This document shows, piece by piece, positions 1 through 64,000 of a stretch of DNA of 64,000 nt (its first letter is position 1; each line of letters opens with the position of its first letter). The position numbers were made by a program, and so were the translations under genes. Location of the stretch: positions 23,436,001 through 23,500,000 of the forward strand of contig NC_043003.1 of assembly GCF_006345805.1 (NCBI RefSeq), written 5' to 3'. The DNA is from Octopus sinensis (Eukaryota). Under the pieces are notes generated by a model that made no database searches, had not been told where the DNA came from, and worked only from the letters and a program-made list of their open reading frames with translations.

Positions 1-39
1 ATATATGTCTATATATCCATATATCTATATATCTATATC

Positions 40-84
<45 letters not shown>

Positions 85-363
85 ATATATATATATATAT
101 ATACATACATTTCTAAACACGCTAGTATGGAACATTAAGAGTGGGTGATCAACGTCGCATTTAGTGGATAAATATTCTTTATTCGTCGACTATAGATTTA
201 TATATATGTGTGTGTGTGTGTGGTGCATGTAAGTGTTTCTATGTGTGTATGTATACATTTATAGGTGTATATATAAACAAACATATAGATACATATATTT
301 ATATATATATATACATTTATATATATATATTCAGGTGGATGCATATGTACACACTTATCTCCC

Positions 364-401
<38 letters not shown>

Positions 402-874
402 TATACAATCACATGTATGTATATGTATATGGGTGCACAAATGTATATAATGTTTATCGCTTTTTCAATCAACGCCCAATATTTAGATCAAAAGATACTA
501 ATATTTAACTCACATTGCAAACGAAAACTCTACTTTATTACGGAAAATCACGTCATCAATAGAGAAATGAGAAGAAAATTGATTATTTGAAAACGATAAT
601 AGATAATTGCAAAGTTTCAATATCGATAAACAGTTCCATTAAAGACTGGATGACGCAAAACGAAATCTCGTTTGCCTTTGTAGACTTTTATACACATTAG
701 TACAGTTAAGAAAACAACACACACCCACTCAGAAACATATATATACACATACACACACATGCACAGACATATATATATATACACAGTGATACACGCTTAT
801 ATATACACATTGATACACATAAGCATTAGCACACACATATACACACAATATATGCATCACAGATGTATAAACAT

Positions 875-929
<55 letters not shown>

Positions 930-939
930 TTATTTATAC

Positions 940-961
<22 letters not shown>
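1..961. repeat. Compound microsatellites (CT)n, (TA)n, (TG)n, (CA)n with short unique AT-rich stretches
   Basis: Direct inspection; ORFs here are YI/CV dipeptide runs. Confidence 0.9.
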
Positions 962-972
<11 letters not shown>

Positions 973-1449
973 GAGGGCATTATACATCCATGCCAGATGG
1001 CATTATACATACATGCCACACGCTAAGAGGGACATTTAGTCATTTCTACCAAAAATATTACTAATCCCACCGAATGCAATTTTTCAAAGTAAGACATTTA
1101 AAAAATATAGACCTGTATCACAGTGATTTCATACTTACTATTCATCAGCAGGCCTGGATGTATCATACATAAATGACCCTGCCTCGCTTAAGCCGATCAG
1201 CTAACTGATCAACATCAACGAAGCACATGGGTGAGTTTACATATATTACATCCTGTAAATGTCGGACTTTTACGAATTGCATTTCGGGAAAGGAAAAGTT
1301 TTTTCGGAATAAAAATTTAGCAATTAAGGACAACTACTTAATAAGGAAAACTTAACAAGAAATTGTCAGGTAGATAGCGTGAAAACCTCATAAGAGAAAA
1401 AATTTCGAAAATAATTATTTCTTATTGAACATATTAATTTATATATAGA
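962..1449 (-). mobile_element. Inverted copy (one full ~475-bp unit plus ~10 bp) of the hammerhead-containing repeat
   Basis: Reverse complement of the downstream unit; begins and ends at the tctatatataa phase; joins the direct array through a 2-nt GA microhomology at 1448-1449. Confidence 0.93.
1109..1155 (-). ncRNA. Type I hammerhead ribozyme, inverted copy (1-nt deletion in stem II)
   Basis: Minus strand reads AGGCCTG CTGATGA ATA GTAA GTAT GAAA TCACTGTGA TA CAGGTCT. Confidence 0.7.
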
Positions 1450-1659
1450 CAATTTCTTGTTAAGTTTTCCTTATTAAGTAGTTGTCCTTAATTGCTAAAT
1501 TTTTATTCCGAAAAAACTTTTCCTTTCCCGAAATGCAATTCGTAAAAGTCCGACATTTACAGGATGTAATATATGTAAACTCACCCATGTGCTTCGTTGA
1601 TGTTGATCAGTTAGCTGATCGGCTTAAGCGAGGCAGGGTCGTATATGTATGATACATCC

Positions 1660-1707
1660 AGGCCTGCTGATGAATATGTAAGTATGAAATCACTGTGATA
1701 CAGGTCT
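1660..1707 (+). ncRNA. Type I hammerhead ribozyme, unit 1 (predicted cleavage after 1700)
   Basis: AGGCCTG CTGATGA ATAT GTAA GTAT GAAA TCACTGTGA TA CAGGTCT; stem II has a U-G wobble in this copy. Confidence 0.85.
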
Positions 1708-2135
1708 ATATTTTTTAAATGTCTTACTTTGAAAAATTGCATTCGGTGGGATTAGTAATATTTTTGGTAGAAATGACTAAATGTCCCTTTTAGCGTGTGG
1801 CATGTATGTATAATGCCATCTGGCATGGATGTATAATGCCCTCTATATATAAATTAATATGTTCAATAAGAAATAATTATTTTCGAAATTTTTTCTCTTA
1901 TGAAGTTTTCACGCTATCTACCTGACAATTTCTTGTTAAGTTTTCCTTATTAAATAGTTGTCCTTAATTGCTAAATTTTTATTCCGAAAAAACTTTTCCT
2001 TTCCCGAAATGCAATTCGTAAAAGTCCGACATTTACAGGATGTAATATATGTAAACTCACCCATGTACTTCGTTGATGTTGATCAGTTAGCTGATCGGCT
2101 TAAGCGAGGCAGGGTCGTATATGTATGATACATCC

Positions 2136-2183
2136 AGGCCTGCTGATGAATACGTAAGTATGAAATCACTGTGATACAGGTCT
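2136..2183 (+). ncRNA. Type I hammerhead ribozyme, unit 2 (cleavage after 2176)
   Basis: AGGCCTG CTGATGA ATAC GTAA GTAT GAAA TCACTGTGA TA CAGGTCT: full CUGANGA/GAAA/NUH core, 7-bp stem I, 4-bp stem II with GNRA loop, palindromic stem III. Confidence 0.9.
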
Positions 2184-2610
2184 ATATTTTTTAAATGTCT
2201 TACTTTGAAAAATTGCATTCGGTGGGATTAGTAATATTTTTGGTAGAAATGACTAAATGTCCCTCTTAGCGTGTGGCATGTATGTATAATGCCATCTGGC
2301 ATGGATGTATAATGCCCTCTATATATAAATTAATATGTTCAATAAGAAATATTATTTTCGAAATTTTTTCTCTTATGAGGTTTTCACGCTATCTACCTGA
2401 CAATTTCTTGTTAAGTTTTCCTTATTAAGTAGTTGTCCTTAATTGCTAAATTTTTATTCCGAAAAAACTTTTCCTTTCCCGAAATGCAATTCGTAAAAGT
2501 CCGACATTTACAGGATGTAATATATGTAAACTCACCCATGTGCTTCGTTGATGTTGATCAGTTAGCTGATCGGCTTAAGCGAGGCAGGGTCGTTTATGTA
2601 TGATACATCC

Positions 2611-2658
2611 AGGCCTGCTGATGAATACGTAAGTATGAAATCACTGTGATACAGGTCT
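2611..2658 (+). ncRNA. Type I hammerhead ribozyme, unit 3 (cleavage after 2651)
   Basis: Identical to unit 2 motif. Confidence 0.9.
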
Positions 2659-3089
2659 ATATTTTTTAAATGTCTTACTTTTTGAAAAATTGCATTCGGT
2701 GGGATTAGTAATATTTTTGGTAGAAATGACTAAATGTCCCTCTTAGCGTGTGGCATGTATGTATAATGCCATCTGGCATGGATGTATAATGCCCTCTATA
2801 TATAATTAATATGTTCAATAAGAAATAATTATTTTCGAAATTTTTTCTCTTATGAGGTTTTCACGCTATCTACCTGACAATTTCTTGTTAAGTTTTCCTT
2901 ATTAAGTAGTTGTCCTTAATTGCTAAATTTTTATTCCGAAAAAACTTTTCCTTTCCCGAAATGCAATTCGTAAAAGTCCGACATTTACAGGATGTAATAT
3001 ATGTAAACTCACCCATGTGCTTCGTTGTTGTGTTGATCAGTTAGCTGATCGGCTTAAGCGAGGCAGGGTCGTTTATGTATGATACATCC

Positions 3090-3137
3090 AGGCCTGCTGA
3101 TGAATACGTAAGTATGAAATCACTGTGATACAGGTCT
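3090..3137 (+). ncRNA. Type I hammerhead ribozyme, unit 4 (cleavage after 3130)
   Basis: Identical to unit 2 motif. Confidence 0.9.
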
Positions 3138-3560
3138 ATATTTTTTAAATGTCTTACTTTGAAAATTGCATTCGGTGGGATTAGTAATATTTTTGGTAGA
3201 ATGACTAAATGTCCCTCTTAGCGTGTGGCATGTATGTATAATGCCATCTGGCATGGATGTATAATGCCCTCTATATATAAATTAATATGTTCAATAAGAA
3301 ATAATTATTTTCGAAATTTTTCTCTTATGAGGTTTTCACGCTATCTACCTGACAATTTCTTGTTAAGTTTTCCTTATTAAGTAGTTGTCCTTAATTGCTA
3401 AATTTTTTCCGAAAAAACCTTTCCTTTCCCGAAATGCAATTCGTAAAAGTCCGACATTTACAGGATGTAATATATGTAAACTCACCCATGTGCTTCGTTG
3501 ATGTTGATCAGTTAGCTGATCGGCTTAAGCGAGGCAGGGTCGTATATGTATGATACATCC

Positions 3561-3608
3561 AGGCCTGCTGATGAATACGTAAGTATGAAATCACTGTGAT
3601 ACAGGTCT
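3561..3608 (+). ncRNA. Type I hammerhead ribozyme, unit 5 (cleavage after 3601)
   Basis: Identical to unit 2 motif. Confidence 0.9.
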
Positions 3609-4033
3609 ATATTTTTTAAATGTCTTACTTTGAAAAATTGCATTCGGTGGGATTAGTAATATTTTTGGTAGAAATGACTAAATGTCCCTCTTAGCGTGTG
3701 GCATGTATGTATAATGCCATCTGGCATGGATGTATAATGCCCTCTATATATAAATTAATATGTTCAATAAGAATAATTATTTTCGAAATTTTTTCTCTTA
3801 TGAGGTTTTCACGCTATCTACCTGACAATTTCTTGTTAAGTTTTCCTATTAAGTAGTTGTCCTTAATTGCTAAATTTTTATTCCGAAAAAACTTTTCCTT
3901 CCCGAAATGCAATTCGTAAAAGTCCGACATTTACGGATGATGTATATATGTAAACTCACCCATGTGCTTCGTTGATGTTGATCAGTAGCTGATCGGCTTA
4001 AGCGAGGCAGGGTCGTTTATGTATGATACATCC

Positions 4034-4081
4034 AGGCCTGCTGATGAATACGTAAGTATGAAATCACTGTGATACAGGTCT
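4034..4081 (+). ncRNA. Type I hammerhead ribozyme, unit 6 (cleavage after 4074)
   Basis: Identical to unit 2 motif. Confidence 0.9.
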
Positions 4082-4502
4082 ATATTTTTTAAATGTCTTA
4101 CTTTGAAAAATTGCATTCGGTGGGATTAGTAAATTTTTGGTAGAAATGACTAAATGTCCCTCTTAGCGTGTGGCATGTATGTATAATGCATCTGGCATGG
4201 ATGTATAATGCCCTCTATATATAAATTAATATGTTCAATAAGAAATAATTATTTTCGAAATTTTTCTCTTATGAGGTTTTCACGCTATCTACCTGACAAT
4301 TCTTGTTAAGTTTTCCTTATTAAGTAGTTGTCCTTAATTGCTAATTTTTATTCCGAAAAAACTTTTCCTTTCCGAAATGCAATTCGTAAAAGTCCGACAT
4401 TTACAGGATGTAATATATGTAAACTCACCCATGTGCTTCGTTGATGTTGATCAGTTAGCTGATCGGCTAAGCGAGGCAGGGTCGTTTATGTATGATACAT
4501 CC

Positions 4503-4549
4503 AGGCTGCTGATGAATACGTAAGTATGAAATCACTGTGATACAGGTCT
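4503..4549 (+). ncRNA. Type I hammerhead ribozyme, unit 7 (cleavage after 4542; 1-nt deletion in stem I)
   Basis: AGGCTG instead of AGGCCTG; core intact. Confidence 0.8.
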
Positions 4550-4974
4550 ATATTTTTTAAATGTCTTACTTTGAAAAATTGCATTCGGTGGGATTAGTAA
4601 TATTTTTGGTAGAGAATGACTAAATGTCCCTCTTAGCGTGTGGCATGTATGTATAATGCCATCTGGCATGGATGTATAATGCCCTCTATATATAAATTAA
4701 TATGTTCAATAAGAAATAATTTTTTCGAAATTTTTCTCTTATGAGGTTTTCACGCTATCTACCTGACAATTTCTTGTTAAGTTTTCCTTATTAAGTAGTT
4801 GTCCTTAATTGCTAAATTTTTATTCCGAAAAAACTTTTCCTTTCCCGAAATGCAATTCGTAAAAGTCCGACATTTACAGGATGTATATATGTAAACTCAC
4901 CCATGTGCTTCGTTGATGTTGATCAGTTAGCTGATCGGCTTAAGCGAGGCAGGTCGTTTATGTATGATACATCC

Positions 4975-5022
4975 AGGCCTGCTGATGAATACGTAAGTAT
5001 GAAATCACTGTGATACAGGTCT
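4975..5022 (+). ncRNA. Type I hammerhead ribozyme, unit 8 (cleavage after 5015)
   Basis: Identical to unit 2 motif. Confidence 0.9.
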
Positions 5023-5450
5023 ATATTTTTTAAATGTCTTACTTTGAAAAATTGCATTCGGTGGGATTAGTAATATTTTTGGTAGAAATGACTAAATGTC
5101 CCTCTTAGCGTGTGGCATGTATGTATAATGCCATCTGGCATGGATGTATAATGCCCTCTATATATAAATTAATATGTTCAATAAGAAATAATTATTTTCG
5201 AAATTTTTTCTCTTATGAGGTTTTCACGCTATCTACCTGACAATTTCTTGTTAAGTTTTCCTTATTAAGTAGTTGTCCTTAATTGCTAAATTTTTATTCC
5301 GAAAAAACCTTTCCTTTCCCGAAATGCAATTCGTAAAAGTCCGACATTTACAGGATGTAATATATGTAAACTCACCCATGTGCTTCGTTGATGTTGATCA
5401 GTTAGCTGATCGGCTTAAGCGAGGCAGGGTCGTTTATGTATGATACATCC

Positions 5451-5498
5451 AGGCCTGCTGATGAATACGTAAGTATGAAATCACTGTGATACAGGTCT
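5451..5498 (+). ncRNA. Type I hammerhead ribozyme, unit 9 (cleavage after 5491)
   Basis: Identical to unit 2 motif. Confidence 0.9.
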
Positions 5499-5925
5499 AT
5501 ATTTTTTAAATGTCTTACTTTGAAAAATTGCATTCGGTGGAATAGTAATATTTTTGGTAGAAATGACTAAATGTCCTCTATTAGCGTGTGGCATGTATGT
5601 ATAATGCCATCTGGCATGGATGTATAATGCCCTCTATATATAAATTAATATGTTCAATAAGAAATAATTATTTTCGAAATTTTTCTCTTATGAGGTTTTC
5701 ACGCTATCTACCTGACAATTTCTTGTTAAGTTTTCCTTATTAAGTAGTTGTCCTTAATTGCTAAATTTTTATTCCGAAAAAACTTTTCCTTTCCGAAATG
5801 CAATTCGTAAAAGTCCGACATTTACAGGATGTAAATATGTAAACTCACCCATGTGCTTCGTTGATGTTGATCAGTTAGCTGATCGGCGCTTAAGCGAGGC
5901 AGGGTCGTTTATGTATGATACATCC

Positions 5926-5973
5926 AGGCCTGCTGATGAATACGTAAGTATGAAATCACTGTGATACAGGTCT
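5926..5973 (+). ncRNA. Type I hammerhead ribozyme, unit 10 (cleavage after 5966)
   Basis: Identical to unit 2 motif. Confidence 0.9.
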
Positions 5974-7063
5974 ATATTTTTTAATGTCTTACTTTGAAAA
6001 TTGCATTCGGTGGGATTAGTAATATTTTTGGTAGAAATGACTAAATGTCCTCTTAGCGTGTGGCATGTATGTATAATGCCATCTGGCATGGATGTATAAT
6101 GCCCTCTATATATAAATTAATATGTTCAATAAGAAATAATTATTTTCGAAATTTTTTTCTCTATGAGGGTTTTCACGCTATCTACCTGACAATTTCTTGT
6201 TAAGTTTTCCTTATTAAGTAGTTGTCCTTAATTCCTATATATATATATATATGTAAATAATACATGAATAAATAATATACATATGAATACATATGACTAT
6301 ATATGTGTATATGTATATATATATCTATACATGTGTTAGTATACATACATACATACATATATATATATTTGTTCCAAAGTTTGTATATATATTCACCTTA
6401 TGATATATAAATATTATGGGGAGAATTTTTTTTATGTGTGTATATATCTCTATCTACTATAAATATATATACCTATATATGTATATGTATATATGCACAG
6501 ATGTATGTGTTTATGTATGTATACAATCTAGTACGCATATAACACAACATAAGCTCACACATGTGCATATACTGTAACACATACAGATGCATGTAGGCTT
6601 GACACAGATATAATATCTAACCGTACATACTAAGAGCAGAGCTTCAACTTTATATAGAATAGTGTACTTTATATAGAATAGTGCTATCACTTGCTACTTA
6701 TCTATCTATCTATCTAGCGCTCTATATTCTTTTACCTGAACTCTCTATACATCCTTTGTGTGTCTTTTCACCATTTTATCTCTCGCCCTATCTCTCTCAC
6801 ACTCACTCTATTCCTAAACCTGGATTACTATGCATCTGCTGAAACGTAATATATTTATTATCGCTTTTTGATGATAACTTCTGAAACCATAAACAGTATT
6901 CCCTCTGCTGCGCATAGAGTCGCCACGGTTCAAATTATTTAACTTGGCGTTAATTAGTTATTGACTAATCTCGGAGACATTGCCTTAGGTTCATTACAAC
7001 GAATATGTGCACTAACAGACACATACAATATATAGTCACACTTGTCACACATGTATACATATC

Positions 7064-7069
7064 CATGTA

Positions 7070-7156
<87 letters not shown>

Positions 7157-7163
7157 GAATATA

Positions 7164-7196
<33 letters not shown>

Positions 7197-7221
7197 ATGT
7201 ATGTATGTATGTATGTATGTG
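7064..7221. repeat. (ATCT)n, (TG)n and (ATGT)n microsatellites
   Basis: Direct inspection. Confidence 0.9.
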
Positions 7222-7223
7222 TC

Positions 7224-7470
7224 GAGGCGCGTGGCTTAGAGGATAGGGTGTCTGCATCGTGATCGTAAAATTGTGGTTTCGATTCCTGGACCGGGCGGCG
7301 CGTTGTGTTCTTGAGCAAAACACTTCATTTCAAATTGCTCCAGTCCACTCAGCTGACAAAAATGAGTAACGGTGCGCTGGACAGGCGTCCCGTCCAGCTG
7401 AGGTACACATACGCCATTGAAACTGGGAAACCGGGCCCATGAGCCTGGCTAGGCTTTAAAAGGTCTCATT
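7224..7470 (+). mobile_element. tRNA-derived SINE (family C here)
   Basis: A-box-like GTGGCTTAGAGG, B-box-like GGTTTCGATTCC, central TGTGTTCTTGAGCAAAACACTT...GTCCACTCAGCTG; related copies at 45935 and 59425. Confidence 0.8.
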
Positions 7471-7534
7471 TATTTTATTATTTTGTATGTATGTGTGAGA
7501 GAGAGAGATAAATAGATAGAGAGCGAGAGAGAGT

Positions 7535-7790
7535 GAAAGTGCATGGCTTAGTGGTTAGGGTGCTGTACTCACGATTGTGAGATCAGGTGTTGCGTTGTGT
7601 TCTTGAGCAAAGAACTTTATTTCACTTTGCTCTGTGATCATTTCAACCTCTGACATGTGGCACCCGTTGCAGGTGTACAGGTAATGTCGATCTACACCAA
7701 TATTTGATCATAATAAACAAATCATCTGTGTGGTTGTTCAGTGAGAAATTATCGAACTCTCATACGTCGTCTAACGAGGGGAGATTCCAT
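7535..7790 (+). mobile_element. Degenerate tRNA-derived SINE (family C-related)
   Basis: Head GCATGGCTTAGTGGTTAGGG and the TGTGTTCTTGAGCAAA block. Confidence 0.65.
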
Positions 7791-8036
7791 CATGTGTGTG
7801 TATACGTGTGTGTGTGTATGCGCGTGAGTGTGTGAGTGTGTACTCAGAATTATGTTTTCTGGAGTATCTTTCACTATCAAGTGATATTCATTCGAGTATG
7901 GAACTTATCTCGAGACAGAGATATCGTATATATGTAGTAGACATACATAACTCCATATATACATACATATATATGTATATCTAAATATATAGTATATGTG
8001 TGCGTATATCTATATCTATATATAAATCTCTCTCTC

Positions 8037-8088
<52 letters not shown>

Positions 8089-8699
8089 GAGGGAGAGAGA
8101 GTGACATGCCTATATGAGTGTGCGTATATGTATATGTGTATTATGTATGCATGTATGTATATATGTAGATATGTATTATGTACATCTACTACATATATTC
8201 GACATCTGTGTGTGGAAATAGCTTCCATACTCCAACGAATAAGACTTGTTGGTGCAAGATGCTCTAGAAAATAGAATTGTGAGTGCACAGCCTGTGGCTG
8301 TTATCATCTCACTAATTTCCGTGCTCACCAACGACCGAACAGGTTGACTACTTGACTTCTGATCTCTTTCTTCTTAATACTTTTGTTCCCCCGTTCTTGT
8401 TTTGCTCACAGAAATATGAGTTTGTTGCCTTCAAGGAGAGCCATGCTATCGGTCATCAGCCAGCTATCATTTTCAGCTTCCATATTTTACAATTTTCATG
8501 TTATTCTTTCTGGGGTTTTTTTTTTCAGTTTTGGCTGGCTTCTTTCCAACATCGCATACATCATTGTCATTATGGTAGCATTTATTTTTCATTTATTCTC
8601 CCGCTTTACGCAGAAAAGGAGACATTCAAAATTACCAAGGTTTCACTAAATTTCTGAAATATAATACAAATGAAAGGTGCCCTTATACTGTTGCAAATT

Positions 8700-9490
8700 T
8701 TAGAATATGATAGTTTTAGGATAATAGCAAAAGAGACAAGGTCTGCAGATAGTAAGATGAGATGAGAAGCGATAGTGTAAAGTTTATAATTGAGATATCC
8801 AACAGAAGTTAGTATGGCTTTTTCGAGGTTTATCTAAAAGCAGGTAAATGAATTGATAATGTATAAGTTCCTATCATTTGAAAATAGCATCTGAAGGTAA
8901 ATGGTGCGTATATACCACAATATAAGGCACCGAGATGGCAGAATCGTTAGCATGCCGGGCGAAATGCTTAGCAGTATTTCGTCTGCCGCTACGTTCTGTG
9001 TTCAAATTCCGCCGAGGTCGACTTTGCCTTTCATCCTTTCGGGGTCGATTAAATAAGTACCAGTTACGCACTGGGGTCGATATAATCGACTTAATCCGTT
9101 TGTCTGTCTTGTTTGTCCTTTCTGTGTTTAGCCCCTTGTGGGTAGTAAAGAAATAGGTGCGTATATACCACAGTCACTCATAACACAAATAAGGTAAGCA
9201 GTGTTCTATACCAGATGAGGTGCCTTGAAAGAAAATGTGCTAAATTCTGAAGCTTACGTGCAAGATACTACCTATTGTATTAACAGACATTTCAGAGAAT
9301 ACAGGAGAGGCTATACTGGAAAGAATGCTGCTTCCATTCTTCATCACCGCACACAAGATGAAACATTTGCTTCCGTTGACGTACTGATTGATACATATCA
9401 CTCTGATACGGAGTATAGACCAATACCTGAATCAGTTTTGAATAGGAGAAAACGAATCAAGTTGCAGCGAATTAGAGTTCGACTATGAAT
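8700..9490 (+). pseudogene. Decayed Penelope-like element with GIY-YIG endonuclease remnant, interrupted by a SINE
   Basis: 9190-9488 reads, across frameshifts, VLYQMRC..KC..YVQDTTYCINRHFREYRRG..SILHH..FASVDVL..YRPIPES, matching the PLE GIY-YIG pattern. Left boundary approximate. Confidence 0.5.
8924..9155 (+). mobile_element. tRNA-derived SINE (family A) with 17-bp target-site duplication
   Basis: Head GGCACCGAGATGGCAGAATCGTTAGC, B-box GTTCAAATTCC, core GCCTTTCATCCTTTCGGGGTCGAT; GGTGCGTATATACCACA at 8903-8919 and 9156-9172. Confidence 0.9.
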
Positions 9491-9499
9491 CATTAAAAT

Positions 9500-9564
<65 letters not shown>

Positions 9565-9719
9565 AGTGTGTGTGTGTGTGTGGTGTGTGTGTGTGTGTGT
9601 GTGTACAAATACACACACACGTATACAGTAACTGAAAGAAGCCCGTTGTATATATTATATATACATGCATATTGATATTGATACATTCGCAAAGCTTTAC
9701 CGCTAAATCTACAAGTTTT

Positions 9720-9885
9720 TTTTCATTCTCTCTCTCTTTATTTTCTCTAATTCCTTTCTGTTGAAGAGCGTAGGCTCGAAACGTGAAAGACCTTTTCATT
9801 TTCACGAGCGTCAAACTAATTCACTTGCTTGTTGGTCATACACCTGTCTTCCTCTTTTGTTTTTTCTATAAATGTCAACTATAAT
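9720..9885 (+). mobile_element. Solo Penelope-like terminus with degenerate minimal hammerhead
   Basis: TTT CTGTTGA A GAGC GTAG GCTC GAAA CG TG AAAGA; homologous to 19570-19742, 28215-28400 and 38403-38560. Confidence 0.7.
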
Positions 9886-10576
9886 ATATACGTGTGTGTG
9901 TATCTGTGTGTGTTTGTGCATGTGCGTGTGTGCGTGTGTATCTGTATATGTGTGTCTTATATACATACAAATACATATAGAAACAAATACCTACAAATAT
10001 ACACACACACACACACAGGCACACACACACATGCAAACATATTTACATAAATACGCGTAAGCATGCGCATAATCTTGTATGTGTTTTAGTGTTTGCTCTT
10101 TCCAATCTTCTCGACGTCCTACATATCTCCTCCGGCACTGTATCTGGCCTTCGTTCAGTGACCACAAACTATGGATGACCTAGTTAAATAGCTACCCTAC
10201 CAAGCCTGTGCTCTACGTCATTTATATTCTACATACATAACATTTCATCAGATGGTAATGTTTAAAATGCGACATACTGCCCACGTCAATGTACGCTAGC
10301 AGACTATTTATAATAGAAAAGATTTGCATCCTTCCAAGCGATCAATTTACCTGTCATTCATACAAGATGTTGCTTTTTGACAGACAGTCTGAGTACATCA
10401 TTATTTCCTCGCATATGGTACATATCAATCATGTTTTTCAATAACTGAAGATGATTCACGTTTAAGCATTTCACTGACTACATAAGATATATCAGTATGG
10501 CTGTTGTATTGTGACAGTTGAAACTTAGTCGCATTTTTGATATCCTTTCCTGGTCTCTCACTCTTCGACATATTAT

Positions 10577-10595
10577 AACAATTATAATAATGCAC

Positions 10596-10664
<69 letters not shown>

Positions 10665-10687
10665 TTTAAAATAATAATAATAATAAT
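10577..10687. repeat. (AAT)n microsatellite
   Basis: Direct inspection. Confidence 0.9.
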
Positions 10688-11253
10688 ATGCCCTGATGCA
10701 GTACCAGGCAGTGGCTCTCGTGGCTTCTGATCTTAATTGATTGGAAGTGTTATCATGTACATTGTTTTGTCTTGGTATAAAAGATGGGCTACAGCAAATA
10801 TTCTGTTCAATACCACAGACTTGCTTGTCATTTCTTTGACCTTAACCAGTTGAGCATGTCCCTTAGTGGCTGACGATATGTGCATCTCTGATCACGGGTA
10901 GAAGTAGTGGGGGAGCATCATAGAGCATCATAGCCGTGTGTTGAAAGAAATTTTTTAGGGTTTGGATAATTCACCCTTGGAAACATGTGTGTTTCGTTCA
11001 TCATCCTTAAACAAACCTTATTCAAGGACCTTCTGAGCGGGGCGGATTACTCGACCAGACGAAAATTCAAACTGGGCAACACCCGCAAGGTCATGTGCTG
11101 GTTATCTTAATATGAGATCAACCTGTCGCGCACATATGGTTGTGAAGCATGTGCCTGGTGTACCCTTATCAGGCAGGTGGTCATGATGGGTATTCTGGGC
11201 TTCGTATATTTTACCCCAGTGTCACTTTGATGGCATGTACTGCGCTCTCATTC

Positions 11254-11254
<1 letters not shown>
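10688..11254 (+). mobile_element. ~570-bp (AAT)n-tailed retroposon-like repeat (unclassified)
   Basis: Homologous pieces at 11360-11556, 12095-12330 and 63837-64000; followed by an (AAT)n tail. Confidence 0.7.
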
Positions 11255-11299
<45 letters not shown>

Positions 11300-11359
11300 G
11301 TAATAATAATAACAATAATAATTTGTTCCGTTCAACAACATTTACTCGGGGAATTTTTG

Positions 11360-11556
11360 AATGAAATGGGCCATTCAACCCGAAGAAAATTCTAACTGGG
11401 TCCCACGTGGAAAGTAGTGTGCCATTTATGTTGATATGAGATCGCGCACATATGTTTTTGATGCAGGTGCCTGCTGTACCCTTATCGGACGGGTAGTAAT
11501 GATGGGTATACTGGGCTTCGTATATTTGCCCTCTGTGTCACTGTGATGGCATGTAA
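11360..11556 (+). mobile_element. 3' fragment of the same (AAT)n-tailed repeat
   Basis: Aligns to ~11040-11240 (GAAAATTC.AACTGGG...TACCCTTATC...GATGGGTAT.CTGGGCTTCGTATATT). Confidence 0.7.
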
Positions 11557-11607
11557 TCAATACTACTACTAATAATCATAATCAAAATAATAATAATAAT
11601 AATAATG

Positions 11608-11653
<46 letters not shown>

Positions 11654-11867
11654 TAACAATAACAATAACAATAATAATAATAAAAATAAGGACTTACAAA
11701 CACATATAACATACAGAAAATTGCACTACTAGGCACTTTACACATCCTACGCAGAACAATTTCCATACAATAACCATCAGAGCATCACAACAAATCACAG
11801 CACATACCCAAGGCACACAGAGCTGCGCTCGGTAGTGAAGTGAAAGCACGCTATAAAAATAAAACTA

Positions 11868-11929
<62 letters not shown>

Positions 11930-11947
11930 GAAGAAGAAGAAGAAGAA

Positions 11948-12003
<56 letters not shown>

Positions 12004-12090
12004 GAAGAAGAAGAAGAAGAAGAAGAAGAAGAAGAAGAAGAAGAAGAAGAAGAAGAAGAAGAAGAAGAAGAAGAAGAAGAAGAAGAATGA
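11557..12090. repeat. (AAT)n/(AAC)n/(AAG)n compound trinucleotide field
   Basis: Direct inspection. Confidence 0.9.
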
Positions 12091-12094
12091 TAAT

Positions 12095-12330
12095 TGTAAC
12101 ACCGGGCTGTGGCTGTCTGCTGAATACCATAAATTTGCTTCTCGGTTGCTAGACCTTAACCAGTTGAGCATCTACGTTAGAGCCTGACGATATCTGCATC
12201 TCTCATCGCGAACAGGAGTAGTTGCGATACATCACAACATATGTTGACAGAAAAGCTTTAGGGTTTGTTTATTAATAATAAATCCCCCGATGCAATACAA
12301 GCAGTGGCTCTCATGTGTGGATATTGGCCA
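12095..12330 (+). mobile_element. Degenerate fragments of the (AAT)n-tailed repeat
   Basis: GACCTTAACCAGTTGAGCAT and GATGCA.TAC.AG.CAGTGGCTCTC blocks shared with 10688-10900. Confidence 0.55.
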
Positions 12331-13159
12331 AATCTATCATGTCTTGATTTATACTCTTCTGGTGCCAAAACTTTACATCTAGAGGTGCTTCAATCTCATT
12401 ATTACAAAAATTGGCACTTTGGATTTATTCCATTTTTCATCACATTGGCTTGATAGTTCCGGGTCGATAACTTTCGATCTTGATCACCTAAGATCAAGCC
12501 TTTACCCATAAGCTTCGTAGCCGCTAATGTGTGTGCCTCTGGTGAACATCATCTTGCTTGCTACCGGGCACATATTTTCCATGCAGAGGTTTCTGCCCTC
12601 ATCAGCTGACCAGTTGTTCAGGTGCCTTTATTTACTATTAATTTCACTTTCTTTCGAACAAGAGTTGCTATATTTCACTCTGGCTGTTCAGCTTATAATT
12701 CATGAAGTCAGTAGCAAACTGTTTTCATTCAGAAAACAATGAGGCTTCTTCCACCGCTCATGATAATAAATGAGACTTAGCACCCAGTCGTTAGCTGTTT
12801 CAATATATTTGGCGAATCCAATTGTAGCGGCTTCGTAAAAAAATTCCAGCTAGATCAAGCGTCGATCTCCTCGGGTTCTGGAAAGGTAAAGACGACTCAC
12901 GTCTTCCTTTGGGTTGTAATCCTATTACAATATTTCTATCACTTCTTTATTTCCCTAATATTCGGTTCAACACGTTGCAGCTATATGTAACAACCTGAAC
13001 TGCTAACGAATTTGTGCCTAATAACTTATCATGTGCATTTAGCTCAGATTTCACAACCGAGGTGAAAATGAGACGCCTAGAAAATGCAACAATTAATGTT
13101 AATATTGTTTGAGCTTAGTACTCTATTGGAATGCCATCATCGGAAGACACGCTTTGTCA

Positions 13160-13945
13160 TATTCCTTCCAGATGCCTGTGTTCTGAGTTCAAATACAACT
13201 TTTGCTTTCATCTTTCGATGCGCGATTAAATAAGGCACCGGTCTTTTTCGGGTCTGATGATATCAACTTGAAATTCCAAGCCTTGTAACGATTATAAGTA
13301 GAACTAATTGTTGCAAACCTTGGCAGATGGCCAGCAGTCTTAGGAGGTTTTAGTCGATTATATTGAAGAAATTATTTCACTAGTACGTATTTTATCGAAC
13401 CCGGAAAAATGCAAATTTGATGAAAAGCAATGTCTACCACGGCTGATTCCCGCCATGATAAAAAACTTGTGCATTTTCATCTTTCCGCCGCCGATATTGT
13501 AAGTACCAATGAAATACTAGGGTCGATGTAATTGACTTTCTCCTTCTCTTAATATTTCAGTTCTTGTGCCAATAGTAAAAACAATTATTAGTAGTAATAG
13601 CGGCATTTCATCCTGCTCATTAAGTTCAGAGTTCAAATCTTACCGAGACCAAATCTTTGTTTCATTTTTTCGGGTTCGATAAAATATGTGCTAGTGAAGT
13701 AATTTCTTCAAAGTAATCGACTAAAACTTCCTAAGACTGCTGGCCATCTGCCAAGGTTTCTAACAGTTAGTTTTACTAATAATCATTACAAGGTCTGGAA
13801 TTTTAAGAGAATGGGGGTTAGTTGATATTATCAGGCCCGAAAGAAGACCGGTGCCTTATTCTGTCCGTGTTCAGAACGTGAACACGGACGAAAGGTCGCT
13901 AAGCATTGCCCGGGATGCTGACGATTCTGCAAGCTCGTTGCTTTA
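13160..13945. mobile_element. Cluster of degenerate family A SINE fragments in both orientations
   Basis: GTTCTGAGTTCAAA and TTTCATC.TTTCG blocks; minus-strand head at ~13870-13945. Confidence 0.55.
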
Positions 13946-13964
13946 AATATCTCTACTAATAGTG

Positions 13965-14488
13965 ATTGCAAATGTTGGCACAAGGCCAGCAATTTGGAGT
14001 GCTCAACTGGTATTTATTTCATCGACACCGAAAGGATGAAAGGCAAAGTCAACCGCGGCGGAATTTTAAATTCATAACGTGATGACGGGCGAAATACCTA
14101 TTTGTTTACTACCCACAAAGGGCTAAACACAGAGGGGACAAACAAAGACAGACAAACGGATTAAGTCGATTATATCGACCGCAGTGCGTAACTGGTACTT
14201 AATTTATCGACCCATGAAGGATGAAAGGCAAAGTGGACCTCAGTAGAATTTGAACTCAGAACGTAGCGGCAGACGAAATACCTATTTCTTTACTACCCAC
14301 AAGGAGCTAAACACAGAGAGGATAAACAGGACAGACAAATGGATTAAGTCGATTATATCTACCCAGTGCGTAACTGGTACTTATTTAATCAACCCCGAAA
14401 GGATGAAAGGCAAAGTCGACCTCGGCGGAATTTGAACTCAGAACGTAACGGCAGACGAAATACCGCTAAGCATTTCGCTCGGAATGTT
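13965..14488 (-). mobile_element. Family A SINE with three tandem ~183-bp body modules
   Basis: Module boundary GAAATACC at 14091, 14275 and 14457; head CTAAGCATTTCGC at ~14465-14488. Confidence 0.85.
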
Positions 14489-14953
14489 ACTACTATTTAT
14501 AATATTAATTTTTCTAGCATGGGCAAATGTCCAGAAATCTCTGAAATGAGCTCCGCCGATTATAACGACATTAGTTTACATTCTCAAGCCTAAAAATTTT
14601 CAGGCAAGGCAGACCAAGGTAAAATTTGAAATCAAAACACAAGGAATTGGAAGAAATACCGCAACATTTTTTCCATCCACATTTTCTAATATTTCTGACA
14701 GTAGTCACAATAATCTGTCACATTGAAAGATTTCCGCCATAATAAAAACTTGTGTATCATAAAATATTATTGTACATGAAAACTGTTCGCTAATCTCTCT
14801 CTCTCTCTTTCTCTCTCTCTCTCAGCGATTGTCTCCTTGAAATGAAATTTCTCCCTCACTTTTATTTCTTAGCAAACCCTATTGTCTTCTCTGCCTCTTA
14901 CACTAAAAACAACCGCAAGATGACAGCAGCGGTCTCACCCGTCAAATTTCAAA

Positions 14954-14988
14954 CACACACACACACGTACACACACAAACACACACAC

Positions 14989-15059
<71 letters not shown>
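14954..15059. repeat. (CA)n microsatellite
   Basis: Direct inspection. Confidence 0.9.
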
Positions 15060-15061
<2 letters not shown>

Positions 15062-15458
15062 AATATCGTTTATACAAAGAAATGAAGTATTTAATAACGA
15101 AAACGAATCTACTTGGAAACATTTCCAACCATCATTTGCTAAGCTCATTCTCGTCTCTATAATAATGATCAGTTTTGTCTTTAATGAGCTTAAAAGTACA
15201 CGGTGGTCTTTTATTCACTGTTGTTAAATAGAAGTAAGTTTGTTGATATCATTCGAAAACACCTGCGAATTTCACCATTTGGTATTTACAAATGGAAGAC
15301 ATTACATTTAAAGCAACGTTGTTGTCTTCATAATACACTTAAAGCTTTCAGGTTTTATATGATTTGTGGAAAGTAATACAGTCATATTTAGGGAGAATAA
15401 ATGAATATATATTTGTGTGTATATGTGTGGCAAATGAGTATATGTGTGGCGTGTGTGA

Positions 15459-15490
<32 letters not shown>

Positions 15491-15735
15491 TAAGTAAAAC
15501 AGTTTGGTTCGGTCCTATGCAACTCATAGTTTTGCAGGCCTCTAACAGAGGCTCGTTTCTTTCAGGCTTTAAATCACCGATTCGGTGATATATAGAGACA
15601 GGTCTCTACTACAGGCTTGTTAAACATTATATCGAATAGAAATGGATCAATCTGTTTTAAATAACACATGTAACTTCTACAAAGTGTGTCGGGAGTTCAT
15701 GTCTTTCGTTTTTCCATTCATTCGGTTATATATAT

Positions 15736-16489
15736 ACAAGCAATATTGCCCGGCTCGTGCGCTCGTGCGTTCTATGCACGCGCGAATTAAGCTAAACTTG
15801 CATGAAGTTCAATCAAAATTCAATTATTTTGGTTTTAAAATCAAGCATTTAATGACCTCTATTTTTGCGCTTATATGTTCCATTTCCTCAATAGGAAGTA
15901 CGTAGAAGCGTTTCATAAATTTTTGTTGATCAAATAATTGCATTGTTGAATTATTCTTTTAGATAAGTATTTCTCAACGGGGATTTCAGGGGAGAGTTTC
16001 AGGGAGTTGCTGGCAATGTATCGTGATGATCAAAAATCCGTCCTGCTAAAATTTGCTTAAAGTAATTCAAACTGCAGACTCAACGCAAAATGGTCACATT
16101 TAATTCAAAGCGTTAAAAATGTTATGAAAACAATTGGTATGTGTTCACAAAGTCCAAACGATTAATACGAAAAAACCCTCCAGGCTACATCCCGAAAATT
16201 CCTTTTCTACAATGTTTACGGCGATTCGTTTTTATATTTTGATTTTTTAATTTTTTCATGCAATTTACGCATGCTTGCACGCGTGGTGAACACAGTTCAC
16301 GTCAAACAGCTGACTGAGTAAAGTTCACTATTCAATGCATGGGATAAGGCCTAAACAAACACATTATTGATTTTTGCACATGCGAGATGAATTTCGGAAC
16401 AGAAATAGCGCCTAAACTTTAAATGACCCATTTTTGATGGTTCTACGATTTGGCCAGGAAACACGTTCCATAGATATAAAGATATAGAT
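15736..16489 (+). mobile_element. Possible non-autonomous Helitron-like element
   Basis: Starts ACAAGCAATATTGCCCGGCTCGTGCGC...GCACGCGC (resembles ACTAG..TTGCCCG 5' ends of invertebrate non-autonomous Helitrons) and ends ..GATATAAAGATATAGAT. Pattern recall only. Confidence 0.35.
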
Positions 16490-18693
16490 ATGCGAACGAA
16501 TTTCAGTCTGGAGTTTGATGAGCTGCAAAGAATATCGAACCATATAGGAATGAACTGGATGTCAATATTGTCATAAATTTATTCCATCAGTGGTTTTAAA
16601 TGATGTTACTATAATGTGGCTTGGAAAAGAAGTGGTCTATTATTGCAGTGGTTTTGTCTGTGTGTGTGTGTGTCTGTGTGTGGTGAAGAATGTGGCGGAT
16701 GGTAGAGACTTCATCAATATCTTATCTTTTAATGATGGCCTGTTGTGAAAGATAATTGGTTAGTGATAAATAAGCCATTGGTATTGATCATTATTTCAGT
16801 TGTGTGGGAGGAGATTACGTTTAGCAAAGCCAGTGAAAATGCGTGCAGGTCATGAGCATAAAGAGTTTGACCTTTCAGAATCTATTGTTTGATAGGTCGT
16901 GAATAATTAATTAATGTTCAGTGTGGCAGTTAGCTGTTACCAGTAGTAATGACAGGTGCGTAATGGGATTGACCTTTTAAAATCAGTTGCTGGTATTCTA
17001 GAGTAAAAAAACACAACAGCTAAATATACATTTTTGCATTACACTGACGTTGAGCAGCTGAAATTTCACGTTATCTATCATCGTATGAGAGGTTCATTTA
17101 AATATGTACATTTTCATGCGAGCACATAGAAACTCAAGATATATCGTTAAGTAAGCAAATTTACTTAGTAAGAACGTTTAATTTTATTTTTCGTTTTATT
17201 TATATTTTCGTGTTATGTGTCCCCACATGTGTTTGTATTGTCTCCTTTATGTTGGTCCCTTGTGGGCAATAAAGAAAGGAAATTAACTTAGTAGGAATTA
17301 GATTTAGACATCTGAGGATGTATGATAATGTGAACAGATGGTAGACAAAGCAAGACTTTTTCTTTTAATGAATAATCAATGATTAATAGGCCATCTTTGT
17401 TATTTAATTAATCCGGCATCATTATATATTAAATTAAAAGAACACACATTTTCAGAGCTTACCGGGGATATTCACGTTTAGCGCTGTATATTAAACCAAA
17501 GAAAATTGTATTTTATATTTATTTTATGTCTAAAAAAACATACATCAATATTTGACTTCAGTCAGTCTCTTGGAGATAATACACCAGATATATTATGAAC
17601 TACAATTCTAAGTTATATTTCATATCATCAATTGCAGCTCCTGCATCTCAAAATTACTTGTCATCTTAAACTAAAAATAAATGTCGCGTAACCGAAGACT
17701 AAAATTTCAAATTAATATTCTGACGATACATACATAAGACGAAACTCCCACTAAAAGTTTTCACGTTTAAGGAGTAGCAGCAGTTTGAACCTCTTAATGA
17801 TACACTCCATCACAATCCAGAATACATTAAATGCTGATATTTTTTCATACTCGCAAGCTAACCGCTCCATGTTGATCGTGGTATGTTTTGAAACATTATT
17901 CTGCGACTTCTCCGACGAATTGTGAAAACGTTAACTTCCATAAATGAGCCATATAGACATGTTATGATTATACGACTTCATATTACTTCCATTTGCACGT
18001 ATATTATTTTCATTCTTTCTTTTAAATAAATCTACTTCCACTCTGGGATTTGATTTATTACCTTATTAGCAATATCAAAATTACCACTACCGTATCTGTT
18101 ATCTCGTATTACTGTAACAGCAAATCAGTAGCTGATATTGCTATGCACTTAGGAATTTCGATCAGAACCACATGAAACCGATATCGAAACGACTGGGGCA
18201 TTGGATTGAAAGAATAATTACAGCGTTGGGCAAAAGGCCTTACGGTATTTATACAGATACTTTAGATTCTGGGTTTATATTTCATCGAGTCGAGTTTTGT
18301 CTTTCGGATTACAGACTCCCCTAACACTCACCTCCCAAAATCCGACCTTGGGTTATTGTACCGTTGACTTCCAACTCTGTCGTGTCCCAGTTTACGTCTC
18401 TTTCTTTAAATTAATCCATTTATTTAACAAATATTGTTTATAATTATTTTTAAATTATTAGTTGTGAAGTGGATAATGAACATTTGTGGAAACTAAAAGG
18501 TATCTGCTTCAAATCCCTTTTCCTACGGGACTTTTGTTTAAATTGCTTAAAGATAATTATGTGTTACTAGGACACCAATGAAAAATATCAGTGAATAAGA
18601 TATTTAAGAATTTTTGTAGCAATATATTATTCCGCAGTTATATAATTCAACACCATTATTAATCAGATATATATATGGTCCACAGTTTCTTCC

Positions 18694-19742
18694 CTAACAC
18701 CACCTTCCAACTTGGTTCGTTCCCCTGTTCCCGCTCACGCTGCAGCATTTGCTCCTACCTCTCAAATCCAACTACACAGGCATCCATCGTCGTTCCTATC
18801 ACATCACCAACTCCCTTACTTGCACTTTTAGCAACGTCATTTACTGCATTTCCTACTCATTCTGCCCTTCTCTATACATCTGTCACATGGGACGCCGCTT
18901 GACTGATCGGTTCGCTGTGCACCTCCGAGACATCGGCAATGACACCCCAACCACGCGCCATATCCTTTCTACCGGTCATTCACTACAACACCTGTCTGTG
19001 TTCGGATTGTCTTTGCACAGGGGCCATCCGGACTCCTGCCTTTGCCGTGAACAGGAATTATTCTTCTTTCTCCGCTCCTTTGTACTGCATGAGCTCAACA
19101 CCCCTCCTCTCTTCGTCTGACACCCTCCTCTCCTATCTTCATCTGACACCTACTTCATCTCTTCACTCCTACCCACCTTCTCTCTTCAATTATACCCTCT
19201 CCAACCACACTACACCTACATATATCCCACTCTATCACCACCTCACACCACACTCCTACACCCTACTTCACACTGCAACACCTCTACTTCCACATTGCCA
19301 CACCACACACAAGTGCACCACAGCACACCACCTCACACCACTCCTCACGCACAAGCACTGACCAAGTTCCAGCACCATACATCATCACCTGCACACCCAT
19401 ACATCATTATCCGCATCCACCCCCACCCCGCATTCTCACATACACACACACAAGGCACGTGCATCTTAGTTTTGGAATCATCATGGTTTTGGAATCTTTC
19501 TCTCTCTACTGTTAAACTTTTTTCCCCAAACAGCCGCCATGCCTCAACGATAAATCAACAGGATTTTTAAAAAATTCTCTCTCAGTTTATTTTCTCTTAT
19601 TCATTTCTGTTGAAGAGCACAGGCTTGAAACGTAAAAGACTTACTCACTTTCCCGACTTTCTCACTTTCCCAAACTAATAAACCTACTTGTTGTTCATAC
19701 AACTGTCTTCGTCTTTTGGTTGTCTGTAAATTTCAACTATAT
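18694..19742 (+). mobile_element. Penelope-like element 3' part: GIY-YIG endonuclease pseudogene, C/A-rich 3' region and terminus with hammerhead-like motif
   Basis: GSFPCSRSRCSIC / frameshift / TCTFSNVIYCISYSFCPSLYICHMGRRLTDRFAVHLRDI..H..STGHSLQHLSVFGL..REQEL..LN (18700-19120); CTGTTGAAGAGCACAGGCTTGAAACGTA at 19607-19634; abuts (TA)n. Confidence 0.9.
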
Positions 19743-19760
19743 ATATATTATATGTATATC

Positions 19761-20052
19761 GGTTGGCATCCTTTTTGTCTCGGGAGACAATGGAGTTGCG
19801 CCTAAAATAATATAGTCCGGCTTTTACATTCATGTCCTAATACATTTCCTGCTGTGGCTGCTGTGTTGTCCTGTCCTGGGCAAACACTTCCTCTGGCAGG
19901 TGCCACAAATGTAGCGAAGACTTTGCCTGGCTGGTTGTCATGTCATAGTTTCTTGTTGACGTCTTTTGTTTTGCAAAAGGGACATGAAGGCCTGCAACAT
20001 CAATATTAGCAACTGGGAAGCAGTTGCCAGCAACCGTGGAGATTGGCGACCT
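19761..20052 (+). mobile_element. Internally deleted RTE/BovB-like LINE (putative 5' end joined to ORF C-terminus)
   Basis: C-terminal KRDMKACNINISNWEAVASNRGDWR typical of RTE ORF ends; the 5' block GGCATCCTTTTTGTCTCGGGAGACAATGGAGTTGCGC also occurs inverted at 42960-43055. Confidence 0.65.
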
Positions 20053-21264
20053 ATATGTATATATATATATATAATTCTTCGAAGTTTTCCTTGCGTGTTG
20101 TTCTTCCATTTCGACACTCCTACGAGCGTTCATAACCTCGTTACCACTGTTATAACGACACCGTTATACAGTGGGGGATATCCTCATACCCATTGCTATG
20201 TCCCGCATTATGACAACGTAACTCCGTCGTCTGCGTGACTAGACCGTACGGCGTACCTCGGCGACTGATACCCCTTGCTGCATCTGTCCATTATTTATTA
20301 GTAGTGGACCAGCCCACTTTCACTTGGGGCTGTCTGCAACAACAATTTTCAATGTAATAATCTAATCTTCACCAACCGTTATACCAGTATCATTGTCCAT
20401 AAAAAAAGTTCAATTAATTATGTTTATCTCTTGTACATTTGGATTTTTCTTTCTCCATTATAATTTGTTCTATTAATATATCTCCTGTTACAATTTAAAA
20501 TTTTTAACGTTTGTGTTCATATCCACATATTTTTAAAAGTATTTAGGTATTTAGTTTGTTACATAATTATAACTATTTCAAATGAGAAATTAAAGCACCA
20601 GCTACGAACTAACGTCGATTTAATCAACTAACACCTCTCCAAAATTTCAGAATTGTAGCTGTATTGAAGATAATTGTCAGTCCTAAGCCTATCATTTCTA
20701 CTGCTAAGTGCCACAGGTCATATCAATTATACGTGATCAAGTGATAGTTAATGATCAGTAAATATTTACATTAACGTCACGTTGGAAAGAAGGATCAGAA
20801 GAACTACTAATCAGATACCAATTATATCCTTAACTCCGAGCAATCATCTACGTTTATGATCCATAATAAATTGCGAGACACTGACATTTGTAGACACTCA
20901 CCAAGATAAATACACTTTATTATATTATCCTTATTCCATTCCATTTTATGTGATTATTCTACAAATGTTCTTCTCTAAGATGCATTTACGAAAATCTAAG
21001 CACCCAGTTGCTATATTCATTCTTTAATATCAACCGACACTCAAATCCCCAACCAATGTACGTTCGGCGGAAGTCGCTACATAAGATCTGTAGATATAAA
21101 CGGCTTTTACCTAACGAAATCCTCCAGCGAGTAGAACTTATGAATATCGACTTGCTAAGGTTTCAGCTTTGGATATAAAATATTCGAATGTCCTACGAAG
21201 TATTTTGGACACTTTGTATATAATTCTATTCGACAAAGTTATAGATTTTATATGCCTGAAACTT

Positions 21265-21630
21265 CGGTGAGAGGTATACACGGTTACATCAACCCCAGTA
21301 TTCAACTAGTATTTATTTTATCGACCACGTAAGGATGAAAGGCAAAGTCGGCCTCGGTCGAATTTGAACTCAGAGCGTAAAGACGAACAAAATGGCGCTA
21401 ATCATTTTGCCCGTCAGAAGCATTGCCGCTTTGGACACAGTACATACCGACATTTATTCCACCACTTTACGTTTTGGGTTCAAGTTCCGATTCCGATTTT
21501 GCCTTTTATCTATTTTTATCTATTTCGGGGTCAATAAAAAAGTGGCATTTGAGCAATGGATCAATGTCAGCAACATCAACAGTCTCGTCGGACTTGATAA
21601 TCCTGTGCCAAAGATTAGAAACTATTCTTA
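21265..21630. mobile_element. Two degenerate family A SINE fragments (minus then plus)
   Basis: GGATGAAAGGCAAAGTCGGCCTCGG..AATTTGAACTCAGA and TTTCGGGGTCAATAAAA blocks. Confidence 0.65.
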
Positions 21631-22122
21631 ATCTGTATTTCGGTTATCTGAGCATTATGTGCAGCTTTTATACAAAGCAAACAGCATGTTTTTGTGCTGA
21701 GGATACGTAGACTATTTACTATAATTAGTGATCTATAATTAATAATGTATATATAACCGTTTAAATACTTATACAAATCTATAGGTAGTTTCACTAGTGA
21801 AAGTAGCTCATGTCTGTATATTTCATTGAAATCTCATACCTAGAAACATGATAGGACTTGAAAGATATAAAGAAATTATTTATTACACGTATATTTTTTC
21901 CCGTATGTAAGTTTGTATACGGTGTAGATATATAACACTATTTTAATTATTGGAATCCGAATTTTTAACATCATTTGCTTGGTATAGGAAATATTTTCGT
22001 TATAACAACGATATGTACATAGATACACATACACACATACACTTCACGAGAAAGATAGAAATGCACACAGAAATATTTAGGCAAATAAATACGTATATAC
22101 CTATGTCTGTATACACACACAC

Positions 22123-22163
<41 letters not shown>

Positions 22164-22459
22164 CACTATATATTTTATACATACACTAGGTAACAGAGAT
22201 ACACGTAGGCAAGTCCATATATCTCTATGATCATATATCTGTATATGCTTGTGGCTATGCGAGTGTGTGTTTCAGTGTGTCTGTCTGTTTGTAGGTGTGT
22301 GATTAAATTTTCAGTTCTGTACGTTCCTCTGTGTATTTTTCTGCGCATGTGTATCCAAATAAATCAACTTAAATTTTCATGATACTTATAAACACATAAA
22401 TATTTACGCATCTGTCCACATACATGCATACATAACTAACTACACACATAGACACGCAT

Positions 22460-22474
22460 ACACACACACACGTG

Positions 22475-22513
<39 letters not shown>

Positions 22514-22854
22514 ACATAAAATTATTCGAGAATAAACTGAAATGCCTGCTCAACAAAAATTTTATATATTTCAAATAAAATGCTAGTAGCGTCTGTGTTT
22601 TTTCTTTTAATATATTAATGAAACAACAAGTTTTATATATATTTAAAATATATTTACAAGCTGGTCTAACTTTACGAATCTATGACAAACTAATCAGGCT
22701 GGCAATCCATCACCGAGTAATTCAATTTAGCGGCTAATCAATCATTTTATCGATCGTTCTATATATTTAGCATTACTGGCTTGTATGTGCGTAATTTTAG
22801 GTATATATTTATGCGTATATATGTATACGCATGCATGAACACACACACACTCGT

Positions 22855-22913
<59 letters not shown>

Positions 22914-23007
22914 CGTGCGTTTATATATATATATGTATAAAAATATACATAAATATATATATATACGAGTGTGTGTGTGTGTGCATGCATGCGTATACAT
23001 ACATACT

Positions 23008-23059
<52 letters not shown>

Positions 23060-23104
23060 TATTCATGCATACATCATATATATGTATACATACCCACATA
23101 AGTG

Positions 23105-23136
<32 letters not shown>

Positions 23137-23152
23137 AATATGTTGAAATATG

Positions 23153-23203
<51 letters not shown>

Positions 23204-23329
23204 GATGGTAATATTAAAGTTTCCAATTACTCTTATATCATCTCACACACTCAGAAGTTGTAAAAGGAAATATCTGAGAAAATATTGGAAATTTAATACC
23301 GTTTCAGAGTTGACAGAGAGAGAAACAGC

Positions 23330-23364
<35 letters not shown>

Positions 23365-23420
23365 GAAGAGGAGAGAGAGTAAGAGAGGGGAAAGATAGAA
23401 TGGGCAGAGTGAGAGAGATC
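22460..23420. repeat. Compound (CA)n/(TA)n/(TG)n/(ATGT)n/(GA)n microsatellites
   Basis: Direct inspection. Confidence 0.85.
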
Positions 23421-23889
23421 GACAGAGGACAGGCAGATAGGCAGAGGAATAATTTGGAAAAATTAGAAAGATCATAGGATATAAATGATAATGTGAAATA
23501 TATAAAAACAAAAATGAGAACAGTAAGTGATTAATTAATGTTATTTCAGTTAGGTTTATAAGTACAATAGACTTTCTAATTTTGTGATAGACGCGAGTCT
23601 TTTATTAATTTGATATATTTGTGGAGAGTGCGGCACAGGTTTCGAACATTCCAAATTACTCTGTTTCTTTGGAGGAACAACACGAAACGTTGTATTTCTA
23701 ATCCTTTTTTAATATCATCCACCTCACCTTAAAAACAATCATACGTAAAATCTTCGAAAGAAATATTAATAAATATTTTTATAAAATATAGAAATTATTT
23801 CTTTCTCACCTTAACTTCCTCCACTCTAACGCCATCAATTCACAAATATCCCCGTTCAGAAGCCAATAAAGAGGTCTCATAGTCAATTA

Positions 23890-24465
23890 GTTGTTTCAGT
23901 CATTGGACTGTGGTATATGCTGGAGCACCGCCTTTTAGTCGAAGAAATCGACTTATTTTTTGTAAGCCCGGTGCTTATTCTATCGGTCTCTACTGACGAA
24001 CCGGTTGTCATGCGATGGTTGTGGGGCATAGAGATACAAAAACACATATGAATACACACACACAGACACACACACACATATATATATATGACGAGCTTCT
24101 TTCAGTTTCTTTTTTCTTATTTCTTTACTGCTCACAAGGGGCTAAACTTAGAGGGGACTTACAAGGACACACAAAGGGATTAAGTCGATTACATCGACAC
24201 CAGTGCGTCACTGGTACTTAATTTATCGACCCCGAAGGGATGAAAGGCAAAGTTGACCTAGACGAAATTTGAACTCAGAACGTAATGACAGAGGAAATAC
24301 CGCTAAGCATTTCGCCCAGTGTGCTAACGTTTCTGCCAGCTCACCGCTTTCTTTCAGTTTCTGTCTAACAAATCCACTCACAAGGTTTGCCTAAGGTGCC
24401 ACGCAGCGGGACTGAACCTGGAATCATGTGTTTGGGACGCAAGCTTCTTACCATACAGCCACGCA
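23890..24465 (-). mobile_element. tRNA-derived CORE-like SINE (family B) interrupted by a family A SINE
   Basis: Minus-strand head GGCTGTATGGTAAGAAGCTTGC..GGTTCAGTCCCGCTGCGTGGCACCTTAGGC; body homologous to 39440-39848. Confidence 0.8.
24111..24348 (-). mobile_element. Family A SINE nested in the family B SINE, with 14-bp TSD
   Basis: TTCTTTCAGTTTCT at 24097-24110 and 24349-24362; head GCGGTGAGCTGGCAGAAACGTTAGCAC on minus. Confidence 0.9.
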
Positions 24466-24944
24466 ATGTTTTCATTTATTTAAGATCAAAAAGTTGTTTA
24501 AATAAAAACCTTCTGACTCAAACTACAAATCGCTTCCAACATATACAATTAGAACTGTCCAATCATCCAAGCAATATCGCAAACAATCTAACTGAAAACA
24601 TTACTTTACCTTTATCTAGCCTATCGCATTTCTCTCTCATTATTTTCAAGTCTGCAGTGTCGACTAACAAATCTGATTCACCACTGATAACCGTCTCCCT
24701 CTTCTTTATACAATTCCATTCACTTCCCACTTTTAATCTCTCACCTTTTCTCATTTTCCTCTATTGCTATGCATCATTCTTCAATTACCAACTCTCATGT
24801 AACAATAACATTCAATACTTTCTGAAAAGTTTCTTAAATACAATTTAAAATTTGAAATATAAATAACACCAATTATGATACTCCATTCAAAATATTGATT
24901 TTTTTTATTCTGTCTAGTCTGTACCTACAGTTCAATAAGTTCAT

Positions 24945-24982
24945 TTTATACAATATATATGTAAATATATATATACATATAT

Positions 24983-25025
<43 letters not shown>

Positions 25026-25055
25026 ATATATATATACACACACATACATATATAT

Positions 25056-25147
<92 letters not shown>

Positions 25148-25369
25148 CATGCATATATTGGTAGAGGACATCAAAAACACGTTGAACAAAATGAGAAAGG
25201 AAAACATAAAATCAAAAACATACAAAAACACAAAAACATACACCAACCACGAATATGTAAATATGCATGTGTGTGTGTGTGTGTGTGTGAATATGAGTGC
25301 GTGCGTTTGTGTATGTGTTTGTATGCACGTGTGTGGGTGTTCATGTATTTGTGTACATATACGTTTGCG

Positions 25370-25426
<57 letters not shown>
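24945..25426. repeat. (TA)n/(CA)n/(TG)n microsatellite field
   Basis: Direct inspection. Confidence 0.85.
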
Positions 25427-25430
<4 letters not shown>

Positions 25431-25880
25431 TTATGGGTGGCTTGTCTGGTATTCTTTGAAGGAATCTATCCAGACTCTGTTTGAAGTTGATGGGATCCTT
25501 TTCCTCTTTGATCTCCCTCGGGACAATGTTAAATAGGGCAGGGCCTGTTGAGGAAAAGAAATTATGTTGCAGTGTACATGTATGTTGTGATCTTGAATTT
25601 GGCAGGGGACGTATAGCCCGTGGTCCAAGTCTCGGATGAACCTTGAAGCTAATGTTTAGGTCGTTTGGGCAAAGTTGGCGGTATATTTTCCACATCGTAC
25701 AAATGATGTACCGCTCACGGCGACGCTGGAGGGAGTAAAGTTTCAAGGCTTTAAGGCGATCCCAATAGTCGAGAGCAGCCATGCCTTCAATTTGTTTAGT
25801 GAGAGCCCTCTGGGGTGACTCAATTCTGGAGATGTTTTGTCTTGTGTGAGGAGACCACAGTGGGCAGCAGTATTCAATAT
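25427..25880 (-). mobile_element. CR1/L2-group LINE, ORF2 C-terminal fragment
   Basis: IEYCCPLWSPHTRQNISRIESPQRALTKQIEGMAALDYWDRLKALKLYSLQRRRERY...[28 protein letters not shown]. Confidence 0.88.
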
Positions 25881-26499
25881 ATATACATAACTCTATTAAT
25901 CGCTAACAAATTTCAGTAAGTCTGGTTGTGCTACCATGGTATGTGGTCACTGAATGCTTAGTCCATCATATGGACCCAAGTTGTTGCTTCAATATGATAC
26001 ATAATTCATCGATTTGCATGGATAGAAATGCTAAATTGCAGTATAAGAAATAAAGAACACACAACTATTACAAAACACTGACATATCACTACATAGATAT
26101 CATTGTACATACGATAGTGTCCTGTATTGTTTCTTGTTATTAAATTATTACTAAAATACCATTATAAGGTATCAGTAAATCTCAAATATATATCGTGTCT
26201 ACAATTATATTATAGGGGAATTGGTGAGATGTCTACATGGTTAGCCGTTAGTTTGAAATGTTTTTTTTCTGTGTTTTTAAGATTTTTAGCTTGCATAGAC
26301 TAGTTCAGTTTTTCAGCTCAGTATTTGGTCTATTGTGGTTATGGTTTTAGCGAAGTTCAAAGCAGCTAAAAGAATAGGTTTTGTTATTGACGTGTAATAA
26401 TCCCCTAAGCGAAACCATTTAGCATGAATATACTCTTTCAGAGAGAACCATATCAAAGTAACAACAAATCCTGCCAAAAACTTTACTGACGCATCCTTC

Positions 26500-26830
26500 C
26501 ACATCTTCGCATTTAGGGCCCAAAGTCGACTTCGGCGGAATTTGAACTCAGAGCGTAAAGACGGAGAAATACTGCTAAGTTTCGTCTGGCGTTTTAACGA
26601 TTCCTACAACATGCCGACTTACAGTTTATTAACATGGATTTTAAATTGAAGCACAAGGCCAGCAATTTCGAGAAATTGGGTAAGTCGATTACATCGACCC
26701 CAGAGCTCAACTTTTATGGAAAGAATAGCGGACAAAATCAACCTAGGCGGAAACTGATCTCAGAACGTAAAGATGGACGAAATGTCACTAAACATGTTGC
26801 CCGGTGCGGTAACGATTCTGCTGGATCACT
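26500..26830 (-). mobile_element. Two degenerate family A SINE fragments
   Basis: AAAGTCGACTTCGGCGGAATTTGAACTCAGA and AAGTCGATTACATCGACCCC blocks. Confidence 0.7.
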
Positions 26831-27151
26831 GTTTACAGCATGTTTATTGTGACTGAGCTAATTCTTTAGGGAATTTTTGAAAGATATGTTCATGCTTACG
26901 ATACCACCTTGCTATTTCTGTGTCTGGATATAACTTGTCAAACGCACTGACATATTACTACATACAGTAGATATAATTACAACAGTTATATCCTACCACT
27001 CTGTTTTGCTTATTTTATTGATATGCGCACCTATCCATGTCAAAAATAGACGTAGGTTCTACTACTATCAGTTTTATATCTATACCACATTTTCTGAACT
27101 CCATGCAATATAGTGTTAAATATTTCAGCTCTTTGTGGCTTTACTGAATAG

Positions 27152-27330
27152 TAGGATGAATCTTTTTTGTGCAAAACTGTTGCGTACATTCTCATTCTTT
27201 TTCACATTCTTTGAACATATCTCTGAAAACTAGTGAAGATGAAGCCGCCATAATACTATGTATGTATATATGTATGCATATAGACGTATTAAAAATAAAA
27301 TATCACAGGCATATATATATATCTCGAGGG
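27152..27330 (+). repeat. Copy 1 of a ~178-bp local direct duplication
   Basis: Near-identical to 28716-28892. Confidence 0.9.
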
Positions 27331-28180
27331 ATATATATATACCTTTTTATATATGTATTCTTTTCATATGTTGAAGGCCATGGTAATATTTATATATGAT
27401 CAAATGTATGCAGGTGTGGTGCTATATAAAGTTGTTGACTAGAATTTGATGTTTGTTCTCACACATACACACGCTCATGCAAACAAACACAGTGATAAAC
27501 TGAGGCAATGTCAGCGCACTTCCTCATTCATATTTAAAATATTGAACATTGATTTCTATCTACATTTAGATGTTTATTCATAAAAGCATTTACGTAGCAT
27601 TTCCTTATATGTGTAACATTTTAATTTTCTTTCTGTTTACAACATCGTTAATGGTAACCTTCAATAGCTTTCCTTTAGTACAAAACGATACCCATTGCTG
27701 TATATTGCTTAAGTAATCGGCAAATATTTAAGCTCTACTTTACTTTAGGTTGGGTACGTTTTCCATGACACTTGCGTATATATTGATACACTCTTTGGCA
27801 CACATCTGAATGCACATAACCAAACACATTTACTGAAATTAAATTACAGAATACTCATGTACATACATATAGACAAACACTTCAGAGTTAATTAAGTACG
27901 TACAATCAAACTCTAACATGTAGCTGCATATATTCAACAACAGAGCAAGCACATGAAAATATCTATAAATACTGAAATACAAATATAAGTAATAGTAGAA
28001 GATATAATGTTCAGTTTAAATTTTGAAGTAAAAGCAGTTCTATTAATGTAAACGTCCTGGATATCACATACTTAAAGAATATGTTTTTTGTACTTATTGG
28101 CTGTGAAATTTCCTTTTAAAACATCGTATATCAAACACACACACATACATACATACATACATACATACATACAACATACA

Positions 28181-28214
<34 letters not shown>

Positions 28215-28215
<1 letters not shown>

Positions 28216-28400
28216 GTATAGTTGAAATTTACAGAAAAACAAAAGACAAAGACAGGTGTGTAAACAACAAACACGTGTATAAGTTTAACATTCGGGAAGG
28301 TGATAAAGTCTTTTACGTTTTGAGCCTACGTTCTTCAACGGAAAGGAGCACGTGGAAATAAACAGAGAGAGAATAAAAATGCTTTAGTCAAACATGACGG
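28215..28400 (-). mobile_element. Solo Penelope-like terminus (degenerate hammerhead-like motif)
   Basis: Reverse-complement homolog of 19570-19742; begins TATAGTTGAAATTTACAGAAAAAC. Confidence 0.75.
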
Positions 28401-28431
28401 CCTCTCTCTCTCTTTCTCTCTCCTCTCTCTC

Positions 28432-28472
<41 letters not shown>

Positions 28473-28475
28473 AAT

Positions 28476-28518
<43 letters not shown>

Positions 28519-28530
28519 TATAATATATAT

Positions 28531-28567
<37 letters not shown>

Positions 28568-28620
28568 TATATATATACACATATATATAAACTACTGTTT
28601 ATATATACATACATACATAC

Positions 28621-28652
<32 letters not shown>

Positions 28653-28657
28653 GTATA

Positions 28658-28703
<46 letters not shown>

Positions 28704-28715
28704 TATACATATATA

Positions 28716-28892
28716 TAGGATGAATCTTTTTTGTGCAAAACTGTTGTGTACATTCTCATTCTTTTTCACATTCTTTGAACATATCTCTGAAAACTAGTGA
28801 AGATGAAGCCGCCATAATACTATGTGTGTATATATGTATGTATATAGACGTATTAAAAATAAAATATCACAGGCATATATATATATCGAGGG
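28716..28892 (+). repeat. Copy 2 of the ~178-bp local direct duplication
   Basis: Near-identical to 27152-27330. Confidence 0.9.
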
Positions 28893-29040
28893 TATGAGAG
28901 GTATTGGTGTCAAGAAGATCCGAAGGTGTCACGTAATCCTGAATAAGTGCTATGGACCGACTATATTTAAGCTCCAGGTTCGATAATGATACGAATGATG
29001 AGTCCCACGTAGGTCGTGTATTAGCAGGCATCCTTACGTA

Positions 29041-29092
<52 letters not shown>

Positions 29093-29249
29093 GTATAAAT
29101 ATTATATGTATGTATGTATATATAAACAGTAGTTTGCAATGTTTCCCTACAATGTCACTAAATGCGACTAAGGTGTTAGGGAACACCTAGATTGCTAGAA
29201 GAGTGAAATCGCTCAAATGCTATAGTTAACGCTCATGAATAAAAATATA

Positions 29250-29814
29250 TATATGCTAACCAGAACCATAATCGTCCGGAATGTGCCGATCGTGAATTTG
29301 TAATAGTGACGCGTCGGTTTCGTCAATTTCCGTTGCTTTATCAGTTAAGACAGCTCGTCTTCGGCGCTTTCTGGACTCGCTTTGCCTTTAGTATTTATGT
29401 TTTCGTCATCAAAACAATTGGATGGTTTAGCGATTCCCTAATGTGTATATATAGAATTAATGTAAACAATAGTTTACTTGCTACGTTTGTTTTTGAATGT
29501 AGCGGGCGTTTCAAATGAAAGAAGGCACTCGGTTTAATGTGATAAATATTGCAGAAATAAATGTTTTGCGTTAAGTTTGGTTGACGAGCTTTGAGTATGC
29601 TTTTCAGACAGAAAGCGAAATAAGTTGATCCCGGATTATACGCATTCTGAACAAATTTGTTCATGGGATACCAGCTAAGCCACTGATACTTGGATACACC
29701 TGAGTATCCAATAAACGGGCGAAACTTTACCAAATTGATTCAAACAGGTCATATCGGGTGCTTTTATTAAGCTGGACATGCCCAGGACCAATTTTGGACT
29801 GAAACGTATCAAGG

Positions 29815-29857
<43 letters not shown>

Positions 29858-30185
29858 ATTATATGTATATATATATGTATATATATGTGGGGGTGGGGTG
29901 GGGGTGTACATATATGGGTACAGGACGAAAACAAACATATTTGTTTTCGTTCGGTTTCCCTGTATATCTCCACTGTCCTGTTTTTGTTTCTAACTTTGAC
30001 CCTCCATAAATCCAAAATTTTATTCTGGTATTTGTGGGAGCAACTGATCTCGAAGACTCATACTGTCGTTGATAGCTCGAAATGAGGAGTAGATAGACAA
30101 CTGGTGAAGGATCGTTCTTTGTATTCTTTGTATTACTTGCCTTGTTTTCCATTTTTCTTTCTCGATATTTGCGTACTAAACTCAT
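29250..30185 (-). pseudogene. Highly decayed Penelope-like RT C-terminal/linker remnant
   Basis: SVAPT..IKF, LDL.RVKVRNKNRTVEIYR.T and YNPG..KARQPNL resemble PLE RT thumb/linker motifs; frameshifts and a microsatellite insertion. Confidence 0.4.
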
Positions 30186-30224
30186 TTGTTGTTGTATTTC
30201 ATGTCGTTTACTGTAGGTGACGTC

Positions 30225-30254
30225 CTGTACCCATGTATGCATATATATATATTT

Positions 30255-30288
<34 letters not shown>

Positions 30289-30458
30289 TGTTTGTATATA
30301 TATTTATGTGTGTGTGTATATATCTATATGTTATATATATACATATATGTATATATATATATATATATGTATATATATGTAAATATATACAGACATATAT
30401 GTATGTATACAGATATATATATACATATATGTATACAGATATTTATATGTATGTATAC

Positions 30459-30509
<51 letters not shown>

Positions 30510-31551
30510 GAGAGAGAGAGAAAGAGTATGTGTGTCTGTGTGAGTGTATGTTGTGTGACTATGTGTGTTTTTTTGTGTGCTTATATATAAGTGGTCAGAT
30601 ATGAGCTGTACATCGGCTACGTTATACGTATGCACATTTAGTCAAAGTAAAACAAATTAAGGTATGGAAATGGCCTATACCTTATAAAACCCGGGGCATA
30701 TCACAGAAAAGTTTCTTTACATGTAATGACTATAACAATATATATAACTTATACACTAAAGACATCATAATAAATTTAATTATCATAACTACTATAATTC
30801 ACTAATTCGACCCTGTCAATTGAATTATCACTTAATTTTCACACATGTTTAAGTTACTACGTTCAACCTCATAATAATCCTCCAGAGAATATTTCAAACT
30901 CATTCGTCAAATACTTTTTGAAGAGGCGTTTCCTTCTGTAGAAGTTCATATGAATATTCATAATTCTTTTCTAATTTTCTAATCGAATATTGATATACTT
31001 CACACTATTTTAACAGTTAACACGTTGTTTTATAGCAATATGTTGATCCAATAATTCCTACAGTTTTAGTTCACTGTGATGCGAAAAAATTTATACACTT
31101 GCATTATGCAAAAGTACATAACAGTTGCGAACACCTTAAGTCTAGACATCTGAAGATCGGAAAACGAGAATGCATTTAAAGACCAAACGATCAGATGATC
31201 AATGAATAATTGCTGATGTATAGTAACATGAACTCGAAGAGAAAGTGCATTTCATAAAAGCATTGCAACAATAGCGATTATATTCTCATACGCACACAGA
31301 TGCACATACATACGTATATACATACGTATATACATACGTAAATGCATACATACATTCATACGTTTATACATACATATATCTCTATATCTGGCACTGTTTG
31401 CTTTCCTGTCATTCTCCCTTCTCTCTGTAAATACGTATACAAAGATACATAAGTATACATACACGCATATATATATACGTACACATACACACATATTTAC
31501 ATCTCTAAGTACCTCATATGTCTGAATGTTTTGCGTTGATGTTCCATTTTG

Positions 31552-31589
<38 letters not shown>

Positions 31590-31724
31590 ATATTATATAA
31601 ATTAAATGGAGACAAGAAGTGGAACGAACCGACGAATCGAAACGAACCCGACGCGAGGCGAGGTCAGACAATAATGTAATAAATAAAAAAATATATACAG
31701 ACACACACACACACACACACACAC

Positions 31725-31757
<33 letters not shown>

Positions 31758-31775
31758 TATACACCACACATACAT

Positions 31776-31871
<96 letters not shown>

Positions 31872-33395
31872 GAGTCTGAAAGAGAACACAGGTATAAAGA
31901 CATAAATGTAACTGTATGGACATACGGAAGCATTCGAATTCTTACGAATATATCAGTATTTGATATTTAATATGATGTTTCAACCTTGGGAAATATGATT
32001 TTCAATAACCGGAATGTACAGCGCGTAAATTTCGAGTAATATCACGAAAATATAATAAGCGACGAGTGAAATGTATAAATTTTTGAAGCTGCCATGTTGC
32101 CAATTAATCTTAATTTTGAATATACACGGAAGTTCTGAGTTATGTAAATATACAGAACTACAACCAGCCAGAACTATATAGCAGCTGCACCTGCACACTA
32201 ACATAAAGGCATTTATACATACACACGTACACACACAAAATATACACACAGATACACACATACGTATATAAACATACACATATGTTATGATTATTATTAT
32301 TATCATTATTATTGTTGCTGTTATTATAAGTATAAAATAGGCAGACTAAGTGAAACACAGAGGGTTAAGAAGTAGGGTGAGGAAATGTATACACAATTAT
32401 ATAGATTTTATAAACTACAGCAATAAACGTATATACAAACTATATATATTAATATACATAAATTCGTTCTGTATTCTCACACGGTGAAACGTGTATATAA
32501 ACATATACGTGTACAGGTATACACAGACATGCACACATGGAATACACACACACTCACACACACACACATATATATATATATGCATATACATATATGCAGT
32601 CCATATATATGCATATATATATATATATATAAAAATATATAAATATACATATTTATATATACATATATATATATATATATATACATAGACACACTTATAT
32701 ATACATATATATGAATGTATGTATATATATATGTATATATATGCATGTATGTGTATATATTTAGCATACACACACACGCATATATGTTTAATACATTTGT
32801 GTATTTCTATTTACTTACGCATGTTTATAACCATCTGCAAATATATACACGCTCGTAATATTCATAAATATAATTATGTAAACTGCGATAAATCCGGCCA
32901 TTAAAGGAGAAGCAATAATCTAAACGTAATTATTAGAACATTCTCATAAATTTGGCCATTAAAACGATTCAGTTGCCTTCATGATAGAAAAAAAAGCATA
33001 ATAGAAAAAACGTGTAACTTTCCAATTATATGAACGGAACATTCTGTCGGAATGTCTACGTTATATAACGTGATGAATGACTTTGACTATATATGTGTGT
33101 ATGTGTGAGTGTATATGTGTGCTTGTATAACGGTTGTTTCTATAATATGTGCAAATATATATATATATATATATATATGTTTATATTTTGTTCATACTTA
33201 CATGCATATATATATATTTATATACATATGAATGTGAGCATGTATATGTTTATTTATGTACTGTGTATAGATTTGTATTCATTGGGGCGCCTTCGTTCTG
33301 CAACACGACGATTCGCCATATTTTCCCTCAGCCTGACAGAATAACAGTTTATGCAGACCGTATATACATATGCATATATGCATATATGCGTATAT

Positions 33396-33426
<31 letters not shown>

Positions 33427-33600
33427 CATACACACAAACAAGCATATATATATACGTACATACACACAAACACACACACACGCACATATATATGCATATA
33501 TATGTATATATATATATATATATATATACATACACACAAACAAGCATATACATATATCTATATATACATGCCAACAGAAATACATACTCGCATACATGCT
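30225..33600. repeat. Extended compound microsatellite region with short unique spacers
   Basis: Direct inspection; many YI/CV pseudo-ORFs. Confidence 0.75.
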
Positions 33601-35677
33601 GTCATCTGCATTTGCAAGCTTACATAACGGTATATTTTAATTCTTTCGTCGCTTGCTCAATATTCAGCGGTTAACATGTGATAATTATGCTCGTACATAC
33701 ATTATCATGTGCTGTCATCAAGAACATATTATTGGTATTCCTCAGTTAACAATTCTAACGTGAGTCCATAATAACTCAGGCACTACCCCTCACACACACG
33801 CACACACACATACACGCATCTCTCAGAGATATACTGTTCGTTATGTGAATAAGGCAATTAATTCGTATAGTTTGTACACCATTTATTACGTATAGTCGGA
33901 TGCCAGTCGTGAATAAATGAAAATCAGGTTAGCTATTCAATAAAACCTGACGAGCTTCTGACAGTGTTTGGTCCTAATAGGCAAATATTGTATATGAAAG
34001 GAGAAACTAGAGCAGGCTTATAAGTAACCGTATTCTACTCATTTATATAGAACACGTTTCAGTCTCCAGCTAAATTGACTTTCTTCACAGCTTGATGACT
34101 TATATACACAATACATGCATGAACAGCCTTCACTTCAACCCTTATATTCACTGCGAATGTAGCAACTCATTATCACTGAGGATAATACCTGGTTAAAGCT
34201 CATTCATAGCATAGCTAGGATCGCGTCCTCAGAATTAACCCTTCCCTTTAGAGCCAGAATATAATTCAATATTAATGCCCCTTAAGACATGGCTCGAGTG
34301 AACCCACGATACACTACTGTTTCCGCGTCTGTGACGGTGCTGCTCAACGTATTCGGACAATCTGAATCCCAACCACAGTAAGGCCACTCGGCTAATTGCC
34401 TATTTATGTCTTTTAGTCTCTGTCTCTATGTACCCGCCCGTCTATCTATCACTGTTTCTCTCTGATTCTCTGTCTACACACAGCTACACATACGCCTTAA
34501 CAAGTACGCGTTTTCTTACTTACATCATTCATTTTATTTCCACCACTAGCCTCATAAAACTCTTCTAGTGCAATGCTTTCAACTGTAGAAACAGTCGTTA
34601 GCTACCAAGAATGTTCTTTTGCTATTCATTAATTGATCATAATAGATATATATATATAAGTCAAATACTTTTGTTGCTTGTAAAAGAAACCACAACTTAT
34701 AAGATTATTACTGCTATTGAACAAAAATAAAGGAAGGAAGGAAAGGATCTGTAATTTATCTTCAACTGTTGTTGTTAGACCATATTTCATTTTACTAAAA
34801 GTTTGTTAAAGATTTGATGAAATATATTTTTAAGAAATGTTAACCAATGAAATATTGCAGCTGGTTTAAGAAAATGTAGTTGATGTCATTATTTTTGTTC
34901 TTGTTCCCAAACACGTTAATCATGATCATACAGTCATGATTTACGATTAAACACAGCTATGATTCTCATGTTTTTGGCAAATATATTGTGCGGAAGTTCG
35001 CATTAATCATCTTCCTTGATACACTGCACAAATGTCTACATTATGTAGATAATTTTTCTCATTTTTAAAGACGAGTATGGTGTTGTTTTCAGAGACACCT
35101 TGTTGCTAACTTTTGCAGTTTGACTGGCTGAGTCGATGCTTCCTCGTTGCCTCTTCTTGGTGGGCCTTTCTTAACTTATTAACTATGGTTTCTCGTGCCT
35201 GTGCACATAGCCATGGACACAGAGGTGATGTGTCAAATGGAATGATATGCTCCCAGTAACTAGTTCCAAATATACAAAAGGCTTAGTAACCAACCAATGT
35301 CCAACGTGCAAGCTTACCATTCTGGTTTCTGTGACTTTAAATCGAAGGAACTTACTATATTCCACATCGCTGAACGAGACCAAAGTTTTTCAAAGGGTTG
35401 ATACCAATCAACATAATTTTGACAATAGTGGACAGAAGCAACGTGAAAGAATGTACTTTAATACAAGGAGGCCATGCATCACCCGGTTCGAGAATCGAAC
35501 CTGAAATCATTACCAATTAAGACTATGCCAAAGGGTATACCACAATTGTTCACGCTGTATACCTCATATTTACGCTAACATGCTTCGGATGTTGTTGTTT
35601 CCAACCCAGATGAAGTAGTAAGCATAACAGTATTTTTTGCGTACCTATGACTAAGTTAATGTGTCGTTTTTATATAT

Positions 35678-36062
35678 GGTAGGCACAGGGGTGGCTGTGT
35701 GGTAAGAAGCTTGCTTCCCAACTAGGTCGTCTCAGGTTCAGTCCAACTTCGAGGCAACTTGGACAAGTGTCTTCTATAGCATAGGGCCGATCAAAGTCTT
35801 GTGATTGGATTTGGTAGACGGAAAATGAAAGCAGCCCGTCGTGTATATATATATATATATATATATTGCGGGGTGAGTGGGTGAAACTTTGTGTCTCTGT
35901 TTGTCCCCCCATTACCACTTGACAACCAGTGTTGGCGTGTTTACGTCCCCGTAACCTAGTGGTTCGGCAAAAGTATTCGATAGAATTAGTACTAGGCTTA
36001 AAGAAAAAAATAAGTCGTAGGATCAATTTAAATGACTGATTCAAGTAAAAGAATAAAGAATA
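35678..36062 (+). mobile_element. Family B (CORE-like) SINE
   Basis: GGTGGCTGTGTGGTAAGAAGCTTGC..GGTTCAGTCC..CTTGGACAAGTGTCTTCTA; internal (TA)n as in other copies. Confidence 0.85.
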
Positions 36063-36247
36063 AAGTTTATTGGCCCCTTTTTTTAAATTTAGCATATATT
36101 ATAATACTACCCCACTTTATGCACACCTCACCCCTACACCTCCACTACGCCCCACACCTACCCCATCCTACATTCACATCCCAAACTCCACATCCGCACC
36201 CATCCATACCTACCCCTACATCCCTAAACCAACGCACACCACACAAG

Positions 36248-36904
36248 GTGACAGGTGATGAGAAATGTATTATCTATCGAAATGTTCAGAGAAACCGATC
36301 CTGGAGTGAGCGACATGAGCCACACTTAGCCACCCTAAAAGCGGGTCTTCACCCTAAAAAAGTCTTGCTTTGTGTCTTGTGGGATTGGAAAGGAATTCTG
36401 TGCTATGAGCTTCTCCCAAGTAACCAGACAATTAATTCTGAGAAATACTGCATACAACTGGACAAGTTAAAAGCAGTAATTCAAGAGAAATGACCAGAAT
36501 TGGCCAACAGAGAGGGTGTTGTTCTCTAATACGATAATGCAAGACCGTACATTTCTTTGGGAACCAGACAAAAATTGCTGCAGCTCGGCTGGGATGTGTT
36601 ACCCCACCCTCCATATTCACCAGATATTGCTCCTTCGGATTTCCACTTATTCAGGTCTCTGCAGAATAGTTATAATGGTAAAAATTTCAATTCCTTGGAT
36701 GACATAAAAAAATACCTTGATGAATTCTTTGCCATGAAACCACCTCAATTCTGGGAAGGTGGTATTTTCAAGTTAAAAGAAAGATGGAGACGCATTGTGC
36801 AAGAAAATGGTTCATATTAGTTTGATTAAAAATGTAATGGCAAGTATTTATGGACCTTTTTCTTTCCTTTAAAAATCAGCACGAACTTTCCAGACAACCC
36901 AATA
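36248..36904 (+). mobile_element. Mariner transposon, 5'-truncated (transposase DD34D region pseudogene plus right TIR)
   Basis: VTGDEK..LHPKKVLLCVLWDWKGIL..TINSEKYC.QL..*..DNARP..LPHPPYSPDIAPSDFHLFRSLQN; internal stops; ends CACGAACTTTCCAGACAACCCAATA followed by TA. Confidence 0.95.
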
Positions 36905-37057
36905 TATGTATATAATTATTCAGTTTTATTTCAAGATTTCTTTCCAATAAAGAGTCGGTTTCTAACATAGATCCAGGGCTTATTCATTGAAATTCTAACA
37001 TCATCAAGAGGGTATTTTTGTATGTATGCATGTATATGTGAAGATTAGTATGTTTGG

Positions 37058-37098
37058 TTTCCTTTAAAAATCGGCACGAACTTTCCGGTCAGCCCTAT
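37058..37098 (+). repeat. Isolated second mariner-type right TIR fragment
   Basis: TTCCTTTAAAAATCGGCACGAACTTTCCGGTCAGCCCTATA vs 36864-36904. Confidence 0.7.
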
Positions 37099-37677
37099 AT
37101 ATTCATCTAATGAATGATACTGGGATCATTATGAGTCAACCAATCGACAATGTGACTAACTGAAGTTGACACGAATTTTCTGTTTTTCAAGTGGTGAAAC
37201 GTGTATATCTGATAACATTTCTCTGCATTACTTCTATGTAAAACCAGCTTTTCACTATCGCCTAATATCAGTGAAATATCTTGTTTCGAGACAAACCATA
37301 ACTAAAATAGATAGTTTAGTTAATAGAATATCCAGTAACGTTCTAAAATTATACTGATATTTCTATCTCGGAAATCATTGGTTGGTTTAGTATTTATGTA
37401 TTATGCAGTGTCAAACAGATGCACACAAAATGATGGATATACATTGCACATCATCTAATTTATTTTTATTATATTCGGATCAAATTGATTCTGTCCTATA
37501 AATGCAGAGTTATTATATATTTTGGTATTGTTTCCGAAGAAATCACACTGAAAATATTCAAATATGATTCAACTAGATTTTCTCTAGATGTCGCTGAGGT
37601 GAAGCTTGCCGTGTATACTTACTAAAGTGACACTGTCTCTTTGGAAAGAGGAAGACTGTAATAATAATCAAATGTCA

Positions 37678-38032
37678 AAAGGCGGCGAGCCGGCAGAAAC
37701 ATTAGTACGCCGGGCGAAATGCGTAGCCGTATTTCGTCTGCTGCTACGTTCTGAGTTCATATATGTACCAGTTACGCACTGGAGTCGATATAATCGACTT
37801 AATCTGTTTGTCTGTCCCTGTTTGTCTCTTCTATGTTTAGCCCCTTGTGGGTAGTAAAGAAATAGGTATTTCGTCTGTCTTTACGTTCCGATTTCAAATT
37901 CCGCCGAGATCGACTTTACCTTTCATTCTTTCGAGGTCGATAAATTACGTACCAGTTGCGTACTGGGGTCGATCTGATCGACTGTCTCCCCTCCCCCAAA
38001 ATATCGGGCCTTGTGCCTAGAGTAGAAAAGAA
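37678..38032 (+). mobile_element. Family A SINE with two body modules
   Basis: Head GGCGGCGAGCCGGCAGAAACATTAGTAC; GTATTTCGTCTG module start at ~37730 and ~37866. Confidence 0.85.
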
Positions 38033-38108
38033 TGATCAAATGTCAAAACGTACATAGTATCTTTATGCATATTTGTTTCAACTCACACACATGCAGCACA
38101 CACTCACA

Positions 38109-38160
<52 letters not shown>

Positions 38161-38326
38161 AATAAGTCATATATGTGTGTTTATATGTTTATACACATAT
38201 ATATGTGTGTGTGTATTTATACATACATATATGTGTGTATGTGTGTGTATATTTATATATATATATATCTATGCTTATGTATATATGTATACACATATAC
38301 ATACACACAACACACACACACACACC

Positions 38327-38401
<75 letters not shown>

Positions 38402-38402
38402 T

Positions 38403-39410
38403 ACAGTTGAAATATACAGAAAAACAGAAGACGAAGACAACTGTATGAACAACAAACAGGTGTATTAGTTTGACGGTCGGCAAAGTGAAAAAGTCTTTTA
38501 CGTTTCGAGCCTACGTTCTTCGTCAGAAAGAAAGAATAAACAGAGAGATAAAAACAAAATCTTGTGGATTTAGCGGCCAAGCATGGCGACAGGTTAGAAA
38601 AAAAAGATTTGACGGGAAAGGTTGAAAGAAGGGGAGAGAATTCAGTGTCGGTGATCTTAAAACAAAGGTGCGCGTACGTGTGAGTGTTTGAGAATGGTAA
38701 GCATGTTTGTGTGGAAAGGGTCTACTGACTTTGGACGTGTGCGTCTGTGTGTGTGCATCTGTAACTTGTGGGTGTATGGATGATGGTGTGTGGGTGTGCG
38801 GATGACGGTGTGCGGTGTGGGTGTAGGGAAATGGTGAATGCAGTTGAGGGAGATTAGAAGTTCGGCTAGACAAAGAAATGTGGAGGTGTCAAGTCGGGGG
38901 TTGTGTCGAAGATTCAGAAAGTGATTAAGTGCAAGAAGTCCTTCGTCGTGTGGGATACGGTATATAGACACATGATATCAAGAGTGAAGAGGGGCCAGAA
39001 AAATTATCAACTGTTTGGAACTGGCCAGGAGCTCTTGTTCAATCCACACAGTGGAATGGTCGGTGGCCCAAGTCGGTGAAGTAGTGATTTTCATTAAATG
39101 CAGGTGGAGTGTTGTGGAATAGTTCATATAGCCTGACGCGGCGCACAAAGATATGAATATCAGAAATTCATTACAGGATACTGTGAGAGGGGATGAAGCG
39201 CAGACCCTTACTAAGAAGAGACCGCTCCGCCTCAGAGGAATCATAACAACAGACTGAAGTGGTGGGTGGATGAGTTAGAAGTAGGAGGGGTGGTGAGGCA
39301 GTGGAATGCTGGTAGGAGAGAGAGGAGGAGTAAGCGCATGCGTGTGGTGGAGACCCAGAAGTGCGTGTTGAATTTGGGGAGGTGTACATCGGGGTGGGGG
39401 TGGATAAGGA
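38403..39410 (-). mobile_element. Internally deleted Penelope-like element (N-terminal and RT fragments, 3' terminus)
   Basis: SEAERSLLSKGLRFIP; SIYRIPHDEGLLALNHFL..STFLCLAELLISLNC; terminus homologous to 19570-19742. Confidence 0.85.
38492..38531 (-). ncRNA. Minimal hammerhead-like motif in the PLE terminus
   Basis: Minus strand TCTTT CTGACGA A GAAC GTAG GCTC GAAA CG TA AAAGA: 5-bp stem I, palindromic ACGT stem III, one mismatch in stem II. Confidence 0.55.
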
Positions 39411-39439
39411 GAGTTGGGTGTATACACTTTACTCTTTTA

Positions 39440-39848
39440 CTCTTTTATTTGTTTCAGTCATGCGAGTGTGGCCATGCCGGAGCATCGCCTTTAGTCGAGC
39501 AAATCGACACCAGGACTTATTCTTTGTAAGCCTAGTACTTATTCTATCGGTCCTCTCTTTTTGCCGAACCGCTAAGTTACGGAGACGTAAACACATTAGC
39601 AGCGGTCGTCAAGCGATGTTGGGGGGTGACAATCACAGACACACAAACATATACACATACATACGTATATATACATATATATACATATATACGACAAGTA
39701 TCTTTCAGTTTCCGTCTACCAAATCCACTCACAAGGCTTGGTTGGCCCGAGGCTATAATAGAAGACACTTGCCCAAGGTGCCACGCAGTGGGACTGAACC
39801 CGGAACCATGTGGTTGGTAAGCAAGCTACTTACCACATAGCCACTCCT
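39440..39848 (-). mobile_element. Family B (CORE-like) SINE, near full length
   Basis: Minus head AGGAGTGGCTATGTGGTAAGTAGCTTGC..GGGTTCAGTCCCACTGCGTGGCACCTTGGGCAAGTGTCTT. Confidence 0.9.
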
Positions 39849-39857
39849 ACGTATATA

Positions 39858-41520
39858 TATAAATCAATGAAATTCCAACTGATTTTCACGTTAATATATT
39901 GAATTAAACTAGTACTTTCGCGCGTTAGGATATCATCAGATTTCTGTAGTGACAGTCGTGGTCACAATTGACAACAGTAGTGAAATGGTTGGATTTATCC
40001 TTTACACACACTCCGCTGGGTTCCAGCAGGGTGAATCTTACGAGCTATATTTTGACCAATCAGCATGTGGCTTAGATGTCACGGTTTGGTGAGCGCACCA
40101 ACTAAGTTGTTACTGTATTTTGACAATCAGTATTTGGTATAGACGTCACGATTTGGTGGGCATCGCTGGGATTCTTTACTCGACCGCACCTAAAGGAATA
40201 ATTGGTTGGCTATATTTTGGAATGTTGTAAACAACAATCCTGTTTTTATTGAATTCTATTGTTACTCCAGAAATTTTTACATTTTAATTGATTCAATGTT
40301 CATTCGGTCAGCACTACTAATATTTTCCCATCACTTTTATTGTTGTTGTTGTTGTTGTTGTCAGCTGAGGTAGCAGTAGTAATAGTAGTAGTACTTATTA
40401 TTATCTCTATCATGATTATAATTAGCACTGATGCTATAACTGTCCATTTAGAACGGATTTGAATTTATCAATAAAATTCTTTTCTCTGACATTTCTCTCA
40501 ATTTCACGTGAATTGTGTAGTTTGTAGAATGGGAATATTATAAGCATCTTCCGACCACATGTTACCAGATGGTTACTTAAAGGGATAGACGGACATCAGG
40601 GTCCCCAATTTTCTCGGTGCACATATGAACGTCCCTATAATGCAGTCCCAGTCTGACCAACTTACATCTCTTCACAATTCTTGCATTTGAGGCTGTAAAG
40701 TAAATTTCTACTTTTGCACTTCATATTTGCATTTGTAAATATTCTTTCAGTTTTTGTGTTCACATATTGTGCAGTATGTATGAACTGACATGTACCACAT
40801 CGATTATCTTGGAGATTAGATACAATGAATGATTCATTATTGTTGCTTAGGTAAAACTTTGCCTTTCTTACTAATTGTTTCAAATTTTTCGTCTGTTTTT
40901 TACTTAGAACCATAGCTCGATCCGAGATTATATCGTTTAATTCATTATTGATCAATTATCGGTAAGTTTGCTTTGACAATGCTAAATATATTTTGATGAG
41001 ATTACTATAAATTGTGTATTACTATATATGGTATGGCCTGTTCTTGTTTTCCTCTTCTTCGGGTTTCCCTAAGTAGTTGCATAGGCATTTCTATAACACG
41101 CTCTATAGCATTTTCTATAAGAAGAGTCGAGTATTTTTGTTTGAGCAGAAATCATTTGAGTTCTGTCAAGCTTTTGTCTGGAATTCAGAGCTTTCACAAC
41201 GGCACAAAATTTTCTAGCTAGACAGTATGGGATATTGGGTTTTGTAATTTGTTGGATGGCATGATAAAAAGTTCAGATATTGATGCGAGTAAGCCAACTT
41301 TGTGGCTTTAATTTTGTCGATGCGCCGGAAAGAAGATTAGCGGTTTGGATAACGCCTCTTTTGTTTTGCCGTTTAAAATTCACAATTCCAATTGTCGCAA
41401 CAACCTTTTCGCTTCTACCTATGATTTCTCATGTGTCAGCGTCCTGATTTTTAAATAGAAAGACCATGTGCTCAGAGAGTGGAAGTTGCTTGGAAACAAA
41501 TGGCCTGATACAAAAATTTC
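39858..41520 (-). mobile_element. Penelope-like element of a second family (RT C-terminus, GIY-YIG pseudogene, 3' terminus)
   Basis: NIPYCLARKFCAVVK; KKQTKNLKQL; RCGTC; MKCKSRNLLYSLKCKNCEEM.VGQTG; terminus abutting (TA)n with a CTGATGA..GAAA motif at 39906-39943. Confidence 0.8.
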
Positions 41521-41718
41521 ACTAGACACGTGATTTCAGACCAAGAAGCTCTTATCTTTATGATGTATGCTTTAAATGATATTTATCTCTCACTGGATGC
41601 AATGCTTTTTATTGATTTTACCATAACAGAAGAATAAACTAAATATAAATAAATGTATGCATGTATGTATATGTAAATATCTATCTATCTATCGGTCATA
41701 TATATATATATACATATA

Positions 41719-41764
<46 letters not shown>

Positions 41765-42022
41765 TATGTATATATGTATATTCATATACATCGAATGCGA
41801 CAAATCGAATCAAGGCTCGAGCGTTTTAATAGGTGCCAACGCATGAAACTCTCGGTCCTTGCACCTCTCCGTTGCTTCCACTAAATATCAATAAATGTAT
41901 ATATCTCTACTCATATTCGCGTTCTATTTTTAGCGGTTGCATCAACATACCTGCATAAGAATATGTATGTATATATATATATATATTATATATATATATT
42001 ATATATATATATAATTAATTAT

Positions 42023-42811
42023 AGGGTGAGAGAATTAGATACTAATTTAATAGTATATTTATTCAACACCAGTGGCCTAGTGCTACGAGAAACCTGGATT
42101 ATTATAATATTTTTAACATATTACAATACTTTTACAAAACAAATATAAGAGAGTGGTCAATATATTGCTCACTCTAGCACCATTAATCCCAAAGGTTTCA
42201 ACCACGAAGATACATGTTTCCCATGAAAGCCAGTACGACTTTAGCTCACACGGACAGGGCAAGTAAAAATAACAAAAATACAGATTATTTTGGGACAATT
42301 GTTTCGCTATTAATGAATTAAATGTTATTACTTCTCGAGCACTAGGCCACTTGGTGTTGAATAAATATACTATTAAATTAGTATCTAATTCTCTCACCCT
42401 TATTAATTATTATAATTATGCTGCATTTATTTCTAAATGCTGTATTGTTTTCCGTGAAAGTTTGGCGCGCTGTTGGTTTGGGGCATTTGAATTATAACGT
42501 CGGATGAATCATTGAACCACACGCGTATTTATCGTTATGGTAAAATCTGGCGTGTGATTGAGTGGATGTCATCCAGATAGTCTTGGCTGACGAGCTACAA
42601 ATGGATTTTTTTGTAAGTAATATTCATTTAATTCATATAATAGCGAAACAATTGTCCCAAAATATCTGTATTTTTGTTATTTTTTACTTGCCCTGTCCGT
42701 GTGAGCTACAGTCGTACTGGCTTTCATGGGAAACATGTATCTTCGTGGTTGAAACCTTCTGGATTACTGGTGCTAGAGTGAGCAATATATTGACCACTCT
42801 CTTATATTTGT

Positions 42812-42812
<1 letters not shown>
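42023..42812 (+). mobile_element. Second retrozyme-like/pLTR-like insertion: inverted partial arm (42023-42324) plus direct monomer (42332-42812)
   Basis: 42023-42091 is the reverse complement of 42332-42400; 42138-42324 is the reverse complement of 42625-42812; flanked by (TA)n; contains a hammerhead. Confidence 0.75.
42574..42668 (+). ncRNA. Type I hammerhead ribozyme with extended stem II (predicted GUC cleavage after 42656)
   Basis: CAGATA gtc TTGG CTGACGA GCTA [43 nt] TAGC GAAA CAATTG TC CCAA aa TATCTG: stem I 4+6 bp around an internal loop, G-C closed stem II, palindromic ACAATTGT stem III. Confidence 0.8.
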
Positions 42813-42859
<47 letters not shown>

Positions 42860-43060
42860 GACTTATGACTCGTGACTGCTACCTCCCGTGTTTTTTCTGC
42901 CACTTTTTTACAGCCGCATTGAAATGTCCTCTCCAGTTTTGCGCAGGACTACTCAGCCACAGTAGGAGATGTTTTAGGACATTAAATATAAAAGCCGGAC
43001 TAGGTCATTTTATGCACAACTCCATTGTCTCCCGCGACACAAAAGGATGCCAACACAGCA
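42860..43060 (-). mobile_element. RTE-like 5' end fragment (same family as 19761)
   Basis: Reverse complement GTTGGCATCCTTTTGTGTCGCGGGAGACAATGGAGTTGTGC..GTCCGGCTTTT matches 19761-19870. Confidence 0.7.
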
Positions 43061-43061
43061 A

Positions 43062-43142
<81 letters not shown>

Positions 43143-44364
43143 CATGTGTAAATGACGAGCAGAACTCCTAAGACAGGGGCGGAAATAGCTGAAAAAGACT
43201 TTCAACAAGGCCCGGTCAAGGAGGAATGAAGTAGATTTTAGAAGGCACCATTTTTGTTACTTGTGACTTAGACAGAAATGTGTACGATATCGAAGGTGCC
43301 TTGTGGAAGGGACGATCTCCGAAGGTCTTCTCTTCATCTTAGCTAGGAGCTTCTTAATATATAGTTACAAATGGTGGTTTTAATCTTAGGTGAGATATAT
43401 CAAAGAAGGAGATGACCTTGCCAGGGCTAAATGACTGATAGGAAGTCTAATGAATTAGAACTGATATGGGACAAGCAACAGTAAAAGGCAAGAATGTTTT
43501 TTTAAATAATGACAAATCTAAATGCTAATCTTCTAAGAAACCTATTGTAAAGAACGGTCTCATCAATATCCACAAAATCTAACATGAGATTTACTTAAAA
43601 GCAATCTGGACTCACGTAGAATTTACACAATACATATGATAACTGACCAATTTGTCCGACAATGATATTTTATACTTGAATTCACAAACAGATGAATATA
43701 TTCATTGAATGTGGCCAGTTTGAATATAATTTGATTGTTACCAGATTAACTCGAATTAAATACAGTAATTTCAGTCGGTATCTATATTGTCTATGACACA
43801 TTTTGTGTGAGAATTCTGATTTTTTTTTCTTTATGTCGTCTAATGTAAATCGCCGACTGGGGAATCAATTGACGACCGGTTAGACACAAATGTATTTGTA
43901 GCCTTTATATATATCTTCGTCTACCTAATATGCCACCATGTGAGACTCTCCAGCGCATCACAGTGTATCTAGTGGCTGTTTGCTTCACCACAATTATATC
44001 ATTCACACATTATATCAAAATCAATCTATTTATGAAAAGCAAACTGGGGCTCGGCATAACACAGAGATTGCAAAGATGAAAGCTGTACGTCACGCACCCT
44101 GTAACTCTTTTAACGACATAACAAGATACATGTTCGCTCACCGTTGAAAGCTTACATCAGCAAAACTATTTTCAATATGAAGTGTATGTACTCAATTAGA
44201 TGTTGGACAAAAACCAAAAAAGAAGAAGAATGAAGCAAAATATCTGTAGTCGAAGTGGGGATTGAACAAGAGCTATAAACAGTGAAGAAGTAATGAAAAT
44301 ATAGCCAGATCTCTGTGTCTATATTTAAAATGCATATAATATAATTGGATGAGAGTATGTTTCC

Positions 44365-44387
44365 ATTAACAACAACAACAATAACAA

Positions 44388-44425
<38 letters not shown>

Positions 44426-44442
44426 ACAACAACAGCAACAAC

Positions 44443-44474
<32 letters not shown>

Positions 44475-44505
44475 TAATAATGATGATGATAATAATAATA
44501 ATATT
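44365..44505. repeat. (AAC)n/(CAG)n/(AAT)n trinucleotide repeat
   Basis: Direct inspection. Confidence 0.9.
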
Positions 44506-45064
44506 AATATACATAAATAAAATAGAACAGAAAAAAGTGGTATAATTTTATTTCCAAAACAAGAAAAAAAGTGAAGTGCAGTAAAAGAAATTTGTAAAAT
44601 ATAAATAGAAAAAGATACGAAGAAAGCAGAAGCGGAAATGAAATAAAATAAAGAGTTAGAATGGGAAAAAAAAAGATGGTATGTGAAAGAAAGATGGAAA
44701 GGATAGTGTTTATTATACAATTTGCAAGTGGAGAAAAAGACAGAGAACTTAAAAAAAAAAACAGAAGATAGCTGTTATAATGTGATATTCTTTCGTTGTT
44801 TTATGTGTTGTTGTTTTTTTTTTGTTTTTTGTTTTACATTTTGTGTATGTTGAAATTTTATTCTACACATTGAAAATTATAGTTCACTTTATTTTTTTTT
44901 AATTACTTAATAACCATGCACGTACGTGCATATATACGCGCACACACACACACACAAATATATGCACGTATATACGTATATGCATACATACACACACATA
45001 CACACGTATCTATATGTATATATTGCATTTGTGTGCCTATATTCATATATGTAACTATGTACAA

Positions 45065-45101
<37 letters not shown>

Positions 45102-45131
45102 TGTGCATCCATATATATGTATATGTGTGTG

Positions 45132-45174
<43 letters not shown>

Positions 45175-45934
45175 ATATATATATTTACGTGTGTAGAATA
45201 AGCAATTGTTTCGATGGGATTGCGTAACAGAGTGGTGGACAGAGAGGGAGGTGCAGACAGCAAAATTCCATTTCCTGATAATGGTTTAGAATTGTTACTG
45301 TAACCTGGATAGTCTCCTTCTGAAAAGCATCAATGAACTAGGTGAGAAAAACCCCCCAGAAAATACAGCTCACGAATCGTACAATAGAAGCAGTTCATTA
45401 AATTGTCAACTGGTTCGTGATTTCGCTGTTCAGAGTTCAGTTTCCAGCACTAGGGGAAAAAAACGTATGTATTCATATATTCGTTTCATTGTATATATCC
45501 ATTAGACGTTCAGTTTGAATTTGTATATATGTTCATATGCCTGTCTCTAGGGTTTGTATGTGTATGAGGGCCTGTGTGATGTAAACCATATATTAATCAC
45601 TAACATTAACATAACCCTAATTAGTTTTACCAATACACTTTTAATTGTTGTATTGGTTGTCACTATTTGTGTAGCCGTTCTCATTGTTGTCTTCCTATAA
45701 TTATACATTTGATTGCTTCATTACGAACACACATATATTTTTACGATATTAAAATATTCAGGGAAAAACAATAATATTTTCCCTAAGGCGTATGCATTTA
45801 AAAATATTTGATTAGCAATTGTAACTGGATAGCTAGATACATTTCCCAAATATGCGTTCACAAAATACCAATTAGTATTTGACAATGAACTGGTTGGTAG
45901 TGCTTTCTGGCATACCTTTAAAATAAATGACATT

Positions 45935-46247
45935 CATCTTTCTTTTTACTTTTTTCAAGCCTAGCCAAGCTCATGGGCCCGGCTTCCTGGTTTCTGTGGC
46001 GTATGTGTTCCCCCAGCTGGACGGAATGCCAGTCCATCGCAGCGTTACTCAAGAAACAGAAAGAGAGAGTGAGAGAAAGTTGTGGCGAAAGAGTACAACA
46101 GGGGGCGCCACCACCTCCTGCCGGTGCCTCGTGCAACTTCTAGGTCTTTTCGCTCAATAAACACACACATAACGCCCGATTTGGGAATCGAAACCGCGAT
46201 CCTCCGAACGCGAGTTGGCTGCCCTAACCACTGGGCCATTGCGCCTC
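45935..46247 (-). mobile_element. Family C SINE with a different central domain
   Basis: Minus head GAGGCGCAATGGCCCAGTGGTTAGGG..GGTTTCGATTCC; tail GGGCCCATGAGC.TGGCTAGGCTT shared with 7224-7470. Confidence 0.8.
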
Positions 46248-46514
46248 CACTATAAATGGCATTCATACTATTTTGTTATTGTTTACCGATGGCTGTTAGT
46301 TACTTTTATGTACATTTCGTATACCAGAAGGCTTTGCAATTTAATTGAACTGCTGTCAATCTAACAATGTGCAAAGAAAACAAAGAAAAAGAGACAGAGA
46401 GAGAGACAGAGAGAGACGTATGACTATCTAGAGACAAGTCTTTTTTTCATTTCATAGATTGCTTACTTTACCTAATTTCTATTCAGTAGTCGAGTAGTAT
46501 ATTGTTTTTAGTAT

Positions 46515-46670
46515 ATATTCTTTTCTAATCTAGGTGCAAGGCCTGGAATTTGGGGGGAGTGGGCTAGTCGATTAGATTGACCCCGGTACGCAACTGGTAC
46601 TTAATTTATCGACCCCGAAAGGATGAAGGGCAAAGTAGACCTCGGCAGAATTTGAACTGAGAAGTAAAGT
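46515..46670 (-). mobile_element. 5'-truncated family A SINE
   Basis: AACTGGTACTTAATTTATCGACCCCGAAAGGATGAAGGGCAAAG block. Confidence 0.8.
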
Positions 46671-48814
46671 CAAACGATTTTTTAATGTATATAAAGAAGG
46701 AATATATTTTATTTTGCCTTCTAGCATATCATAAAAGATTGAATTTAGTGGAGGATGTCGAGAATTTCTTTATATTAATATCCGAAGAATGAGCATCACG
46801 AAAAGCTCTTTTACTATTAGTTTCAACAATTGTGTGTAGAATTCCTGGATATTGTTCTTATTATTCAATATCTGCGTTATCTCCGTCAATGCACGTAGTG
46901 GTAATGTTGTTATGCTAAGTTCAGGATCTGGGGTTTTAGTTATATCTCTTCAGATTTTTAAAGCAATCACAGAACATACAATATTTTAGGTATTGATTCT
47001 CTTTTCAGTGTCCTATTTCCAGATTTTTATATATGGATAATTTATAAATTCCTTTTACTGCTACATTATTTCTTCTTGCGGGTTAAAGCTTGAATATCGG
47101 GGACTTTCATTGGCTGACTATCCTTGAAAAACATATCTGATGATATGAACTTCGTGCTCTCATGCATCAGTCGCTGAGACACTTTTCGGGGACATATTTA
47201 CACGACCTAGTTTCATTTTAATGGTATAACATATAGTGTACGAAAAAACTTACCAACTATTGTCATTCTAGAAAATGCATTATTTATTATGGGTGATCAG
47301 AAATATTATGGTAAAAATTCTTCTAAAAAATTCACTAAAATATGAAAAGCATTCTAATTCATTACACGCTTTTATGGCTTCATAGTTTCTGATGAGATGG
47401 TCTGCCTTCAGTTTCAGTGAGGACTTCTCTGCTCCTCACCCAGTGTTGCCATTTTTCTTTACAGATATGTACATACAACTCATTATTGTTGTCAAACATG
47501 TCCATTTACGTACCTTTGCTGCCAACACAACAACATGGCATCGGAAAACTTTTTCATAAATTCAATTATTGTTTTTGCTTTCTACTCAAAAGAGCTTGTC
47601 AATCCAGTCTCCGCTTTCTATATTTTGGCTTCCTTGGACAGAGAAAAAACATTTTCCCCTGTTTTTGTTTTCTATTTTGTTTTATAGCTATTTGTATGAG
47701 CTTCACTGTTTATTACTAAATATATTTTCGTTCTTCACTTGATACTTTATAATAGATTTCTTGTTGAATGAGAGCCCTACCTGATTCTATTCGTGGTAAA
47801 CATAATGTTTCTATGTCAGATTTTGAGTGATATACACAAAGTGCACTCTTTTGTTGTTGTTTAATATTATATTATTGGAATGTGATTGGGTGGAATATGA
47901 GTTCTATGTAGTGTTATGTTATTGCATGGCAACCGTATGCATTGTGATTTGTTTGAATTATGGTGTCTGGTACGATGTTTTGTAAAAATATGTGTTCTGC
48001 TTTGCTTATTGTAAGTTAAGTTTTCAAATAACTGATTTCTCTTGTAGGTTCCGTTCATATTAGACTATTGAAAACTAGCCATGTATTTCTTGACATTAAA
48101 ACTCGTGTTGAATATTGTGGAACAATCAGCTAGTTGGTATTCGATTAATTTGGATCCGTTGACAGATTCTTTGTAGAACTCTGATACATAACCTTATTCT
48201 TTCGGTGAGTTTCTTCCCAAGCGTTTTTTCTGATTCATATTCATCGATTTTGTTTACTTTCCATTATCGCTATTGCTTCTCTTAGGCTGTCTTTCGTGTT
48301 AACCCTAGCTTATATGATCTGGTGTGATTAGAGATTATATTTCGTGTCCTGTTAAGTGTGCTGTCAGGGAATCATTTTGTTGTGGCTGTTATTTGATTGG
48401 TTGTTCTCATAAGAAATTTTGAATTCTATTCATATATTTCTTTGCATCAGTTTTCCATTTCTCATACTAATTACTTGCGTATGAGCTCTGCCCTATTTTC
48501 AATGAATTCGCGTTTATTGTCTGTGTCGTCTTTTCTGTTGTATCTACATTCTTTGTGCAGTATTTTGTATTTGTGGATTCTGTTGTGATAGCTTTCATTA
48601 GCTTACGGTAATATTATGTTTGTATCAACTATCAGTGTTGTAATATTTTCATGAATTAAGACGTCATTTTTTACAGACGTTCATTTCCATTTCACTTTTT
48701 CGTCGTAAAGTCGTATGTAGTTAGTACATAATAGGGTCTGTTTTTATATTTTCATTGTTTAGTATGCAGTCTTGACCAAAGGTTTGGTACATTTTTTAAA
48801 AAGAAGTAAAACTA

Positions 48815-49180
48815 CTATGCCCAACTATATAATTCCATGCAAATATAGCGTTTATATTTGGGCATTTGATATAAAAATTCTAATTTTCAGACCTATGCTC
48901 CAAACGTTTGCCCAAGTTATAATATGTTGCAAATTAAATAGAACTTTGGCCATTTAATATAAAAATTCAAATTTTCAGATCTTTGCTCCAAAGTTTTGGC
49001 CAATTAATAATATATTGCAAATTAAATAGAACTTTGGCCATTTAATATAAAAATCCTACTTACCAGATCTATGCTCCAAAATTCTGGTCAAGGAATAATA
49101 TGTTGCAAATTATATACCACATTGGGCATTTAATATAAAAAGCCTAATTTTCTGACCTATGTTCCAAACGTTTGGTCACG
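48815..49180 (+). repeat. Diverged 88-bp minisatellite, ~4 copies
   Basis: TTTGG(G/C)CATTT(G/A)ATATAAAAA at 48857, 48945, 49033 and 49121. Confidence 0.85.
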
Positions 49181-50390
49181 ACTGTAGGGCTACCTTCGTT
49201 TATGTGTATTAGCTATTTTAGTGGATATTCTTCTATGAATTATTCTACTTCAATACTTGTGATGTTGTTAGTTTTTTATTATAAATTTTATATATCTTGG
49301 CAATTGCGTTCATATTTATAGTTTTTATTTTGTCTTTTTAATTCTCAAGACATAAACTGGATCATCGTGCTATTATTTGTAGGCTATAGTGTTGATGTTA
49401 TAGAGCGATATTACATTCTAAACCTGTGTTCACTGCTCCAATATAAGCGCTTAATTTAATATTGTATTCATTTCGGATCTTAGTGGTGAGAAAGGGGCAT
49501 CATTTATTTAAGATATAGTCAATATGTGAGAGAACTGACTCTGAAGAAAATGTAACATTGTTTCCCTATAGAGATTGCAATAATTCCACGTTGCAAAATT
49601 AATTTATATGAATTAGGTCGACGGATAGATTTTCGTATTGGTTGATTTATCCTGAACGAAGATGAACTGCTAGATAACATTAGCATTCAATGTCTGAAGG
49701 CTATCTTTTGTATAATTACTCTCGAAAACTTGGTTATCGTTTGTTTACCCCAGATAATCATTCGTTTTGTATTTTCTAATCTAATGTATATAATTCAAAC
49801 AAACTTGTTTTAAGTGAGATAATGAAGTCGCTCTCATATAAAACACATCACTCGCATTTGATTAGAACGTTTCGTTTAATTTTATATCTTTTCAAATATC
49901 TATTTAGTTTAAACATTGAAATGTAATTACTATAGTTTACATATATTTGTCTTGTATGTTCATAATTCTTTCGTGTATGTAGTTATTCAGCATTGATAGC
50001 CAATATTTGTTATGTTATGTTCAGAGATCCAAGTCCAAGAAACAGTAATACTCGTCCAGCCCCCCCCCTTTTCAGCAACAATAAATCCACTGCTACCCGC
50101 AAGGAATATTCGAAAGGAAGAATTAGATATACAACAGACCCAAGCAGTAACTTACCGTGGAAATGTTAGCTGATTTCAGCTTATTTACCTCGTATGCTAG
50201 ATCCGGTGTACAAAATGAAACGAATATCATATCGGCAGTACAAATGAACCGTTATATACCTGAATCGAATAGCATTTCTACACACCCAAGTACGTTTTCA
50301 TAAAATATTTGGAAGAATGTAGAGGGCACCGCAGTCACCGTTAAGAGCATACATCGCAATATCAATACACCACAAATAAACTAACTATCA

Positions 50391-50745
50391 TCATCATTGT
50401 TCGACCGTGGTCGAGGCAATGGAATTTACTATGTTACGCCAGACTCCACGGTCCATCATAGCATTACGGAGGTCCTGTTGCTGGATGCCTGTATCCCTGG
50501 AGATTACATCAGGGTAGGAGAGTGTGCGCCCTCTGGTATTGCGAGTAGATGGCTTCCAGAGGAGAAGAGTAGAAATTACTTCTTTTTCGGCTCTACAACA
50601 ATGTCCAGCAAACTGGACTCTCCTACCTTTCACAAGAGGTGACACAGGTGGTAGATTCCCATATATTTGCATTTTGGTTGGATGGCGCTTCCACGAGAGA
50701 TTTTGAGCTCTCATAAGGAGGCGAGTGTAGGTTCCATCCAACCGC
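50391..50745 (-). mobile_element. RTE-clade LINE 3' end
   Basis: LDGTYTRLLMRAQNLSWKRHPT..IYGNLPPVS..RRVQFAGHC.R..LLLWKPS..RG..SYPD.I.RDTG..DL..AM.DR.VWR, then a (TGA)n tail. Confidence 0.88.
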
Positions 50746-50848
50746 CTCTACAGATCACATAAAAAGGCATAGACAAGCTAAAAATTCAAAACCGGCTTGA
50801 AATGAATGGGAGTTAAATGGTGGGTTAAATAACATGCATTACAATAGA

Positions 50849-51425
50849 ATCTTCTTCTTCCTCTTCACCTTCTTCTTCTTCTTTTTCTTCTTCTTCTTCT
50901 CCTCCTCCTCCTTCTTCTTCGTCTTATCCTCCCCTCCACTTCCTCCTCCTTATTCTCCCTCTTTTTCTTCTTCTTCTCCTCCCTCGCCTCATTCTTCTCC
51001 TTCTTCTTCTCTTCTTCTTCTTCTTCTTCTTCTTCTTCTTCTTCTTCTTCTTCTCCTCGTCCTTCTCCTTCTTCTTCCTCTTCTTCTTCTTCTTCTTCAC
51101 TTTACTCATTTCTTCACGACCATAATGATAATCTCATCGTCATCGTTGCCGTCGTTGTCGTCGTCGTCGTCGTCGTCGTCATCATCATCATCATCATCAT
51201 CACTTTCTTCATGCTAACAATCGTGATGATAATGTCGATGATGATGATGGTGATGATGATGATTATGATGACAATAGTGACGATGACGACGATGAGAATG
51301 ACTAGGACGACATCGCTGACAAGGGCGATGATAACGAATATTACGTTGTTGATGATGTTGCTGCTGATGATGATGATGGAAAACAAATTGACGACGATCA
51401 CAACGACGACAACGATGACACTGAA
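50849..51425. repeat. (CTT)n/(CCT)n/(CGT)n/(CAT)n/(GAT)n trinucleotide field
   Basis: Direct inspection. Confidence 0.9.
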
Positions 51426-52064
51426 CATTATGATGGTATTACAGTATCGGGGTAGTTGGTGCCGACACGAACATCTTTCACAATTACAATCAATTAAGAT
51501 TTTCAATCAATTTGAAACCATTCCTGGCAGACAGTAGTCGTCATGTTTTAGCATTATCAGCATCGACATTTTCAACCGACTTACAGTTAGTTATAGATCA
51601 CCTGTAACAATCTCACAACATACGTTCAGAATGTTGACTCATTTCACATCGTAATTTGCAACATAAATAACGTAAAGATTATCTGAAAGACTTACACACG
51701 AATACCGCAGCAGACGTTCGATTGAATAGAAAATTAAATTTGCAATCAGCCATGTAATAGCCTGAGAATTACCAACTCATGTAAGAAAGTGATATTGGGA
51801 AAATAACAACTCCGATTAAAAAAAAGTATTTCCTCTGAAAGTATTTTCTTACATTATATATATATATACACATACACACAAATAAAAACACCTCCTCCCC
51901 CACATATATAAATATAGGGTGAACACAACAGGTGTGTACGTCAAGTGTAACTGCCCGAAACGGTAAGGACATCTGGTAACTTGACTGAAGAAAGAAGGCC
52001 ACGAATGACTCGACCTTCTTTTTCCCTCGTTCTAATTGTTATTCCTCTTGTCCGGGCAAGGGTC

Positions 52065-52598
52065 TTCTACTTTAGCCCCGAGAGAACCGAAGCCTTGTGA
52101 GTGGATCTGGTAGATGGTAACTGAAAGAAGCCCGTCATATATATATATATATCTCCCCTGCAACCTGCTGTTTCTCCACCATTTCGTTGGCGATCGTATC
52201 TCGCCAACATCTGTATTTGTCTCCTCTACCGAAAAGGTAATTATTTCTACGCCTGCTGCTATGTTTGTTGTTTTGTCTCATTTGGTCTAAAGTCGTATGA
52301 CAACCACCGTTATATTATATTTTGTTTAACCGTTACCGTTTTTAATTTCGTTTTCGTCTCTCGTATTTACATTCGTCTCGTGCGTTTACATTCTTGTCTT
52401 CTACCAAGAAATCTAATGCTTACGGCTTAGTTTTTTTTCTTGGGGCTGGCCGAGTTGGAGCAAATATCAGAATTGAACAGCCGAAATTTGCTGTGATGAT
52501 TCGGTGTCTGACTGAAGATTGAAGGCTCGAATGATTTGTCTGTGTTCCGTGTTTGTCCCTTCCTGTATTTCACGTTCTTTATATATAAAACATTTATT

Positions 52599-52656
<58 letters not shown>

Positions 52657-52860
52657 CATACATGTATATCTTTGTGTGTCAGTGTTTGTCCCCCATCATC
52701 ACTTGACGAATGATGTTGGTGTGTCTACGTCTCCCGTAACTTTACGGTTCGGCAAAAGATAACATAGAATAGGTAGTAGGCTTAAAAAGAATAAGTCCTG
52801 GTGTCGATTTGCTCGATTAAAGGCTTTGCTCCAGCATCTGACTTCACAAGTAAAATAAAG
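52065..52860 (+). mobile_element. Family B SINE split at its internal (TA)n by a ~440-bp insertion (52152-52590)
   Basis: GCCTTGTGAGTGGATCTGGTAGA..GAAAGAAGCCCGTC before the insert and TTTGTCCCCC..CGGTTCGGCAAAAG..GAATAAGTCCTGG after it. Confidence 0.7.
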
Positions 52861-52894
52861 TTTATTTACATACATATCATTGAATGATGCGTTC

Positions 52895-52974
<80 letters not shown>

Positions 52975-53264
52975 ATATATTATATTATGTATATATTTAT
53001 ACCATCTAATGTAGGATAAAATTTTTCGAAAATATTCTATCAATGGCCAGCATATTAAAAATACCTTTAAAGGTTAAATTTATAAACAATTTATAAGTAA
53101 GGACAAAAGAAAAAAATTCTAATGCAAAACATACCGAAAATAGACAACGTCAATAGCCATGTAATTTATCACTAACAGCACGCATTTCGAAGAAAGTTGA
53201 TAGAAATTTTTTAAAAATCCCGTTATTACCATATCGGACCCGATTTCAGAGTTAGTTCATAAGA

Positions 53265-53306
<42 letters not shown>

Positions 53307-53744
53307 GAAATATGTTACGAAAAGAAAATATAAAATACACGTGGAAATGTAAGGGTAAAATATGAAAAATCGACGAAAATGCATATTGCAAATAGAAAAA
53401 GGCTATTTATGACAGGTAGTGACAAATATATACATTTAGATTGACTGAGGTAGTAATACGAGTCATAAAGGTCATTATTATGAGATGATTATAAGATGAT
53501 AATAAAGTAAGAGAACAAAACGAACCAGTGGTTTAGATGAAGGCTATTCATCATACATATGATGCGTTAATATTTGTATATATATACATGTGTGTATATA
53601 CATATATACACACACACACATATATATATAAAATATACACCCACATACATATCATTATATTATGCGTTTAAATATATATGTATGTATATGTGTGTGTGTG
53701 GTGGGTGTGTGTATGTGTGTGTGTGTGTGTGTGTCTGTCTGTTT

Positions 53745-53945
53745 CAAATCTTGGTAGAAGGCTGGTAATTTCAGGGCAATGTATAAGTCAATTGCATCGA
53801 CCTTAGGGGTCAACGGGTACTGATTTGATCGACCCAGAAACAATGAATGGCAATGTTGACTCCTGCAAAATTTAAACTCAGAACGTAAAGGGAGACGCAG
53901 TACCGTTAAACCTTTTGCCCTGCGTGCTAACGATTCTGTCAACGT
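53745..53945 (-). mobile_element. Degenerate family A SINE
   Basis: AATTTAAACTCAGAACGTAAAG..TGCTAACGATTCTG head block. Confidence 0.65.
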
Positions 53946-53967
53946 AAAGATAGAACGAACGGCAGGC

Positions 53968-54029
53968 AAACAGACAGACAGACAGACAGACAGACATATA
54001 AATAGATAATTAAACAGTTAGATAGATAA

Positions 54030-54109
<80 letters not shown>

Positions 54110-54301
54110 TTAGATAGATAGATAGATAGATAGATATGTTTCTTTATTAGCCACACAGGGGTGAACACAGAGGGGACGACTTACAAAGTAGAGCTTTTCT
54201 TTTGGGGGAGAAAAAAGAAAAGAAAAAGGGGGGTAGGTTTTCTATCAAAAGGGATCGTTAAAAAATGATCAATGAGGATCGTGTAGATAGATAGATAGAT
54301 G

Positions 54302-54382
<81 letters not shown>
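53968..54382. repeat. (GACA)n/(GATA)n microsatellite with a ~150-bp insert
   Basis: Direct inspection. Confidence 0.85.
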
Positions 54383-54899
54383 TCTGTTGCTTAACAAACT
54401 TTACCATTTAACCAATGGTTGGTGAGTTAACGTATACAATTCTAGGAATATATGCACTGCAGGCTAAACAACAGACAAGACAAAACCACGAATTAATAAT
54501 TAATGTGGCAAACTAAACAATCGCTTTACAAAGTAAACATGTCCTCTTAAAATGAGTGTGAAATATTGGATACTAAATTGCTATATACACTCCGTTGGAG
54601 ACAAAAATAAATGAATGCCACAGAATTGTTTTGTTGGTCGTTTGTAACACGTACAAATTTTACCTTTGACTAAACGAAACAACAAAGCTTCATGATGCGA
54701 AATAATTTCTATTTATAATGCTGTCAATTTTGATGTGTTTCTTTAAATTCAAATGAATATATGTTGACAAGTTGTTTTTATTTTAATAACGTGGTGAGGA
54801 GAGGTTTGTAAGAGTCAAACTTGCTGTCTTCGATTCGTTTTATTGGGACTATCCTTGCCTGTAGTCATGATTGCTGGGTAATCATCGAAAGTGTATGAC

Positions 54900-55140
54900 T
54901 GTGGCAGAAATGGGATTACCCCGACGGGCCCCTGGTGTAGCGTTACTGAAAAGGTTGCATACTTCGGAGATTAGTGAAAAATCACAGCCCCCGTAATATG
55001 GGCTTAGGTTTAGAATACCGCAGGAAATGACTGAAAGGAAGGTTCTTCCAGTCGAGCCAACTGGTAGGAAATTGTTGTGTGGACGCCCCCAGACGATGAA
55101 GTAGGCTAGCCCAATGCGTAGAGTGAGAAGTCTAGACGTC

Positions 55141-55179
<39 letters not shown>

Positions 55180-55347
55180 AGAGTAGAGTTGAGTAGAAGT
55201 CATCCGAACGTGAGACATTACAGTGGCGACGAGGTTTCGAATAGTATCGAAATGGAAGAGTTACTGAAAGCAGTTGTAGAACAACAAGAGTAGCAGTAGA
55301 GCTGAGTGGAGTTCTGTAGTAGAGGCATCCGAACGTGCGATATAACA
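54900..55347 (+). mobile_element. Deleted Gypsy-like LTR element: 5' LTR ending TTACA (55222), tRNA-Ser(GCU)-type PBS, gag start, 3' end of second LTR
   Basis: TGGCGACGAGG at 55224-55234 is complementary to the 3' end of tRNA-Ser(GCU); ATG GAA GAG TTA CTG AAA GCA (MEELLKAVVEQQE); CATCCGAACGTG.GA.AT.ACA duplicated at 55201-55222 and 55326-55347. Left boundary uncertain. Confidence 0.6.
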
Positions 55348-56049
55348 GAAATCTAGAGAGATGGCAAGAGCGAGATGATTGGTTAATAGCTATCGTTTTT
55401 TTTTCTGGTAACGCTTGAGAATCCAGCAGAAACGTGTAGTGACGGTCGTTTCTAATAGGATCATATGGATGAGGAGCATAAAGACTCGCCCCAAGACACT
55501 CTTTAAAATAGTGAGATGCGAAAATTGATGGACATTTGTAACTCCCAATATCTACAAATATTTTGCACATTCATTTATTAATTATTTTCACTCGATATGT
55601 TAATACATAAAATAATTACTAAAGAGCAAAATACATTTCTAATTAGCAGAATGCGTTAGTGTTTAGTCAAGAACACATGAGGATAAAATGAGATAACGAA
55701 CAGTTGGCACCTTAGATTTTGCAATAGTTACTCATTTGTATGCAAGGAAATTAACGTCACCTCAAATAGTTTATCTTCTTCAAAATGTCAGATGCATTTC
55801 CGTTACTCGGGTATCATACTTCAGATTGCACCCGGAGGAAACTAATTACATGTTCTTTGAAGATGTGTAATAGCGAGCAATTTTGACAAATGAGTTTTAG
55901 AGAATTTAAATGACGATTCAGATAATTAAAGAAATTTTTTTTTTAAAATACATATTTTGCCTCATATGAGTTGAATAATTTAATTAAATTACACGTAATA
56001 ACATTTTTTATAGTTTAGTCAAGTCAGAATCAGAATAAATATCTTAGAC

Positions 56050-56450
56050 TTTTATTCTTATTTTTTATTTAGCCGCAGTCAGATGACTGCGGCCATACTA
56101 GAGCACAACCCTTAGTCGAGCAAATCGACTCCAGGACTTATTCTTTCTAAGCTTGGTACTTATTCTGTCGGTCTCTATTGCCGAACCACTGAGGTTACGG
56201 GGACGTAAACACACCAGCGTCGGTTGTCAACGATGCTGGAGGGACAATCAGACACAAACACATAAACATACACACGCACACACACACACACATATACATC
56301 TATACGACGAGCGTCTTTCAATTTCCGTCTTCCAAATCCACTCACGAGGCTATAGCAGAAGACACTTTCCCAAGGTTCCAAGCAGTGGGACTGAACCCGG
56401 AACCATGTGGTTGGGAAGCAAGCTATTTACCACACGGCCACTCCTCGCCT
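56050..56450 (-). mobile_element. Family B (CORE-like) SINE
   Basis: Homologous to 39440-39848. Confidence 0.85.
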
Positions 56451-57425
56451 ACGTACCAAAAGTAACTTTCTCCAAAACCAAAAAGATTTGTATTTCGATA
56501 TTGGACAATTAATGACATCTCTTTTTTACCATATCTGTTATTCGGATTCCGAAAATAAAAGCTATTTTGAACCTTTTAATAATAATCCAGCTGAGAGCTC
56601 ACCTGATTGTCTGATATAAACTTCGTCTTATTTTAACGTGATCTAAATTAAAAACTCTCATCAAAATTATATCTTAATGTATGTTCCAGACACTAATTTA
56701 ATTATAATTAAGTAATTTTATTGAATTCCTCATTAACTTCAAAATTGATAAGAAACATTATTAGAAATATGGTAATAAATGTTCCAAGCTCATGTTTGCG
56801 GCACTTGAATCTCGGTGGTTAGTTTGTTAGTTATGAATATATCCAAATTATTACGATATTTGAAAGTGTGAACGCTTACATAACATCATAATTAACTAAA
56901 TATAATGAAAATGAAGTAACTTGTCGAGCTAATGGCCTTCCTGAGTGCTGTGTCATTGCTTGCTCTGCTAGAAATAACAACCATACATCCTTTAATTCCG
57001 TGACACCAACATTAAAACACCAGATTGGGAACATGTCTAGAAATGTCTTTTACATTGATTATTTATGTCGCTTAAATATTCTTTAAAAAGCGTTAAGATA
57101 AGAGCAAGCACGGTCATATGCTTATAAAGTTCACTTCGTAGCTATGTTTAGCTTTATCTTGCTTAGTAAGTGTATCGTGTTCTCATTTTTATTTCTTCGA
57201 TTTTCTTGACATTTGTACGTTGATTATGTCTCCCTGAAGAAGACTTCTCGGACCGAAACATACTTAGAATTGTTGCTGGAGCGATAAAGGTGAAGCTCAT
57301 ATCACTCTGTTTATCTCTATTTAAATTTTCGTCAATGCAAATTTCTAGATGTCTCTGAGATTTACGGTCATCAACTCAAATGGTTTTCTTCATTTTACGT
57401 TTCTAATATCTATATATATATGTAT

Positions 57426-57464
<39 letters not shown>

Positions 57465-57607
57465 ATTATCCCAAACTATCAATCATATCTCTGTGTGTCC
57501 GTGTCAGTGAATATGTGTGTATGCATATATTTCAATTGCTAGGCTGCAGCACTGAGGCTGTTTGTAAAATAAACACGCGCCCACTCACGCACATATATAT
57601 ATATATA

Positions 57608-57682
<75 letters not shown>

Positions 57683-58214
57683 CATATACAGTTCATACAT
57701 ATCTGTGTGTGAGCGTGTGCACGCCTGTGTGTATGGTTACCTACACAAAAAGACACAGATAACACAGTTGGAAATGACTATTAGAAGTAAACGTTACTAT
57801 TTTTCCCAGTTTACACTATATATGAATATTGTTTTTCTTGAATCTTAAAGATCTTTTCTCTGCTCCAATATGCATTTCACAAGTATTCACTCTACTGATG
57901 TTTAGATCAATCATTATTTACTTCTTTTATTGACCATGTTTTTATTAGTGGACGAGTATTCTCTCTTTCCATAATTAGCTTTATGTTAAATCATAGAAAC
58001 ACCAGCAAATGAACTGAAAGTTTAATGGTTTAAGGACGTAGTTTTAATTTGCCTAAAATTTGTCTTGTAGTCAATACATAAATATTGAAATGTTTAGGAG
58101 AGGTGTATATCGTTAAGTCAACCTTCATGATATTATACAGATTTTGGTATATGAATCGCTATTTCTTACTTTCTCATTATTTTGTGCTCTTTACGGTTTC
58201 AAGTTAATAAACTT

Positions 58215-58715
58215 AGCCTACACTATTTCTTCTTCTTAATCCCTTTTTCCCCTTGTGGAGTATAGGGTCTCAACATTGCTTTCCACATTTTGCGGTCATT
58301 TGCGTGTTTCTTGGCTGCTTACCATGTCAGGCCGGTAGTTCTGAGCTCGTCCAAAATGCTCCGCTTCCAAATCTGCTTCGGGCGTCCTCACTTCCTTTTT
58401 TCCTACGGGTTCCAGTCAAGTGCTTGTCGTGTCACATTTGAGGGTTCTTTCCTCAGTGTGTGTCCGATCCATGTCCATTTCCTTCGTCTCATCTGAACAT
58501 GTATGGGCTCCTGGCTGGCCATTTCCCACAAGTCAATGTTTGGTACTGTCGAACCACTTTAGATGAAGGCTCTACCGGATACATTTGTTGATGAAGGACT
58601 GGATCTTCTTGTAGTTGCTGCAGGTGGCTGTCCATGTTTCAGAGCCATACACAAGCAAAGATTTTACGTTTGAACAAAATAAGCGGAGTTTAGTTCAAGT
58701 TGAGATGGCAGTGGA
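58215..58715 (-). mobile_element. RTE-clade LINE 3' portion, frameshifted
   Basis: KLRLFCSNVKSLLVYGSETW..KIQSFINKCIR; RRRKWTWIGHTLRK..VTRQALDWNP.GKRK.GRPKQIWKRS; (GAA)n tail. Confidence 0.85.
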
Positions 58716-59424
58716 CAGAGGAGGAGTGAGGCTAAAGTATACACATCGACCCTCCAGATTCGGGGGTTTTGGTATAGGCTAACACCCTATGCACGTAAAA
58801 AAAAACACCTGTTACAGAAACCAACAACAATATTTAGATGCTCTTTAAATACGCATTGATTTGTATTGGCTTTTATAATCATCATTTTCTATCTCTTTCA
58901 TTTGGAGTACTGTGACAGCTACATTTTTTTTAAAACATACATTTGCGAAATTGCATTCTACGAACAGTGTATCAGTTTTGTGCCAACAGCCTCAATTCGT
59001 TCTTCTATTCTGACGCCCATAAGGGAGTGATGCTTGTTACGAATATCTGTTTGTGTATAGTATCGTCACCATTAGAACATCTTAACTGTCAACATGCTCT
59101 TCGTACGTACATGCAATCTTTCTTCCTCTTTCTCTCTTTCTCACACACACTCATACACACACATTTATTAATTATTCTGACGTACAACTACACGGTTTAT
59201 TTGACGCATAATAGTTTCTTCTTTAGGTCAGCCATTTTGAATGGAGAGTGTTGTTGATGTGTTCGATCCTCAGTATTTCAGTTGTTTTGATATCAACCCA
59301 AATTCATGGAAGGCAGTATTCGAACACACGAGAAATCAAATTCTATAGTATTCGAAATCGGAATGACAAAATGTCGGAAAAAAGACGGCAATACATTTCT
59401 TCTTTCGTTCTAGCGATTCTGTCA

Positions 59425-59762
59425 GTTAAAAAAAATAAGGAGCACTCCATCGGTTACAAGGACGAGGGTCCCAGCTGATACGATCAACGGAACAGCTTGC
59501 TCATGAAATTAATGTGCAATTGACTGAGCCATCCACAGACACGTGTACCACTAACGTAGTTCTCAGGGTGATTCAGCGTGATACAGAGTGTGACAACGCT
59601 GGCCCTTTGAAATACAGGTACAACTCATTTTTGCCAGCTGAGTGGACTGGAGCCACGTGAAATAAAGTGTCTTGCTCAAGGACACAACGCGTTACCGGGA
59701 ATTGAACTCGCGACCTTACAATCGTGAGCCAAATGCCCTAACCACTAAGCCACGCGCCTTCA
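59425..59762 (-). mobile_element. Family C SINE, near full length
   Basis: Minus head GAAGGCGCGTGGCTTAGTGGTTAGGG..GAGTTCAATTCCC; TGTGTCCTTGAGCAAGACACTT..GTCCACTCAGCTG. Confidence 0.88.
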
Positions 59763-62700
59763 CGATTGTGTCAGTATTCCACCTAATTCACTCTATATAT
59801 AAAACTATAAAATAAAGAAATTACATAGAATTTTTCAAATAACGGAAGATGATACTTGAATACAACTGAACTCCCAATGTCCTCCTCATTGTACATTTTC
59901 TTCACCTTCTTGTCCTCACTGAAGTGATTATTAATTCACTTTTTAAATATTCCCATTTTAGTGTTAATTTCTTTTTTTTTTATAGTTCAGATACAAACTT
60001 AATGAGTAGAATATCAATTTTATTTATCAACAAATAATCTCATTTCTGATTTCATTTGGCTATAGTTGTTGTTGTTGTTATTATTATTATCATTATCACC
60101 ATCATCATCATCGTCATCATTTTTTGTTGTTACTGTTGCCATTATTTGTATGTTTCATATAATGTCACTTAAACAGCTCTTAATGGCGATTGTTGATGGG
60201 ATTCTCAACGAACTTTTAATTATGACATTAAGTTTTTCTTTTATAGTAAAAAATATCATAGAAATATAATGTAAAGCACTTTTTAAAAATTGTCATCAGT
60301 TTAAACATTACGCGTAGAAAGGTGTTTAAACATATGAAAATAAAACAGTCCAAGTACTTGATTGACATAATTATGAGATTTCGTGCAATTTCCTGTGCAG
60401 TATTGCTGCTGGGTTTAAAAGAATCAAATATAATGAAATGAAGAAAATAAAATTAAATTGATTTTTTTTCTCATCTTGAACTTTACTAGAATTTTTTGAC
60501 TAGCAAATTATTCACTTGTCCTAAATTGTCTCAATCAGTGCAAATTAAAACCAAGCCAATATTGTTCTGAAAAGAATCAATGCTTCTAAATGACTAATAT
60601 GGTTTTCACTATTATCTTCAGTGCCAAAATCGTATCGTAAGATAAGCTGGTGGAATTAATGCTATCGGAATATGTATAAACGGCTGAAATTCTCGTGTAT
60701 ATTTCTGTGTAGTCATGGCGCATATATCATTCCTCAAAATCAGTTAAATGTACATAATATCGATAACTTTATATCTGAAATAAAATGTATTTAGATTTGA
60801 ATTGGTTAGCATATAATTATTAAACAACACTGTAATGCTTACAAAGAATCGATGATTACGATATTAATAAAGGGATATAAAAAAAATAACATCGTACCAA
60901 ATGAGGCATCGAAATGTACATATATTTCAGAGAATAGAACTAGGCAAGTATTTATTTGTTTGAAACCTGTGATGTCATTGCGCATTGTACTGCTTCTATT
61001 ATAGCTTGGTATGCATTAAAACGCACGTCAATTACTACATAAAGAAAATTTCTGTAGGTGAACACCTTCTAGACAAGAAAGTATGATATTCCCTGAACAA
61101 AATATATTTTTATTACGATGTTTTGATTTACGATAATATTCAGTGAACATCAAAAACGCTACCTCAACACTCACATTATTATAAAAAAGTGTTACGGTTC
61201 TATATTGATGACTATTATATGCAATTACAACCATAATCACTCCATGACACAGCTATGTTATTGAAAAGTCATTCGAACCCCGGCACTTATATTCTCCTCT
61301 CTTCTCTTTTGTATTATTACATCCAGGACTTTTTTGTCAACCATATTGAGGGTGTATAAGAGATTTTGCGTCACACAGCTAATTCTTCGAGCAGAGCCAT
61401 TTGCAGACATTTCTGCTGGCTTTCTTGATATTGCATTGGAAGTGTCTACATTTGAATAAACAACACATCCTGATACAAAGGCAGATGACAGAAAACATTC
61501 TTATAGCGACACAAACAAATCCCCATATAATCCTTTTCATCATAACCAGCTCCCAGCAAAATCACCCAGGCAACTCCCGGCTCTAAGGAAATTTCCTCTA
61601 AAGATGTGGCCAACTTACTTACATATGTAGCGATAAAATCACGAAAAAACAAAGCCCTATATCTTGACATCAATTTGTTAATCATGAACAATAACTTCAT
61701 ATGATCAGCAATATAACGTGACATAAGCCATCCAACTTTAGATGTTTCTTTCAATATGCTCATTTCATGACACTATCAACTGAAATCGAGGACTTTATTA
61801 TATCATTCCACTCCACATGAATTTGAATATATACGTAATTTGCGAGAGCCGTTTTTCCTAAAACGATTTCCATTAAGCATTATGTCTTTTTCACATAACG
61901 CTATTTGCATCAAATACATTTGCTCAATAAACTATTGTCTTAACGATAAAACTGCTGTTGTGATGGCAGGCATATAATGTGGTTTACGCAATTATTTAGA
62001 CGAGAATACTTTATATGTTCCTACTAGAATGCTTTCTTCTATTCATAATGGCTATCGTAGCTGCGAGGATTTTAGAGTAACTGTGCATCATCTACATTTG
62101 AAATAAATGTGCATCAGCATGGCTACAGCTCTAAGCTGAAACTAGAGAAAAATATATATCAGTCTTTTCTATATAGTTGCACATATGCCGTTTGCAAGTA
62201 ACTGTTGGCAACATTACAACTAACACTTAAAGTATATGGAAGCTTTTATCATAAGATATTTTATTCCTTATTTTTAAGGTTCTCACTATTACTACACTTT
62301 TGCACACAATATATCCCACCTTTGAAACCAATGTCATTTATTGCATGCTTGTTATATGGAGCAGTAATGTTGTAAAATGCTTCGTCAAACATAATCCTAA
62401 TATACGGTTAGTAATTATGACTAAATTTATAACGATTACTGATGATAGTGTTAATATAACATTGATACACTACAAATTACACCTAGGTGTATTATCGAGG
62501 CTACATTTACATGTAATAAAAATAGTGTTATATATACCCTATAAAAGTTTCATAAGTTGCTATCTAATATTATTATGATATCAAAAGCTGTATTTTGACG
62601 AAACCCATCGTACCATTACATATTTTATGGACATTATGATGGACATACAAATGAATAATCCATTAACACAGTAAACGTGACTTCTACAGGGCTAAATATT

Positions 62701-63169
62701 TTCGAAATAATTCTAAGATAACCTGTAAATGGTAGAATCAAAGGATAATATCATGATTATACGAAATAATTCCCGATTTTCACACTTAACGCTAAAAGGC
62801 TTATCTTACAAGAACAAGTATTTTCTAGTATGCATAGTAATATTCAGTCTAAAATCCCTAAATTGAATATACAACCACAGAATTCAAAAGATTTTCAAGA
62901 AGAGATTGAATAGTAAAACGAATAGAACTCCATTACAAAGAATGGTGCTCATTTACAAAGTTATAAAGTTGCTTCCTATCTATGATATGGAAGCCCTGAC
63001 GACCAGATAAACTTATATTTCCTAAAATCAGTGAAGGGCGTGTCAAATATTGATTTTTACCATTTTCCTTATCTAAATTTAAATGAATTTATTGAATTTT
63101 GGAGATGTCAAAATATAATGTCTGGAATTAATAATAAATAAAACATAGTTAATATGATATTTAATAATG

Positions 63170-63645
63170 GTGTCAAATTTTGGCACAATGCCAGCAATTT
63201 CGGGGGAGAGGCTAAATCGATAACTTCATCCTCAGTGATCAGCTGGTATATATTTTATTGGCACTGGGAGGATGAAAGGCAAAGCCGAACCCTATGGCAT
63301 TTGAACGTAGAGCATGACAACTGAAGAAATGCAGCTAAGCATATTTTCCGTCGCAGTAACAATTCAGGCAGCTTGGAGCCTTGAAATAATAATACTAATA
63401 CTACTACTAATAATAATAATCAGTATTTTTAGTAATTCAAATTTTTGCCACAAGAACAGCTTCAAGGAGATGTGGATGAGTCTATAACATCGACCCCAGT
63501 GTTCAACAGGTGCTTATTTTATTGAGTCCGAAAGCATGAAAGGTAAAGTGAACCTCGGCGGAATTTGAACTCAGAATGTAGCAACAGGCGAAATACCACT
63601 AAGCATTTCCTCCAGCGTGCTAACGACTCTGACTGCTCACCGCCT
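63170..63645 (-). mobile_element. Two adjacent degenerate family A SINEs
   Basis: GGATGAAAGGCAAAG and AACCTCGGCGGAATTTGAACTCAGA blocks; heads at ~63385 and ~63645. Confidence 0.75.
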
Positions 63646-63659
63646 TAATAATAATAATG

Positions 63660-63735
<76 letters not shown>

Positions 63736-63758
63736 TAATAATAATAATAATAATAATG

Positions 63759-63800
<42 letters not shown>

Positions 63801-63836
63801 TAATAATATTAATAATAATAATGATAATAATAATAA
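63646..63836. repeat. (AAT)n microsatellite
   Basis: Direct inspection. Confidence 0.9.
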
Positions 63837-64000
63837 ATGCCCTGATGCAGCACCAGGCAGTGGCTCTATTGGCTTCTGATCTTAACTAACTAGAAGTATT
63901 ATCATGTACATTGTTTTGTTTTGGTGTAAAAGATTCGCTACAGTAAATATTTTGCTCAATACCACAGATTTGCTTGTCAGTTATTTGACCTTAACCAGTT
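63837..64000 (+). mobile_element. 5' part of the (AAT)n-associated repeat (runs off the window)
   Basis: ATGCCCTGATGCAG.ACCAGGCAGTGGCTCT homologous to 10688-10850. Confidence 0.8.

What the first reader, a model, noticed from the sequence alone, without database searches (positions are those of the whole stretch)
1450..6233. Ten-copy tandem array in which every ~475-bp unit encodes a complete type I hammerhead ribozyme (candidate cephalopod retrozyme / circRNA source)
Seen: each unit has AGGCCTG-CTGATGA-ATAC-GTAA-GTAT-GAAA-TCACTGTGA-TA-CAGGTCT. That is stem I (7 bp, one G-U), the CUGANGA core, a 4-bp stem II with a GNRA loop and R-Y closing pair, GAAA, a near-palindromic stem III (ATCACTGTGAT) and an AUA triplet. 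Predicted cuts follow 1700, 2176, 2651, 3130, 3601, 4074, 4542, 5015, 5491 and 5966, giving nine monomers of 468-479 nt. The unit has no credible ORF. Established: tandem genomic repeats with type I hammerheads in animals (non-LTR retrozymes; newt satellite 2, Schistosoma Sm-alpha) are processed into linear and circular RNAs, reported mostly at ~170-400 nt. Inference: this looks like satellite DNA but is probably a young retrozyme family with an unusually long monomer. I do not recognise it, but cannot confirm it is undescribed.
Basis: partly seen in the sequence, partly recalled or inferred. Interest (0 to 1): 0.95.

Follow-up and report, generated by a model that had tools for sequence, protein, structure and literature searches.

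The report
Tandem hammerhead-ribozyme repeat (retrozyme-type element)
A very young 476-bp non-coding repeat, present as ten head-to-tail copies plus one overlooked inverted copy, carries a hammerhead self-cleaving RNA motif in every unit and looks like a new family of the known animal "retrozymes".

Summary
A 475/476-bp unit is repeated 10.1 times at 1448-6246.

Chance is unlikely: a loose descriptor hits 1 of 20,000 shuffled units, and nothing as good appears in 47 Mb of shuffled background.

Caveats:
- Rfam's hammerhead models do not score the motif, even at E<=10.
- The usually conserved G10.1-C11.1 pair is A-U.
- Helix III is unstable alone and palindromic, so cleavage probably needs two copies (a double hammerhead).

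It sits head-to-head with the array, and TA-rich microsatellite flanks both outer ends. Published Penelope-like element (PLE) insertions show the same pattern.

Best reading: a young, non-autonomous, PLE-dependent non-LTR retrozyme insertion, made from a circular or multimeric RNA. The plus-strand RNA is strongly self-paired (z = -8.7).

A 476-nt monomer is not unusually long for the class. The cephalopod origin could not be checked. Cleavage, expression and circularity are untested.

Verdict: new member of a known kind, moderate interest.

The parts
873..955 (.). Left flank: (AT)n/(TG)n microsatellite next to the 3' end of the inverted unit; presumed target DNA.
   Evidence: TRF row 873-972, period 2; sequence read.
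956..1449 (-). Inverted full unit (consensus positions 142-476 followed by 1-160). Its 3' end faces the left flank and its 5' end meets the direct array head-to-head.
   Evidence: BLAST of the consensus: 142-476 maps to 1449-1116 (99.4%) and 1-160 maps to 1115-956 (98.8%); alignment.
1109..1155 (-). Hammerhead motif of the inverted unit. It has a 1-nt deletion in helix II (3 bp left). The predicted cut lies between + coordinates 1116 and 1115.
   Evidence: Descriptor hit with helices 7/3/4 bp; cut position; model R1 13.2 bits.
1447..1449 (.). Head-to-head junction of the two 5' ends (consensus 142 reverse-complemented against consensus 224), with a 2-nt overlap. It is not a mirror-image foldback.
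   Evidence: BLAST coordinates; sequence.
1448..6246 (+). Direct tandem array: 10.1 units of a 476-bp consensus. It starts at consensus 224 and ends near consensus 282.
   Evidence: TRF; BLAST of the consensus, 98.1-99.8% identity per unit; alignment.
1660..1707 (+). Hammerhead motif 1 (C10.4->U, giving a U.G pair); cut after 1700.
2136..2183 (+). Hammerhead motif 2 (exact); cut after 2176.
2611..2658 (+). Hammerhead motif 3 (exact); cut after 2651.
3090..3137 (+). Hammerhead motif 4 (exact); cut after 3130.
3561..3608 (+). Hammerhead motif 5 (exact); cut after 3601.
4034..4081 (+). Hammerhead motif 6 (exact); cut after 4074.
4502..4549 (+). Hammerhead motif 7, with a 1-nt deletion in a CC run of the helix I 5' strand. 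It fails the descriptor. The deletion could be an assembly error. Cut after 4542.
   Evidence: model R1 12.1 bits.
4975..5022 (+). Hammerhead motif 8 (exact); cut after 5015.
5451..5498 (+). Hammerhead motif 9 (exact); cut after 5491.
5926..5973 (+). Hammerhead motif 10 (exact); cut after 5966.
6247..6368 (.). Right flank: (TA)n-rich microsatellite next to the 3' end of the direct array; presumed target DNA.
   Evidence: TRF row 6236-6368, period 2; sequence.

Best explanation
The locus 956-6246 is one young insertion of a non-coding, non-autonomous retroelement of the animal 'non-LTR retrozyme' kind, that is, a derivative or parasite of Penelope-like elements (PLEs).

Shown here:
- There are eleven near-identical 476-bp units, ten direct and one inverted at the 5' end.
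- Each unit carries a type I hammerhead motif on one strand only: helix I 7 bp, CUGAUGA, helix II 4 bp with a GUAA loop, GAAA, a short palindromic helix III, and an AUA triplet.
- Both outer ends abut TA-rich microsatellite.
- The ribozyme-sense RNA is unusually self-paired.

Inferred from published work on retrozymes and PLEs:
1. A donor array is transcribed, probably by Pol II. There are no Pol III boxes, the + strand has many T5+ runs, and each unit has a TATA-like box.
2. Hammerheads of neighbouring units pair through their palindromic helix III (AUCACUGUGAU) into double hammerheads. These cut after A17 and release 476-nt monomers with 5'-OH and 2',3'-cyclic phosphate ends.
3. A host RtcB-type ligase or the ribozyme itself circularises the monomers. 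The single hammerhead is then a poor cutter, because helix III alone is unstable, and this protects the circle.
4. A PLE reverse transcriptase/GIY-YIG endonuclease nicks both strands of AT-rich DNA and primes cDNA internally on the circular or multimeric RNA from both nicks. Rolling-circle copying from one nick gives the 10-unit array, and copying from the other gives the single inverted unit. The two 5' ends are then joined at 1447/1448.
For: Motif and chance:
- The motif is present 10 times on + and once on -.
- A loose type I descriptor finds nothing else in 128 kb of window sequence (both strands).
- It finds 3 hits in 47 Mb of dinucleotide shuffles, none as good as the observed motif, and 1 hit in 20,000 shuffled units.
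- A covariance model built from the crystallised Schistosoma type I hammerhead (typed from my memory of PDB 2GOZ) ranks the eight exact copies as its top eight hits. They align in register through the core and all three helices (17.2 bits, E about 0.02).

RNA structure:
- The + strand monomer folds to -146.9 kcal/mol, against -96.2 +/- 5.8 for shuffles (z = -8.7). The - strand gives -112 (z = -5.8).
- The circular form has 65.5% of bases paired, including 18 G.U pairs.
- Helix III alone has dG 0.0. The helix III x helix III duplex has -10.1, and two motifs cofold into a double hammerhead at -31.1 against 2 x -12.1 for two separate motifs. This matches the published architecture of metazoan type I hammerheads that act as dimers (PMC4209133).

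Insertion architecture:
- The inverted unit, the head-to-head junction, array ends that do not coincide with the cleavage site, and TA-rich flanks are all seen here.
- Published PLE insertions show partial tandems, an inverted 5'-truncated copy at the 5' end and a (TA)n bias (PMC8557442).
- A purified PLE protein cleaves and extends both DNA strands at AT-rich sites and starts reverse transcription internally (PMC11167929).

Other:
- Units are 98.1-99.8% identical to the consensus.
- There is no ORF and no ribozyme on the other strand.
- Retrozymes with type I hammerheads are documented in molluscs and many other phyla (PMC7229834).
Against: - Rfam's hammerhead covariance models give no hit at gathering score, nor at E<=10, even on a 121-nt slice.
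- The 10.1-11.1 pair is A-U, although G-C is the most conserved pair after 15.1-16.1 (PMC3088659; PMC4209133).
- The nearest-neighbour MFE of the 48-mer is an alternative fold in which U4-U7 pairs with 15.1-15.4 (-12.1, against -9.7 for the hammerhead fold). In a 656-nt dimer transcript the double hammerhead lies 5.9 kcal/mol above the MFE.
- In the Schistosoma-model search, unrelated window sequence reaches 15.6 bits, so 17.2 bits is only marginally above noise.
- No canonical loop 1-loop 2 contact is recognisable.
- Only one locus is visible, and no other copy lies in the window. There are no expression data and no confirmed PLE nearby.
- The two 3' ends lie about 120 nt apart in the unit, unlike the fixed internal start sites reported for one PLE.
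- No target-site duplication can be defined.
Confidence: 0.62

Rival explanations
1. This is an ordinary minisatellite or satellite that expanded by unequal crossing-over. It happens to contain a hammerhead-like string that is not catalytic or never transcribed.
For: - Rfam is negative.
- The 10.1-11.1 pair is A-U, helix III is unstable, and an alternative fold is the MFE.
- Short hammerhead consensus matches are expected by chance in large genomes (PMC3088659). The loose-descriptor rate of 0.064 hits per Mb implies hundreds of loose hits in a Gb-sized genome.
- A few variants are shared by non-adjacent units.
Against: - The chance of such a motif in a given 476-nt unit is about 5e-5 for the loose descriptor and much lower at the observed helix lengths.
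- The RNA is strongly self-paired on the motif-bearing strand.
- An inverted 5' copy plus TA-rich flanks is a retrotransposition signature, not a slippage signature.
- The palindromic helix III matches the known dimeric design.
Confidence: 0.15
2. The unit is the pseudo-LTR or terminal region of an autonomous Penelope-like element found elsewhere in the genome. The array is then a solo-pLTR tandem, not an independent retrozyme family.
For: - The hammerhead architecture (short palindromic helix III, no evident loop-loop contact) resembles PLE hammerheads.
- The insertion architecture is PLE-like.
- A 2026 preprint finds retrozyme consensus sequences homologous to PLE pLTRs.
Against: - There is no RT or endonuclease coding sequence in or next to the array.
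- Ten complete non-coding units is the retrozyme pattern.
- The unit has no similarity to the PLE-endonuclease-like remnant at 18.7-19.1 kb.
- PLE minimal hammerheads usually have a longer helix II with an extra base after A9. That is absent here.
Confidence: 0.15
3. Part of the structure (copy number, the inverted unit, the single-base deletions in motifs 7 and 11) is a long-read assembly artefact.
For: Differences between units are dominated by 1-nt indels in homopolymer runs (36 indel cells against 20 substitution cells out of 4284). That is typical of uncorrected long-read errors.
Against: - The inverted junction is not a mirror-image foldback: consensus 142 meets consensus 224, leaving an 80-nt non-palindromic centre.
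- The inverted unit has its own substitutions.
- Its outer end abuts unique flanking sequence.
Confidence: 0.08

Closest known systems
Metazoan non-LTR retrozymes (Cervera & de la Pena 2020, PMC7229834; Li, Clavereau & Pollet 2026 preprint, 10.64898/2026.07.22.740005)
   Same: - Tandem, AT-rich, non-coding repeats of a few hundred bp, with one type I hammerhead per unit.
- The RNA is highly self-paired.
- Known in molluscs (mussel, 350-390 bp).
- The unit length lies within the published 51-972 bp range.
   Different: - The sequence is unrelated to anything I could retrieve.
- The hammerhead has A10.1-U11.1, a GUAA loop 2 and no recognisable loop 1-loop 2 motif.
- Expression and circularity are untested.
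- In the passages of these two papers that my term searches returned, I found no mention of an inverted 5' copy or a TA-repeat target.
Penelope-like element insertions and their pLTR hammerheads (PMC4209133, PMC8557442, PMC11167929)
   Same: - Partial tandems, an inverted 5' copy directly upstream, and AT/(TA)n targets.
- Internal initiation of reverse transcription and extension of both DNA strands.
- Hammerheads with a short palindromic helix III that act as dimers.
   Different: - There is no RT-GIY-YIG ORF.
- The units are complete and repeated ten times.
- Helix II is 4 bp without the extra base after A9.
- No 30-40-bp 'tail' was identified.
Newt satellite 2 and cave-cricket pDo500 hammerhead satellites
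   Same: Tandem ~330-bp-class repeats with type I hammerheads. Their weak helix III favours double-hammerhead cleavage of multimeric transcripts (established knowledge; summarised).
   Different: Those hammerheads keep G10.1-C11.1 and have a 1-2-bp helix III. There is no sequence similarity.
Schistosoma Sm-alpha hammerhead (PDB 2GOZ)
   Same: Same core and type I topology. It aligns in register to a model built from it.
   Different: - Sm-alpha is a SINE-like element with Pol III promoter boxes (from memory). Here there are no A/B boxes and many T5+ runs.
- Sm-alpha has a stable helix III and a defined loop-bulge tertiary contact.
- Similarity outside the core is low (17 bits).
Plant LTR retrozymes and viroid-like circular RNAs
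   Same: Hammerhead-processed, circular, self-paired non-coding RNA as the proposed intermediate.
   Different: Plant retrozymes have type III hammerheads, LTRs, a PBS/PPT and 4-bp target-site duplications. Hammerhead viroid-like RNAs carry ribozymes in both polarities. Here only one strand carries one.

Membership tests
Hammerhead ribozyme, type I | Conserved core C3 U4 G5 A6 N7 G8 A9 ... G12 A13 A14 | tested here: met
   CUGAUGA and GAA are present in all 11 copies.
Hammerhead ribozyme, type I | A15.1-U16.1 pair and a non-G base at position 17 (NUH triplet) | tested here: met
   A15.1-U16.1 is present and the triplet is A-U-A; the cut falls before C1.1.
Hammerhead ribozyme, type I | Three helices around the core, with helix I open (type I order) | tested here: met
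   Helix I is 7 bp (one G.U), helix II is 4 bp plus a GUAA loop, and helix III is 4 bp plus a 3-nt loop. Helix III alone is predicted unstable (dG 0.0), whereas the inter-copy duplex gives -10.1.
Hammerhead ribozyme, type I | G10.1-C11.1 pair at the base of helix II (near-invariant) | tested here: not met
   Here the pair is A10.1-U11.1, a purine-pyrimidine Watson-Crick pair. The literature calls G-C the most conserved pair after 15.1-16.1, and active U-U variants exist.
Hammerhead ribozyme, type I | Score at or above threshold with Rfam Hammerhead_1 or another model of the hammerhead clan | tested here: not met
   No hammerhead hit at gathering score or at E<=10 on 5.8 kb or on 121 nt. A single-sequence model from the Schistosoma ribozyme gives 17.2 bits, E about 0.02, against noise up to 15.6 bits.
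Hammerhead ribozyme, type I | Tertiary contact between loop 2 and a loop or bulge in helix I | tested here: inconclusive
   No canonical motif is seen. Helix I ends in a multiloop with an 8-nt AU-rich strand. Docking of the GUAA loop onto the CC:GG step of helix I is only my speculation.
Hammerhead ribozyme, type I | Mg2+-dependent self-cleavage at the predicted site | not testable with these tools
   This needs in vitro transcription.
Non-LTR retrozyme | [quoted passage not shown] | tested here: met
   Copy 7 has a 1-nt deletion.
Non-LTR retrozyme | No coding capacity, low GC content, and no LTR/PBS/PPT | tested here: met
   ORFs are at most 56 aa. GC is 33.6% (base counts). There are no terminal repeats other than the units themselves.
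Non-LTR retrozyme | Highly self-paired monomer RNA | tested here: met
   z = -8.7; 65.5% of bases are paired in the circular fold.
Non-LTR retrozyme | Expressed as linear and circular monomer RNAs | not testable with these tools
   No transcriptome of the source organism is available. Two metagenome scans and the ORF look-ups found nothing.
Non-LTR retrozyme | A dispersed multi-locus family that coexists with PLEs in the genome | tested here: inconclusive
   There is no other copy in the 64-kb window. A PLE-endonuclease-like remnant at 18.66-19.12 kb is recognised only from memory; Pfam and PDB sequence searches are negative.
Penelope-like element insertion signature | Tandem copies, plus an inverted copy directly at the 5' end, plus an AT-rich/(TA)n target | tested here: met
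   compared with the descriptions.
Penelope-like element (autonomous) | ORF with a telomerase-like RT and a GIY-YIG endonuclease | tested here: not met
   There is none in or next to 956-6246, so the element is at most a non-autonomous derivative.
Sm-alpha-type SINE-like hammerhead element | Internal Pol III A and B boxes | tested here: not met
   There is no match even to loose A/B box patterns, and the + strand has several T5+ runs.
Viroid-like RNA with ribozymes in both polarities | A self-cleaving motif on the complementary strand | tested here: not met
   There is no Rfam ribozyme hit on either strand. Within the direct array the descriptor hits only the + strand.

The most novel reading that the evidence does not exclude
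This locus is a fresh 'fossil' of a single integration event. A ~476-nt hammerhead-processed circular RNA was copied by rolling-circle reverse transcription from both nicked strands of a TA microsatellite by a Penelope-like element enzyme, giving ten units from one nick and one inverted unit from the other. If the same architecture recurs at other loci of the family, it would be the first locus-level structural evidence that PLE machinery integrates animal retrozymes. It would also define a hammerhead variant (A10.1-U11.1, GNRA loop 2) in a lineage where none has been described.
Probability: 0.3. Interest if true: 0.55.

Novelty: new member of a known kind. Interest (0 to 1): 0.4.

Why it matters
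Retrozymes are the main source of ribozyme-made circular RNAs in animals, and how they move is still argued from co-occurrence and sequence similarity with Penelope-like elements. This array is nearly undecayed. It preserves both ends, an inverted 5' copy and a TA-repeat target, so it gives a concrete, checkable picture of the integration step.

The hammerhead also deviates at the most conserved helix II pair and escapes the Rfam models. Families like this are therefore probably under-counted by model-based annotation.

Beyond that it is one more family of a known class. Nothing here changes the current view of hammerhead or retrozyme biology.

Tried and rejected
- **Rfam.** I ran it at gathering score on the whole window, and at E<=10 on 800-6600 and on 2100-2220. 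There was no hammerhead hit. The sub-threshold mir-297/mir-466-type hits lie in the TA/TG microsatellites and are low-complexity artefacts.
- **Metagenome contigs.** Exact-pattern scans with the hammerhead core-helix II string and with a GC-richer part of the unit found 0 loci.
- **Unit ORFs.** Looking up ORFs from the unit in the gene-position collection, to find other genomic or transcript copies, found nothing on record.
- **Source organism.**
  - Exact look-ups of the LINE-like and mariner-like ORFs failed.
  - A homology search with the PLE-endonuclease-like fragment gave one unnamed Logan protein from run SRR11869391.
  - The one paper matching the run-number prefix concerns Chinese herbal medicines and did not help.
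  - The origin therefore stays unknown.
- **Literature.** Searches for the motif and SINE sequences as text found nothing. Searching 'hammerhead ribozyme' plus 'cephalopod' returned no paper describing such an element.
- **PLE-like fragment.** Pfam and PDB sequence searches of the fragment at 18.66-19.12 kb gave no GIY-YIG match.
- **Minimal hammerheads elsewhere.** A relaxed core-plus-helix II scan of the window found nothing convincing.
- **Empty-site paralogue.** A search for one among the flanks within the window found none.
- **Pol III A/B boxes.** None found.
- **Foldback artefact for the inverted unit.** Considered and rejected, because the junction is not mirror-symmetric.
- **Selection on the motif.** The hammerhead columns vary less than the rest (1/432 against 55/3852 cells, Fisher p = 0.04). 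I do not lean on this, because most variation is homopolymer indels, which the motif largely lacks.

Full report

Yes.
- Tandem Repeats Finder reports one array at 1448-6237, with period 475, 10.1 copies and 97% matches.
Shuffles of the window give none.
- The predicted cut sites (after 1700, 2176, 2651, 3130, 3601, 4074, 4542, 5015, 5491 and 5966) and the nine monomer lengths (468-479 nt) are exactly as stated.
- The longest ORF per unit is 56 aa with a TTG start. Neither of the two unit ORFs looked up is on record in the gene-position collection.

Two details need correcting.
- Copy 1 has C10.4->U, which keeps a U.G pair.
- Copy 7 has a 1-nt deletion in a CC run of the helix I 5' strand.

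**2.

Directly upstream of the array lies an eleventh unit in inverted orientation.
- Consensus positions 142-476 map to 1449-1116 and positions 1-160 map to 1115-956, at about 99% identity.
- It carries its own hammerhead motif at 1109-1155 on the minus strand, with a 1-nt deletion in helix II.
- The direct array starts at consensus position 224 (window 1448) and ends near consensus 282 (window 6246).

So the two 5' ends meet head-to-head at 1447/1448, with a 2-nt overlap. The two 3' ends face outwards into TA-rich microsatellite (873-955 and 6247-6368).

The junction is not mirror-symmetric: consensus 142 meets consensus 224, leaving an 80-nt non-palindromic centre. It is therefore not a simple foldback artefact. 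No other copy of the unit lies in the window.

**3. Is the motif more than chance?**

I wrote a loose type I descriptor: CUGANGA, GAAA, U16.1, H17, and helices I/II/III of at least 4/3/3 bp.
- On both strands of the window it finds only these copies.
- In 400 dinucleotide-preserving shuffles of the rest of the window (47 Mb scanned) it finds 3 hits, none with the observed 7/4/4-bp helices.
- Among 20,000 shuffles of the unit, one contains a hit.

A fortuitous motif in this particular repeat is therefore improbable. A Gb-sized genome would still hold hundreds of loose chance hits, as the literature also warns.

**4. Evidence that weakens 'complete hammerhead'**

- Rfam's hammerhead models give no hit at gathering score, nor at E<=10 on 5.8 kb or on a 121-nt slice.
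  - The motif departs from the usual consensus at 10.1-11.1 (A-U, not G-C), at 15.2-16.2 (U-A, not C-G) and at 17 (A, not C).
  - I infer, but could not test, that these departures explain the miss.
  - G10.1-C11.1 is described as the most conserved pair after 15.1-16.1.
- A covariance model built from the crystallised Schistosoma type I hammerhead was also run.
  - The model ranks the eight exact copies first, aligned in register (17.2 bits, E about 0.02).
  - Unrelated sequence reaches 15.6 bits, so this is weak support.
- The nearest-neighbour MFE of the 48-mer is an alternative fold (-12.1 kcal/mol) in which U4-U7 pairs with 15.1-15.4. The hammerhead fold scores -9.7.

**5. Helix III and the dimer design**

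- The helix III hairpin alone has a predicted dG of 0.0.
- Its sequence AUCACUGUGAU is palindromic. Two copies form a 10-bp duplex (-10.1), and two motifs cofold into a double hammerhead (-31.1, against -24.2 for two separate motifs).
- In a 656-nt dimer transcript the double hammerhead still lies 5.9 kcal/mol above the MFE. Folding during transcription, or a protein, would have to help.

This is the published architecture of most metazoan type I hammerheads: helix I about 6 bp, helix II 4 bp, and a short palindromic helix III. Such a hammerhead is inactive as a single motif and active when a second copy is nearby (PMC4209133). In the one purified PLE system studied, the hammerhead needed the PLE protein to cleave.

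**6. The RNA as a whole**

- The + strand monomer folds to -146.9 kcal/mol, against -96.2 +/- 5.8 for shuffles (z = -8.7).
- The - strand gives -112 (z = -5.8).
- The circular form has 65.5% of bases paired, with 18 G.U pairs.
- The stronger structure on the ribozyme-bearing strand fits 'highly self-paired' retrozyme circles.
- Only this strand carries a ribozyme motif.
- There are no Pol III A/B boxes and several T5+ runs on the + strand. Each unit has a TATATAAA box at consensus position 146. Transcription by Pol II is my inference.

**7. Age and data quality**

- Units are 98.1-99.8% identical to the 476-bp consensus.
- Of 4284 aligned cells, 36 differ by indels, mostly in homopolymer runs, and 20 by substitution.
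- This pattern looks like long-read assembly error. True divergence is probably below 0.5%, and the deletions in motifs 7 and 11 may not be real.
- The hammerhead columns vary less than the rest (1/432 against 55/3852 cells, p = 0.04). The homopolymer bias confounds this result.

**8. What it is and how it works**

The architecture consists of tandem units, an inverted copy at the 5' end, TA-rich target DNA, and ends that do not coincide with the ribozyme cut site. This matches published descriptions of PLE insertions (PMC8557442). It also matches the biochemistry of a purified PLE enzyme, which cleaves and extends both strands of AT-rich DNA and starts reverse transcription internally on the RNA (PMC11167929).

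Tandem non-coding repeats with one type I hammerhead per unit are the definition of animal non-LTR retrozymes.
- They are known in mussels and many other phyla (PMC7229834).
- They are now argued to be PLE derivatives (2026 preprint).

My best explanation (confidence about 0.6) is a young retrozyme-type insertion, in these steps:
1. Multimeric transcripts are cut by double hammerheads into 476-nt monomers.
2. The monomers are circularised.
3. A PLE enzyme copies a circular or multimeric RNA from both nicked strands of a TA repeat.
4. Rolling-circle copying gives ten units on one side, and the second primer gives one inverted unit.

The anatomy is shown here. Cleavage, circularisation, transcription and the identity of the enzyme are inferred.

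One point is unexplained. The two 3' ends lie about 120 nt apart in the unit. Both lie in AT-rich stretches, which could reflect microhomology with the TA primer.

**9. Rivals**

- A satellite with a fortuitous, inert motif (about 0.15).
- A solo-pLTR array of an autonomous PLE (about 0.15; the mechanism would be the same).
- Partial assembly artefact (about 0.08).

**10. Comparison with what is known, and novelty**

- The 476-nt monomer is not unusual. Published ranges are 150-450 bp and consensus lengths of 51-972 bp.
- I found no paper in the held library describing hammerheads or retrozymes in cephalopods, and no text match to the sequence. Dfam, Repbase and the source genome could not be searched.
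- I could not confirm that the window comes from a cephalopod. The window is clearly metazoan-like: it is AT-rich and full of microsatellites, and it holds a SINE-like repeat with 15 BLAST hits (at least 12 copies), a mariner remnant and LINE-like remnants.
- The retrozyme papers do not mention an inverted 5' copy or a TA-repeat target in the passages my term searches returned. That is the one modestly new point, and it rests on a single locus.

**Verdict:** new member of a known kind; interest 0.4.

Noticed in passing
window 13998-14464 (2.5 tandem copies); also about 8974-9158, 21304-21387, 24202-24301, 26521-26783, 37729-37964, 46586-46677, 53812-53904, 63243-63597: A SINE-like repeat of about 120-180 bp (core ...GTCGACCTCGGCGGAATTTGAACTCAGAAC...) gives 15 BLAST hits in the 64 kb, corresponding to at least 12 copies on both strands at 72-100% identity. 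No tRNA or other Rfam family reached threshold.
   Followed up: partly
window 36032-36817 (+): Remnant of a mariner-type DNA transposase. Pfam Transposase_1 matches 36032-36490 at E = 7e-21. The next ORF fragment, 36530-36817, looks like the C-terminal DDD part of the transposase but gave no Pfam match.
   Followed up: partly
window 18663-19117 (+): A frameshifted ORF fragment that I recognise from memory as resembling the Zn-finger linker plus GIY-YIG endonuclease end of a Penelope-like element (…CSRSRCSIC…, …NVIYCIS…LYI…RL.DR…H…). Pfam and PDB sequence searches do not confirm it. One 58%-identical unnamed protein exists in a Logan assembly (P0001, SRR11869391). No hammerhead lies downstream, and the fragment has no similarity to the 476-bp unit.
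   Followed up: partly
window 25174-25902 (-) and 50397-50747 (-): ORF fragments that look like C-terminal tails of LINE/RTE-type reverse transcriptases (recognised from memory). Pfam found nothing.
   Followed up: partly
window 1448-6246: Differences between repeat units are mostly single-base indels in A/T/C homopolymer runs. This suggests residual long-read assembly errors, so copy-specific 'mutations', including those in hammerhead motifs 7 and 11, should not be over-read.
   Followed up: yes
window 1846-1853 and the same position in each unit (consensus 146-153): A TATA-box-like TATATAAA sits about 330 nt upstream of the next cleavage site on the ribozyme strand. The inverted unit's 5' end (consensus 142) falls just before it. 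The match could be chance in AT-rich DNA.
   Followed up: no
window 1798-1844 and the same position in each unit: Each unit holds an internal 23-bp direct repeat (TGGCATGGATGTATAATGCCATC, 2 copies). Each copy forms a GGCAT/ATGCC hairpin in the predicted fold.
   Followed up: no
window 48857-49175: A separate 88-bp tandem repeat with 3.6 copies at 83% identity. It is unrelated to the hammerhead unit.
   Followed up: no
window 904-974 and 6288-6577: Sub-threshold Rfam matches to mir-297, mir-466 and mir-1277 (at most 41 bits, against gathering scores of 81-90). They lie entirely in TA/TG microsatellite and are low-complexity artefacts.
   Followed up: yes
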